Below, in pieces: positions 1 to 64,000 of a DNA stretch of 64,000 bases. The DNA comes from Epithemia pelagica (Eukaryota; Protista; Bacillariophyta): the NCBI GenBank assembly GCA_946965045.2, contig OX337239.1, positions 62,001 to 126,000 on the forward strand, read 5' to 3'. The notes under the pieces were generated by a model. That model saw only the letters and a program-made list of their open reading frames with translations, was not told the DNA's origin and made no database searches. The translations under genes and the position numbers were made by a program. Numbering within the stretch: the stretch's first letter is position 1; every line of letters begins with the position of its first letter.

Positions 1-1616
1 GGCCAGACGCCTTCAGGACGAGAATTTCGCCTGCTTGAGGATGGACTGGAGGGTGGATGGTTTCTTGGGGCAGCGGCGGGTGGTACCGGAGGCAAGGCCA
101 GCTGTTCCTTGACAGCATTTTGAACCATACTAGCAATCTGCGCTTGGAGATCCACCGTTTCTTTTTCTTCCTCGGTTTCATTCTTGGCAAACTTCTTGAG
201 TTCTTTTGCTACAACCGAGGCCAATTGTCGTTTGACAGACTTGGAGCGCCCTCCTTTCTTGTCATTCGGATTGTTCTTCTTCTTCGAAGGATTGGCCTTA
301 CGCCATTCACGCAATTCATCTTTCTGCTCATCGGTTAGCTTGTCATACTCACTGGGAGTGTGATACCGAAGGTGGACACCCGTTTTGCCAATGCTTTGTT
401 TCTTGGCCACGGTAGTTGAACTCGCCTCAGCCATCCCAGGAGTGTCATCGACTTCAATGGATGAGATTTGCGCAGCGTTGCGCTTGTTGTTTGTTGCAGC
501 TGCCCGTTTCTTTGCAACAGGGTCATACGGCAGTAAGTGGGCAGCAGCCTTTTCAAACCTGTTGCGCATGCCATCAGGGTCGGTGTCAGTCCGAACACTG
601 GCCATGGCGGCTTGGAGTCCTGCATCGGCACATTGGATTCCATCAAGCAAGTACCCGACACGCGTGTGTTCATTGGGTAACTGGTAAGCAACATGTTCTG
701 CACATTGTTGCATGGAAACATATGCGTTTCTATGTTGTGCAATAAACCCTTCCAGTGGGAAACTGTTTTGGCCTTTCCAGACACGTGTGTGGAGCAGATC
801 ATCCTGACGCTTGATCTCGGCCTCCCACTTATCTTGACCCGCATATTGGCTGGTAAGGGCCAACCATGCGCCTCTTCCATCTTTATTACATTGATAAGGT
901 TTAATAGATGCTGCATACGTCGTCCCTCTAGTTGCTTCCTCCAGGTGGTAGTATACTGATCCATTGTCTTCTCTGTATAATTCGTGATCGTGTGATGCAC
1001 GGGCTACCAATTCCACTTCAATCGATCCGTATTCTGCAGAATGCGGCTTATTAGTGGCTTGTGGAGGAGGAACAACCGGCACATCGACTTCTTGCCGAAT
1101 CACATATGCCAATGGGATAGTCCTGACACCAATGATCCTGTGGAGGTAATCTTGGAACGCTTCGGTCCATTTGATAATTGGTAGTGCCTTGCTGATCTTC
1201 GGGACATCTGGGTCGTCTGAGTCCTTTCGAGCCTTCAACGCCTTCCATTGAACTTCAAAGTTCTTCATCACATGATTCCATCTCATATTAGGTTGGGTTA
1301 GGTCACGACCAACGGTGTTATAGTACCGCACTAGGTCACACGCCACAGTTAGACGATGTTGTGACTTGGCTCCAAATACGAACGGCGGTGTCGGAATTGT
1401 TGCACCAACAGCTGCCCCAGGGTTGGGATCTTGAACTCGTCCACCTGGTTTCCGTAGGTTGTCAGCAACCTGTTGAAGAGTCTCCTTGTCAAAGTCAGCT
1501 AGGTCAGGAATCGTCGCGATTCCTTCAACTTGAAGTTGAGCTACCGTCGGCTGGGGAATGCCCATTTGATCGGCATCTTGAAAGAAAGACGTCGTTTGGG
1601 CTGCAGTTAGTACCAT
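1..1616 (-). mobile_element. gag: Ty1/copia (CoDi-like) LTR retrotransposon gag/ORF1, running off the window edge
   Basis: Manual translation from ATG at 1616 gives a stop-free frame to position 1: MVLTAAQTTSFFQDADQMGIP...FVFGAKSQHRL...IIKWTEAFQDYLHRIIGVRTIPLAYVIR...YYHLEEATRGTTYAASIKP...DGRGAWLAL..QYAG.DKW...FPLEGFIAQHRNAYVSMQQCAEHVAYQLPNEHTRVGYLLDGIQC...GKTGVHLRYHTPSEY..L..EQK.EL.EW. These motifs are recalled from diatom copia gag proteins. The ORF track omits it because no stop falls inside the window. Confidence 0.85.
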
Positions 1617-1655
1617 GGTGATGTAGTTCACACGAAAAATCGGAACGAATGGGTC

Positions 1656-1919
1656 TGATAAACTGCTAAAAGTTCGCTATCAGAAAGATTATACGTTCAT
1701 TATCGATAAAGCTACCTTGGTTTACAGGTGGGAGTCGTACACAGCTCTCACCGAATTCGGCCACATAGCCGTGGTAGCTCAGACACATTTGTCGTTCATT
1801 GCCAAATATAGGCCACAATTTCAACACTTTCATCCTGTCCGTCACTCCTAGTCTCACTTCGTGATTCGGGCGATGATTGGAGTCACGAACGCGGATCACC
1901 ACACGACGCATACGCATCA
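1656..1919 (-). mobile_element. Putative 5' LTR (~264 bp) of the copia element
   Basis: On the minus strand the segment starts TGAT(G) at 1919 and ends (T)ATCA at 1656 (TG...CA with 4-bp inverted ends), 40 bp upstream of the gag ATG. The matching 3' LTR lies outside the window, so the boundaries are inferred. Confidence 0.6.
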
Positions 1920-2039
1920 AGGAACGGTCGAACCAAAAGATCCATCCTTCGATCGATCGATGGATAGAGAGAGAGACAGATTGAACGAATACTCTAGATC
2001 GACTCCAACTCCAGAAGTGACACCATTATCATTATCAAT

Positions 2040-3609
2040 ATGAGGGTCTTCTTGGTCCCACTGTTTCTTCTTCTTGTGGTGGTGGTTTGGTTGGTGCTCC
2101 TCTCGACCGTCTCGGCCTGGATCTTGCCAGTGGGATCCAATCGACCGTACCACCACCATCGCCACCCACCAACCGTGTCGTCGTCGTCATTCTCCTTGGT
2201 ACCATTCGGTTCCCCTCGTCCCACCACTGCGACGCCTAGGTTCCTTCTCCAAGCCACCACTCAGAATGACCATGACAACGACGACGACCATGACGAGGAC
2301 CCGGACGATGCGGTGTGGAATCCGGACACCATTTTGCAAGTGGCAGCCGCCTTGCCTCAAGACGACAACAAGAACGACTCTGTCATTGTGGTGAAATATG
2401 GAGGCAATGCCATGACATCGCCGTCCTTGAAACAAGCCTTTTGTCACAATGTCGCCGCCTTGCAACGCTTGGGCTTTCGACTCGTGATTGTGCATGGCGG
2501 AGGACCGCAAATCAATCAGTTATTACAGCAACTCAACGTTACCTCCACCTTTTCTCCCACGACCGGCATGCGCATTTCCACTCCCGAAGTCGTCCAAGTG
2601 GCCGAACTGGTGCTGAGTGGCTCGGTCAATAAAGAATTGGTGGCCACGATTGGACAGTATGGCGGACGGGCCATTGGCGTATCGGGACGGGACCATTGGT
2701 TGTTGCAATGCACGGCGCAAGATGAAACCAATTTGGGCTTGGTCGGACACGTGGAGCACGTCAATGCCGAGTGTTTGCACGATTTGCTCAACATTGGTCT
2801 CATTCCCGTCGTGTCTCCCATTGGCACGGGTGTCAAACCCACCAGCAGCACGACACCACATTCCTCCAACAATCAAGAACCCCCCACGGCCTACAATGTC
2901 AATGCCGATGTGGCCGCCGGATGCATTGCCAGTGCCATGCACGCCAAGCAAGTGATTTTTTTGACCGACATTGCCGGAGTCTTGGACGCGGACGGCACGG
3001 TCCTGTCGGAATTGACGTTGCCGCAAGTCCAAACCTTGTTGGATACAAACGTGATTACCGGGGGCATGATTCGTACGTATCACTCTATTCTATTATTTGT
3101 GTGTGTGTTTTGGTGACTGTTGGTTTGGGAGAGAGTTTATTATTGTGTGTGTGTGCGGTTGCTATAGTTTTGTGTCTCCTTGTCGTCCCCTTGTCGATCG
3201 ATTGTGGTGTCGGGACCGTGTCCTTCTCGGTCCTTCTCACACACACACAATCCTCCTACGTGTCGATTGCCGTTTGGTGGTTTGTGGTTGGTACCCATTC
3301 GTCTCACATATGGACTCTCGCGGTCTCTCTCTCTCTTTCTCTTTTTCTTTCTATTTGGTTGTATTGGATTGGATTGGTTGGTTTCAATTCCATCGTGGTT
3401 CCTTCCTTTCCAATGCAGCCAAAATCTCGTATGCCACCACGGCCGTCGAACAAGGCGTAGAATCGGCCGTCATTTTGGATGGTCGCGTCCCCCATGCCTT
3501 GTTGAAACAAGTCGTGTGGTCGTCCTCGTCGTCCAAGAATACGGGAGGAACCGTCATTACCTCGTCGTCCAGCAAAGACAACAACAACAACAACAAGAAT
3601 GAGGAATAG
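2040..3609 (+). CDS. argB: N-acetylglutamate kinase, plastid-targeted; join(2040..3072,3419..3609), 407 aa
   Basis: Motifs VVKYGGNAM, VIVHGGGPQI, GMRIS, GRAIGVSGRD, GLVG, IPVVSPIG, YNVNADVAAG and IFLTDIAGVLD are present. A GTACGT..TGCAG intron (3073-3418) restores GGMIPKI...GVESAVILDGRVPHALL. The hydrophobic signal peptide ends VSA|W (ASAFAP-like). Confidence 0.93.
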
Positions 3610-4082
3610 AAGAAACAACAACAACAAGAACAAATCAATAGAGAGACGACACTCGACACAGTATCCATCTAGTATTGACTGATTGATCGAGAGACGAGGA
3701 AATGAGAGTGGAACCCATCGATCCAACCATGCGGGCCGTCCGTTTGTGGAACAAGTGCCATTGTGGTTCCGTGGAGGAGGGACGACACGACACACAACAG
3801 GACCCTCTCCGCAGTCTCATCCCATCATCCATTGTTGTAGTAGTAATAGTAGTTGTACGAGAGTCGTAGTACGAAACTGCGGCTTGGCCCGTTGTGTCTG
3901 TAGCGTTCTTGTATGGTGCACGACGACAACCACCACCAGCACCACGGTCGAATCGAGTTCTTGGCAAGAGTGGTAACGTGTCTCCATTTTCTCGCTCTCC
4001 GAGCAGGCTCGTGGTTTCTCGCAGCCGCACCTCCATCGGTGGGAGGTGGATGTGGCGTGGTCCTGCGTTGGATGCCTGGGAG

Positions 4083-4266
4083 GGCCCATGCACGGAATTC
4101 TCCTGCGAATGAGATCCTTCTCTCTCTGTGTGGGGCGCCGCGGTCACCATTTCTTCCCTGCTCATGGAACAGGCCATGCACGGAATTCTCCAGCGAATGA
4201 GATCCCTCTCATTCTTTGTGGTGGGGTGCCGTGGTTACCATTCCTTCCTTGCTCACAGAACAGGCC
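4083..4266. repeat. Diverged tandem duplication, ~88-bp unit x2 plus a partial third
   Basis: ggcc(c)atgcacggaattctcc(t/a)gcgaatgagatcc...gctca(t/c)(g/a)gaaca occurs at ~4083 and ~4172, and a third copy starts (ggcca) at ~4262. Confidence 0.8.
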
Positions 4267-4992
4267 ACTGTCCATTCCTTTTGCTGCCAGGACTCTTTTT
4301 CGCTTTCTTCCTCCCAGCCGCACTGTTCTCTACTTCGTATCGACTGCTGCGGTCCGCTCTACAGACAACCTCGTATACAGTCTTTGTTCGGTACCCAAGA
4401 TTCCCAACAATGACTCCATGACAAACAGCTGCAGATCTGATGCAGCATGATGTGTAGCAAGGAGGAGGCAGGAGTCTGGTTTGGACTTTTTGGTGTCATT
4501 GTGTGCCGGAACAAAAAAGTGAAGGAGGATCAAAAAGGTTCACGATTTTGTAAGACTGTTGCAGAATGTTTCGTTGAAAAAGCCTGCGGGCTAGTTCCAT
4601 GTAGAGCTGGAAATAGCAATAATAATAAGATACTCCGTTTGGGTTTGGGGCTAATCTGATGTACTCTGTCTCTGTAGTCTCTAGCTAGAAGAGGGTCCAA
4701 GCAACGGATTTGAAACGACTGGCTCGCGGGCTCTGCAATTTCTGTGCGATAGAAAAAGCGACTGCGCGTACGCATGTGTGGAGACTCTCGGAAGTAGATC
4801 TAAAACTCGGAAGCAAAAGCAAAGGGTGGCTTTGACACGACAGAACAAGATCCACCCTTTAGTTACAAACAGCACACGATTTGTGGGACAGAGGAACAAC
4901 TTGTTATAACAATGAGGGATGAGTTATGCTCATAAAATTGCAAACTCAATCGCAAGAGCAAGCCGAGATCACCACCATCTTCTCCGTTTATC

Positions 4993-5778
4993 ATGTTGAC
5001 TTCCCTACTCGCCGTGTTCTTTTTCGCTGTCGTTGCGCCCATGTCTACCGTCGTTGTTACCGCGGAGATTCAAGGCAATGTCACTTGGGCGGATATCACC
5101 AACAAGGATGAATGTGACGTTTTAAGCGCTACGTGGAGGTCGACCTGTACCACGGAAGGCAACACTCGCCGCCACCTACGTCGCACCGCCGTCCGATCAG
5201 ATGGTGGTGTCCGCGGCACGCGCCGTCGCGATCTTTCGAGCAATGGCATCAAAACGAGAGTCTTGAAGGGCTCGAAGAAGGGCTCGAAGAAGGGCAAGGG
5301 AGGTCTGACCGGAAAACAGGTGGAAGGAACGTTGGAATTTAAGGCGGAGGAAGGAACGTTGGAATTTGCTTTTTTCGAGGGAACCAACTTTTTCGACCCC
5401 ATCAACTGCGGTGTTCCGGCAGATGCCGGTCCCCAGCCTTTGACTGTGGTACAGGATCCGGATGTCGGGGGCTCTGTGGAATTCCTAATGAGCGATAATA
5501 TATCTGCTTCCATTTTGGTGGATATCGATGAAACCAGTATTACCATTCAGGAACCCATTCTCAAAGATCCTTTTGAGGCCAACGACTGGGAGATTATCTT
5601 GGATTTTCAAGATTTAGACAAGGACAAAATTGAGAATGTGATTATTGTTACGGATACATTTGACGGCGGAGTTACGGTCAGTTTCACCGACACGACCATC
5701 ACCATCTTGCCTCCGCCTTTTGGTTTCTCTCTCGACGGTGACGACGAAGTCACCCTTGACGTTGAACTTGGAAAGTAA
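4993..5778 (+). CDS. Secreted protein with RXL sites, a Lys-rich cluster and an acidic beta-rich C-terminal domain
   Basis: 261-aa intronless ORF: signal peptide MLTSLLAVFFFAVVAPMS, then RRHL, RRRDL and RVL|KGSKKGSKKGKGG, followed by a strongly D/E-rich domain. Confidence 0.8.
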   Translation: MLTSLLAVFFFAVVAPMSTVVVTAEIQGNVTWADITNKDECDVLSATWRSTCTTEGNTRRHLRRTAVRSDGGVRGTRRRDLSSNGIKTRVLKGSKKGSKKGKGGLTGKQVEGTLEFKAEEGTLEFAFFEGTNFFDPINCGVPADAGPQPLTVVQDPDVGGSVEFLMSDNISASILVDIDETSITIQEPILKDPFEANDWEIILDFQDLDKDKIENVIIVTDTFDGGVTVSFTDTTITILPPPFGFSLDGDDEVTLDVELGK

Positions 5779-7076
5779 ATCGAGTGAGAATTAAAAAACA
5801 CGTTCGGAGACACGAGGAAGATAAGGAGTGAAAAGCATCTATCGAAAAGAGAGAGAGAAAAAAAGGCCGTAAAAGATAGGTAGATTGATCAAATGAATAA
5901 TACCGGCCATCTGTCATGTGCACAAGAATACAAAACAAGAACCCAATAAATACAGTGTCTGTAGGTTGTACGTTCCGGCTCGTTTCCCGAACCTTTCTCC
6001 GCCTTGTCCTCCGATAATACAGATTGATACAATCGACGTCGATATCGTAGTTTATGGGCCACACCTATCCCATACTGTTCTACAGGAATCTGTACGGTTG
6101 ACAATCCTCCACTGTCGTCAAACGTCTTCACAGCACACATGGTAGGTACGCCAGAGCCCATGGACCTTGAAGGACGGTAACGTAAATCTGTGCGATTGAA
6201 AATCTGTTCCATTGTCACCACTGTCTTGACAACACACACGGTACCCCAGATCCAATCGATACGGACGGTACTAGAAGAGTTTTTCTCCGTATGGACGCGT
6301 GTGACAAGGAGGAGAGGCTCTTGGACCAATGGTTGTGCTCCTGGCATTTGGCAGCGGCGCGTGGATACAATCGAGTAAAATAGGATAGTAGGCCAAAAGG
6401 TGGCACGGTCTGTGTTCCGTTGCGGGCATTCCGGACGACTGTATACCAACCGTCCGTGCGAGTGGGTCGTTGTTTGTGGGTGGAGAGAAGTATCCTTGTT
6501 CCCGTGGAGGAGCGACGACGACACGACACACCAGAACCCATCCTCCTCCTCTCATTTGTCGTCGTCGTAGTTGTTCTTGTTGCTGTTGTTGTACTGTAGA
6601 GTCGTAGTACGAAACCACGGCTGCGTTGCCAGTTGCTGGTCCATGTTGTGTGTGGTCTCCCAGTCTTCTTTTTCTTCTTTGTCTTGTTCTTCACCCACAA
6701 TCGACTACACGTAGCTACTAGCTAGCTGTAGAGGTGGGAGAGAGTGTGCGGTTTCTTTCCGTCTCGGTCCGTCTAGTGATTCGGAAAAACAACACCCAAC
6801 CAACAACACTACTACGGCTCTACAGGCGATTGAACGGAACGGAACGAGTTGTTGTGGCGTGGTGGTGACTCGTGTCTTTCCTTCTCACAGTCTCGGTCGT
6901 TTCTGCAACGACTGGACCGTTTGGGGAGAGAGTGTGTGAGTGACAGAGTGAGAGAGAGGGGCCTTGCGGCTGCGGCTTGCTACTGGTGGCTGCTGCTTTG
7001 GGTTTTTGAAAGCCAGCACTCTTGACAACAACAACAAACAGAATCACAAATTCACACATCTCTGGAACTCATCATC

Positions 7077-10000
7077 ATGTCTTCGATTGATTATTGGCCC
7101 CATCCGACACACTTGGACGATCCCTGGCATGGGCCCTTGTGGACGGCCTACGGCGCCGCCGTCTTGACAATGAGTGTGTATTCCCTCAACAAGCTGCGAC
7201 ACTTGGTCGTTGCCTTGTATGCCATTTTGAGGCGTCTTGCCGTCCGGACGGCAGCCACAACCACAAGAAGTCAAAGTGGACCCCAACGACGACGACAATC
7301 ATGGTCCGACGGCCGTGGAGGAGGGACGGATTCGGCTCGTCCCCCCAAACGACAACCACCACACAAACGACAATAAGGACGACGATTCCTGTTGGTTGCC
7401 CCATGTCACGGTGCAAATTTGTACCTACAATGAAGGCGATGTCATTCGCGAGACCATTGCTGCCGCCAGTCAATTGGACTGGCCCCTGTCGAAATTGACC
7501 ATTCACGTCTTGGACGATTCCACAAATCAGGCGAGCATGGAAATTGTCGAGCACGCCGTCCAGGAATGGCGTCAGTTACGACCCGGTTTGGACTTATGTC
7601 GACGAACCCGACCGACCCTACACGGCTACAAGGCGGGCAATTTGCGGCATCACTGTTCGGCCATTCAAGGTGATTTGGTGGCCTATTTTGATGCCGATCA
7701 TCGTCCCGAAGCCACCTTTTTGCGCGTCACCATTCCCTACTTTTATCATGGCGACGGCACGTTCAATCCCAACATTGGTTTGGTTCAAACGCCCTGGGCC
7801 TATGACAATACCCATTATAGTCTCTTGACCGAAAGTGGTACGTCGAATTGTCGTGGTCGTGTTGGTGTCGTTCGTGTGGTGGTCGGTTGTCGAATCGATT
7901 AGAATATGAGATTCAGTGTGTGTGTGTGTGTACATGTATATGTACGGTTGTGGTGGTGTTTGGCCCGGCTGTATGTGTCGAGAGAAGGATTGTCCAACAA
8001 CCATCAAAACAACGAGCGCGAGACTGCAAGTGTTGTTTAGTTTGGTGCAGTTTGTGGTGGTTTCTCGGCGGCACCACACGGATTGGCGGCCCTCCCTTTT
8101 GTTGTCGTTGTTGTCGTTGTTGTCGTTGTTGTTGTTGTTGTCATTTATTCCTGATTGGATCCGACTCACTCTCTCTCTCTCTCTCTCTCTCTCTCGTTCG
8201 GCATGGTTTACTCACACACTATACTCTGTCCTTTCTGTGGATGGCTCGATCGACACGCACGCACAAACACGCATTTTCTCTCTCTCTCTCTTGTCCTCTC
8301 AATTTCGACTCTTGTTGGTTGATTGGTTCATTGCAATTTGCCAGACGCGCTCTTGTTGGATACGCATCATGTGGTGGAACAAACGGGTCGAGCCTATGCG
8401 CACAAGGTCTTTGGCTTTAATGGAACGGGCGGGGTGTGGAATCGTCACGCCCTCGAGGCGGCGGGAGGATGGACGTGGGATACCGTAACCGAAGACGCGG
8501 CCGTTTCGTATGTGGCCCATTTACACGGCTATGAGTTTGTCTACACGTACCAGCATCCCCAATTGTTGGAAATTCCCAATACCATTACCGCCAATGTCCA
8601 ACAAAAACATCGGTGGACCAAGGGCTTTTTTCAAGTTTTGCGATTGTACTATGGTCCCCAACTTTGGGGCAAGGCCTCGTGGCATGTCCAATTCGAAGCC
8701 TGGATGCACTTGACGGCCGCCCTCCAATCGTGGTGTACCCTCGTGGCCTTGGTCCTGTTTCCCCTCGTCGTCTTGCATGGCATGAACCCGGACCATACAA
8801 CGACCACGTGGATCAAGTACCGGTCCTACTTCTTGACGCTGGAACCAATCGTCACGGCCATTGTGGTCGTGTATACCAAACCGGCCGGGAGCAATGGACA
8901 TTATCAAAGTTTTTGGCAACGCACCCAACGACTGCTGCTCATTGCTCCAGCCTTTTCGTACAAGTGTGGCATGGTCGTCTTTGAAACTCGTGCCGTCCTG
9001 GCGGGATTGGCCTCGAACGATGCCACCTTTTGGACGACGCCCAAAGTGGGAAGCAGCAACAACATCAGTAGTAGCAGTAGTAGTACGACGACATCCACAA
9101 TCAGCCACAGCACCCTCCAGACGACGCACCACAAACTGGAAGATCCCGACCAGACGACGACGGTCCAACGTCCCCGTCGTCGCTTGCCGTCCTTCAATGT
9201 CGTGAATAAGGATTGGACCGACGATTTGTGTTGTGTGATTGGCATTGTCTTGGGACTGGAACGCTTGTGCTTTGTCGTGGGCTTTGATTTGCACTACACC
9301 AGTGATACCTTTGTGCGCTTCTTTCTTCGCTGCGTTAATTTATTCTTGTGGGTCAGTCTCTTGTGGGTCAATACGTGTTTTTGGATTGAAAAACACAAGT
9401 GTTGGTTGTGTCAAAAGCTCTTGTGTGCCACGTCGGCCACCCGCCAAACGGCCAAAAAGACACCCTACGCCTTGTTTTTGTGTTGCAGTCTCGTGACCTT
9501 ATACAAGGGACCCTTGGAATTGCATCACTATGGACTCTTGGAACACTATGGCATGGATGGCTGGAACAGCAACAACTCTTACCACAACAACAACAACGAG
9601 GAAGATACCAGTTGGATTTCGCGCACCGCCTTGCAAGCCGATCAACCCTGGTCCTGTCCACCCCAGGCGCCGCACTCATTGGCCAAACCACGAACGCCTC
9701 TTGTGGTCGTGTCCTTGTCACCATCCATGTCGGCTTTGTCATTGGGGACCGAGGAGGACTCTCTTACCGTCCGCAGTAGCAGCAGCGGCAGCAGAAGTAG
9801 TACGGATTGGGTACTGGGATTCTTGCAAGAACTCAACGAGGAGACCATGACACGCAATCCGCATCATCATCGTCATCATGCCTCTGTACAAATCCAAACC
9901 TTTAGTACTCCCATGTTCCAGGCCGCACCAACCACGGGCAAGTCCACAACCAGAAATGACCAAGCAGAAGACGACCAAGTCTTGTCCGACTGGAAACGGG

Positions 10001-10747
10001 AATTGTGGCATGCCTGCTATTCCAACACGACCAACTCGAGCGGTTTCAACAAGACGATACAAGAGGCACATAGCGAACACGTCGCCCGTCTCCAAGATCT
10101 ATGGGCCCATCGTCAGGAACGACCGTTGGAATGGTTGGACTTTGTTCGTCGCATCCCGTCGACCTATGTTCAACAGTATTTTACAGTCCAAGTGAATCGT
10201 CCCGACTCATTCGAATCTCTTTCAACGAATGATAATACTCTAGTGTCGCTGAACCAATTGATTCAGCACGAGGCACACTTTCCCGGCGCCAAGTACATTT
10301 TTGTGTGGCAACGACGCATGATAGAAACGTATATTGCCACCATGGTGGATGCCACCAAGAATGCAACGATTACCATGGACAAGGACCATTTCGAACAATG
10401 GCTGATCGAGGAACGTGACTATTACCAACGACTCTATTCGGCATTGGAAGAACAACACATTTCCTACCACGCGTTGGAATATGGACGTGACTTCTCCACT
10501 GCCACTGCGATTGACCAAACGGCAGCCCGTTTGGAATCCTTCTTGGGTGTGGAACCCTCCGTGACAACCAACACGACGTCGTCGTCGTCCTCCACCTTTC
10601 GGCGACGGATTAAACAACTTTTACCACCGCATCGTCGTCGTACCCCAGGAATTGCGAGACATGGTGTCCAATTGGGACGCGGTCGTGCAGTGGGGATATG
10701 GAACCACGCGAGATACCGTATGGCCCAATCTATTTCCAAGGACTTGA
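7077..10747 (+). CDS. GT2 processive glycan synthase (CslA/CslC-like) fused to a Stf0-like sulfotransferase; intron 7838..8344; two apparent +1 frameshifts (~7265, ~10630)
   Basis: An N-terminal TM helix (LWTAYGAAVLTMSVYSLNKL) lies in the 7077 frame. The catalytic part has VTVQICTYNE, VLDDS, GYKAGNL, YFDAD, VQTPW, FNGTGGVW, TVTED and QKHRWTKG (D,D,D,QxxRW). A GTACGT..CCAG intron joins TES|DALLL. After several TM helices the same frame continues into RSSTDWVLGFL...KYIFVWQRR..ETYIA...ITMDKDHFEQWL...LEYGRDF...LESFLGV...IKQ, with the closing PQELRDMVSNWDAV in the +1 frame (stop 10745-10747). Confidence 0.8.
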
Positions 10748-11018
10748 ATGTGCTGCCTAGTTGCTTCATGGTATCTTTTGTTTGTGTTCGCTTCCAACAA
10801 GAAAGTCATAGCATTTGGTATTCTGTTCGTCTCGTGAGATCGGCCAGCGATCATTGTCTTTCATGGGGCGGGCGTGCTCGCAGCGTGGTACGACCCACTC
10901 AGATCGGGTTTTTATGCGAAGATGAAAGAATTGGACCGTCTCTCGTCTCCTCGATGAGGACCACACGAGAAAATCTGTCTCCCTTGCCAGCAGTTCTATC
11001 AACAGAACATAATTTAAA

Positions 11019-12194
11019 ATGAACTGTTGGGAGGAAGGGCGTCTGTCTGGACTTGTGTTGGGAGAAAGTCATATCGGACAACCACCCCAATGGACGAAGG
11101 AGAAAGAAGAAGGATGGCCTCGAGATGTGAAATTACCACATGGACACGCATTGGTGGTGGTGTATCAAACCGACCGAAATCCCAAGGAGGAAATCGTGGC
11201 CTTAGTGGGAGGCGAAACCGATGACAACAAACGTACTTCTGTGTTTCTGCTAACAGGTATGGCGGATGGGCGACAAGAAGGAAGGAATTGGCAAGAAGGA
11301 CCACCAATGAATCAAGGGAGGATCTTTCTATCCGCTATCGTTTGTAATGGCTTCGTCTATGCGATTGGAGGACTCGATGACAACCGATCATATTTGGACA
11401 CTGTGGAACGGATTAGGCTGGTGGAATTGATATCTTCCTCCTCCACAAGTACCAAGAGCTCTTTTCGGGAAAATGGTAACAACTACGAGAAAGTGTGGGA
11501 GACATTGAAATATCGTTTGACGGATCCGAGACGCGATTGCTGTGCTGTGGTGGTTCACAATAGGTACATTCTTGTTGCTGGTGGACTATCTTGGTACTCT
11601 TCTCTGTCGTCGGTAGACATTATTGATACAGCCACAAGTAAACAAGGAACAAGCGATCCTTGTTGCATATTTCCGGGCCCACGCTTGACGGGTCCTCGTA
11701 CAGACTGTGCAATGGAAGTCCTTGGCCAGCGTGTATATGTCGTTTGTGGTTATGGTTACAATGTCGAGTATCTGGATTTGAACGACTCTGGCAAAGGTAC
11801 AGACAATAAGAGCACGTACTCGTCCTTGTTTTGGTCCGGTTTGTCATGGACGAAACACAAAGAATTGAAACTCTTTGACTGTCGTTGGTGCCATGCAGTG
11901 GTACGAGTTGGATCATGCCTAGTCGGGACAATTTTTTGTGGTACTAATGATACCTGTAATACTGAAAATATTGTGATTTTGGATACCAAACGCAAAAATG
12001 TCTGGACCCTTCCACACCGAATGTCTTGTTACATATCCGTGCACATCGGGGTTACCCATTCCAATGGAATTGTTGCCATGGGTTTCGCGACAAAGGCTTC
12101 TTCTTGCTACGAACTTACCTTTTACAAGGAAAGACTGCCATTGATGGACAAGAACTCTGCTCTCTTTTTGCGGCTGTTGGAAAAGCCGCATTAG
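11019..12194 (+). CDS. Kelch-repeat beta-propeller protein (family A, copy 1)
   Basis: 391 aa. Motifs: EEGRLSGLVLG, VALVGG, WQEGPPMNQGR..LSAIVCNGFVYAIGG, YILVAGG, GPRL..PR...MEVLGQRVYVV and H.VVRVGSCLV. Confidence 0.9.
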   Translation: MNCWEEGRLSGLVLGESHIGQPPQWTKEKEEGWPRDVKLPHGHALVVVYQTDRNPKEEIVALVGGETDDNKRTSVFLLTGMADGRQEGRNWQEGPPMNQGRIFLSAIVCNGFVYAIGGLDDNRSYLDTVERIRLVELISSSSTSTKSSFRENGNNYEKVWETLKYRLTDPRRDCCAVVVHNRYILVAGGLSWYSSLSSVDIIDTATSKQGTSDPCCIFPGPRLTGPRTDCAMEVLGQRVYVVCGYGYNVEYLDLNDSGKGTDNKSTYSSLFWSGLSWTKHKELKLFDCRWCHAVVRVGSCLVGTIFCGTNDTCNTENIVILDTKRKNVWTLPHRMSCYISVHIGVTHSNGIVAMGFATKASSCYELTFYKERLPLMDKNSALFLRLLEKPH

Positions 12195-13506
12195 GTGGAA
12201 ACTAGAAAGCAAGTCTAGCTATTTGTTCGTATCCTGCGGCTGTTGGAAACGCCGCATTTGGTGGGAAGCAATCAAGTCGACTATGAGATATAGCTGCCTT
12301 GTGTGTGTGTCATTGCGTGTTTATAGAGTAGATTTGTTGTATGGATTGACGGGTTACACCAAACGCAACTCTGTTATCGACAAAAAAGTGCACGATTAGG
12401 TTTGTGTTGGACCGTTGTTGCAATGGCCCGTGTGGTCAATGGTACGGTACTGGAACTCAAAGAAAGAGAGCGTGGTCTCATGAGGAAAGTCTTTCTTGGT
12501 CACCAGACAAAACCAAAACAGAAAAGATCGATAGATGTTCTTGGGGATCACCCACTACGCTTGCACCGTTCACAAACTGGTGAGAAATCCTGGCTCTTGT
12601 GTATTGCAGTTTGGTCTTGTTGCTTGTTATTTTTGTTCTCCGTCCGGAAAGTATCCAGAACACCCGCAATCGCCACCCTCACCCATGTTTGTTCGAACTA
12701 TATTTACTTCAGTATATTGGCTTCCCAACCCTCGTCGGATTGTTCTGTATCGTCATTTTGGACTTGCTATTCCATGTTCCCGTGCCTTTTTCTTACATGG
12801 ATCCCTAACACCGCCGCGCTCATTCTCGTTGTTACACGATCTCCATGGACCTTCCAATGGGTAGACGCTCCTTGTTCACAACTTGGTCTTGGTCCTGCTT
12901 CCCATGAATGCGATCGGTGGAGGGAACTTCTCCTACCGCCAGATTACTGTTGTTACAGTCAGAGAATCGAGAGTGGAGTAGCATCCAGCTTGGACGAGTC
13001 GAATGATGACGGCCTATGGTACACCATATTATGAGGCGGGAGCAAGAGGAGAGCTTCCCATGAATCAGCACCTTGCTGGTTGTATCCATTCTTGTGGTCG
13101 TCGTCAAGGCGGAAGGACGATCTATGATTTCCACACGTTTCTTAGGAGTCGATATTGTTCCAGTGCTTGTCACGTTGGTCATTCCTTACTCCTATGAATC
13201 TTTCGTGCTCAACAGATAGAACGTCGAGTGTCGAGTCCCACTTGTACTTGAACAATGACTTCTTGTTTCGACCAAAGTTAGAAACGTATTGGACGTCTGG
13301 GTTTAGATGGCATGTGGACGTCCTACGGGTTTTCATCCTTCATGCGATCTATCTGCGTCTCATGGACCTTGCTTTACACAAAAATCCCATTTCGTCCATC
13401 GCGATGGCCGCGTTCTCCTGTTCACTTTGCGTTGTGGAGTGAGCGACAGAATCGGACCGAGGACGCTCTCGTACTTGTCATTTCTACCAACAGAACATAT
13501 TTCACA

Positions 13507-14751
13507 ATGAACTGTTGGGAGGAAGCGCGTCTGTCGGGACTTGTGTTGGGAGAAAGTCATATCGGACAACCACCCCTATGGATATGGAAAAAGGAGAAAG
13601 AAGAGGGATTGCCTCGAGATGTGGTTAACCAAATACCACATGGACACGCAATGGTGGTGGTGTATCCAACCGACCGAAATCCCAAGGAGGAAATAGTGGT
13701 CTTAGTGGGAGGCGGAACCGATTACAACAAACGTAATTCTGTGCTTCTTCTAAAAGATATAGAGGATGAACGACGTGCAACGCATTGGCAAGAAGGACCA
13801 CCATTGAATCAAGGGAGGATCTTTCTATCCGCTGTCGTTTGTAATGGCCACGTTTACGCAATTGGAGGACATGGTGACATCACTTCTTCCGTGGACACTG
13901 TGGAACGGATTGGTCTAGAGGACTTGCTTTCTTCCTCCTCGACAAGTTCCAAGAGTACTTTTCGGGACAATGGTGACATCCAAAAGACAAAGTGGGAGAC
14001 ATTAAAATGTCGTTTGTCGTCTCCGAGGCTTGATTCTTCGACTGTGGTGGTTCACAACAGGTACATTCTCGTCGTTGGGGGAAAAAGTCGGCTCGGTGAT
14101 GCTAGTCTTTTGTCGGTTGACATTATTGATACAGCCACAAGTGAACAAGGGTCGACCGATCCTTGTTGCATATTCTCGGGCCCACCCTTGACAGTTCCTC
14201 GTACAAGGTTTGGAATGGAAGTCGTTGAAGGGCGTGTGTATGTCGTTGGTGGTTGCTATTCGCACAGTTCCCATATTTGCGACTCGGTCGAGTATCTCGA
14301 TTTATCCGATTCTGGCCACGGTGTAGACAACAAGATTACATTGTCCTCCAAGGTTTGGTCCGGTTTGTCCTGGACGAAACACAAAGAATTGAAACTCTTT
14401 GACTGTCGTTCGGATCATGCAATCGTCCGAGTTGGATCATGCCTTGTCGTTTCCGGAGGGACAATTTATCGTGGTAATGGCTGTGTCAAGGGGGCTGGGA
14501 CCATTGAGATTTTGGATACCAAACGCAACAAGGTCTGGAAGCTTCCCCTCCGAACGCCTTGTTGCGGATTCAGGCACAGCCTGGTTACCCGTTCCAATGG
14601 GATTGTTGCCATGGGTTTCGTGGCAAAGGGTTCTTCTCGGAACGAATTCACATTTTACAAGGAAAGGCTGCCATTGACAGACAAGAAGTCTTCTCTCTTT
14701 TTGCGGCTTTTGGAAAAGCCGAATTTGGTGGAAACTAGCAAGCAAGTCTAG
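13507..14751 (+). CDS. Kelch-repeat beta-propeller protein (family A, copy 2)
   Basis: ATG at 13507 (MNCWEEARLSGLVLG) aligns with the copy 1 start, and the Kelch motifs match throughout. Confidence 0.9.
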   Translation: MNCWEEARLSGLVLGESHIGQPPLWIWKKEKEEGLPRDVVNQIPHGHAMVVVYPTDRNPKEEIVVLVGGGTDYNKRNSVLLLKDIEDERRATHWQEGPPLNQGRIFLSAVVCNGHVYAIGGHGDITSSVDTVERIGLEDLLSSSSTSSKSTFRDNGDIQKTKWETLKCRLSSPRLDSSTVVVHNRYILVVGGKSRLGDASLLSVDIIDTATSEQGSTDPCCIFSGPPLTVPRTRFGMEVVEGRVYVVGGCYSHSSHICDSVEYLDLSDSGHGVDNKITLSSKVWSGLSWTKHKELKLFDCRSDHAIVRVGSCLVVSGGTIYRGNGCVKGAGTIEILDTKRNKVWKLPLRTPCCGFRHSLVTRSNGIVAMGFVAKGSSRNEFTFYKERLPLTDKKSSLFLRLLEKPNLVETSKQV

Positions 14752-16419
14752 TTACATGTTCTTTTTCTCAGTCCGGAATGTATATTGAGCACTACCCGCA
14801 ATCGCCACCCGCCGCACCCATGTTGGTTGCCCCATCTGCCGAGATGCAACCGTGTTGATCGAACTACTATAGACACTTGGTTAGATTGGCGTCCCAACCC
14901 TCGTCGGATTGTTCTGCTTCGTCTTGTTTGGGGACTGGATGCTGATGATTCATGGTCCTGTGCCATGTCCCTCCATGAATGCCACCACCGCGCGCTGTGT
15001 ATAGTAGTAGTATAGGATCGTGTCACAGTCTCGTTCCTGCACCATCACCCAGGAACGCCCCAAAGTACTCTGTACACGACACTTCTTGTTCCCAAAACTT
15101 GGTCTTGTTCCTGCTTTTGAGTGGTAAAACCGTGTCTCCCACGCAAGAAGAATACTGTTGTGTAGTAGAGTTTGTAGTGAGAGAGAATCGAGAGAGAGAG
15201 AGAGAGTGGAGCATGACATTTGGACGACGCGACGAGGTTTGGATGCGACGACTGTGCGCGCGAGCGCACAACAAGCGGAGACCGACCCATGAACCAGCAC
15301 ACTGATGCCTGGTGGTCTCAATTCTTGTCGTCATCGTCGTCGCCGCCAAGACGGAAGAACGATTCACTTGCGGTGTTTGTTGACCAGTCCTAGGAGTCGT
15401 TCGTGCTTCCGCTCCTTACGTGTTTGTTGTATGGTCCATGGTCCACTCTTCTCGTGCTGCCATCGATGGTGGTGGGCATTCGGAAGAAAAAAAATGGAAC
15501 GCGTCTGGAAAGACACGGGGTATTCCTTATGCTTATGCCCCTTTTCTTGGCCAGTGAATGAGAGCACGAGTACAATCGGCAATCGGGCGTCACACGCAAC
15601 AAGCCAATAACAAAGATGGAACAAGGGGCACAGATCGAATTTTGCCGGCCATACTTTAGTCCAATATTTCAAAGTGTATATCTTAATTTGGCGAGGCATA
15701 TATTGAACCAATCGAAAGAGCATTCAAAGACGAGTTGATCTATGTAACGAACTCAAATTGGGACCCCTCTGAAATATCCGTGCCCACAATGGAAACAGTC
15801 TTACATACACAACACCCCAAAAAGTCTCTTTTTTGGCTGAATCGGCGCCAATATTGTGATTGTTGTTGTGACGGAGCGTGTGAGAACGAGAGATTGAACG
15901 TTGCGCTCAACTCCCAACAAAAGAGAAGAGAAGAAAAGAAAAGAAGTGCGGTGTCGGACCACCAAAAGAGGCCAGTGTTCAAGAGTCCTTTTGTTTTCTT
16001 ACAGGGGCGGCTCGTCGTTGTCGTTTCGTCTCGTGCCACAAAACAACAACACCCACAGTGGTTCGCAAGTACCAACGGATTCCTGGACCAACAAAAAGGA
16101 AAGAGTCCTAGCAGTAGTACTCGATTGAAGAGCTGGCTGTGGAGACAGCCTTGTTGCAAACTTGTGGTGGTGGTGGTAGGTAGTAAGGGTGGAAAATAAG
16201 AGGAATCGTTTGAGTGTTGGTTGTTCCGGATCGAACGGAAGGCCACACTGGCATTTCGCACCGACTGTGGAGTTGTTGTTTGGTTCCATGACTCGTTTCT
16301 TACATTGACGTTCTATACTGCTTTGTTCATGGTTGCGTTTGTTGTGATGAAGAGACCAAACTTGTTGAACGAAGCAACACCAGTGGCACTAGTGTGTGAT
16401 TCTTCCAGTCCAGAGACCA

Positions 16420-18402
16420 ATGACCATGAGTTTCTTGGGATCCTCTCGAACGAGCGAATCACTGTTGGGGGATTCCAGTCCGGACCTTGTGAACGAGTCG
16501 TCGTCGTGGAGGAGGACCCTGTGGCGGAGCCTGGCCGAGGACACACCGACAACAATTACGGACAGTGACGACGACGAGGCCGACGAACCCAACACGGTGG
16601 GCACGGCCTTGTCCTACATCTTTTTATTCTTTTTAATTTTTGGTCTGAGTGCCACGGTGGAAATCAAAAATCTCCAGAAACAATTGCAAAACAAGTTTGC
16701 CATTGCCACGGGTGTGGCCATGCAGTTTGTGATCATGCCCATTTTGGGATTTCTCGCCGTCCTGACGCTGGACCGTCAAGAAGGATGGACGCAAGAAATG
16801 GGCGTCGCACTCCTTGTTGTTACCTCCTCTCCCGGCGGCAGTTACTCGAATTGGTGGTGCAGTTTGTTCAATGCCGATTTGGCCCTGTCCGTGGCCATGA
16901 CGACCGTCTCCAGTTTGTTGAGCATGGCCATGCTGCCCCTCAACTTGTTTCTCTACACCTTTTTGGCCTATGGTCGCAGTGAAGAAGAGTCGGTCGTTCA
17001 AGCCTTGGACTTTGGCACCATTTTCTTGGCCCTGGGCATTGTGCTGGTGGCCATTTTGTCGGGTCTCTGGGCCGGATACCGCAACGATACCCGAGCCTTT
17101 CATGTCATGGCCAATCGATTGGGCAGTCTGTCGGGACTCTTGCTCGTCTTGTTTTCCGTCTTTCTTAGCAGCGGCGCCGACGGCGCCGAAAACAATTTTT
17201 GGAATCAAGATTGGGCCTTTTATGTCGGTGTGGCCTTTCCCTGTTTGGTTGGCATTGCCTTGGCCAATGTGATTGCCCGGAGTTTGCGCTTGGCGCCGCC
17301 GGAAACCGTGGCCATTTCCATTGAATGCTGTTACCAAAATACCGGCATTGCCACGTCCGTGGCCATTGCCATGTACGACGACAAGGAAGAACGAGCCCAA
17401 GCCGTGGCCGTTCCCCTCTTTTATGGTGTCGTGGAAGCCGTGGCCATTGCCATTTATTGTGTCTGGGCCTGGAAGGTCGGATGGACCAAGGCACCGCGGG
17501 ATGAAAAACTCTGTGTCGTACTGGCCAATACCTATGAAGGCATGGAACCAGAGGACAATGACGACCAAGCGGCCGTGGCGGCGGCGAATGGAGACGAAGC
17601 AATGGAGGAGTACAATGATCCTTCCATGGCCTCGACACGATTCCAGGATGATGCCGTACATCTTGGGTTGAGTAATCGGACCAACATTGCCGAACAGGAT
17701 GAGATTCCCGAAAAAGCCGGAACCAGCAGAGTGTCGTTTTGGAGACGATTGTGGGGTGGTCGAACCCATTGTAATGAGACAAACAAACAGGAAACCAACA
17801 AGGCTCCCTTTCGCAACGATGTGGCGCTGGCCGAGGCCATGGGGACGATTCCCGCGTCTTCGCTGGCCGCCGTAGAACAACAAGACGAGGCAGCGGCACT
17901 GGGGGCGTCGTCGTCACCGTCCAAGGCTTGTAGTACTACCAGCAAGGCAGCACATTCTCCGGCCCGCCTTCGGACGCTCACCATGGAAACCAGTGCCAGT
18001 AGTTCGGCCAGTTCGGATCGAGGAGGACCGCAAACTCCCGTGCCACGACGCGACGAAACGAGTCCATCCTCCACAACCACAACCACAACCACAACCACAA
18101 CCCCACCACCTGCCACGACAACAACAACGGATGTGTCCTGGGCACATTTGAACATGCCCAACGACGACCACCATCATCAGTCTCCTGCTGGTGTACTAGC
18201 GCAAGCTGCCACACTGGCATCCTCCATGGAACACTCCAATTTGTCTCCCGCCTACCAACCGCAGGAATCATCGCCATCATCATCGCCAGTACCATTGCCA
18301 GTCATGTCCACATCGTACGACGAGGATCAATTGGAGGGAGTCGAGGTATCCAACTTTGTAACACCGGCTTCCACCATGGATGAGCAAGATGACCATGTCT
18401 AA
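16420..18402 (+). CDS. Bile acid:Na+ symporter (BASS/SLC10) family transporter with a long disordered C-terminal tail
   Basis: Multiple TM helices, with IFGLSATV, GVAMQFVIMP, SPGGSYSNWW..LFNADLALSVAMTT.S and ECCYQNTGIA. The first ATG is at 16420. Confidence 0.88.
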   Translation: MTMSFLGSSRTSESLLGDSSPDLVNESSSWRRTLWRSLAEDTPTTITDSDDDEADEPNTVGTALSYIFLFFLIFGLSATVEIKNLQKQLQNKFAIATGVAMQFVIMPILGFLAVLTLDRQEGWTQEMGVALLVVTSSPGGSYSNWWCSLFNADLALSVAMTTVSSLLSMAMLPLNLFLYTFLAYGRSEEESVVQALDFGTIFLALGIVLVAILSGLWAGYRNDTRAFHVMANRLGSLSGLLLVLFSVFLSSGADGAENNFWNQDWAFYVGVAFPCLVGIALANVIARSLRLAPPETVAISIECCYQNTGIATSVAIAMYDDKEERAQAVAVPLFYGVVEAVAIAIYCVWAWKVGWTKAPRDEKLCVVLANTYEGMEPEDNDDQAAVAAANGDEAMEEYNDPSMASTRFQDDAVHLGLSNRTNIAEQDEIPEKAGTSRVSFWRRLWGGRTHCNETNKQETNKAPFRNDVALAEAMGTIPASSLAAVEQQDEAAALGASSSPSKACSTTSKAAHSPARLRTLTMETSASSSASSDRGGPQTPVPRRDETSPSSTTTTTTTTTTPPPATTTTTDVSWAHLNMPNDDHHHQSPAGVLAQAATLASSMEHSNLSPAYQPQESSPSSSPVPLPVMSTSYDEDQLEGVEVSNFVTPASTMDEQDDHV

Positions 18403-19166
18403 TACAACGAAACGGAATGGAGCTTGTTTCGTTGTTGGACCAACACGACGCACTCTCTTTTGTTGGCAGATGAAACACAAACCAATCACTCTGGGGCCGG
18501 AAATCGACCCATGCCGAAACGTCCATGGGATGGGTATATATACATGCTTGTAGAAATTATAGATTTGTGGTGTGTAGTACACAAGAGCAGCTCTCGAGTG
18601 TTTGACACCCGCAGCATGTGTGTGTGGTTGCGGGGTCCATCAATTCAACTCTGTTTTAGAAACACCAAACTACCGACACACTTGTGCTACCATTTCTTCA
18701 TGGTTTGGTCTCACATTGTATTATTCTTCTACTCGGTCGCCGCGGATGAAACATGGGTTCTCGACTTGTTACACTTCTTTTATCATGGATGTTCTCTGTA
18801 CTACGTTTTGTTCCGAACCGCAAGATTCGATTTGTCCTTTCCATATGTTGTACTAGTGGCACTTGGAACGAACAAGTACCGTATAGATCCATGACTTCCT
18901 CTTCTCAAAACGACTCTACAAGCAAGCAGTGTTTGTTTTTTCTTATACAACGATTCGTATTAAAGTGTGTTTCTACGATGGCAGTTTCGGGTGTCACTGT
19001 CATCTTCCCGTCAGGAGTGGTAGGTAGCAGAAGCGTCGGTGTTTCGTTTGGGAACCAACACCACAGATGCTGGCCCACCCAACGACCCCCTTCCGACGCT
19101 GGCCCAACGACGGACGACCACCATCATCTGTGGACCATCCTCTTCATCATATGGTTTCTGGATTCG

Positions 19167-19658
19167 TTAGGCCTTGGAAAATCCCAATCCATTTTCTTCT
19201 CCATATCGTTCCATGAATCGCATGAATCGATCCCAGGCATCGGGGGAGGTCATGACATAGACGGCGGTAATACTTTGCGGTTTGCCATTGGTAAAGCGGG
19301 CATTCACGTCCGTCGTGGACAATTCGCCTTCTTCGTCTTCCAAAAACATGCCGGTAATTTCCCCTTGCGTTTGTGTCGAGGCATCAAACACATTGGGGTT
19401 GTCAAAGGTAAAGGTGGCCACACCGGAACTGCCATCGCGCGCCCGTGTCAATTTCACGTCGGGAATCACTTTTTCATCCAAACCACGCACAAATTGAATC
19501 GAAGCCGACAAGGCCATGGACGACCCTGGTCTGCTGCTGGAAGAATCGGTACTGGTTCTCGACGATTGGATGGTGGTTGTCGTTGAACGGGGGGCAAAAG
19601 CATGGACCGACCATGCCGAAATCAACCAGAACACAAGAGAGGAAGCAAAGGATTTCAT
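19167..19658 (-). CDS. psb28: Photosystem II assembly factor Psb28, nuclear-encoded with a bipartite presequence (163 aa)
   Basis: Mature part reads [31 protein letters not shown]...[12 protein letters not shown]...TDVNARF.NGKP...[12 protein letters not shown]. The signal peptide [20 protein letters not shown]|FAP is followed by a Ser/Thr-rich transit peptide. Confidence 0.95.
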
Positions 19659-20424
19659 GATGCAAAACGTTTCGTGTAGTGTTTGGTTGTGTGATGCTTG
19701 ATACGACAAGACAGTTTATGAACACAACAACGGAAAGAGAGGATGATGGTGGGATCCAAACTTAGTTGTTGGACGTGGCCTTTACGAGAGCAGTAGCAGG
19801 AATGAGTCAAAAGTGGACGGTGGCGGTGCAACAGTCAACACCCAATCGAACGGCAGATGGTTGTGTCGATTGCAAACTACAAACTACTGGCAGTCAGCAG
19901 AATGAATGATTAGCACAAAAATGATTGTTGTTGTGAAACCACCTTCGTCGTCCACACGACGTTTGCCATGCCATGTCATCGTGAACGATACGGGCAGACT
20001 CATTCCAGAAGTACGTGGCCATATGAAGACGCATCGTGGTCGCGTTTATAGAGGACACATAGTCTACCTCTCTGGAGTAGGAGTAGGTAGGAGTAGCTAT
20101 CTTAGCAAGGAGTATCTACCTGCCTCTACTAGGTAGTCCTACATAGCCATCACTCCTATCTGTCATTCTTTGACGTATATACTCCTAACACTCTAGCTAG
20201 CCTTACTCCTCTAGAATAATACAAGTCAATTCATCTACTCCTGTAACCCTGTACATGTCATATCAATCATAGAATCCCAAGTGTGTTAGTCTAGGACAGA
20301 TTCGTAATGTCTTTACGAAAACATCAAATCTCATGATATTCTCATGCATTCATTCTATGATGATTCGTGCAGATAGACAAACTCTGTCCTCCAACGAGGT
20401 CTCATGTGAGGGTAGAATAGACAA

Positions 20425-21642
20425 CTAGACTCGAGTGGTTTCCACCAAAGCAGGCTGTTCCAACAGGCGCCGAAACAGAACCGAGTGGTGGCCCATGAGT
20501 GGCAATGTTTCGCACCACATACTATTGCCGACACGCCCTCCAATATACACAATTCCAGCACGCCCTCCAATATACACAATTCCATTGGAAAGTGCAATGA
20601 TCCTGTGATTGTAATCCAAAAAACGCGAAGGGTGAGGAAGGTTCCAGACCTTGTTGCGTTTGACATCCAAAATCTCAATGATCCCAGGAAAATGACCAGC
20701 TTTCAAAAATGTCCCTCCGGAAACGACTAGGCATGATCCAACTCGGACTGTTGCATGATCCCAACGATACTCAGAGAGTTTCAAATGTTTGTGTTTGGTC
20801 CATGACAAACCGGACCAAAACTTGAAGGAGGATGTATTCTTCTTGTCTGTTGTACTTGGGTCGAAATCGTTCAAATCCAGATACTCGACCGAGTAGAGTC
20901 TGAAACCACCAACGACATAGACACGCTGGCCAATGATTTCCATTCCAAAGCTTTCACGAGGAACCGTCAAGGGTGAGCCCGAAAATATGCAACAAGGTTG
21001 TTCGCTTGCTTCGTCTGTACTTGTGGCTGTATCAATAATGTCAACCGACGACATTGTATAATTCAACCGACCTAGTCCACCAGCGACAAGAATGTACCTA
21101 TTGCGAACCACCACAGCTGAACAGTTGCGTCTCGGAGTCGACAAACGGCATTTCAATGTCTCCCACTTTTTCTCTGGCGTGTCACCATTGTCGCGAAACG
21201 TACTTTTGGTACTTGCGGAAGAAATCAAGTTCAGCAGACCAATCCGTTCCACAGTGTCTAAAAAGGAGTCGAAATACGAGTCCGTGAGTCCTCCAATCGC
21301 ATAAACGTGGCCATTACAAACGACTGCGGATAGAGAGTCCCTCCCTTGATTCAATGGTGCTCCTTCTTGCCAATGCCTGCCTTGTCGTCCATCCCCCATG
21401 CGCTTAAGAAGAAGAAGCACAGAAGTAAGTCTCTTGTCGTTGTCTCGTCCTCCCACTAAGACCACTATTTCCTCCTTGCTAGGATTATGGTTGCCTGGAT
21501 ACACCACCACCAATGCGTTTCCAATTGGTAATTTCACATCTCGAGGCCATTCTTCTTTCTCCGTATGACTCCATTGGGGTGTTCCGCTCGAAATTCCCCC
21601 CAACACAAGTCCAGACAGACGCGCTTCCTCCAAATAGTTCAT
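20425..21642 (-). CDS. Kelch-repeat beta-propeller protein (family A, copy 3)
   Basis: The start MNYLEEARLSGLVLG is at 21642 and the full Kelch motif set is present. A 27-bp in-frame duplication near the C-terminus gives GIVYIGGRA-GIVYIGGRV. Confidence 0.9.
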   Translation of the reverse strand: MNYLEEARLSGLVLGGISSGTPQWSHTEKEEWPRDVKLPIGNALVVVYPGNHNPSKEEIVVLVGGRDNDKRLTSVLLLLKRMGDGRQGRHWQEGAPLNQGRDSLSAVVCNGHVYAIGGLTDSYFDSFLDTVERIGLLNLISSASTKSTFRDNGDTPEKKWETLKCRLSTPRRNCSAVVVRNRYILVAGGLGRLNYTMSSVDIIDTATSTDEASEQPCCIFSGSPLTVPRESFGMEIIGQRVYVVGGFRLYSVEYLDLNDFDPSTTDKKNTSSFKFWSGLSWTKHKHLKLSEYRWDHATVRVGSCLVVSGGTFLKAGHFPGIIEILDVKRNKVWNLPHPSRFLDYNHRIIALSNGIVYIGGRAGIVYIGGRVGNSMWCETLPLMGHHSVLFRRLLEQPALVETTRV

Positions 21643-22519
21643 TGTTTCATATGTTCTGTTGGTAAAAACTGCCAAGTGCGAGAAATGTCGTGTCGTCCTC
21701 CTGGAGAGGACCAGCGAGACTGTCCAATTCTGTCGTTCTCTCAAAAACGTGAAGCGACTGTCCGTTCCAAAACGAAAGTCGCAGAGAACCACGCTGCGAG
21801 CACGCATGAAGCATGCCCACACTATTATATATTGTATTGTCATTTTCCCGACGAAGATCGCCGGCCAATCTCACCCCACGTACAAAATACAAAACGCTAC
21901 GCGCCATGGATGGGTCTTTGCGTATTGTACTTTCACAGAAGAACACGCAAGACCAATACTGTCGTTCTGTTTGGTTGGCACACGAAGGAATCAAGAACAT
22001 GGAGCAGCCAAAGGAGTGACTGAAAAACCAGAAAGCTACGTTCCGTTGCCATGAAAGATGGCGCTTCCAAAAGGTCGGGCTTCATTCAATAGAGAAAAAG
22101 AGAGTTGTGTGGAACATTGCGTTTGGTAAAGGTAGAACTCCCTAAATAGACGTGGCTCCTTCGTCCTCATTGGATTGCTATCTTTGGTACGACGACGACA
22201 ACGACGACAAGCATTGAGACCACCAGACAGTGTGCTGGTTCTCATGGATATATTTCTTCTCTTGCGCACGCGTTGCACACATGCTCATCCCAACCATGGG
22301 GTCCATCCTAGAGAGACCCGGATGATTCTTAAAGACGTTTCTCAAGAGACTTTAGTTTTTCCTTTACTGACTATCGGGAACAAACTACACATGGAGCAAT
22401 GTATTAGTTGGGATAACGGTGCAACACAAACCTGGGGGATAACAAAGTTGGGTTCGACGTAATCTGTCAGTCCATACATGTCTACTCCTCTCCTACGTCG
22501 AGCAGCTACATACACACGT

Positions 22520-23200
22520 CTAACTAGACTTGTTGTTAGCTTCCACCAAATGCGGTTTTTCCAACAGCCGCAGAAAGAGAGCAGAATTCTTGTCCATCAA
22601 TGGCAGTCGTTCCTCGTAAAAAGTAAATTCGGACCAAGAACACTTTCTCGCGAAACCTATGGCAGCAATTCCAATGGACCGGGGAACCATGATGTGCTTA
22701 GTTTCGGTAAAAGTGGTTTGGTGAAGAAGGGTCCAGACCTTGTTTCGTTTGGTATCCAAAACCTCAATGGTCCCGGCAGGCGAGAGACGACTAGAACGTG
22801 TCCTCCCTCCGGAAACGACTAGGCATGATCCAACTCGGACTGTTGCATGATCCCAACGATACTCAGAGAGTTTCAATTGTTTGTGTTTGGTCCACGACAA
22901 ACTGGACCATAACTTGGAGGACGATGTAATCTTGTTGTCTGTTGTACTTGGGCCAGAGTCGTTCAAATCCAGATACTCGACAGAGTCAACGTAACCACCA
23001 ACGACATACACACGCTGGCCAATGAATTCCATTGCAAAGCATTCACGAGGAATCGTCAAGGGTGGACCCGAAAATATGCTACAAGGCTCGTTTGTTCCTT
23101 GTGTAGGTGTTGATGTATCAATAATGTCAACCGACGTCAGAGTACCAGCGTACCAACCACGTTCACCAGCGACGAGAATGTACCTATTGTGAGCCACCAC
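22520..23200 (-). pseudogene. 5'-truncated Kelch family A copy (C-terminal half, closest to copy 5)
   Basis: It begins abruptly at CSVVVAHNRYILVAG next to a (CT)n/ctactcctagctag tract. The C-terminus and ~30 bp of 3' flank (cgagcagctacatacacacgtctaact) match 24200-24600. Confidence 0.75.
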
Positions 23201-24223
23201 AACAGAACACCGTCTCTATCTCTCTACTACTCCTAGCTAGCTTGTCTCCCATCACCCGAGGCGTCTCGTCGCGTTCCACGCAACCACTGCAAGAAGCGGA
23301 AGCACGATATTCCTAGAAATGGTCAACGCAGCAAGCACTGGAACGAATGATATCAAGACGACTCATCAACGTGGAAATGATTAATCGTTCTTCCGTCTTG
23401 ACGACGACGAGAAACATTGATACCACCAGGCAGTTTGTGGATATAGTTCTTCTCTTGCGCACGTACACACATGCTCATCCCCACCATGGGGTCCAACCTA
23501 CAGACCCGGATGATCCACTCTCGATTCGTGCACTGCAAAAGTATTATGATGCTGATGGGAGACGCCGAGGATCCCATTCATAGGAAGAAGGAACAAGACC
23601 AAGTTGTTAAAAGCGTGTTCCTTTATGGGGCGGTGATTGTGGAACAACGAGAATCCTACTGCACCAACCTACTACAGGGCGCGGCGGTTGCGGGTGAGAT
23701 CCATGCAGAATAGGATGGATCTGACCTACGGCACGTACTACTACAACAATACAAGAAAGCCTTCTCTCGGCCAACCACAAAGACTTTGCGGCCAGCACCA
23801 AACTCACATTCTATATAGGGAGGAACGGACCGATTCTTTGAGTGGCAATTGGCACGGGGTAAAAAACACCAATTCGGGAAAAAAGACAAAGAAACAGAAC
23901 AATCCAACAGTGGGGACAACTACCTAGGATCGTTCGATCAAGGTCGCATCTCGGCAGATGGGCCAACATGAATCCGGGTTGTTGCGATTGCGGGTGATCT
24001 TTATACTTTTCGGGCGGAAAACGACCACAACAACAACAGGAGCAAACTGGAATATGTGAGAGCCAGCATGATTCCTCACCTGTCTGTTTACGGCTCACCA
24101 TTTTTGGTGATCCCTAATATCATCTCCCGGTCTTCACTTCTTGTTTTTGTGGGTGACACAGAAAGACTGTTCTCAAGAGACTTTTTTTTACTTTACGCTT
24201 ATCGAGCAGCTACATACACACGT

Positions 24224-25423
24224 CTAACTCGACTTGTTGTTAGCTTCCACCAAATGCGGTTTTTCCAACAGCCACAAAAAGAGAGCAGAATTCTTGTCCA
24301 TCAACGGCAGTCGTTCCTCGTATAAAGTAAATTCGGACCAAGACCACTTTCTCGCGAATCCTATGACAGCAATTCCATTGGAACGGGCAACCATGAGGTG
24401 CTTAGTTTCGGCAAAAGACGTTCGGTGAGGAAGGTTCCAGACCTTGTTGCGTTTGGTATCCAAAACCTCAATATTCCCAGCAGGCGAGAGACCACTTGAA
24501 CGTGTCCTCCCTCCGGAAATGACTAGGCATGATCCAACTCGGACCATTGTATGATCGCAACGACGATCAGAGAGTTTCAATTGTTCGTGTTTGGTCCACG
24601 ACAAACTGGACCATAACTTGGAGGACGATGTATTCTTGTTGTCTGTTGTACTTGTGTCAGAATCATTCAAATCCAGATACTCGACCGAGTCAACGTAACC
24701 ACCAACGGCATAGACACGCCGGCCAATGACTTCCGTTGGAAAGCATTCACGAGGAATCGTCAAGGGTGGACCCGAAAATATGCTGCAAGGCTCATTTGTT
24801 TCTTGTGTAGGTGTTGCTGTATCAATAATATCAACAGACGACAGACTATCTGAGTACCAAGTTTGTCCACCAACGACAAGGATGTACCTATTGTGCACCA
24901 CCACAGCCGAACATTCTTGTCTTGGCACCGACAAACGACATGTCAATGTCTCCCACCCTTTTTCGTGGTTTTTACCATTGTCCCGAAAAAAGCTCTTGGT
25001 ACTTGTGGAGGAGGAAGAGGAGGAAGAAATCAAGTCCACCAGACCAATCCGTTCCACAGTGTCCAAATATGAATATGTAAAGTTGTAATTGCCTCCTCCA
25101 ATTGCGTAAACGTGGCTATTGCAGACGACTGCGGATAGCCGGAGCCTCCCTTGATTCAACGGTGGTCCTTCTTGCCAATCCGCCATACCTTTTCGAAGAA
25201 GAACGGACGTAAGGTTGCTGCCGTTCTTGCCTCCTCCCACTAAAACCACTATTTCCTCCTTGGGATTTCGGTTGGTTGGATACACCACCACCATTGCGTG
25301 GCCATGTGGTAATTTCACATCTCGAGGCCATTCTTCTTTCTCCGTATGACTCCATTGGGGTGTTTCGCAAAAACCTTTCCCAAACACAAGTCCAGATAGA
25401 CGCGCTTCCTCCAAATAGTTCAT
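24224..25423 (-). CDS. Kelch-repeat beta-propeller protein (family A, copy 5)
   Basis: 399 aa, MNYLEEARLSGLVFG start, complete Kelch motif set. Confidence 0.9.
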   Translation of the reverse strand: MNYLEEARLSGLVFGKGFCETPQWSHTEKEEWPRDVKLPHGHAMVVVYPTNRNPKEEIVVLVGGGKNGSNLTSVLLRKGMADWQEGPPLNQGRLRLSAVVCNSHVYAIGGGNYNFTYSYLDTVERIGLVDLISSSSSSSTSTKSFFRDNGKNHEKGWETLTCRLSVPRQECSAVVVHNRYILVVGGQTWYSDSLSSVDIIDTATPTQETNEPCSIFSGPPLTIPRECFPTEVIGRRVYAVGGYVDSVEYLDLNDSDTSTTDNKNTSSSKLWSSLSWTKHEQLKLSDRRCDHTMVRVGSCLVISGGRTRSSGLSPAGNIEVLDTKRNKVWNLPHRTSFAETKHLMVARSNGIAVIGFARKWSWSEFTLYEERLPLMDKNSALFLWLLEKPHLVEANNKSS

Positions 25424-27342
25424 TGCAAAATATGTTCTGTTGGTGGAAATGGCAAGTGCGTGAGATGGCGTGTCGTCCTCCTAGAGAGGACCACAATCTG
25501 TCCAATTCTGTCGTTCACTCACAAAAACGTGTGAAGCGACTGTCTTTTTCCAACAGGTCCACGCTGCGAGCACGCCGGCCCATCTTTCCAATACAACATC
25601 GCCGGCCGATTTCACGCTGCGAACTGCGAACATAATAATATAATACAAAACGCTGATGGGTCCTTGCTCATTGCGTTGGTCGTCACAGAAGAACACACAA
25701 GACCAGGACGCTTTTTCTTCTCGGTAAGCACACGAAGGAATCAAGAACAAGGAACAGCCACAAGAGTGACTAAAAGACCAGAAATCTACGTTCCGTTGCC
25801 AGGAAAGATGGCGCTGTAAAAAGGCCGGGGATTCGTTGTAAAGGCAGCGCCAGAAAAAGATAGCAGTGTCGTACAATTCGTCGTAGTGAAGGTCAAAGTC
25901 CCTAGATAATCGTTGCTCCATCGGCCTTGTTGGAATGCTATCTTTGGTCTTGTCAGAATGTCGTTTTGTCACGACAACATCAACAAGAAGCGGGGATCAC
26001 CAATGCGCGAATATCGTCGTTTATCCATGTTTCTTCTTGTACTGCAAAAAGCCGATCCATCACTAGACAAACACACCAGAGTGAGGAAAGTATGACGCGA
26101 TTTTGCGTTGGAGATCGGATTGTTTTGTATGAATTACGGAGAGGTCGACCACAGGATGCACCATGATGCATCCACATTGTGTAAAGTGAGTAGACCCAGG
26201 ACCATGTGTGTTGTTCTGTTGCAATCCAGGTACTGTCCGAGTTTTTCATTGTGTTAGTTTAAATCTGTTGTAGAAGAGGAAAAAGAAATAGCATCTACCG
26301 GATCTACCATCATGGCGGAGCGCATGCCTCTTGTCCCTCCACCAGGAGCTCTCTGAAGAATCGAAAAAGGGCCAAGCACACGCACACACGAAACGAAGAT
26401 TGTCAGAAGACGAGCAGCATCCAAACAACAAGAGAGAACCAGAGGCGACAATGGCAGCCTTTCTTATTGCGGCTCCTAGTAGCTAGCTAGGAACCGAGAG
26501 AGGGAGATAGTTTTTTGTGTGAAGCAAAAGGCTGCTAACAAATGCCCAATGAGACCGTGCCATTGGAACACAAACGCCCAATACGTATCTCCTGTAGCAT
26601 TTATTGGTCGAGACACACTTGCTATTTTTACCATGGAGCAAAGAAGTCATTGTTCAAATACAAGTGGGACTCGACTCAATTGCCTCTTTTTCTCGTGTTA
26701 CGTACGCAATAAAGAATGGGCTGGATGCAAGAGAGAGAAAGAGGAACGGAGCGATGCAAACCAGAAACCAGTTTACTTCGATTATTATGTTAGAGGTAGA
26801 AGAGTGGCAAAAAAGAGACGGTGTGTTTCAATGGCTCTTTTTCACCATTTCACAGGACAGAATGGTTGGTTGGAGAGAACAGCTTTGAAAGTTTGACTAC
26901 ACACGTGGACGTGGATGGACTTTTGCACCTCTCTGCTACGTACTACGGCTCTGGATTGACTGGCGCATCTCACGGAACGACCCACACGAGCGGAAGAAAC
27001 ACTTTTGTGTTCCAGAGAATACCATCTCTCACGCAAAAAAGTCACTCCCCTCTCCCCTCCTCTCCCTCTTTGGCTTTGTATATTGTAGTAGCTACGTAGT
27101 AGAGTGCTCAAGACCAGTATACGTGTGACGAGAAGCGAGAACAACACACACAACAGAGACAAGAGAGTCCCAAGAAAAGTACCTGCCACAACCAAAAGGT
27201 GTACATGCAGGCTTTTTTCGATAATGGTCTTTCTCAGGACAGAGCACGTCTTTGGACAGTGTCATTTGAAAAGAGAGAGGCACAACGTGTGGCAAAGTGC
27301 AAACAAACAAGCACAAACAAAACCCAAACTACGCACCGCAAC

Positions 27343-28407
27343 ATGACGCCTCGGCCAATGTGCATCCAAACACCAACACCAGTTCGCAGCGACAATGACA
27401 TGGACGATCCAATCATCGCACTGGATCCGATGACACGACGACAAACCGTACTCTTGACCACCATCTTGGAGGAGGAGTCATTGCCTCCCCCATCCTTCAC
27501 TCCCACCTCGCCTCTTCCCCCAACAACTGTTTTACCACAAGAAGAAGAACACCCGGCCACTCCCTCCATTTCCTCCAAATCCAAGCAGCAAACTACTACG
27601 ACTCGGAACGAACGCAAGACGAAACGCGTCACCTTTCAATTGAACGCCACCGTCTATCACGAAGCGTTGATCCCCCACTTGACGTGGCGACACTGTCAGA
27701 CACTGTGGTACAGTTCCAAGGAATGTCAGGTATTGAAGGCGAGTAGTCGTCGTGACAATTTTGGTTGTTTTGCCGAAACCCGGGCCTTGGTGGTGGCCTA
27801 TCGAGCCTCGTGTCAAATCGCTGCTACTCAAAGTAGTACTACGGATCATGCGGCAACGAACAACAACAAGACATTGCTCCCCGCCAACCAGCAGGCACAA
27901 CCACACGGACGACAACGACAACGACGGCGTCCTTTCACCAACAATACCAACAACGCAGTGATGTTGTTGTCATCGTCCTTGCACGTGTTGCAATCCTCCT
28001 TTGACCGATACCACGACGATTGCATGGGACTGGAACGAGCTTTCTTGGAATGGATCCCCTCGGTACAAAAGGACCAGCAAGAACGACGAACCAAGATTCA
28101 AGAATTGATACACGAGTACAATAAAACACTCCACCATGACAGGAACGATAAGGATGCAGCCCTCCGCTTGCGCCGCCAATTGGAACTTTGGACTCGTCCG
28201 TCGGTGGAATTTGCCCTCTTTGTCGCACAAGCACAACGGCCCCTCGTCTGCACCGACCTTACCAACGGCAACAAGAACAATGACAAGACCAAAAAGACAC
28301 CCAAGACTCGATTCTGGACGTGGCGTCGATATCCCCGAGAGATGACCATGGCAGCAGCAGCACCCGGGACAACAACACATGGATTGCCGGGATTACGATC
28401 CACATGA
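27343..28407 (+). CDS. Uncharacterised protein of a common diatom type (K.V.F...WY...GLE pattern)
   Basis: ATG at 27343. A Pro/Thr-rich N-terminus is followed by KRVTFQLNATVY...LWYSSKECQVLK and MGLERAF...EFALFVAQA. Confidence 0.6.
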   Translation: MTPRPMCIQTPTPVRSDNDMDDPIIALDPMTRRQTVLLTTILEEESLPPPSFTPTSPLPPTTVLPQEEEHPATPSISSKSKQQTTTTRNERKTKRVTFQLNATVYHEALIPHLTWRHCQTLWYSSKECQVLKASSRRDNFGCFAETRALVVAYRASCQIAATQSSTTDHAATNNNKTLLPANQQAQPHGRQRQRRRPFTNNTNNAVMLLSSSLHVLQSSFDRYHDDCMGLERAFLEWIPSVQKDQQERRTKIQELIHEYNKTLHHDRNDKDAALRLRRQLELWTRPSVEFALFVAQAQRPLVCTDLTNGNKNNDKTKKTPKTRFWTWRRYPREMTMAAAAPGTTTHGLPGLRST

Positions 28408-28968
28408 TGGAATCCAACGAGCAGATTGGGCCATGCGGCTATACCCTTCTCATGATGCATCTACGATACAACTCTTGTTGAGGTTTGATACTATATTAGA
28501 ATGCTATTATGGACATTGCCTTTTTGCTACGCATCTCTGTCTGCTATTCGACTCCCCACAACTTGCGGACTACCTAGCTTCCTTCCTAGGTAGTATCTCA
28601 TAGGAGACGACAAACCATGGATCGACTAAACTATACATAGCTATATAGCATATAGCAATGGAATATTCTAGAGGGCTCCATATGTTTCTGTTCCCTCCAT
28701 TGTTCGTAGATGGTATTCCATAGCACGAACCGTTGCAAGAAAAAGCAGCCAGAACTCGTACACGGCTGCTGTCCATGGATGGAGCTTGTTGTGTGAGTTC
28801 CAAAATTACGAATGAGGAGAGAAAAAGATCGTCCACGCTTTTTTGTTCTTGTGTAGAAATCAGTTGCAAAATACCGAATCAAACGCGAGACTGTAGAAAC
28901 GTTTGGAGAGACTGTGTGTACCAGAAACACAGCTGCTGGACGAATCCCCATTCCCTCTTGTGTTGCTA

Positions 28969-30978
28969 TTAGTCCCATTGGGGAGCCAAGAAGGACCTTG
29001 GAGGGGCCGCCGCCGCCAAGTCTGGTACATGGGCCGTCCCATTCGCGTGGTTGTCATTGTCTTGTTGTTGGGACGGTGCTGGCTGTTCCATGCGACTCTT
29101 TTTGACAATGCGTTCCGATCCCGGAGACACCGTCGTGGGACTACCACAAGTAGCACTGCCAAGGGGTGTACCCACACTCGGAGCAGGGCTACTGCTGTGG
29201 GTAAGGGGCCATGGTGTGGAACAACCGAGTGGACTTGGAGTGGTAGTGTTCCACAGCTCTGAATCACGCTCTTCATCATTGTCCTCAATAAACCAGCCAT
29301 CCTCCTCCTCATCGTCTTCCTTCTCGTCCTGGTAATGGAAGGATGGTGGGGTGCACCAGGCCAGGGGTGATGGTGATTCTAGACTAGTATCGGGTACTGT
29401 CATTGGGTTCGCACCTGTAGTGGTAGTGGCAACCTTGTGGCGTGTCATGCTGGGCGGCGGCGGCGGCCTGTGTTGGACGAGCAATTCCGGACGGACCCGT
29501 ACCAAGGCATACAAGAGCGAGACGGACCAAATGGTTGGTTCGGCGTTACTCGTTGTTGTTGTCGTGGTGGAACGGCACCGTGTGGGCAAGGTTTGGACCG
29601 GTCCTCGACAACGAGTCGTCGAGTGGTGGGCGGACCCGGCATGGGATGGTTTGGCCAAGACGCGCGTCCAGGCCCACGCCGTAATTCCAGTCGGGGTAGT
29701 CGTGGCGGTTGTCGTCGTAGTAGACTCGGGTCCTGGTTGTTCGAGTGGCAGGGGGGTGCTATTGCTATTGTTGCTGCTGTTGCTGCTGCAACAACGACTG
29801 CCATGAAAGTATCGTCGTCCCCACCGATTCAAGGTCAAGGCTATGTGAACGCGGGCTTGATAGGGACAGGTACATCGGAGCGCAGTACGAGTCGTTGTTG
29901 TGGTAGGAATCGCATTGGTAGCAGTATTGGTATTGGTACGCCCACCCGTGTCCGAATGCCAATCAAACTCGAGGGCCACCAGACTGATATTGTACGAATG
30001 TCCCGTGGTGTTGTCCTTGTCATGGTCCTCCGAGGACGACAAGGCTTGATCCAAGGCTTGCCAGGCGCGACACATGGGCGACGAATGATGCGATCGGTGG
30101 CGACTGCTGTTGCTGCTGGAGGTTGTCGCAGTGGAGGCCTCGCTGCTGGTGGAAGAGGACACGGATTGAATGCTCGTGGATCGCACATGGGAGTGGGGGA
30201 GTGGGGGAGGAATGGATAACAACAATGGAGGAGGAGGCATGGAAATGGTCGACTGCTGTTGCGGCTCCGTTTTGGGTGCACTGTTGAAAGGACAACGACG
30301 ACGATAGGTACAGGGTTCTTGGACATGCACGTGTTGGGCCGTTTCCAATCGTGTATTGCCCTGCAATTCCACTCGTTGCAATGTGCGGCATGTCGGCAAG
30401 GCGCGGGCCAAGGCTGTCAAACCGACTGGTCCAATGTCATTGTGTTGCACGTCCAATCGTTCCAGCCGACAATCCTTGGACGACAACCAGGCGGCCAAAT
30501 CGACACAGGCCTCATCGCCCACTTGACAATGGGCCACATTCAAGACGCGCAATCGACTACTGGTTGTAGAACGGCACAAGGCTTGGGCCAAGACGGACAG
30601 GCCCGGACTGCCCAATTGGGGATTGTACTTGAGGGTAAGATATTCCAAGCGGGGATGCTGCGCCAGGGCCTCGGCCAAGGCGTGCCAGGCGGCACTGTCC
30701 CCGGGCGGCAAGTGCGTTTGCGTCAAGCCCAACACGACCAGTTTGGTATTGTGGGACAAGGCGTAGGCCCACTGTCGGGCCCCCTCGTGTTCGAGACACG
30801 ACGGTCCGCCCAAGGACGACGAGGACGACGACACATGGGCCATGGTACAACAGGGGTCATTGCGAGCCACCCGCTCCAACAATGTACCCGTGACAAAGGT
30901 ATAGGTTCTTGGTGGTGTGGTCGTTGGTGTCGTGGGAGGGGAGGAACCGGGTCGAGGAGGCGTGGAAAGCATGGTCAT
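28969..30978 (-). CDS. RNI-like leucine-rich repeat protein
   Basis: Repeats LVVLGLTQTHL, LEYLTLKYNPQLGSPG, LRVLNVAHCQVGDEA, LERLDVQHNDIGPVG and LQRVELQGN, then LNRWGR...W..VL...SLLYALVR.RP.L. Likely start MTML at 30978 (ORF is open to 31161). Confidence 0.82.
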   Translation of the reverse strand: MTMLSTPPRPGSSPPTTPTTTPPRTYTFVTGTLLERVARNDPCCTMAHVSSSSSSLGGPSCLEHEGARQWAYALSHNTKLVVLGLTQTHLPPGDSAAWHALAEALAQHPRLEYLTLKYNPQLGSPGLSVLAQALCRSTTSSRLRVLNVAHCQVGDEACVDLAAWLSSKDCRLERLDVQHNDIGPVGLTALARALPTCRTLQRVELQGNTRLETAQHVHVQEPCTYRRRCPFNSAPKTEPQQQSTISMPPPPLLLSIPPPLPHSHVRSTSIQSVSSSTSSEASTATTSSSNSSRHRSHHSSPMCRAWQALDQALSSSEDHDKDNTTGHSYNISLVALEFDWHSDTGGRTNTNTATNAIPTTTTTRTALRCTCPYQARVHIALTLNRWGRRYFHGSRCCSSNSSNNSNSTPLPLEQPGPESTTTTTATTTPTGITAWAWTRVLAKPSHAGSAHHSTTRCRGPVQTLPTRCRSTTTTTTSNAEPTIWSVSLLYALVRVRPELLVQHRPPPPPSMTRHKVATTTTGANPMTVPDTSLESPSPLAWCTPPSFHYQDEKEDDEEEDGWFIEDNDEERDSELWNTTTPSPLGCSTPWPLTHSSSPAPSVGTPLGSATCGSPTTVSPGSERIVKKSRMEQPAPSQQQDNDNHANGTAHVPDLAAAAPPRSFLAPQWD

Positions 30979-33513
30979 TCTTGTTGTGATTGGAACCAAG
31001 GGAGTATAGTGCCAGCAGCGTGTGTGTGTGGTTTCACGGAAATGATGATGTGATTGTGGTTGTTGTGATTCGTGATGATGATTCTGGAAACTCGAGATTT
31101 GTGGTTGGATGATTCTTTGCTCGAGAGAGACTCTGTTTCTATGAATCAGTAGGTGGCCCAATTCCTGGATTCCAATTTGTGTGGTTCTTCTTGTTGGATT
31201 GTCCGAATATGTGTGTGTGTGTGGCTACGGAGAGAAGGGCGTAGTAGTGAACAAGAGGCAAAGGAGAGTGCTCGTTCGTTCGCTCGTTTGTTTGTTTGTT
31301 CCCGAGTGGCTTGCCTTGTTCGCTTGTAAGAAGTGTTTGTTTGGTGTTTGATCAAGGAACGTGAATAGTTAGAAGGTTGTCTTGCGCACAACACAAGGGT
31401 GACGTGTGCCTTCTCTTTTCTCGGTTCTGATGATCCAGAAAAGAGGGGCAATGGCCATTGAGCAATCAGAACTCGGAACAATAATAATATTATACCTATC
31501 GGAAAAAAGGATCCAACTTCAAAATGCTTCATTTCGTCTTCCACCCATTCTCTTCCAACTGTGCCTCCTACGTGTGTTGGCTTCGCTTCCCCTTCAAATT
31601 CGGAACCAAACGATCGCATCCATGATCGAAACTGGGTGTCATTCGTTGTGCCGGGCCCATCATTGACAGCCCTTTCTCCAATCAATAGATCCAATATATA
31701 TAGAACTGTTCTGATTGGGTCGAACCTCTCATTCCGACACGCACGCCATGACGTGTGCACCTGGTTCCATCTGTCATCCAACACTCTCCATCGTGTGGCT
31801 CTCCTTGCGCTTCATGGAGTCACTTTGCCCATGGAACAAGACGCTTGAAGTAGTAGGGGCGTCGGAATTCGGAAGTGGATCGTGTGCGCACGTCTGGAAC
31901 GTGGGTCCACGAAGACTTTAGTCGCGTCGGTCTCGGATCTCGGATGACAACAAAATATCTAGTCGCACATAAGATACATGACAAGATCCTCCGTATCTTT
32001 TTTCACAGAATTCGTTGTTGTTTTGTGTTGCTGGGATTGTGGTTGCCAATGAAATCTCTCCAGAGACTCCAAGCGGCCTCCGTCTGGACCCATTCCAAAG
32101 AACTCTATCGGTTCGTTCCTTGCTATTCGTATCGCCACAGCGACCAATCCCATGGCGAATCCAAGATGGACCCACGTTTGAACCAGCACACAGTCTCTTG
32201 GTTCTCTATATGCGGGTCGTCGACGTGTGTGTGTGTGTGGTTTGGATTCCACAACCACAACAATGGCCCCTTCCGGTCACTGGAAGAACGCGCGCTCCTC
32301 CGCTCCACGGTTGTACGTGAGACGCGCGCCGGAAGGAAAAAAGAAATGCCAGGGGGGAATCTCTAGTTCCATGGAACAATGAGGGTGTCATGGAATACAC
32401 ACACAAGTGTGGAACGACACGAGAGTTGGGGGTCGGTTGGTTGGTTGGGTTCCGTCGTGCAGGACAGTGTTTCGTTCGTGGGCAAGAGATGTGCCGGTCC
32501 CGCAGGGGAGATTCTCCCTCCAAACGACGACGACAACGACGACGGTTGGCACAGTTCAGGTATTATTCGTCGAGGAGTCTTTTTGTTTGGTTGGTTGGTT
32601 GGTTGGGTGATGGGTCGACACACACACACACACACACTACCTATAGAGAAACGATGCGGTGGTGGCCGTGGGGGAGCCGTGGGACAATCAACCACACACG
32701 CTCATCACCCGCGCCGTTCCCAGTGGAACGTTGTGGAGAGGATGATGACGCAAGAAGCAATCCATCCATCCATCCTTTCGACAACACACACACTGTGCGT
32801 GCTCGTTTGGCACACGGTGTGCTCTGTTTTTGCTTCTCACAACGACGAAACCCCCGACTGTGCCAGCAACACAACCACCAAAAGAATCAGGATGACACAA
32901 CAACAACCACAAACGTGCAACACAATCATACAAACCGGGCCCACACCAAAAAAAGGGTTTGGTCCTGCTCGTCTCCACGGTGACTGGAACGTTACCATGC
33001 TGCCATCTTTTGTTTGAAACAAGAAACACAAGGACCTCCACCCGTTTCGTCATGCTTGGGTTGTCCGATTCTTGTTCCTGTGGATCCACCAAACGAACGC
33101 CACATCAGTCCACAGAGTGTTCTGGTTCGTGGGACAACACAACAAGAGCACACACACACGTTCTTGTCGCAACCGCACTGTGGTTCGCAACAAAAGGACA
33201 CACGAGGAACCACCAGAAACGAAGCACGACGACCCGAGTTTGGGAACGGACCCTAGTATATTGGATGAGCCACAACCACCACCACCATCACCAGACGTTA
33301 AACCGCCGTTGGGCCTCTCCCACAGCGCACCCAAACAACAAGCTCCCAAGCAGAACACTAGACATTTGTTGGACGGCAACAGGATTCTTTTATAGTTTTG
33401 CCACTGCAGGGCCTACACCATGCAACGTGTTGCGCACAATCGCGTTTCATCCTTCCTTGGTGGTGTAGGGATCCGAAACTCGTCGTGTTGTGGAGGGGGA
33501 AGAGGAGCGAGTA

Positions 33514-34119
33514 AGGGCTGGGTAAGCCGGTCCATGTTCGGCTAAGTAGGCTCAGTACATTAAGCTACGTAGAGTACATAAAATCACATAGTACACGTCA
33601 CGCCGGAAATGGTCGGAATTTCAAAAAAATGCAAAAACGCTCGACAATGATGGCGAGATCCGGTGACGCCGTATGCATTCACCCATGCATCGCATAAACA
33701 TCCAACCACCGTAAGTCCTTTACCTTTACCTTTGAAATTGTTGTCTAAAATTACAAAAGATTTGCCAAGTTGGCTGAAAAGGTACGCTCATTTTTCTGCA
33801 GTGATGAAATCGAACGACCGCCCTATCTCACCCATTTTTCAATGCTGACTCGACCGAATTGAAAGCATAGTCACTCTAGTAGTAAATAATCTTCTTGTCA
33901 AAGCGGTCGAGTCAAGCTCTATTATTGAGGAAGTTATGGCCATGGGGGTGATGGCTTCCACCATTGTCGAGCGATGGCTTCCAATTTGCATTGTTTCTCG
34001 TGGCAGCAAGTTTTCAATTTGAGACCATCCGCCCCACTTGTTACACTGATGAAAATAGTACTACGTAGCTTAATGTACTGAGCCTACTTAGCCGAACATG
34101 GATCGGCTTACCCAGCCCT
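33514..34119. mobile_element. MITE, 606 bp, with 59-bp terminal inverted repeats and TA on both flanks
   Basis: The left arm 33514-33572 (agggctgggtaagccggtccatgttcggctaagtaggctcagtacattaagctacgtag) is the reverse complement of 34061-34119 with one mismatch. TA sits at 33512-13 and 34120-21, and there is no internal transposase ORF. Confidence 0.9.
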
Positions 34120-34121
34120 TA

Positions 34122-35286
34122 GTTGGAGTGGCCGCTGCGAGACACGGATGATACCACCACCATGTGTTGGGAGGTTGTTCCCAGAGTCGACCAAAACACC
34201 AGGAATACCGGTCATCGAGGATCAGAGGCAGTGTCGCACACGAGTCATTTCAATGTCCACGAATCCCCGTTCCCCCAATCACGGCCACTTTTTGGTTGGC
34301 CACTGCCACCATTCGGCACCCATTGCGGTGATTCCAGCCATTGCGACAATGCCCGAGGGGTGGGAGCGTCCACCAACGGTTGCGGCAGGTATCCAAGACA
34401 TCGACCGTTCGGGAGCCTGACCCCGCCAACACCAGACACGATCCCACGGCAACCATGGTACACGTAAACCGGGGGGCAAACAGCATCCAATCCGATCGAG
34501 TCGTCCAACCAGACGACGACGACAAGGCGGATAGGATTGTAGAATCATCACTACCAGGCGATGCAAACTCCAAATATTCCACCAACCGTTCCCCGCAGCC
34601 TCCCACCACAAAGATACGGTGACCAATGACGGCACTGGCACAATAGGATCGAGGAACCTTCATGGAGGGCCCCTCCAGGACCGTGTCGTTGTTCGTATCC
34701 AGTATGTCCACCGACGCCAAGTATGTTCCACGGACCTTTCCTCCCATGACGACAATGTAGCGGTTGTGAACCGCAACCGACAAAATCCTCGGCGTTCCGT
34801 CGATAGTTGACAGTTTAACGTCGTCCATTGGCTCCTTCTTGAGAAGCTGCTGCTGTAAGATACGGATGGTTCCAGCAACTCATGGGCATCGATCCGTTCG
34901 ATATCATGGAAACTGGAATGATAAGAATGGGATCCTCCCATCACGTAGACGCCGCCATTGCACACCACAGCAGCATGTCCATCACGACTCATCATGTTCA
35001 TGGGTGGCCCTTTTCGCCACTGCTTGTTGGTTTCTGCTAAATTAAGTACAAGAACGGAATTCGAGATAAGGTAAAATCGTTCAAGTCCTCCCAACACAAC
35101 AACCGTTTGCCCCTTGTTGTTGTTGTTGTCGTCGTCGTCGTTCGTATCGGGATGATCGAGTACGACCGTAGCATGATCGCAACGCCATCCACCCAAAAGA
35201 GGAGGCCAGTCGTTGGTACTCCATTGGGCTGCCTCTTCCAGAACAAGGCCTGACCGCCGAGCTTGTTCGTGCCGTGTCAGTCTCAT
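34122..35286 (-). pseudogene. Kelch family B copy 1, frameshifted, with its 3' end abutting the MITE
   Basis: MRLTRHEQARRSGLVLEEAAQW...VVVLGG...WRKGPPM...AVVCNGGVYVMGG, a frameshift near 34780, then AVHNRYIVVMGG...GPSMKVPR...AVGSCLV. The terminal DRYSWCFGRL lies in a third frame. Confidence 0.8.
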
Positions 35287-37429
35287 GTTGAGAATGCACA
35301 ATTGGTTGCTACTATTGGTATTGTGTGCGGTGGTACAATAGGAATTTGATGGATCACACGTTTGAGGTGGAAACGAAATCGACAGTATACACACGCTTGG
35401 CACGAAGTTTCATGGATACGAGTCGCACATACTCTACATGACAAGATCCTCCGTATCTTTCCACAAATCTTTTCGCGTTGTGTTGTTTTGTCCATGGCAA
35501 TCTCAAGAGAGAAACGAGTCCGCAAGACGAGTCAAAGTCTCCTTCTCGAAACAACGATCCGTTCCTAGCTATTCGTATCGCCACAGCGACTGATCCATGA
35601 CAACATCCTCGGTACACCGCATCGAATCCCAAGCCCCACACACTTTTTGGAACCACACATCCTGCTGTGCTACTGGTCGACGTCCTTGGCTCGCTATATC
35701 ACCTCTGTCTCCTCCGTGAAACGCTTTCGTCTTCACTGTCTGATGTGAGACACATGAATGAATGAATGCCAGCAGAATCTCACCACCACAACACAACCTC
35801 TGGAATACTATGCCGAGACGGAACGTCGTTCCGACAAGGTACACACAACAGGCCCGTATCAATCATTGGGCCACCCTGATCCAAGATTATGACTGAAGGA
35901 CCAAGATGGTACGACCCAAGATCATTGTCATTATATACGCGAGAACCCATTCGTATTCTCCCTTTCACGGACGCTTCATGGCTCCAGCTATTTACTTCGA
36001 CAAGGATACCAACGACAGTGAAGACAACTACCTTGATGGTGCAGCAAGAATGAAATTCACAAGAACACACATCCTAGAGTACCGCTAGTATCGCGACAAT
36101 CAGACCTCAATGACGATGGATCGATAATCTGGTCCCTGTCGACCAAATTCGTCCCCCCCAACTCTTTTGGTCCAGTGGCACCACGAATGATACCGATCCA
36201 CAACCAATCCAGACTTGAGGAACTCTAGGTGTGTCGTAGGAGTGTGCAGTCCATTGGACTGGTCGTCCTTCTCTCACCGAGCCAAAACGACAACCACAAC
36301 AACAGCTTGCAGGACTCGTACAATCTCTCCATGTCGACCGAAACCACGGCGACGGAACCAACAGGAGACATTAAGACCATGACTTTGTCGTGCCGTTCTT
36401 GTTCAACCATCATCCGCAAAAGACGCAACTGCACGAAAACACATTCCAATGACCGTCACAAGAGGAGACTGACATATGTGTGTTTCAAGAGTTACGTTTG
36501 GGTCCTTTCCACACACTGTGATGAGACACATGAATTGAATTCTGGACTCTCGTCAGAAACCGAGGCAGATGCACAACCGCAAAGACCATGAACAAGACAA
36601 GGAGATACAATCGATACTCTGTTCCCATGGTCCTCTCAAACGTGAGATTGAACCACAACAAGAGAATATCGGCAATGGATCCAAGCTTGGTTGTGGCGCA
36701 GGACCCGACAAACTCCACTCATGGTTCGTGTCCTTGGACGGACAGCAACCAGAATGCGTTCCACCCAAACCCTGGGTACACTAATGCTTACCTTTTTGTC
36801 TCTTGCACCATGTATATTTGCCCACTAACAGGGGGCGTGAGTTCTCTCAACCAGTGGAACGCCATGATCTATTACAATCCGAGGCATCCATCCAGATCAT
36901 GGACTAGCTAGATTCACGAACTGTCGACAAAGCCATCATTTGTGCAGAAATGAACTCCATGACGAGACAACCACAACAACAAAAAAGCAAAGGGAAATCA
37001 ACCATATGAGTCGTTTGTTCTTCTATCCCAGGGATGCACCCAGGTGTGATTCTACGGACAAGAGGTTGTCTTGGAGAAACAAACCAAAGCAAGAAACGTC
37101 AATTTGTGCTGTTGCCTTACACAAGGGAGATGGGTTATACGAGAGTACCCACCAAAAGATTCCAGGCAACAATCCTTGCACCTGTCTGCATTTGTAAGAT
37201 CACCTACCATCGTTCTGTAGGATGGTTCGAGAGAGCATGGTATTAGTCGTAAAGATTTCATAGTAGCGAGAAACTGTGAGAGGCTCCTCGCCTTTGGAAC
37301 AATCCTCAAGGACCATTCGACATCCAACAAGCACATGTGTAAAACAGTTTCTTTCTACTTGTGAGCTCCGATTCACTACAAGGATTGCAATGGAATAGAA
37401 AACAAGTCATTCATTCAAAACTAAGCATC

Positions 37430-38419
37430 TATGCTTCATCCTGCCCGTTGTCACCATGGCATGTATTGGGCCTTGCTAGTTTGCGAGCTCCAAGCGTGGT
37501 TGCGGCGAGTATATCCAAGACATGCACCGTATATGTTCGTGTCGCCCCGTCACCACCAGACACGATCCCACGGCTTTTGTGTACTGCGGAACACTGTGTG
37601 GTTGTAGGTCCGACCGGAAGTACCAACTCCGAGTGAGTGGTCCAACCAGCAGACAAGGAGGAACGGACAGAAGAAGCAGTCTCATCCCTTGTCGTTTCCG
37701 TGTCACAAGGCAAAGCAAAAGTCTCAATACTCCACCGACCGATTGGTGCAGCCTCCAAGGACGAATAGGCGGTGACCAAGGACCGCACTGCCACAGCATG
37801 ATCGAGGAAACGTCGTCATGGGTGATCCCCAAGTGAGTCTGTGAGTCCTGGTATCCAAAATCTCAACGGATGAAGAAGCCGGGCCTTGTGACCAGCTCTT
37901 TCCGCCCATGATGACACTGTAGCGATTGTGAACTGCGTCCGCACAACATGCTTGTCGTTGCGCCAATCATCGACAGTTTCAGGTCGTCCATTGAATCTGT
38001 TTTGGACTGCTGCTTCTTGTCCAAGATGATTGCAGCAAATCATCCACGCCAATGCGTTCCATAGTTTCGTGCCATGAAAAAGTTTCCTCCCACGACAGAA
38101 ACGCCTCCTGTATTACACAAAGCAGCGGCATGTCCTGTACGAGTCTTGTTCCTGGGTGACCCGTCTCGCCACTGCTTGTTTGGTTCTGCTACATTCAATA
38201 CCAGAACAGAGTTGACATAGCGCTTTGCTCTGGATATCCTCCCATCACAACGACCACCGTTTGTGCCTTGTTGTTGTCGTCGTTCGTGTGGTTGTTGCGA
38301 TGATTGAGTACGACCGATACATGCTCGAAAGTAGGCCAGTCACTTGTATTCCATTCGGCTGTCTCTTCCAGAACAAGGCCCGATTGCCATGCAGTGTCAT
38401 TCTCGTTTGGAGAATGCAC
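37430..38419 (-). pseudogene. Kelch family B copy 2, heavily degenerate
   Basis: Fragments in several frames: QSGLVLEETAEWNTSDW...VVVVMGG; AVHNRYSVIMGG...SVEILDT..GSP..PR..CGSAVLGHRLFVLGG; AVGSCLVV. Confidence 0.75.
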
Positions 38420-39360
38420 AATTTGTTTGGTAGTACATTGGAATCAAACTCACACACACACACGTAGTCTAGGTGTTGCTGAGGTTGATGGAACTCGACA
38501 GCGTGTCTGTCAGGCGTACGCTTGGCACGAAGTTTCGTGGATTCTAGTCGCACATAATATACATGACATAGCTTTCGACCAATCTTTTTTTGGGAACAAC
38601 AGGATCCTCCGCATCTTTCCGGACACATCTTTTTTGTGGCAGCCACCAGGCATCACTGCAACACATCAGGTAGTATTCGACACATCCTCCATTCGGCACA
38701 ACCGCAGCCATCGTCATTGGATCCATCCGGAGATGTATCGTTGCGTGTGTCATTGACTCACGCGGCTCTCGTTGGTGTGTATGACAATGATGGAAAAGCG
38801 GTGCGTTCGTGTCCTGTTGCTAATCGCGAAGAAAGTGGAGAGCGAGGGGATTCCAATTGGCGAAAGCGAAACGACCATGACCACCCTGCATGTCATGCCT
38901 TTCCCATGTTTGGACAAGCACGAGCTAGAATGAGACTAGCGAACACGAAGAAACCAAGGTCCTCTTTCCAGTTTTCGACCAAATGGACGAAGGATGTTGA
39001 GTCTTGCTTCTTCCCCAGAGGTGCGAGTGGACCCCATGTGTCCGTTTGGACAGCGATGAGCGACGAGGGTCGACCGATGGTCGTCCTCGCACGACACAAA
39101 ATCCTCGTTCTAGCGCGTAGAGAATGAAACACTACAGCGAGAGGGACGGAACCGATGCATCAGCCGTGGATGTCATGGGACCGAAAAGCAGTCACCATTC
39201 GTTGTTCAAGCTCCAAGGAATACCAACTTTCCAAATCAATCAACAGGGCCACAACAACACCACAACACAACGACCGGCAAGGACCATTAAAAACCAGACT
39301 GAGGCACACGAATCCTCCTGGAGTAAAAAACACACACACAACAGAGAAGGAAACGGCAAT

Positions 39361-42300
39361 ATGAAACCGCTTGGCAAGGACTGGACAGTTCGTGTCACAT
39401 GGTGCATTTTGTATTCCCTACTGCTGGCGGGCAAGAAGGGTGCCTCGGCGTCGGTCGCCGCCAAGTCTCAGTTTCATGGAGGCGTTCGTGGTTCCAGAGC
39501 ATTGCCCGTGTGGCCCTCTTCTTCTTCGTCTTCTTCTTCTACTACGACTAGTGGGAATCTCGTGTCGTCCTTGGAGGCCGCTACCGAGCAACCGAATGCG
39601 ACGGCTCCGACTCCACGGTTTCATCCGGCTCCTGGTCCATCCGCATGGCACCCTGTAATTCATCGACAATTGCACATGCCCGACTTTGTGCCCCTGAGCT
39701 GCAATGGCAATCTTCGAGACGCGCCATGCCACTCGTGGTCGTCGACATTTGGGTCTCGGGCCGTCTTTGACGAACGACTCGTAATCGAGTGTGGAACCTG
39801 TGTCGAACTGGATCCCCTTTTGGATGCCAATGTGCCCCCCAAAGTAACGTTTGTCGACGGCTTGGACATTCGAGGCCGGTTCCTCATGAAACACAAGGTG
39901 GAAATTGCCTTTTATACGCCACTCATTGTCGTGCAAGGAGAATGGATTGTCTTGGCCCGACAAGCCGTGACGGGAACACCCTCGGTACGGGTCGTCCTGA
40001 CGGGAGACGACGACACTCAATTCTTTGAACCCATTCACGAAAATGCCAACAAGTGCGAAGGCAATCTGTGCCAGGTCGGCCCCAAGGCGATTACCATTGC
40101 CGGTGGACGCATTCGAGGTAAGCCGATACCTGTATCTACACGACGACATGTTGGAGGAACGCACCGTGGTATGACTCACTGTTTGCCTTGGGTGTGTTGC
40201 ATCGTGGAACCACTCTCTCTATCTACATACACAGCTCGTGGATTGCCCAACGACACACCAACCTGGACCAAACTCCACACGGTGCATCGCGCCATGGAGA
40301 GTCCTGGATCGCATGGTCCCCCGTTCCATCCGTATAATGCCCCACCCATGGACGCAGGTTGCAATGCCAATGGCACTTACTTTGGGATCAATTTCGTGGA
40401 GCAACCATCCGGCGACAACAATGACCATTGTCCAAGTGGTGACGAATTCCATGTCACACCTGGTTCCAAAACCAGTTGCAGCAATAGCAATGACAACAAC
40501 ATGTTTCAAGTGGTGGATCGAACCTCGACACGTCATGGAATTCAATTGGATTTGAAACAGTTTCGTCATTGTCTCGAAACCACCAGAACCTATCTCTTGA
40601 CGATTCGTGTGCGCTTATATGACACCACCAATAACGACGACCATAACAATGGCTCGGTTCGGACGGAATGTGCCTTGTCCGAGAGTCAGTGCCTACGTGT
40701 CGAACACGAATACATGACGTCAGACTTTGAGCGAACGTGGTCTACCGTGTGGAACGAGCCCCAAGCCTTGAGGACGACCTATGGCACGGTCATTACCATT
40801 GTGACGGAACTCGAATTTGCCTCGACGGCACTCGACGCAACCAATGTTTATCAACTGTTGCGTCTCGTGGGACCCGGTGCTGGAGTGAATCTGCACGTGG
40901 AAGAATTCCATTTGTTCCTCCCCCCGGCCTCACTCTACAATCACGACCCTGCCTGTACGGGCAATGCCTTGCACCCATCCTCGGGGGATGCCGAGTCGGG
41001 AATCTACAGTCCCTTTCCATTGTATGTGACTCATGAGTGGATCTATGCCACCATTGAAGAAGATGCCGAGAGTGACAACCATTTTTTTCAAATTCGGGGT
41101 CGTACGAATCGTGATCGAGAAAAATCAGGACTGGCCTGGGATGTAAATCCCCACTGCTTGCAAGAAGGGGCCTATTTGCGGTAAGTTCATGGTCGATCCA
41201 CATTCTGGATGGATGTGCCTAGAGAGTTGGTTACTCATTCGTTTCTTGGTTGTACGCCGTGTACCATTCGTGTTTCACAGGTTCTCCGCCGACGTGCGGT
41301 TGGCAGCCGGCTCTTTAGAATCGGCAGTGTTGGTGTTGAAGCCTCGTTTGCTTGCCGAGTATACGTCCGGGGACGCGGCGGTTGCGGCAACTCTCGCCGA
41401 ATGTCCCCCTGTCACTCTGGATTCCGGGTGGACTGCTTGTTCGGGCTTTTGGATTGTCACTTCGGAGTTTACCGGTGGAGATTTGATATCCAAGCTCCAA
41501 GTGGAACTGGGTGCCACAGCCTTTTTGGATTTTGACTTGGACAATATCTCTGTTGTCATCGACGGCGGTGACCCGAATATACTGATTCTGGACCAATCGG
41601 TAGAGAATAAGTGGATGCCTGGATCGGAAGTTTTGGTGACAAGTCATACACCCGACTGGGATGGACATCAAGTGCGGGTGATCCAAGACGTGTTGCCACA
41701 CACGGCAGATCCCAGCTTTGTCCAATTGAAACTAGACTCACCCATTCCTCGACCCACCACGGTCTTGGAGGATGCCAGGTTTGCGGTGGAAGTTGCTCTC
41801 CTTTCACGCAACATTGTCTTTGAAGGTGAGGCGTCCGAGACGAGACCCTTGGTCGGGGGACATTTGTGGTTCTTGCACACCCCCCTTGTCAATCAATACA
41901 TTGAGGGTATTGACATTCGAAATTTTGGTCAACAAGGAATACTGGGACGATACCCCATTCACTTTCATTTCTGCGGTGATAGCAGCGCTGCCCTCGTTTC
42001 CAAAAATACGATACGCCACTCCAACCAACGAGCCATTGTGATTCACGGGACGCACAATGTCAAAGTGCATGAAAATGTCGTTTTTGATACCAAGGGTCAT
42101 GCCATTATGCTGGAAGATGGATTTGAAACGGGGAATGAATTTGTTCGGAATCTTGGGGCCTCTACGGGAGCCGTCCAACAGGTCATTCCGAACAATGGAT
42201 TCAATGGAGACGAAACGGATTTGGCACCCGCCACCTTTTGGATATCCAACCCCTCAAATCGCTGGATTGGCAATGTTGCGGCGGGGTCGGAAAGCTCGGG

Positions 42301-45152
42301 GTTTTGGTTCGAGTTGAGGTTGCGTGGAACCATGGCTAGTATGCTGGAAGATGATGTGAATCCACGTTCCATGCCATTGGGTATCTTTGAGGACAATGTG
42401 GCCCACAGCAATCGCGATGTACGTTCTTCGTCTCTAGTACGAGCTGGTAATCAAAGCGCTTGGATCTCTCTCACCTCTTGGTTGTTACTTGTTCTTTCTC
42501 CCTCAGCGCGGTCTACGAACGTATCCTCGAGGATACATTCCAGATGGCACGGCAAGTTTTGTGGGGTTCAGTTCCTATCGGAACAATCACAAAGGTTTGT
42601 TCTTTCATCAAACCGAAAATATTGCAATTATCAACAGCACGTTTGCAGACAATGGTGTCGCCCTGGATTTGGACATGGCAGAAGAAATTACCTTGTCCAA
42701 TGTGACGATTCTAGGAACAACAAGTGGATATAATGAGTTGGTAGAATTTCACTCTGCTCCATCTCAATGCAGGTTCCAGAATGCATTAGTGGGAATGGAA
42801 ATCCATACGTTTGTACGCAAGGCGGAGAACAATGGAGCCATAATTCAAAATGTCACGTTTGAGGGCTTCGAAGAAAATTCCTGTGACCAAGTGTCCCACA
42901 TCAAGCTGGATGATGATGTAAGTGAAATGATTGCTCCGCAGATTGTGCAAAAACAGCACTTGCTCACACTTTTGTTGCATCAGACAAACACTGGTATGTT
43001 TGATTGGTTCACAACGTTCGAGGATGTGCATATTGAGGACGAAGCTCCCTTGTTTGATTTTTGCCCCGCCGATGAAGTTGGTGTGCATTCGTATTTGATT
43101 GATTTGGATGGAAGCCTTCGCGAGACGGGAAGTGGACCGGGTTCACTTATTAGCATACCATTGATGGACTTTGTGCATCCCTCGGAATGTCAGATTCGTG
43201 AGGAAGGATGCTATGCGTATTGTGAATCATGTTTTCGCACCATGCGGTTGGATGTTGACCCCTCCGCAAGTGAGGACATTATGCTTCAGGTATGCAGCAG
43301 CATGGGAGCACCTTGTGTAATGCTTCGTGGACACAAGAATCCCTATGCAGACCCCCATGATGCCGATAATCATCGTGTTTTCAATGCTCATCTTCCTCAG
43401 GGAAGCTATGATGCCCTTTTCCTGAATGGAGCTGGTGAAGAGATTTGGCCCAGTTTTGTTATATCTGTGTTGGAAGACCAATTATGCCCTCAGAGTTTTG
43501 AAGAGCAAGACTTTCAATTAAACATCCCCGAAGTTGACTTGTCGTCAGAGGAATGTACTGAGTTGATCACCGATGGCAATGCCGAATCATTGGATGGTTG
43601 GCTGGAACGAGCTGGTCTCTTGACGATCGTGCCCAATGGCGGAATGGGAGGTTCCAGCACCATTTCGGATGCTCCTGTCTCCAGCGAACGCGAGGAAGTA
43701 GTGCAATTCTTGGACACTCGGTGTATTTCAGTTATGGAGGGTCGATCCTTTCAAGTTCGTGCGTGGGTAAAGCTCATGGCGGACGACTCTACAATGACAA
43801 GTTCACTCTGTGACGGATACGGCAATGAATGCCCCGAAGTTCGCATCAAATCCTTGTCACGAACCCACGCCTCGGTAGCGACCCTTGTACCCACCCGACA
43901 GGGGAACGAGGAAGCTGACTTTCAGTTGCTCCATGGAGTATTCCATGTGGACTCAGAAACGGCAAACAGCGACGTGGTTGAATTTATCATTCGACGAAAC
44001 CGCGACGATGTTGTGGCCATGTACATTGACAATGTTTCCATGACACCACTCCCTGCCCTTGAGTTTGCCAATGCTGAATGCAAGCAAGAGTTGGTGGAGA
44101 ATGGGGATTTTGCGTTTGGCGATGGTACATTTTGGTCTGAGAGTACGGCGGCCATGTCCATTGTGAGACATGACGTTGAAAAGTACCGATTGGTCTTGTC
44201 GCCCAACGGGTTTGGCCAAGTGTTTTTGAAATCGGATTGTTTTGATGTGGGAAAGCGTTATGAGGTTCGAATTCAATTCCTGCTGATGGACAACAATGGT
44301 CATTTCGTTGAATGTGATGCCACGGGCAAGCAGCTAGAAGGGATTGCTTGCCCTTCGGCCCGATTGTTGGCGTATCAAGGCCGGGAGTTGTTGGGAGCAC
44401 CGCAACGGGTGGTTCAACCTCTAGAAGTTGTCGCGCAGGCCGCCACGAACACTTTGTATGGTGTTTTTGTGGCGACTCAAGAACATGTTGATGCAGACCG
44501 TGTCATGTTGCGTTTGGAGTATCTGAACCACCCGTACATGTACCACATTGATTCCGTGTCGGTCTCCTTTTTGCCCAGGGACTGCAGCAAGCATGTCCTT
44601 CTCAATAGTGACATGGGAATGGGCGTTACATCGTTCTGGACAGCGATTGGCTCCGGTTCGGTGGAATGGATTCCAGAAGGATATCCATCCTTGTCGGGTT
44701 CTTCGTCTTCGGGCGCTCTGTTCGCTCATGGTCGAGAACGATCGGGTCACGTTGTGCGGTACAATACAGCAAACTTTCTGGACGAACGGTGCGTGAGTGC
44801 ATCTTCAACATGGGAAGTGAGTGCTCAAATACAAGTATTGGATGAGCAAGAGGAATTCATCTCTTGCAACAGTGACCCCACAACGGCGTCCCGGTTGGAG
44901 GATGCATGTCCCCACGTTTGTATTCAAATTCGGGATGGCGTAGATGCAAGTGAAGTCTGGAATGTGCAAGTCATGGAGTATGTTCAGTCCGAATGGACGG
45001 TGGGCGACTGGAACGAGTTTCGTACCCGCGTGACACTTCCCAGTACCTTGAATGACCATGTTGTGACAGCGAGTTCGATTTTTATCCAAATCTGTAACTT
45101 TCCCTATACAATGAGCGTGATGGTGGATGACTTTGTCATTGAACGACTCTAG
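39361..45152 (+). CDS. Large secreted G8/parallel beta-helix protein (CEMIP/TMEM2/PKHD1-like) with several CBM4/9-like repeats; join(39361..40117,40235..41180,41281..42418,42507..42917,42984..45152), ~1806 aa
   Basis: Four GT..AG introns with consistent phases join the ORFs. Motifs: EVALLSRNI, GQQGILGRYPIHFH, SNQRAIVIHGT, GHAIMLEDG.E, D..PATFWISNP.N...GNVAAGS. Repeats begin ELITDGNAES, ELVENGDF and VLLNSDM. An upstream in-frame ATG at 39124 is an alternative start. Confidence 0.85.
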
Positions 45153-46108
45153 TCAAGTGAGAGGAAGGTTGTTTTGTTGGAACTGGTTCCATTTGTATGT
45201 CTAATTGAGTGGAATTCATAAACGCTTCTTCTCTGTGGATGGACAAATGTTCATAAGGTAATGATGGGCGATACTCCTGTATGAGCATTACTCGGAGTAG
45301 GTATTAGACAGTCCTATCGGCGTAACAGGTGCAATAAAAAGTTGATGTATTAAATTACGGAGCATCGCGGGGCGTTAGGTGGTCGGTGTTCACATTCTGC
45401 TTTCTAGCATAGATCGCAAGTAGTTCCATCTCTCACCGCAACTCCATGATAGGGATCAGGCTCACGTCATGACTGTTAGAGGTATAGCGAGAGATTTTCT
45501 CAAACAATGCCAGTACTGTAGAGTGCAAGTACGTAGACCATTCTCTATTCTTCCACATGCGACACTTTGTCGAGGAGATGCGGTCCGAAGTGCCCACCAC
45601 AGCTGCAACGGCTCCCTTTGTGGCCCATTAACCAAACTAAGGTAGAAACCAGCAAACAACAAAACGAAACAGATTGGGGTGTAGTTTTGTATTGTATTGT
45701 TGTATCAACCAAACCGTCGTAGTAGTCGCATAGAAGAAGAACCAACCCATGCACGAAGGTGTGCTATTCATTATGATTTAGAATCTTGTTGTTGTGTCGT
45801 CGTCATCGACTTGCTCTTTGTTCTTGTCGTCGTCGTCGTCTTGGTTGTGATTGGACCGCCCGACGGTTGATTGTTGAGTAGTTGCGCTGTGTTGCTGCCT
45901 TCGACCCTCGAGGTACGTGCAACAATGCCCCGACGGTGGGTGTTGCTGCCCTCGAACGGTTGATTGTTGCGTTCGTATAAACCGACCCCGCTGCCTCGCA
46001 CCTCGAGGGTCCGATCGCCAAACAACACGAAACGCCAACAACAACAACACGCAACAATCCAACACGCACAAAAACAAAATACGATTGACCAAAAAAATAC
46101 GATTGACC

Positions 46109-46600
46109 ATGATGTTGTGTGATTGTGATTACTGTTACGAAAAGATGATCAGCTCCGAATGGGCTCTGTTAGTTGCTCCTTTTGTGACTCTCATACTGAG
46201 TTACGGTGTCGCTGATGTCCTCGATGAGGCGAAACTTATCGTTTCGGGTCATTTTCAACAAGAAAAGTCGTACTACAAGTAGCGAGCACGCGGAGCTTCG
46301 ACACGAACATGCGGAGCTTCGACAGCTTCGACACGACAAAGCTCAGCTTCAACAACAGCTGGCCATTGCCGAAGCAAAGCTTGCTGCGAAGAACTGCAAG
46401 AATGGTCGGCAGGAAGATGGAGAGATGGAGATTCGCGATCGCGAGGAGGCGGTCGACGTCGACACTGTTGCTGTTCTGCCTTGCGAGTTCGACGCTGACT
46501 TGGACTTCCCTCCTCTCGCACTCGCAGACGATCTCGAGGACGACGAGGAGACCCCTCTGGTTCCAGTCGACCGTCCTGAGCCTGAACCCGCGCTCATCCC

Positions 46601-46632
<32 letters not shown>

Positions 46633-47057
46633 TCACTTTGGGGCACGACTCACCCCCTAGAAATTCCACCCCTTCTTCCATGGTCGCCACCCCTCCTTCT
46701 CCCACCCCCACCCAAAACGATACCTCGCCTCACATCGATGAGAATGCCCCCCAAAGCGTGATCGAGAGTTCCTCCGGCCCCGAGGACTCCCCGCGTTTGG
46801 GCAGGATCCTTGTTGTTGCCTACTCCAAAAAGGCACGCCGAATGGTGCACGTTCGACGATCCGCTCGTCTTTTGTCCGCGGGTACGGGTAGTGGTGCTGT
46901 TGAAAACAATCCAAAAAATCCAAAAAATCCAAAAAACCCAGAAAAAGCAAAAAAATCCAAAAAACCCAGAAAAAGCAAAAAAATCCAAAAATCCCAGAAA
47001 AAAACATGTCGGTTGTCGGTTGCTGGTGGTACGTGCGAACAGTCGTGTCGGTTATGA
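46109..47057 (+). other. Possible coding region: short hydrophobic ORF (46109-46282) overlapping a coiled-coil/acidic ORF ending in RRSARL and K/P-rich repeats
   Basis: ORFs are from the track. Internal gagcttcgaca repeats, a ccaaaaaat-type tandem at ~46910-47000, and a duplicated aaaatacgattgacc directly before ATG 46109. No recognisable family. Confidence 0.35.
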
Positions 47058-47450
47058 ATCTTTCCTACTCAATACTCAACCTACTCACTCAATACCCCTT
47101 ACCGATTGCTAAATTTTACTCCTACTCCTACATCAGCTGAGTCTAGCTAGAGTCCTTGTCGGAGACGTCCTTGTTGGTGGTCCTTGTTGGTGTGTCCGTT
47201 CGGTCGGTGTTATCACAAAACCCTGGTGACATGAGGACTTGTCCTTGTGTTACCAGGTATCTGGTACGGAGACTTTGGTCTCTGTGCCAGATAGAGATTA
47301 GGGCTACCTCTTGATTAGCCAGCAACGAGTTAGAGGCTCCTCTGATTGCTTCAGGAGTTACATACAATACGGCGTGGGGTGTGCCATATAGTTGCATGAC
47401 AGGCGTCCATTGACGTCCTGTCGCCTCCACCGTTCAAATTGTATGTACTC

Positions 47451-47569
47451 CTAGAGATTCGGGCTACCTCTTGATTAGCCTAGAGATCCGGGCTACCTCT
47501 TGATTAGCCTAGAGATTCGGGCTACCTCTTGATTAGCCTAGAGATTCGGGCTACCTCTTGATTAGCCTA
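47451..47569. repeat. Minisatellite, 29-bp unit x4, inside a ~150-bp diverged direct repeat
   Basis: ctagagat(t/c)cgggctacctcttgattagc at 47451, 47480, 47509 and 47538. Segments ~47292-47443 and ~47540-47670 are homologous. Confidence 0.9.
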
Positions 47570-48019
47570 CCCTTTACGAGTTTGGGGGCTCCTCTGATTA
47601 GCCTCTGGGGTGTGCCATAGTGCCTGTCAGGCATCCATTGATGTCCTGTCGCCTCACCCGTTCATTGTACAGCCGCGTTGACGTCGCGAGCGGGCTTTCC
47701 ACCAAGAGCTGTACGCACAAGAGACTATCTGGCCTGTCTGGTTCCGAGTTGTCGTGGTGGCTTTGCCTTCCGTTCGATCCAAAGGGCGGACAAACACAGG
47801 TATGGAGAAAGAAGAAAACAGTACCGTTTGACACGCACAAGACATCTTCGTTCGTTCGGGACGGTCATGGCCATGAGAAGAGTGCTTTGCAGTCAATCTA
47901 GGACTTGTGTATGTGAACACACACCTCATAACGTTTATACAGCGAAGGATCGTAGAGGTCGGAGACACGTACAGTGATGAGTGGTTGGGTCGATCGGTCC
48001 TTGTCGACACAAAGTATTA

Positions 48020-50439
48020 CTAGCAATCCAACACTCCAGCAAAAGCGCGATGAATGGCCGCCTGAGGCGACGACAGAGCATGAGAATGAGAATGACTCAT
48101 GCCTCCCGTATGAGGTGCTAGTACTGGTGATAGGTCCTGGTCCGGGTCGTCCGTCACGTTCTCGGACAGGAGATTGGGTGTTTGCGCGGCCAGTTTCCAA
48201 TCGTCAGCGTCCATGCGTCGCAACCGTGCCACAATGCGACTCAATCGTTCCATGGCAACGTCCAACACATCAGATGAGACCCAGGCATAGCAAATGCGAA
48301 ACATGCCGGGTTCGACATTGCGTTGACTGGCACCGGGCGTCAAGACCACGCGGGCATGATGAAACAAGATGGTGGACAAGATTTCTTCCCATTCAAACGT
48401 CTTGGCCGGTAACAAGGATGAAAAATCGGCATAGACAAACATGCCTGCCACGGCTGGAATGTAGGGAATGACCATTTCGGTTAATTTGGCCACACAGGTA
48501 TCATAGCTAGCCTTGAGACGACGACGGGATTCGGCCAAAAAGAAATCGACATAGACATCGTCCGTCAACAACTCGGCAACCAAGTACTTTTGTTGCAGTA
48601 TCGAGTCAAGATTTCAATAGAACAAAGAAAGAGAGAGTCACAAACCATGAGTGGAACAACCAGGTAGATATAGCACCGACAGACAATCACAGCACACACT
48701 TGGCGACTGCCTAACTTACTTGAATGGGTCCACTGACGCAGGTAAAAATGGAAAGAGTAGCCAATCCTTCCATTAATACTAGATTGTGGGTATACAAGAG
48801 ACCACATCGCAAGCCACTGGCCCCAAAATCTTTGGACACGGCCCACAAGACATGAACGTCTGTCCCCAAGTCATTGTCCAACAAGGCAATCACACTTTGA
48901 AACCGCTTTGTTTTTTTCCAAGAGGACAAGGAGGAATAGGTTGTCGTCATGGAGGAAGACTGAATAGCAGTAGAGGAGGTGGACGATGAGAGCGGATCGT
49001 CTCTCGTGTCTTCTTCCTCCTCGTTTTCGTCTTGATCCTTGTCGTCCATTGAATAATGGGTACTCAGAGCATAGATTTCATCCACCACAATGTGCAACTG
49101 ATGTTGTCGTGCCCAGGCAATGGTCCGTCGTAGGACATGGGGTGGATAAATCGTTCCCAAGGGATTGTTGGGGTTGGTCAAGAGCAAAAATTTGACCACA
49201 TTCTTGGAGTCTTTTTGGGCTTGCAATTCGCGCGTGGCGGTTTCGTACGCCTGATCGAGTTCGTCCAAAGTGGGTCCGAGCCAGGGTTGAGCTTGCGGAA
49301 TGCCTCGCGGTTGAATTTGGGCCATGAGATTAATGTCGTTTTCAAAGGCGGCATAATAGGGTTGAGGAATCAAACAGACATCGCCGGGTTCTCCCAGTAG
49401 AAAAAAGACATGATTGATCAAGGCGGCACATCCGGCTCCCAAGCCAATGCATTTGGGAGGAATTTCTTGCAATGCTTGTTCCGGTGTCAAGACCCAGTCG
49501 TCGTCCTTGTCGTCGTAGGTTCCGTCCGGGTCATGCGGTTCCTCAGGGTTGGATGCGGCGGCACTCAAATTGCCACCCGTGGTAGTTCGCAACAGACTGG
49601 ATCCTTTCTTGGTCGATTGGTCCGTCGTGTCGTTTCGTTCGAGTCCATTCTTCTTGTTGTTTGGTTGGTTGTGGGTGCCGTGTGTCCCACGTCCATGTAA
49701 AAAATGACGGGCCAAAAAGTAGGCCGCCGCTTCGCGGGCCACGGGCATGCCCAGCATGGAATTGTAGGTATAGACGCGAGAATCGGCAAAGGCGGCGGCC
49801 GTCGCCGGTTGTTGCCATCCACTCAAGCGTTCCGCCAACAAGTCCAAGACCAACTTGTTTTCCGCTACACACAGGGCAATAAAACCTTGACGCTGGCGAC
49901 GCTCATGGCCCAGAGTTGTCGTCATCGTCGAAGTATTAGCAGGGTCGTTGGGGTGCTTGTCCGTGTCGTCACTGTTGTTGTGGGCTGGTGATGGCTCGGT
50001 CGTATTCGAAATGATACACGGATTCTAGTATTGTAGATATCGCGTTGTGTGTTTTGTTGTAGGGGGAAGCCATTCGCATTTTGTGTAGAAGAATGGTCCG
50101 CATACACCGCATCCGTATATATATATAGAGAGTGTCATGACAGAAAGAGAGAGAGAGAGAGGCACATCACCCCGCACAATATAGAAATGAATCACAAACC
50201 ATGGATAGGACCGCAGAAGCAAGCAACGAGAGAGAAGGAGAGAACCAAAAAATACAAGAGTCCCAAACCAAAGACCATATTCGTATAGGATCATCATGGT
50301 CCCCACCGAGCATGTCCAAACCACAAACCACGGCACCGTACGATTATAATTCCAGAGAGAGTCACAACCATATAGGCGCCGCCACCCATGTGGAACAATG
50401 TCAAGAGGCATGCAAAATACAACACATTCGAAGTATGCC

Positions 50440-50501
<62 letters not shown>

Positions 50502-51237
50502 CCACAACAACAACAACAACCACAACAACAACAACAGCAAACGAGAGAGGGGAGGGACACGACGAGCCGCATCCATCGAACGAATCAACAAACCGACACG
50601 CAAAAATCACCAGTGAACGCAGTAGCAGCAGCCAAAAGAATACGAACAAGAACAAGAAGAAAGAACGAACCAATGAGAGACAATCTCGGGTTCCAACCGT
50701 CCAGCAATAAACGTGTCACCAACCATGTCCAAGTAAACGTACCGCCAAGCAATGCAAAAAGTGATGCAAATAGGGAATGGGTGGGGCCAAGGCCGCTTGT
50801 CCTCGACTGCCCACGACGGGAGGAGCATCGTTTGGGGTTTCTTGTGGTGGCTGTCGACGATCCGTGTACAAGATGGAAAATCGTTCGTGACGAGGAAAGG
50901 ATCGGCCCGACGACTGTGGTCGCTGGTATTTGGGGTCTTGTTGTTGGTCTTGTTGTTGTTGTCGTCGATGTTGATGCATCCACAGCGTGGCCAACACTCC
51001 ACTCATGACAAAGGCCGTCCATTCAATCAGCGTCGTGGCATCGTCCAGGTGGTGGTGGTTGTGGCTTCTGCTGTTCTTATTGGTCCAGGAAGACGACGAC
51101 AAAGAAGAAGAAAGAGCTGTCTGAAACGCATTCCACACACACTGCGTCCATCGAGACACGGACAAAAGGGGTATCGTGGCAAGTGGCACTGTCGCTACAG
51201 TCGTGGTGGTGTTTGTCGTTGTCGTTGTTGTCGTCAT
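48020..51237 (-). CDS. ACC-synthase-like PLP-dependent aminotransferase (class I/II) with an N-terminal hydrophobic segment; join(50743..51237,48720..50024,48020..48586), ~788 aa
   Basis: SRG.AAL.P..PY...F..CLA|NPC, GFIALCVAENKL, PQPYYAAFEND, LLTNPNNPLG, VVDEIYALS, SKDFGASGLRCG (PLP lysine) and PG.FRICYA. Both introns are GT..AG and phase 0. Confidence 0.85.
50441..50537. repeat. (CAA)n microsatellite in the 718-nt intron of the ACS-like gene
   Basis: A near-perfect CAA run of ~97 bp with two cca interruptions. Confidence 0.95.
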
Positions 51238-51499
51238 GGTCGTGCCACACCCGAAATCGGACCACAAAGATATGGACGAGGCGAATTCTCATCGTTGGAT
51301 CGTTCTTCGTGTGAGACCGTAACGCGACCAACTTGAGGGGTTGCTCCTTCGCGACGGACGGACGGTTCAGAAGACGGATAGCCGCCCCCGCTTATATAGG
51401 GGGACGTGCTTTTACTTGGGGGATAAACTCTCGAGCGGGAGCAAGAGAGTAACGCAATAGCCTTACCTGATGTGCTTTGCGACAGACAGCTGGAGAAAG

Positions 51500-53000
51500 C
51501 CACAACATCGTTTGACACAACCACAACAGAAGATGACCATGACTTGCACTGCTGCGGTTGTCCTTTTGGAGAGAATGGAATATACAAACGACTGGCAAGG
51601 GCGGATCGCGTTTGGAGCATGTATCGGCCGTAACCTTCCTAAAGATCATCCCAACGACAAGGACAAAGCACCAACGGTCGTCGTCGTGATGGGAGGACAT
51701 GTGAACCAGCAAGGCTATATGCGACCCATTCCGTTCTGTCATGGAATTTACCAGAACCTCCAAACAAGCAGTGGCGAGAGAAGGGACGCCCAGGAACAAA
51801 GAGACGTTGGGGAGCAGAGGCATTGGGAGGATCCAATCTAGAGTAGTTTCATTGGTGGCTGTTGTATCGCGAACGAATGGATGCCCAGGATTTGCTGGAA
51901 TCAGTGTTGTCATCCAGCAACGGGGCAAACGAGGCTCGTGGTTGTGATCTTTGGTTGCGATTGTCTATGGCTCCCAATCCTGAAATGCTCACTGGGGTGC
52001 AAACGTTTCTGGTTGGCCCGCGGATTCCCATATCCGTTGCTGTCACGGAGACCCCCAAACTTTTCTTGTCCCGCTGATTTTGATGGTCCGATCAAGTTAT
52101 CATTGGATGGAAATCAGCAGGCCAAGAAAAGTTTTTGGAGTCGACGTGACATGGACGGAAACTAGTTTCAGGGCCCATGCGCGATCCTCATCACTTACCA
52201 AAATGTACCAAACCGAACCTCACGCGTCCCTGTGAGACTATCCGATATATTCTCACAATGACGCGCGTGAGGTCCCAATGCCAGTTTGGGACATGTTACG
52301 ATTGGGATAGTCTCACAGTGTGACGCGTGAGGGAAAGGCCAAGAAGCACATCACCTTGTGTATCGCAAGACGAATTTGCAGTACTCGTATGGCATTTCAG
52401 CCCAATCGAACTTGGCTGTGGCAAAGCCGATACAACTGGGTGGGCGGCTGTTGTTTTTCTTTCGGTTGAGAGTCTTGATACTATAGGACTCCAATGCTCC
52501 TTCCGGGACTACCACCCATGATGGAAAAGGTCGATCATGGTTGGGAAGTGCGGTCATTGGACGTTCGGTGGAGTATCGGGAGCTTGTCAAGCTTGTTTGT
52601 GACACGGAGAATACAAAGAATGAGACGGATGCTTCTACAGTCATTTCCTCCTTGTCTGCTTGGAACACTCATTCGGATTTGGTACTTTTCGTCTCACGAC
52701 GACGTTGTACAGCGGTTGCTGTGGGATCCTGTCTGGTGGTGGTTGTGGGACAAGACAGTCTAGCAGTGCATGTCTTGGAGGATACGTACCGCAACCACGT
52801 GTGGATTCTCCCACCATTACAAGAAGAGATTTCTGGCGGTAGCTTGGTGACTGTCGCCAATCCGGTTGCCGTGATTGGTGGACGTTCGAATCGTACCTGT
52901 GCGACACTCATTCCTCGGATGGACCGTCATTCGTGGTGTTTTGGTCGACTCTGTGAGCAACATTCAAACAAATGGCGGGATGAGTGTTGTTTGGCGGAGG
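51500..53000 (+). pseudogene. Kelch family B copy 3, degenerate and interrupted
   Basis: Fragments DHPNDKDKAPTVVVVMGG, ERMDAQDLLES and GSAVIGRSVEY...AVGSCLVV..V.VLEDTYRNHVWILPPL...VAVIGG...DRHSWCFGRL, with non-homologous sequence at ~52100-52450. Confidence 0.7.
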
Positions 53001-53074
53001 GGCAAAATTGTTGTTGTTGTTGTTGTTGGGTGCCGTCATCATCATGATCAACAACCTTGTAGTTCCATCGACAA

Positions 53075-53280
53075 GTGGCAAATACTCCGCTCTCTCGCTC
53101 TCAATGTTGTGGATGATGAATGTTTCAGTTGTTTACATTCGTTCGACGATGTGGTGTGTGTGCCGCTGCTCTTGTGGCAAATACTCCGCTCTCTCGCTCT
53201 CAATGTTGTGAATGATGAATGTTTCAGTTGTTTACATTCGTTCGACGATGTGGTGTGTGTGCCGCTGCTCTTGTGGCAAA
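53075..53280. repeat. Near-perfect tandem duplication, 99-bp unit x2
   Basis: gtggcaaatactccgctctctcgctctc... starts at 53075 and 53174, with a partial third copy at 53273. One mismatch was seen. Confidence 0.92.
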
Positions 53281-53694
53281 AGCGATATATACAGAGTCGA
53301 TTCCGTACACGAATGCATGAGGATGATACCGTAAAGACTATATAAGATAGTACTACTACATGGATCTTCGTCTAGAACAGAGTTTGGTACACATGCATAT
53401 AGATGTTCTATTACAGAGTCGCTTGTTCCAGAATTTCAAGTCTGTGGTCATCCACACACGCATGTTTCGAGTGCACAATCCAGGAACGTGGAAAAAGAAA
53501 GAGAGAGAAAAGGAGAATAATCATGAGCCAGTACGGAGTACGTACTAACAATCACACACTTATGCAAAGGCACCCAGAATGGCTCCGCTTCTGGAGGCGA
53601 CCAAGACGCATGCTCATCCCGTCCTTTTCTTCTTGGGGTGGTTCTGCGAATGGCAGACTTGCCATCCTGTTGTGGCAACGAAACTGCCCGTCTC

Positions 53695-54929
53695 TCACTT
53701 GTGTGGTTGTCCCACTTGGCGCCATGCGGTATCGTTACGGTCCTCCAACAAGTGATTCCGGGCGCTCCACTCGGTAAAGTCCCGGCACAAGTCCGCGTAT
53801 CCAAGAGTCTCTCGCATGGAACTGTTCCAGGGTTGGACCAATGGATTGGAAAACTCGCAACATTCCTTGGCATACTGGACAAAGTTGGCGTGCTGGCACA
53901 AGCGCTCGTGTGTGGACCGGGACCGAGCTCGCGAGGGCGCCTGGTCCATGGGAATAAAGCCATAGTGGATCTCTCCAATCATGGTACCAATCGCCTGGAA
54001 CTCGGCCTCGGTCAAATCCGGAATCACATTGTATTCGCATCCTTCACAGTCCAGCTTGAGAACGTCCACGACAACCGGCACCGCCGCCGTCTCAGGATGG
54101 CCCAAGACGGACGCTAGAGCCGTTCGAAGTGTCATCACGGGCACGGAAAAGCGCACGGGCTGGCCGCCGCGGCCACGTCGTCGCCGCCGCCGATGATGTT
54201 CATCCCAACCCCGCACGGTAATGGTGGATTCGGGCCGCCACTCCAAGTGCAGTCGTTGATGGTCCTGGTCGTTGTCGCCCAGGGCCGCCCACAAGGAGTG
54301 CACCGTGCCAATCGTTCCGGCGACAAATTGCACAGTAGGTTGAATTGCTGCATGATCCACGTCGGAGAAGCTGCTTCCACGGCCACAATGGTGGCGTTGG
54401 TTTCCAGGGCCGTCAGGAGGGTGACAAGGCCCAGATTGGAACCACCGTCGACAAAGACCGGAGGCCTATTCGTACGACTACTCGTAGTAGTAGTAATATT
54501 GGAGGATGATTGCAAGTGCGCAAAAAAGGCACCGTATTCGCCGCGTTGCAATTCTTTTACCACTTGTGAGACAACCACGTCCCCCGCGGGGACCCACAAC
54601 TGGAGTGTCGAGTGCGAGCCAATGCGGCCCACCCGGTCCGAGGCTTGGGCGGCCTGAAGGGCATGCACCAGCACTGCATCGTCTTGGACCGTGTGCCGAT
54701 CTTGTTCTTCTTGTTGTTGCTGCATCAAGAGTGTGACCAAATCAAATGGTCCCAGAGGAGGAGTTGTAGTTTGGATTTTCTCTTGTGGAGATATCGTGCC
54801 ACAAACTGCTTCCATGGCCGACTTGAATTGTTGACAGGAGGACAAAAATTCGGCATAGGCGATCCAGAGTGTCACAATGGCTTGTTGGAGGGTATCATAT
54901 TCCATGGGGTTGTTGTTATTGTTGGCCAA
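53695..54929 (-). CDS. FkbM-family SAM-dependent methyltransferase, frameshifted at ~54303; 5' end uncertain
   Basis: VFVDGGSNLGLVTL...IVAVEA in the first frame, then ALG...VPVMTL...VDVLKLDCEGCEY...IGEIH in the second. One extra G (gca cgg gtg cac) would join them. Confidence 0.75.
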
Positions 54930-55330
54930 AAGTTGGGTTCTTGGTGAACCCGAGATCTATTATATGCCATGGTCGACCTGCGATTGCCATGGCCAGGCAC
55001 TGCACTCCTTCACCTGCGATGAGCCTATTGTGGGAGAAGGAAAAACAAGAAGACGTCACGTTGCGCAACAATGCCATGTCCAACAATTGCGCTCCCAGTG
55101 GTCCAACCTTGGTGTGAGACACATTCATGCAATGCCACTCCAGATTTCCTCTCATACCAGACATGAGCGTCGCTATGCCATGATCGTCGATTGCCGTACA
55201 AGCCAGGTCCAGAATTTGCCATGTGTTGTTTTGTTGCACCAACCAACCAGAGTCTCATGGCGTCGTCCCCAAAGCGATACAAGGACGACTCAACGCCTTT
55301 TGTCTCCTTGTTATCCTGCGTATGATCCAA
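54916..55330 (-). pseudogene. RNI-like LRR gene fragment
   Basis: FGDDAMRLW and WQILDLACTAIDDHG..L...WHCMNVSHTKVGPLGAQLL...FSHNRLIAGEGVQCLA...IIDLG, spread over two frames. Confidence 0.55.
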
Positions 55331-56629
55331 TTTTCCACCCGGCCAAAGTATCTGTTTTGGCTGTTCCTCTTCTCCCTTGCTCTTGTCTTGCTCGTCGTGG
55401 GAATAAACGAGAGAGCGGGGATCATTATTTTGCGCAACTGATTGGCGCTGTACTTGAAGTTGGAAGGAACCTCATCGTCATCATCGCCGTCATTGCTACT
55501 TCCATCACTGCTGCTACAATCGCTGTCACTGCTATGACTGCTGTCGTCGTCCCTCGTCTTTGTACCGCTGTTGCCGCCCCGAGTTTCGTAGAACGCCTTT
55601 GGGAACACTAACGAGATGACACGAGCCTCCTCCGTCATCACCACGACCCAGTGGTACAATGACACGATACTTGCCAGGAACCAAGGATTGTTTCAACTGC
55701 TACATAACAATTTTGTCGTTGGATCGAATTTCAATACACGATTTTGTCATTGAGGACAAAAGGGTCCCAACAAGTTGGCCACGGCCTTCTTGACAGAATG
55801 GACCGTACATTCCGTCCCTGTGACTGCCACGACACTTTCGGGAGACAACGTAGTCTTGTTCTTTTTCAACAAGAAGGAGGGTAATGAAATGGAAAAGGAC
55901 GCCCTTTTGGGCCTTGGGGCATAAAAGGAGGATGACCGCAACGGTAATGAAGATGATTCGGGTTCCTTGCTGTCGTTTGTCTTGTCATTCTCCTTGTTGT
56001 TGCTGCTGTTGTTGCCACTCGCAATGGGCGGTGGAGCAGAAAGGCTACTCGCCACCGTGTTCTTTATGGCATCGGCAGAAATCAATGTCATGGAATACAA
56101 TCGCGTTGGTGAAGGTCCAATCTTGTTGCTTCCCGACAAATATCGAGTGGGAGGAGCTTTGTCAGTCGACGACGGTGCCATTGTCTCGTTGGTGAGGGGA
56201 GACTAGGATGAAAGCGGTCAAGGAAGGGGACATGGATACACCCGGAGACGAGAGGATCCTTTTGCTTGTTGCTGTTGCAGAAACTGCTGACGCTGTTGCT
56301 GCAACTGTTGTCGCACCTGTTCATGTTGTTGATCTTATCGTGTATTGTTGAGACTGGGATTGCTGTTTGCGGTTCCCCAAGGAACTTTCCATTTGTTTCA
56401 TGCGATTGATAAATTTCATTACGAGTTCGTTGAGTTGTGACTTTTGACGTGACACGGTCATTTCCAGATCCTTTACCTTGTCGCTCTGCTTGGACTGTGC
56501 AGCCTCCATGAGCAAGTGTTGACGCACCAACTGGGATTGTTCTTGCTGCATCTTGGCCTGTTTCTGAGCCACAACGACCATGGCCGCCGTACTTGGACCA
56601 CTACTGGGACTATGCGGCCACTGCCGCAC

Positions 56630-57010
56630 TATGATTGGACTCTTGTTGGTCTTGTTGTCGTTGTCGATGATAATGCATCCACAGCGTGGTCAAAACTCCA
56701 CTCATGACAGAGGCCGTCCATCCAATCAAGGTGGCATCGTCCAGGTGGTTGTTGGTGCTAAGCAGGACGACGAGGCGAACGAGCCGTGTGAAACGCATTC
56801 CACACGCTATGCGTCCATCGAGACACTGACGAAAGGGGTGAAGTGGCAAGTGGCACTGTTGCTACAGTCGTGGTGGTGCGTGCCGGTGGCTGAGGTTGTC
56901 GTTGGTGTCATGGTGCAACACACCATGTGCCATTGAGAAAAAGATATAATAGGATGTGGATAGTGGATCTCTCGTTCTTCGTGTGAGACCGCAACGCGAC
57001 CAGCTTGAAA
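56630..57010 (-). pseudogene. Degenerate duplicate of the 5' leader and first exon of the ACS-like gene
   Basis: Colinear nucleotide similarity to ~50940-51340 (e.g. ccactcatgaca..ggccgtccat, tgaaacgcattccacac, gttcttcgtgtgagaccg.aacgcgacca). The copy has frameshifts and stops. Confidence 0.85.
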
Positions 57011-57244
57011 AGTTCCTCCTATTGTAAATTGTAATTAAAAAGTTCCTGTCCTGTTGTAACGTTGCTGATCGGACTCGCTCGGCAAGCTCGTGCCACGTTC
57101 CACCTCTCATCGTCAAAACAATCGAAGTCCATGCATCGGAAATCTTTCCATCAACGGATTCGTCCGTTGACATTCAGTTGATGGGACGATTTCCTGTGCG
57201 TGGATATCGGCTGCTTAGGCCCCAGAGCGGGGAATAAAGCGGAT

Positions 57245-57312
57245 GGATTAGAACTTCGAACCCACGACCTACGGATATGGGATCAACATGTGTACCACAA
57301 CGTCTGCATCGT
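57245..57312 (-). other. tRNA-like/SINE-head remnant
   Basis: The minus strand reads gatcccatatccgtaggtcgtgggttcgaa, with a B-box-like GGTTCGAA and a CAT in an anticodon-like position. The stems do not pair, so it is not a functional tRNA. Confidence 0.35.
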
Positions 57313-57917
57313 CTCTGCACGCCTGATACTGGATCTATATAACTTGCAACTCAGAAATTATGGAAACTAAATTAAGGGGGTGCCCCCACCCATCGGGGGC
57401 GAAGGGACCAAACATCGAGCTCCGGGGGCCCGTCGCCTTTTATTTAGATGTCCCCGCGCTCTCTCGCCGCGCCGGTCTGTCCATTCGTCTGTCGTGCGTA
57501 CCGCAATAGGTTCGCCGGGGGTCTGTCATCTAGCTCTAGCTAGCAATTCGTCACCTCCGTACTCCTAGGAGTAGCTAGAAATCAGAAGGACCACAGAGAG
57601 GTCATACATAGATCCAATCCAACCGCAACAAAGCGAGAAGACTGTGGAGTATATTATAGATCCTCTGTGATTTGTGCACGCGCAGATGAGAAAAGAGACA
57701 CGAAGAATACCCGCATGGGCGTCGGAGTGTGCCTCGGTGAATGACAAGAGCGCGTTCCATGTGTGGTAACATGGGGCGCAACCATTGGACACTTGTGTGT
57801 GGTGGTGGTTTGGAATCTGGAAAGACAAGAGCACAGTATGGCATTGTAGTAGTAGGAAAGGATTGTATCTATAGTAAATGCTTTGGTTCTCCCTCAACAC
57901 AGACGAACACACACATA

Positions 57918-57920
<3 letters not shown>

Positions 57921-57970
<50 letters not shown>
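57921..57970. repeat. (TC)n microsatellite
   Basis: Perfect TC run of ~50 bp. Confidence 0.95.
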
Positions 57971-57974
<4 letters not shown>

Positions 57975-58072
57975 TTTCACTTCTTCTCCTATACGACTAC
58001 TCTTCTAGCTAGCTACTAGGAGTGCTTTGGGATACTGTATTTGTTGTGGTTGTGGTTGTCATGTGGTTCTTC

Positions 58073-59134
58073 TTAGGGATGAAACAAGTCGGACCAGGAA
58101 TCATGATGTCCCGTCGTTGCGTCGTCGACCCGACTGTCACTGGCGGCCATTCCGGCTCCTCCCACACCCGACGTTTGTGGGGTCGTTGTACTAGTACTTG
58201 GAGTCGACGAGGAATCGTCCCAGGGACTGGACGTTCGTGTTGTCGTGCCTTGACTCCACCAGGGCGTTGTGGTGACTGTGGAATCGGGAGCCTCTTGCTC
58301 CACGAGCGTACCACCACTACTAGGACTAGTCGTCATGATAAGCTTGTGAATGCCACCGGCACTGATCCAGGCTACAAAGACCAATACCACAAGTACGACA
58401 AGGACTCCGACGCATCCAATGCCCCAGCAACAATGACGATTGCTGTTGTGGTTGGTTTTGGTGGTGGTTCGTCGGGTATTCCGTTGCCAGGGCCCGACAA
58501 TCAATTGTTGCAAGGCCCTCCACACCATGCGTCGACGTTCCTGGGCCAAGTTGATGTACACCGGTTGAGGTTTTTGGAATTTGGTTTCATCAAATTCATC
58601 TTCAAAGACACTGGCCGTGGCATGCGTGGCATTATCGTCGTCGCAGTCATTGTGGTTGTCGTTGGCATCCTTGGGTGTGCCACAATTTTTGGTGCCCCGT
58701 TCAACATCCATGGTTGTTTCACCAGCACTACTACAAGTCGTCGTGGTATGATAACGATTGTGGCGAATGGGAGGTTGGACCTTGGTGGCGGCCACATTGA
58801 GATAATAGGACGACAATTTGTTGGTCGTCGTTGTGGTTGTGGTTGTTGTTCCGTTGGCACTTTCGTTGGTTGGTTCCTCCACAGTCATGGTGGTCGTGGT
58901 CGTCGTAGAAGGAGAAGAAGGAGGAGAAGGAGGAGAAGGAGAAGTGGATGCAAGGGACCTGGCAGTGCACACGTCGTCGTCGTCGTCGTCGTCGTCGTCG
59001 AATGGTAATGATGGTGTCCTGGATGTGGATGTCGTTGTGGGAGGTTGTCGTCGTTGTTGGGATGGAGGAGTTTGGGGAGTTTGTGTTGGGGGTGGCTGGT
59101 CCATCCTTGTGGTGGTGGTGGTTTGTTCCGACAT
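58073..59134 (-). CDS. Hypothetical single-pass membrane protein with low-complexity regions
   Basis: Likely start MSEQ at 59134. Thr/Pro/Asp-rich region, then CCWGIGCVGVLVVLVVLVFVAWIS (TM) and a Ser/Thr-rich stalk. It may continue via an unrecognised intron. Confidence 0.45.
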   Translation of the reverse strand: MSEQTTTTTRMDQPPPTQTPQTPPSQQRRQPPTTTSTSRTPSLPFDDDDDDDDDVCTARSLASTSPSPPSPPSSPSTTTTTTMTVEEPTNESANGTTTTTTTTTNKLSSYYLNVAATKVQPPIRHNRYHTTTTCSSAGETTMDVERGTKNCGTPKDANDNHNDCDDDNATHATASVFEDEFDETKFQKPQPVYINLAQERRRMVWRALQQLIVGPWQRNTRRTTTKTNHNSNRHCCWGIGCVGVLVVLVVLVFVAWISAGGIHKLIMTTSPSSGGTLVEQEAPDSTVTTTPWWSQGTTTRTSSPWDDSSSTPSTSTTTPQTSGVGGAGMAASDSRVDDATTGHHDSWSDLFHP

Positions 59135-59337
59135 GTGTGTGTGTGTGTGTGTGTCCCTCCAATAATCCAGTGTGTCCCAACAAGACAAACAAGAGAGAGA
59201 GAATAAGATGATGGATGTGTTGCCTCGGCAGTCGATTCGCGGCGCGCTCTTTCGTCGGACTCGCCAAGATCGATCTCCTCGCACTCTTTCGTGATCGCTC
59301 AATCTCGGCGTGACGGACGGACGGACGGACGGTCTCG

Positions 59338-59971
59338 ATGCAGACCAAGACCAAAAATTTTGCGAGTCCTCCGATTGCCGCCAGGCGGCGCAAACACCGG
59401 ACACCGGTCTCATGTTTGGTTGTATTTGTGGACGACCGCGTCGTCCTCCTCCGTCGTACCCCAGGAAAAGGAGGCTCCGGCCCACTCCTTGCGTAGCTTG
59501 CACGATTCCCAGTATCATGATGATCTGGACATGCCCGCCCTCAAGGCGCACATGACGAGCGAACCCGATCTCGAGTTTTTGATTCGCGTGCCCATTGAAC
59601 AGGTCCAAAGTGGACCCGTCTTTGCCACCGTGTTGGACGATGAAATGACCTTGTCGGAACCCATTGGCGTCTACTTTGGCGTGTGCAATGCCGATTTTTC
59701 CGTCGCGGCACCCGAAATCTTTTTGGGCTGTCGCACCACGTTCGTGTTTGACAATGGCACGATTGGACCTAAGGGTCCCACAACGCTGTCCGCTCAAGGC
59801 TTGGCGGTGACCATGGAGGGTGGCTTTTGCATTATTTTGGCCGGGACCGGCGTGTTTTGGTTCGTTGCCAGCAACACAATCACAACCACAACTACAACCA
59901 CACAGTCACACAACCTCAACCACCCACACCAGCATCATCATCATTTCATATTCCACGAAAGAGAGAGATGA
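59338..59971 (+). CDS. Small protein with a possible dirigent/allene-oxide-cyclase-like barrel; 5' part frameshifted
   Basis: The reading frame from 59291 encodes HSLRSL (RXL), GPVFATVLDD...PIGVYFGVC...CRTTFVF...GGFCIILAGTGVF. Candidate ATGs at 59338 and 59412 are in other frames. Confidence 0.35.
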
Positions 59972-61044
59972 GAGGAGAGGAAAAGAAGGCGAGTGACGAG
60001 GTGGAGAGGAGAGAGAAGATGGAAGATGGAGTACGTGGAGCCAGCATTGTCACGACTCTGTCGCAGTGTCCCAACTCCGAAATGAGGTAAGTGATGAATC
60101 GTTCGATGTGGGTTTGTTTCGGTATACAAGTGCAATTTGGATGCTGCGCGTGTGTGTCTGTGCGTCTCCTCTTCTGGAATGCTGGTGGTCGTGTTTGTGC
60201 TTGGGAGATGGAATACTCGTCATCGTCGTTGTCCTCGTGTTGGTTCGGAGAGTTGTTCTCCACAGTGCACCAACCAAAGTAAGCAAGCAAGCAATGCCGG
60301 CATGGAGAACGCCATGTTCCGTGTCACTGTCTGATCCGTCAACGACAAGGGACGACGGAGAGAAAAAGACTTTGTGTCTGCCGCCGTGGAGTCGCTTGAC
60401 GTGGGCGGATCCGACCGTGACACTGCGGAGGATGTCTGTGTTGCAAATGTCGTCGAGAGGCGGGTTTGTGCGTATGGGGATGTTGGGTTGTGTGCGGTGT
60501 TTCTGGGGTATGTGTTGCATCGACCGAAACGAAACAAAGCCACAGTGGCAATCACTACTCCTACGACGGCTCTGTTGGGGTGCGCATGTCGGAGTGCGTC
60601 GAATGGTTCGTTGGGGATGATGGACTCCCTGTGCGTGTGTGTTGTGTGTGTGTGTCGGTTCGGCTCGGCTCGGCTCGAACGGAATCCCTCCACACAAACC
60701 TTCGGCAGATACTAGTATACGGCGGACTGCGCGGGTGCATGGCCACGATACCACACACAGCCGCCGTCGGTGCTAGAATGGTACCCAACCACACCAGCAG
60801 GCCAACTGAGACGACGACGACGACGACGACGACGACGACAAGAGCCAGAAAAGACGGAATGGTTGGATCGAACGAATCTATATTACCTCGAATACTAGTA
60901 GCAAGAAATGAAACCCCTTGCTAGTTTGGTCCGCATTCCTCTGTTGGTGTTTTGTACTATTTTTGGTCGACGAACGGTTGCCGGTTCCAAATTCCATGAC
61001 AAGGATAGGATGATTAGTAGTATTCTTATTATCAGTAGTATGGG

Positions 61045-61842
61045 TTAGGCGCAACAACAGCAATAGGCTTCATTGGGATAGTTTTCGCGGGTCATGATAC
61101 CCGTTCGAATCTTGTCGTAGAACGAGCCATGCACGAGTCCCATACAAAAGAAGAAAAACAGGTGGGAGTGGCCATCACTGTCGTGAACCCAAAGCGAGCA
61201 AACTCCCACGACGTGATAGCAAATGGACGCCACCCAGTTACAGGTTGGATGGAATTGAAGGACGCCCACAAGTCCCAACAAGGCCACGACCACCTGTTGT
61301 GCAATAGGGCAACAACAAAAGGAACGCATCGACAAAAGCAATGCATCAAAGGTGAGAACAAGAGGTTGTGAGGACACGGGGCTGTTGGTTCTTTGATTCT
61401 TGTGGCGTACCTTGACCAAGTCCATGACAATCGGGTTCACGTATTGATGATCGTCTAGTAGGTTGTCGTTGTTGTCTTCATTCGTCGAAGTGTCTTTGTT
61501 CTTCCCTACTAACACGGATACCACGGAATTGAGGCCATCCAATAGATTCATGAGATTCATTACGATCAGCAGGATGCGGTCATCGCAACACCATGCACAA
61601 TCACTGCTACTACTAGGATCCTCCTCAGGTTCTTCGTGAGGTTGCTGTGGTGTACTAGATGGTGTGGTTGTGGGAGCCTCGTACTCGTCCTGGTTGTACT
61701 CCAGTCCCTGCATGGCACCAGGGCGTTCCTCGTCGTGATCATCCTGGCGGTGCGGATTGTTGTTGTTGTTGGTCGCGGTGGTGGTGGAGGAAGCCAAGAG
61801 AAAGTCTGTCTCTGGCTCGGGCGGTCCTTCCTTCCAGTTCAT
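61045..61842 (-). CDS. Hypothetical multi-pass membrane protein (tetraspanin-like layout); probable intron 61294..61410
   Basis: Start MNWKEG at 61842, hydrophobic segments RILLIVMNLMNLL, VVVALLGLVGVL and SICYHVVGVCSLW, and a phase-0 GT..AG intron in frame. Confidence 0.4.
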   Translation of the reverse strand: MNWKEGPPEPETDFLLASSTTTATNNNNNPHRQDDHDEERPGAMQGLEYNQDEYEAPTTTPSSTPQQPHEEPEEDPSSSSDCAWCCDDRILLIVMNLMNLLDGLNSVVSVLVGKNKDTSTNEDNNDNLLDDHQYVNPIVMDLVKVRHKNQRTNSPVSSQPLVLTFDALLLSMRSFCCCPIAQQVVVALLGLVGVLQFHPTCNWVASICYHVVGVCSLWVHDSDGHSHLFFFFCMGLVHGSFYDKIRTGIMTRENYPNEAYCCCCA

Positions 61843-61974
61843 GTTGTTACTTCGAGAGAGACGAATGATAGAAAAGAGAGAGAGAGAGAGAACAGAGACG
61901 AGACGACAATGGATTCTCCGCTCGATCTTTGTGAATGGGAAATGGACTCGGAAGCAGAAAGTGAAAGGAGCAAA

Positions 61975-62320
61975 TTTCGCACGACCCCGGCGTCGACTTT
62001 CGTAGTATTCGCGACCATTTGGGTTACACCCAAGCTTTTGAGCTTCAGAAAGGTCATTCTTGAACAAAACGAAATCATTGAGTCAACCGCTATGTGTGAG
62101 TGGTAGCTTGGGTATCTTTGTATCTTTTTCTGCGACCGCGATCTTTTACGCTGTCTCTACTCGGAAGCACAGAAGCCAATTTCGCACGACCGGCGTCGTC
62201 GTTGGATATTCGCGACCCCCCTTTACCTACACCCAGGCCGTCCGGCTTCAGAAAGGTTTCTGTTGAACAGTACAAAATAATTGATTCAGCCGCCATGGGT
62301 AGTGGGTATCTTTGCTTGCA
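61975..62320. repeat. Diverged direct repeat, ~200-bp spacing
   Basis: tttcgcacgacc..ggcgtcg...tattcgcgacc...tacaccca...gcttcagaaagg...ttgaaca...attga.tca.ccgc.atg...gggtatctttg occurs at ~61976 and ~62180. Confidence 0.8.
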
Positions 62321-64000
62321 GAAAAAGATACCCCCATGAATCTTTTTTTCGGACAGCGAGAGCGACCGCGGTCTATTACACTCATTTGGCTGAGAGGAAC
62401 CACCACCAAAAACATTCCAACGACCGACCGAACCATGGCCCTCCACGAGAGTGTGTGGGCCACCCCCTTTCGTTCCCCCGTGCACCGTATATTTGTTCTT
62501 GGAGGAGGAGGAGTAATACTCCTAGTAGCTACCTATATATTCTATCCATGGAATTGGAATGGTACATGCCCAATCCATAATGGCTCTTGGGACTGCGCCA
62601 CGCAATGTATGACACCAGCACGACACTGTCGATACTCATGACAGTAGAAGATTGTGGAGTCATTGCAGCAAGTGGAGGCATTGCAATTCTGGCACCCAAA
62701 CTTTTGATTCAACTCCGCAAGGCCGTTACAACAGTCATGCCCCACATTTGTCTCAAAACGCCTTGTCCACAACATCTTCTCGTCCCCTTGTGATTCCTCC
62801 CAGTGTACGGTTGTTGCAACGTCCAGGACCAATAATCACCATTCGAGCACAACTTTGCTGACATGGCTGTTCCTGCTCCTTCAAAAGCTTGTCGACAGTC
62901 ACTCCTGTCACAACTTCTTCCACACCATGGGCAGTTCCAGAGAATGCTGCTCGGACGGCACAACAAGACATGGCCGCTGGAACCGCTGCCGCAGCGGTTC
63001 TCATGGCTATGGCAGCTGCGCAACTACCAATCCCTTTTGCAGCTACCAAGATTTGGACGGCCTTTGCTTGGCGAGCATGATTCTTCCGAAAAATCACCAG
63101 CAAGCCAAACGTCAATCATCATCAAGGGTGCCAGATCCTCGGGGGTTGACCAAAGACTGGAACCACATCACATTTGGTTGAGAAACGTTTTGGAGGAACC
63201 ATTGTTGCTTTGCTGCTGCCGCGAACACGTCTGGAAGGAACATAGGGGATAAATTTGATGACGAATGGAGTGACTGGCGGTAGTTTTGGTTGTCGAGTGT
63301 CGTCGTCGACGGTTGTTGGGGCCAAAAAGTGAGGGCGACAAGCAAATGGTGGGTTCTGAAGGAATAGTATCGATTTCCGATTCCAACTCGGTAGTGAGGT
63401 CCAAAGGAATTGCTGATGATGAAAGAGGTTTGTATCACGAGGACCATGAGGCCACAGACACAAGGTCTTCAGCATACCACATAATAACAACCGGAGTACG
63501 GTGGACTGAACAGGGAAACGTTCGCATGGGAGTGTGTTTGACTGTCTGCAATGCCGCAGTGAACCAGTCGGTGCGTCGTCAACGAATCGATCCACTGCGT
63601 CCGGTTGGGAAAAAAAGGAGCCAAGAATTGCCAAAAGAGAGAGCGGGTAACTTTTGAGTGGCCCACGTTACAAGAATCATTCGACAGGCGAACGAACGTA
63701 CAAGACGTTAAACAAAACGGTCCTTCAATAATTATTCTTGAAGCCCAGACTATCGCATACCGATGCAGCGCACGCCGGGGATCAATTTAGGCGGAGGATC
63801 CTCACAATTTTGGCCGGTCTTCACAAGACCACCCAATCCGTATTGTTTTCGCGAGATCGAGAAGAAGTTTGTTCTTCAAATCTCTTTTACCCTAGAGTCC
63901 GCCCCATCTATTTGCACCGTAGAACGAGTTTGTAGAACACGTGAGGAGTAAGAGTCAGCGACGCTCTTATCGTGGAGTCTTGCTCCTGAAGATCATGGTC

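Follow-up and report, generated by a model that had tools for sequence, protein, structure and literature searches.

A gene within the 64,000-nucleotide stretch of Epithemia pelagica DNA analyzed here (the window) belongs to a clade of fusion proteins in which a GT2 synthase is followed by a domain whose family has the fold of sulfotransferases. The window copy itself looks degenerate and is probably a null allele or a pseudogene of recent origin; the most it would provide is a GT2 synthase joined to a catalytically dead sulfotransferase-like domain. Sulfated polysaccharides of diatoms contribute to the cell wall, to adhesion, and to carbon storage in the ocean, and to our knowledge no synthases or sulfotransferases have yet been assigned to them. 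If the mechanism proposed below for intact relatives is correct, a single-polypeptide synthase-sulfotransferase would offer a direct genetic handle on the synthesis of sulfated extracellular polysaccharides in diatoms.

The gene lies on the forward strand and is distributed over two exons and three stretches of differing frame. The start codon and an N-terminal membrane helix occupy 7077-7245 in frame A, with LWTAYGAAVLTMSVYSLNKLRHLVVALYAIL at 7137-7229, and this N-terminus resembles those of the relatives P0031 and P0024. Codon-usage log-odds for frame A are positive to ~7240, and within a 5' frame-change zone (7231-7376) coding passes from frame A to frame B (+1), with codon usage placing the switch near 7240-7255; frame A ends in a stop at 7374-7376, and frame B is open from 7231. 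Exon 1 in frame B (7255-7837) encodes an acidic linker and the N-terminal half of the GT2 catalytic domain. It is followed by a phase 1 GT..AG intron of 507 nt (7838-8344; GTACGT...TTGCCAG), read from the sequence and containing many CT, GT, and GTT microsatellites. The spliced junction, at which LLTES is joined to DALLLDTHHVVEQ (LLTES/DALLLD), resembles LLTECDAASLDYHHVVEQ in P0031 and agrees with relatives. Three public runs containing the locus span this intron and behave like DNA, and a query limited to RNA libraries returned no run. Exon 2 is a single open frame of 899 codons (8323-11022), and the earlier note was correct that the GT2 part continues from 8345 into the C-terminal domain with no intervening stop. 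The C-terminal half of the GT2 domain and the membrane channel region (8345-9504; Pfam PF13632, BcsA structures, hydropathy, and motif scan) are followed in the main frame by the sulfotransferase-fold domain (Sulfotransfer_3/NodH/Stf0-like, 9688-10644; family HMM, phmmer, and AF2 model). Homology and codon usage define a second, 3' frame-change zone (10585-10646), where the main frame gives way to the +1 frame, and the conserved tail of the domain recognized by the family HMM (QELRDMVSNWDAVVQWGYGTTRDTVWPNLFPRT) lies in that frame at 10646-10747, ending in a TGA stop at 10745-10747. Positions 7077-10747 do not form a single reading frame: a first +1 change lies between N-terminal helix and GT2 core, a second between main frame and tail. 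No uninterrupted coding sequence was found from the N-terminal helix through the GT2 catalytic domain, the frames differing by +1, and KQ and L.D.V.NW..V, listed as successive landmarks in the earlier note, lie in different frames. A scan of the 64-kb window found no paralogues of the gene.

The complete GT2 core with membrane helices that had been proposed is present, with all motifs in place and matches to both Pfam and NCBIfam. Exon 1 encodes TYNE (7423-7434), LDDS (7513-7521), DAD (7690-7698), and QTPW (7786-7797), while exon 2 encodes FGFNGTGG (8410-8433), TED (8488-8496), QQKHRW (8599-8616), and the gating-loop motif FWTTPK (9028-9045). The GT2 part matches Pfam families PF00535 (5.3e-12), PF13641 (6.2e-9), and PF13632 (3.1e-12), all above cut-offs, and NCBIfam CelA (9.5e-27); its closest solved structure is BcsA (4e-7). 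Hydropathy and a motif scan locate membrane helices at 8704-8982, and hydropathy indicates three further helices after FWTTPK (9226-9282, 9313-9369, and 9463-9504). As judged from these sequence features, the gene encodes a BcsA/Csl-like processive GT2 synthase with a predicted membrane channel. The D, DxD, TED, QxxRW signature is shared with BcsA (PDB 4HG6/4P00, 7LBY) and with plant CesA, CslA, and CslC, and an FxxTxK-like gating-loop motif with helices around the catalytic domain is common to BcsA, CesA, and the window GT2 part. The three helices past the gating loop are a likeness to CesA from which the C-terminus is expected to lie outside the cytosol. Unlike BcsA and CesA, the window protein has a single N-terminal helix and neither PilZ nor zinc-finger domains, and its QQxRW and FGFNGTGGVW motifs are nearer to those of CslA/C than of CesA. 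None of the BcsA, CesA, and Csl enzymes includes a C-terminal sulfotransferase-fold domain, in contrast to the window gene.

The C-terminal domain is ~320 residues long and belongs to a family found in diatoms and marine protists. Its landmarks include a first strand, TPLVVVS (9694-9714), a putative loop, SRSSTDW (9790-9810), WQRRMIETYIAT (10306-10341), LEYGRD (10474-10491), and FLGV (10540-10551). Among those listed in the earlier note, YIFVWQRR..YIA, LEY.RD, FLGV, and NW..V are present and match a real family, but RSSTDW..FL has no statistical support as a P-loop. The family HMM matches the domain with 1.8e-36 over HMM positions 96-281 (10051-10578 equivalents) and the tail in the +1 frame over positions 294-322 (E 4e-12), and phmmer relates the domain to the fused proteins P0034 (4e-15), P0026 (4e-11), and P0031 (1e-9). 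Profile comparison recognized the expected GT2 families in the N-terminal part, but the domain itself (~9690-10747) had no sulfotransferase match in Pfam, NCBIfam, or PDB sequences. Within the family, PF13469 (Sulfotransfer_3) is matched by 10 of 35 members, the best at 7.6e-6, with P0005 alone reaching the cut-off. A word-based homologue search with the sulfotransferase region of P0031 returned P0031 itself only. When the family profile was compared with PDB sequences, the WGY tail matched archaeal methyltransferases, a result judged to be chance. One family member is labelled "LPS sulfotransferase NodH" by JGI.

The link between the window domain and sulfotransferases is made through predicted fold and relatives. 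An AF2 model of the window domain reached pLDDT 73, with residues 14-34 modelled at low confidence; its best VIA-align matches are to sulfotransferases (Z about 10), and a shape search of the ESM Atlas gives TM values of 0.5-0.62 to sulfotransferase clusters. Foldseek matches to the same model are weak, with adenylate kinases placed first at E-values of 0.016 and worse, and for this reason a model of the relative P0031 (residues 630-964, pLDDT 85.8) was also fold-tested. The Foldseek order and the lack of any sulfotransferase profile match in the window sequence would be consistent with a domain unrelated to sulfotransferases, such as another P-loop kinase-like domain (nucleotide or sugar kinase). 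This is highly improbable, as only sulfotransferases occur among the ten best Foldseek matches (E 6e-4) and the 50 best VIA-align matches (Z 10.2-11.7) of the well-modelled P0031, VIA-align ranks sulfotransferases first for the window model too, and Sulfotransfer_3 is matched within the family. The family also carries an R[ST]GS loop and an RR..E.FVS helix typical of PAPS binding, and not a Walker A GxxxxGK[ST].

With the sulfotransferase fold adopted as the preferred assignment, the earlier designation as Stf0-like stands in part, since models and relatives point to that fold, but profiles give no match in the window and the family is nearer to Sulfotransfer_3/NodH than to Stf0 specifically. 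Stf0 trehalose 2-sulfotransferase (PDB 1TEX) is a fold match for the P0031 model (Z 11.3, Foldseek probability 1.0) and for the window model (Z 9.2). The sulfotransferase fold comprises a central sheet, a strand-loop-helix element (PSB), and a strand-turn-helix element (PB). PAPS sulfotransferases have a conserved Lys/Arg in the PSB loop directly after strand 1 and a conserved PB-helix Ser, and Stf0 has Arg in place of Lys in the PSB loop (PMC11625862). Relatives of the window gene are like Stf0 in having Arg, not Lys, in this loop, and they also have an RR...S PB helix. Relative to Stf0, NodH, and Sulfotransfer_3, the window domain falls below Pfam thresholds, contains additional helices, and carries a conserved NW..WGY..W.DLF tail. 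It is fused to a GT2 part, whereas Stf0 and NodH are each soluble enzymes on their own.

The GT2 fusion clade comprises the window gene with P0026, P0031, P0034, P0047, P0024, and P0025, from diatoms and marine protists. A GT2 tree places the window gene within this 7-member clade with 98/96 support, and the survey for the fusion found a sulfotransferase-fold domain downstream of GT2 in 7/7 members. The domain comes after the GT2 part in P0031, P0034/P0047, and P0026/P0041, the last of these (P0041) being a complete MMETSP transcript in which kinase, GT2, and sulfotransferase domains lie in one ORF. P0024 and P0025 seemed to be GT2-only, but their next same-strand ORF encodes the domain. The window gene has the domain order of the clade, with the sulfotransferase-fold domain after the third post-gating-loop helix. 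By these comparisons the fusion of GT2 and sulfotransferase-fold domains is real and conserved. No description of such a fusion was found in the open-access and preprint literature searched, in line with the earlier note.

Several known or database proteins offer partial parallels. GAX14134.1 of Fistulifera solaris (hypothetical protein FisN_8Hh027) belongs to the same sulfotransferase-fold family (E 1.3e-34 to the window domain), which shows that an annotated diatom genome encodes a member of the family; unlike the window gene it consists of five tandem domain copies and no GT2 part. NDST is similarly a Golgi membrane protein with glycan-modifying and luminal PAPS sulfotransferase domains on one chain, and the window model matches its sulfotransferase domain in structure (Z 8.2). 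It differs in that both domains are luminal and neither polymerizes a chain nor passes it through the membrane. A glycosyltransferase and a sulfotransferase fold also occur in one protein, as in the window gene, in two database-only clusters, a Bacteroidota cluster of GT2 with Sulfotransfer_3 and a chlorophyte cluster of Gly_transf_sug (PF04488) with sulfotransferase, the latter being the best shape match of the window model (TM 0.62). Unlike the window GT2, the glycosyltransferase domains of these clusters are soluble and non-processive and have no translocation channel; searches found no characterized member of either cluster. ORF-level databases split the GT2-sulfotransferase fusion across entries.

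The fused proteins have three hydrophobic helices after FxxTPK, the last of which is preceded by basic and followed by acidic residues. These helices and the positive-inside rule, together with hydropathy and analogy to BcsA/CesA, suggest that the C-terminal domain is luminal, which supports the placement first proposed for it, and the five N-x-S/T sequons in the sulfotransferase-like region of the window gene are as expected for a luminal domain. In intact relatives, the cytosolic GT2 site may polymerize a β-linked glycan from nucleotide sugar, and the chain would cross the membrane through the channel of the same protein. The sulfotransferase domain, brought to the lumen (of Golgi type) by three additional helices, could then use imported PAPS to sulfate the chain as it emerges. 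Such a sequence of polymerization, translocation, and sulfation is a plausible reading of the sequences of intact relatives, and the earlier proposal that one protein both polymerizes and sulfates a glycan may apply to them, but it is unlikely for the window gene, with its lost residues and broken frames. Candidates for coupled glycan synthesis and sulfation are P0031, P0041, and P0047 rather than the window copy. A broader claim, in which the clade including the window gene (frames mended at the RNA level) would achieve β-glycan synthesis, threading, and co-synthetic sulfation in the Golgi lumen with one polypeptide, appears quite doubtful.

The window copy is altered in the elements expected to bind PAPS. 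The conserved PB-helix Ser binds the 3'-phosphate. The family PB-helix motif WRRRxxExFVS has become WQRRMIETYIA in the window, with Ala at the position of this Ser followed by a 10-residue deletion. The PB serine is also absent from P0006 and P0019, so its loss alone is no proof of inactivity. Conserved YELF, ~25-30 residues after the loop, has become TPMF, placing Pro where every other member has Glu/Asp. Relatives have the PSB loop PR[ST]GSN six residues past strand 1, and RSGS has become RSST in the window, where the loop is either SRSST, following a low-confidence insertion of 24-28 residues, or PSMS if aligned ungapped. The P-loop third of the domain (before HMM position 96) is not aligned by the family HMM. 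The family-invariant R209, E213, E264, Y265, and D268 are kept. The catalytic base of sulfotransferases is His or Glu. In the sulfotransferase tree the terminal branch of the window domain measures 3.72, seven times the median of 0.5, and in the GT2 tree its branch is 0.93 against 0.61; divergence of the sulfotransferase-like domain would thus have greatly exceeded that of the GT2 part during a time when both were translated. Because the PB Ser, a recognizable P-loop, and the acidic residue are lost and the frame is broken twice, a window protein that both polymerizes and sulfates is unlikely, and the window gene probably does not encode an enzyme active in sulfation.

Both frame changes sit in low-complexity linkers, and they could be small unrecognized introns (e.g., 10561-10648) or consensus errors. 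All GT/GC..AG pairs were enumerated at both frame-change zones. At the 5' break this full enumeration gave no intron with good signals that would bring the two frames together and leave the conserved helix intact, while at the 3' break a candidate 88-nt GT..AG intron (10561-10648) would mend the frame but drop the conserved KQ/RRR segment. In the 3' zone, codon usage changes frame near 10590-10600 and family homology goes on in the +1 frame only; the change could lie in a (TCG)n/TCC tract near 10590 or at the four C residues of ACCCCAG (10642-10648). Euplotes-like +1 frameshifting at stops was considered and rejected, as the main frame has no stop at the 3' site. Contigs of three public runs, which may be the window's own assembly data, contained no indels at either frame-change zone, and a second copy of the locus (L001) is identical to the window at the 3' zone. 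These results bear on the unlikely alternative that the gene is intact and active, with frame changes that stem from misassembly or disappear from the RNA as small introns and with variant motifs (Arg in SRSST, Thr/Ala for the PB Ser). The long open frame with complete GT2 motifs, the family motif retained past the 3' frame change, the 88-nt candidate intron, the five invariant residues, and the five sequons would all suit an intact gene. Against it stand the 5' break with no acceptable intron, the conserved segment that the 3' candidate removes, the agreement of the contigs with the window at both breaks and of L001 at the 3' break, the P-loop third outside the family profile, the missing PB Ser and acidic residue, and the domain branch of seven times the median.

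It is also conceivable, though unlikely, that the GT2 part is functional and the sulfotransferase-like domain serves as a non-catalytic luminal module (in glycan or partner binding or in synthase regulation), the frame changes being errors or very recent. Neutral decay would not have left the domain with 319 open codons at 3.7 substitutions per site, and its C-terminal two-thirds are clearly homologous to the family (1.8e-36) while the PAPS-binding elements are gone. Evidence against a module of this kind includes a conserved tail out of frame, an N-terminal helix read in a different frame from the GT2 core, and the deletion of the gene in the sister copy, as L001 lacks window positions 3928-9967 and with them the GT2 part. 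Inactivation, the reading preferred here, appears to have begun with divergence of the sulfotransferase half, followed by the frame breaks, and in L001 the gene was deleted. As a counterpoint to decay, exon 2 has no stop over its 899 codons and the catalytic motifs of GT2 are all kept, implying that inactivation was recent or that the GT2 part is still used. The decay pattern at the locus suggests that the sulfotransferase module is dispensable in E. pelagica. A count by eye in the alignment of the window with L001 gave about 13 non-synonymous and 10 synonymous differences, too few for a decisive dN/dS.

The gene is eukaryotic and lies on the + strand, as judged from the ORF listing and a direct reading of the window. 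An ATG at 7077 opens a frame (frame A) that encodes an N-terminal membrane helix (7137-7229, + strand), aligning with the N-termini of the related proteins P0031 (SIYAINRWKHLIVSLYLSYL) and P0024 (WFYSLSRWKNLVTAVWLYY), and that ends at a stop at 7374-7376. The N-terminal half of the GT2 catalytic domain, with TYNE, LDDS, DAD and QTPW all present, is encoded in the +1 frame relative to this (frame B), open from 7231. A 507-nt intron (7838-8344, GTACGT...TTGCCAG) separates exon 1 from exon 2, which starts at 8345; the spliced product reads LLTES followed across the junction by DALLLDTHHVVEQ, and relatives have an identical junction pattern. Long CT, GT and GTT microsatellites occupy 7906-7946 and 8095-8301 of the intron, and the contigs of all three public sequence runs covering the locus break there. 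The exon 2 frame is open for 899 codons (8323-11022) and encodes FGFNGTGG, TED, QQKHRW, membrane helices, FWTTPK and three further helices, with the domain called Stf0-like in the earlier note beginning at about 9688. The GT2 synthase core is borne out by matches to Pfam PF00535, PF13641 and PF13632, all above cut-offs, and to the NCBIfam families CelA (9.5e-27) and PgaC (1.2e-11); the nearest solved structures are BcsA cellulose synthases.

Searched alone, the window's C-terminal domain has no match in Pfam, NCBIfam or PDB sequences, and a language-model feature search gave no more than a lead, to clusters of Sulfotransfer_3 and Stf0 (score 0.92). Exhaustive HMMER searching recovered 23 relatives, which define a domain of ~320 residues with the landmarks PR[ST]GSN immediately past strand 1, a Glu/Asp in ..YELF, IPS, LWRRRxxExFVSxxIA, FEYDRDL, KQAxVPL and NWxxVxxWGY...W.DLF. 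One family member is named 'LPS sulfotransferase NodH' by JGI, and the diatom Fistulifera solaris has a member. PF13469 (Sulfotransfer_3) is matched by 10 of 35 domain instances (best 7.6e-6) and Stf0 by two of the 35. With the domain of the fused relative P0031 modelled by AlphaFold (pLDDT 85.8), the best 10 Foldseek matches in the PDB are all sulfotransferases, Stf0 among them at probability 1.0, as are the best 50 in VIA-align (Z 10.2-11.7). The model of the window's own domain (pLDDT 73) gives weak Foldseek matches with kinases first, sulfotransferases first in VIA-align (Z about 10), and TM values of 0.5-0.62 to sulfotransferase clusters in an ESM Atlas shape search. These profile matches of the relatives, together with the structural matches of both models, identify the family as having a sulfotransferase fold. 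The fold of the earlier assignment thus stands by way of relatives and models, but the family is closer to Sulfotransfer_3/NodH than to Stf0 specifically, and the window's sequence itself matches no sulfotransferase profile of Pfam or NCBIfam. Tandem arrays of the domain within single proteins occur in P0002 (Fistulifera solaris GAX14134.1), P0003, P0005 and P0020, with 5, 3, 2 and 2 copies, respectively; one copy in P0020 is degenerate (HSGA loop, long branch).

The same C-terminal domain, with canonical motifs, is found in the GT2 homologues P0031 (964 aa), P0034/P0047 (888 and 915 aa) and P0026 (1468 aa), the last of which bears an additional protein kinase domain. P0041 is a complete ORF from an MMETSP transcript, covers P0026 from end to end at 100% identity and holds every GT2 motif and the sulfotransferase domain, so both parts reside on one mRNA in a relative. 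The seemingly GT2-only P0024/P0051 and P0025 have the sulfotransferase domain in the next same-strand ORF, and at the compared locus L002 a GTGAGT...CGCAG intron lies between the two ORFs. In a maximum-likelihood GT2 tree six homologues (P0026, P0031, P0034, P0047, P0024 and P0025) and the window form one clade (98/96 support). The architecture is real and conserved. Because the databases searched for relatives use ORF-level gene calls, several 'stand-alone' members (P0014, P0004, P0012) are probably fragments of fusions; introns split the fusion in such calls of public protein collections (L002 2308-2471; L003, a further locus, 2306-2316), and many family members that seem to stand alone are likely pieces of this kind. 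P0026/P0041, represented by one complete MMETSP transcript, constitutes a triple fusion of protein kinase, GT2 synthase and sulfotransferase domain. The literature searched offered no account of a processive GT2 synthase carrying a fused sulfotransferase domain, the words 'fusion' and 'diatom' are both absent from a 2024 review of polysaccharide sulfotransferases, and other kinds of GT-sulfotransferase fusion occur as unannotated database clusters; the architecture is apparently undescribed so far.

The FxVTxK gating loop of BcsA lies in the cytosol, and the two helices after it bring the chain back to the cytosol. The fused proteins have three hydrophobic helices after FxxTPK, the last with basic residues before it and acidic residues after it, and for these reasons the sulfotransferase domain would lie on the opposite side of the membrane from the GT2 active site. 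The luminal placement proposed earlier agrees with this predicted topology, in helix count, in flanking charges and in the five N-x-S/T sequons of the window's domain. An endomembrane location with PAPS import would be implied, and a 'polymerise, translocate, sulfate' mechanism can reasonably be proposed for the intact relatives.

The copy in the window appears to be broken in frame at both ends. Its N-terminal helix and GT2 core lie in different frames; codon-usage log-odds favour frame A up to about 7240-7255 and frame B beyond, and enumeration of intron pairs found no GT/GC..AG pair with acceptable signals that mends the change and leaves the conserved helix uncut. Contig loose ends at 6664-7303 in all three runs represent another partial copy elsewhere in the genome (promoter and N-terminal helix exon), which diverges just past 7303, within the 5' frame-change zone. 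The conserved C-terminal tail sits in the +1 frame: when the window is left out of its construction, the family HMM aligns with the exon 2 frame at HMM positions 96-281 alone (1.8e-36), whereas its positions 294-322 align with the +1 frame (4e-12), and codon usage places the switch between about 10585 and 10646. A candidate intron at 10561-10648 (88 nt) would restore the frame, but at the cost of the segment corresponding to the relatives' KQAxVPL. The N-terminal third of the domain, which includes the PAPS 5'-phosphosulfate loop, goes unrecognised by the family HMM, and in the alignment 24 residues, modelled at pLDDT <50, are inserted after strand 1 and ahead of the putative loop. Family RSGS becomes RSST in a gapped alignment and PSMS, without any Arg, in an ungapped one, and a Pro stands where all other members having the region keep Glu/Asp. 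The Ser on the 3'-phosphate-binding (PB) helix, a defining residue of PAPS sulfotransferases (PMC11625862), is Ala in the window, with 10 residues deleted after it. The window's terminal branch measures 3.72 substitutions per site for the sulfotransferase domain against a median of 0.5, and 0.93 against 0.61 for the GT2 part of the same gene. The one-protein sulfated-glycan synthase of the earlier note is thus plausible for the intact relatives, but for the window's gene it is more probable that the copy is decaying, or that it encodes a synthase whose sulfotransferase-like domain is dead. Divergent as it is, the domain has kept 319 codons free of stops and so must have been translated during most of the time in which it diverged; this, and the still well-conserved out-of-frame tail, indicate that the frame breaks, if real, are recent. 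At both frame-change sites the contigs of the three runs, which may be the assembly's own source data, match the window without any indel; the runs behave like DNA, and a query limited to RNA libraries gave no run.

The region occurs a second time, in synteny, as L001 (ENA ERZ21939226, contig ctg1358l), which matches window 1827-19397 over its positions 7967-20871, with flanks 87-92% identical. It is without window 3928-9967, the entire GT2 part being gone, has an additional 1.46 kb at window 10737/10741, and retains of the gene just a remnant (P0001, 93% identical), whose tail is frame-shifted in the same way; this loss is a further sign of degeneration. Contigs of the runs carry the L001 variants at 10323, 10472 and 10494, so the same samples contain L001. 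Identity to L001 reaches 98-99% over the tract 10100-10737, well beyond that of the flanks, an indication of gene conversion or of recent copying. Upstream of the synthase lie an amino-acid kinase family gene (2040-3116; PF00696, 1.6e-37) and an ORF of unassigned function (4993-5778), and no sulfate-activation or PAPS-transport gene adjoins it. A Kelch-repeat gene family, also present in L001, begins at 11019, 270 bases past the gene end, and recurs within the window at roughly 75-78% identity, as seen in the L001-window alignment.
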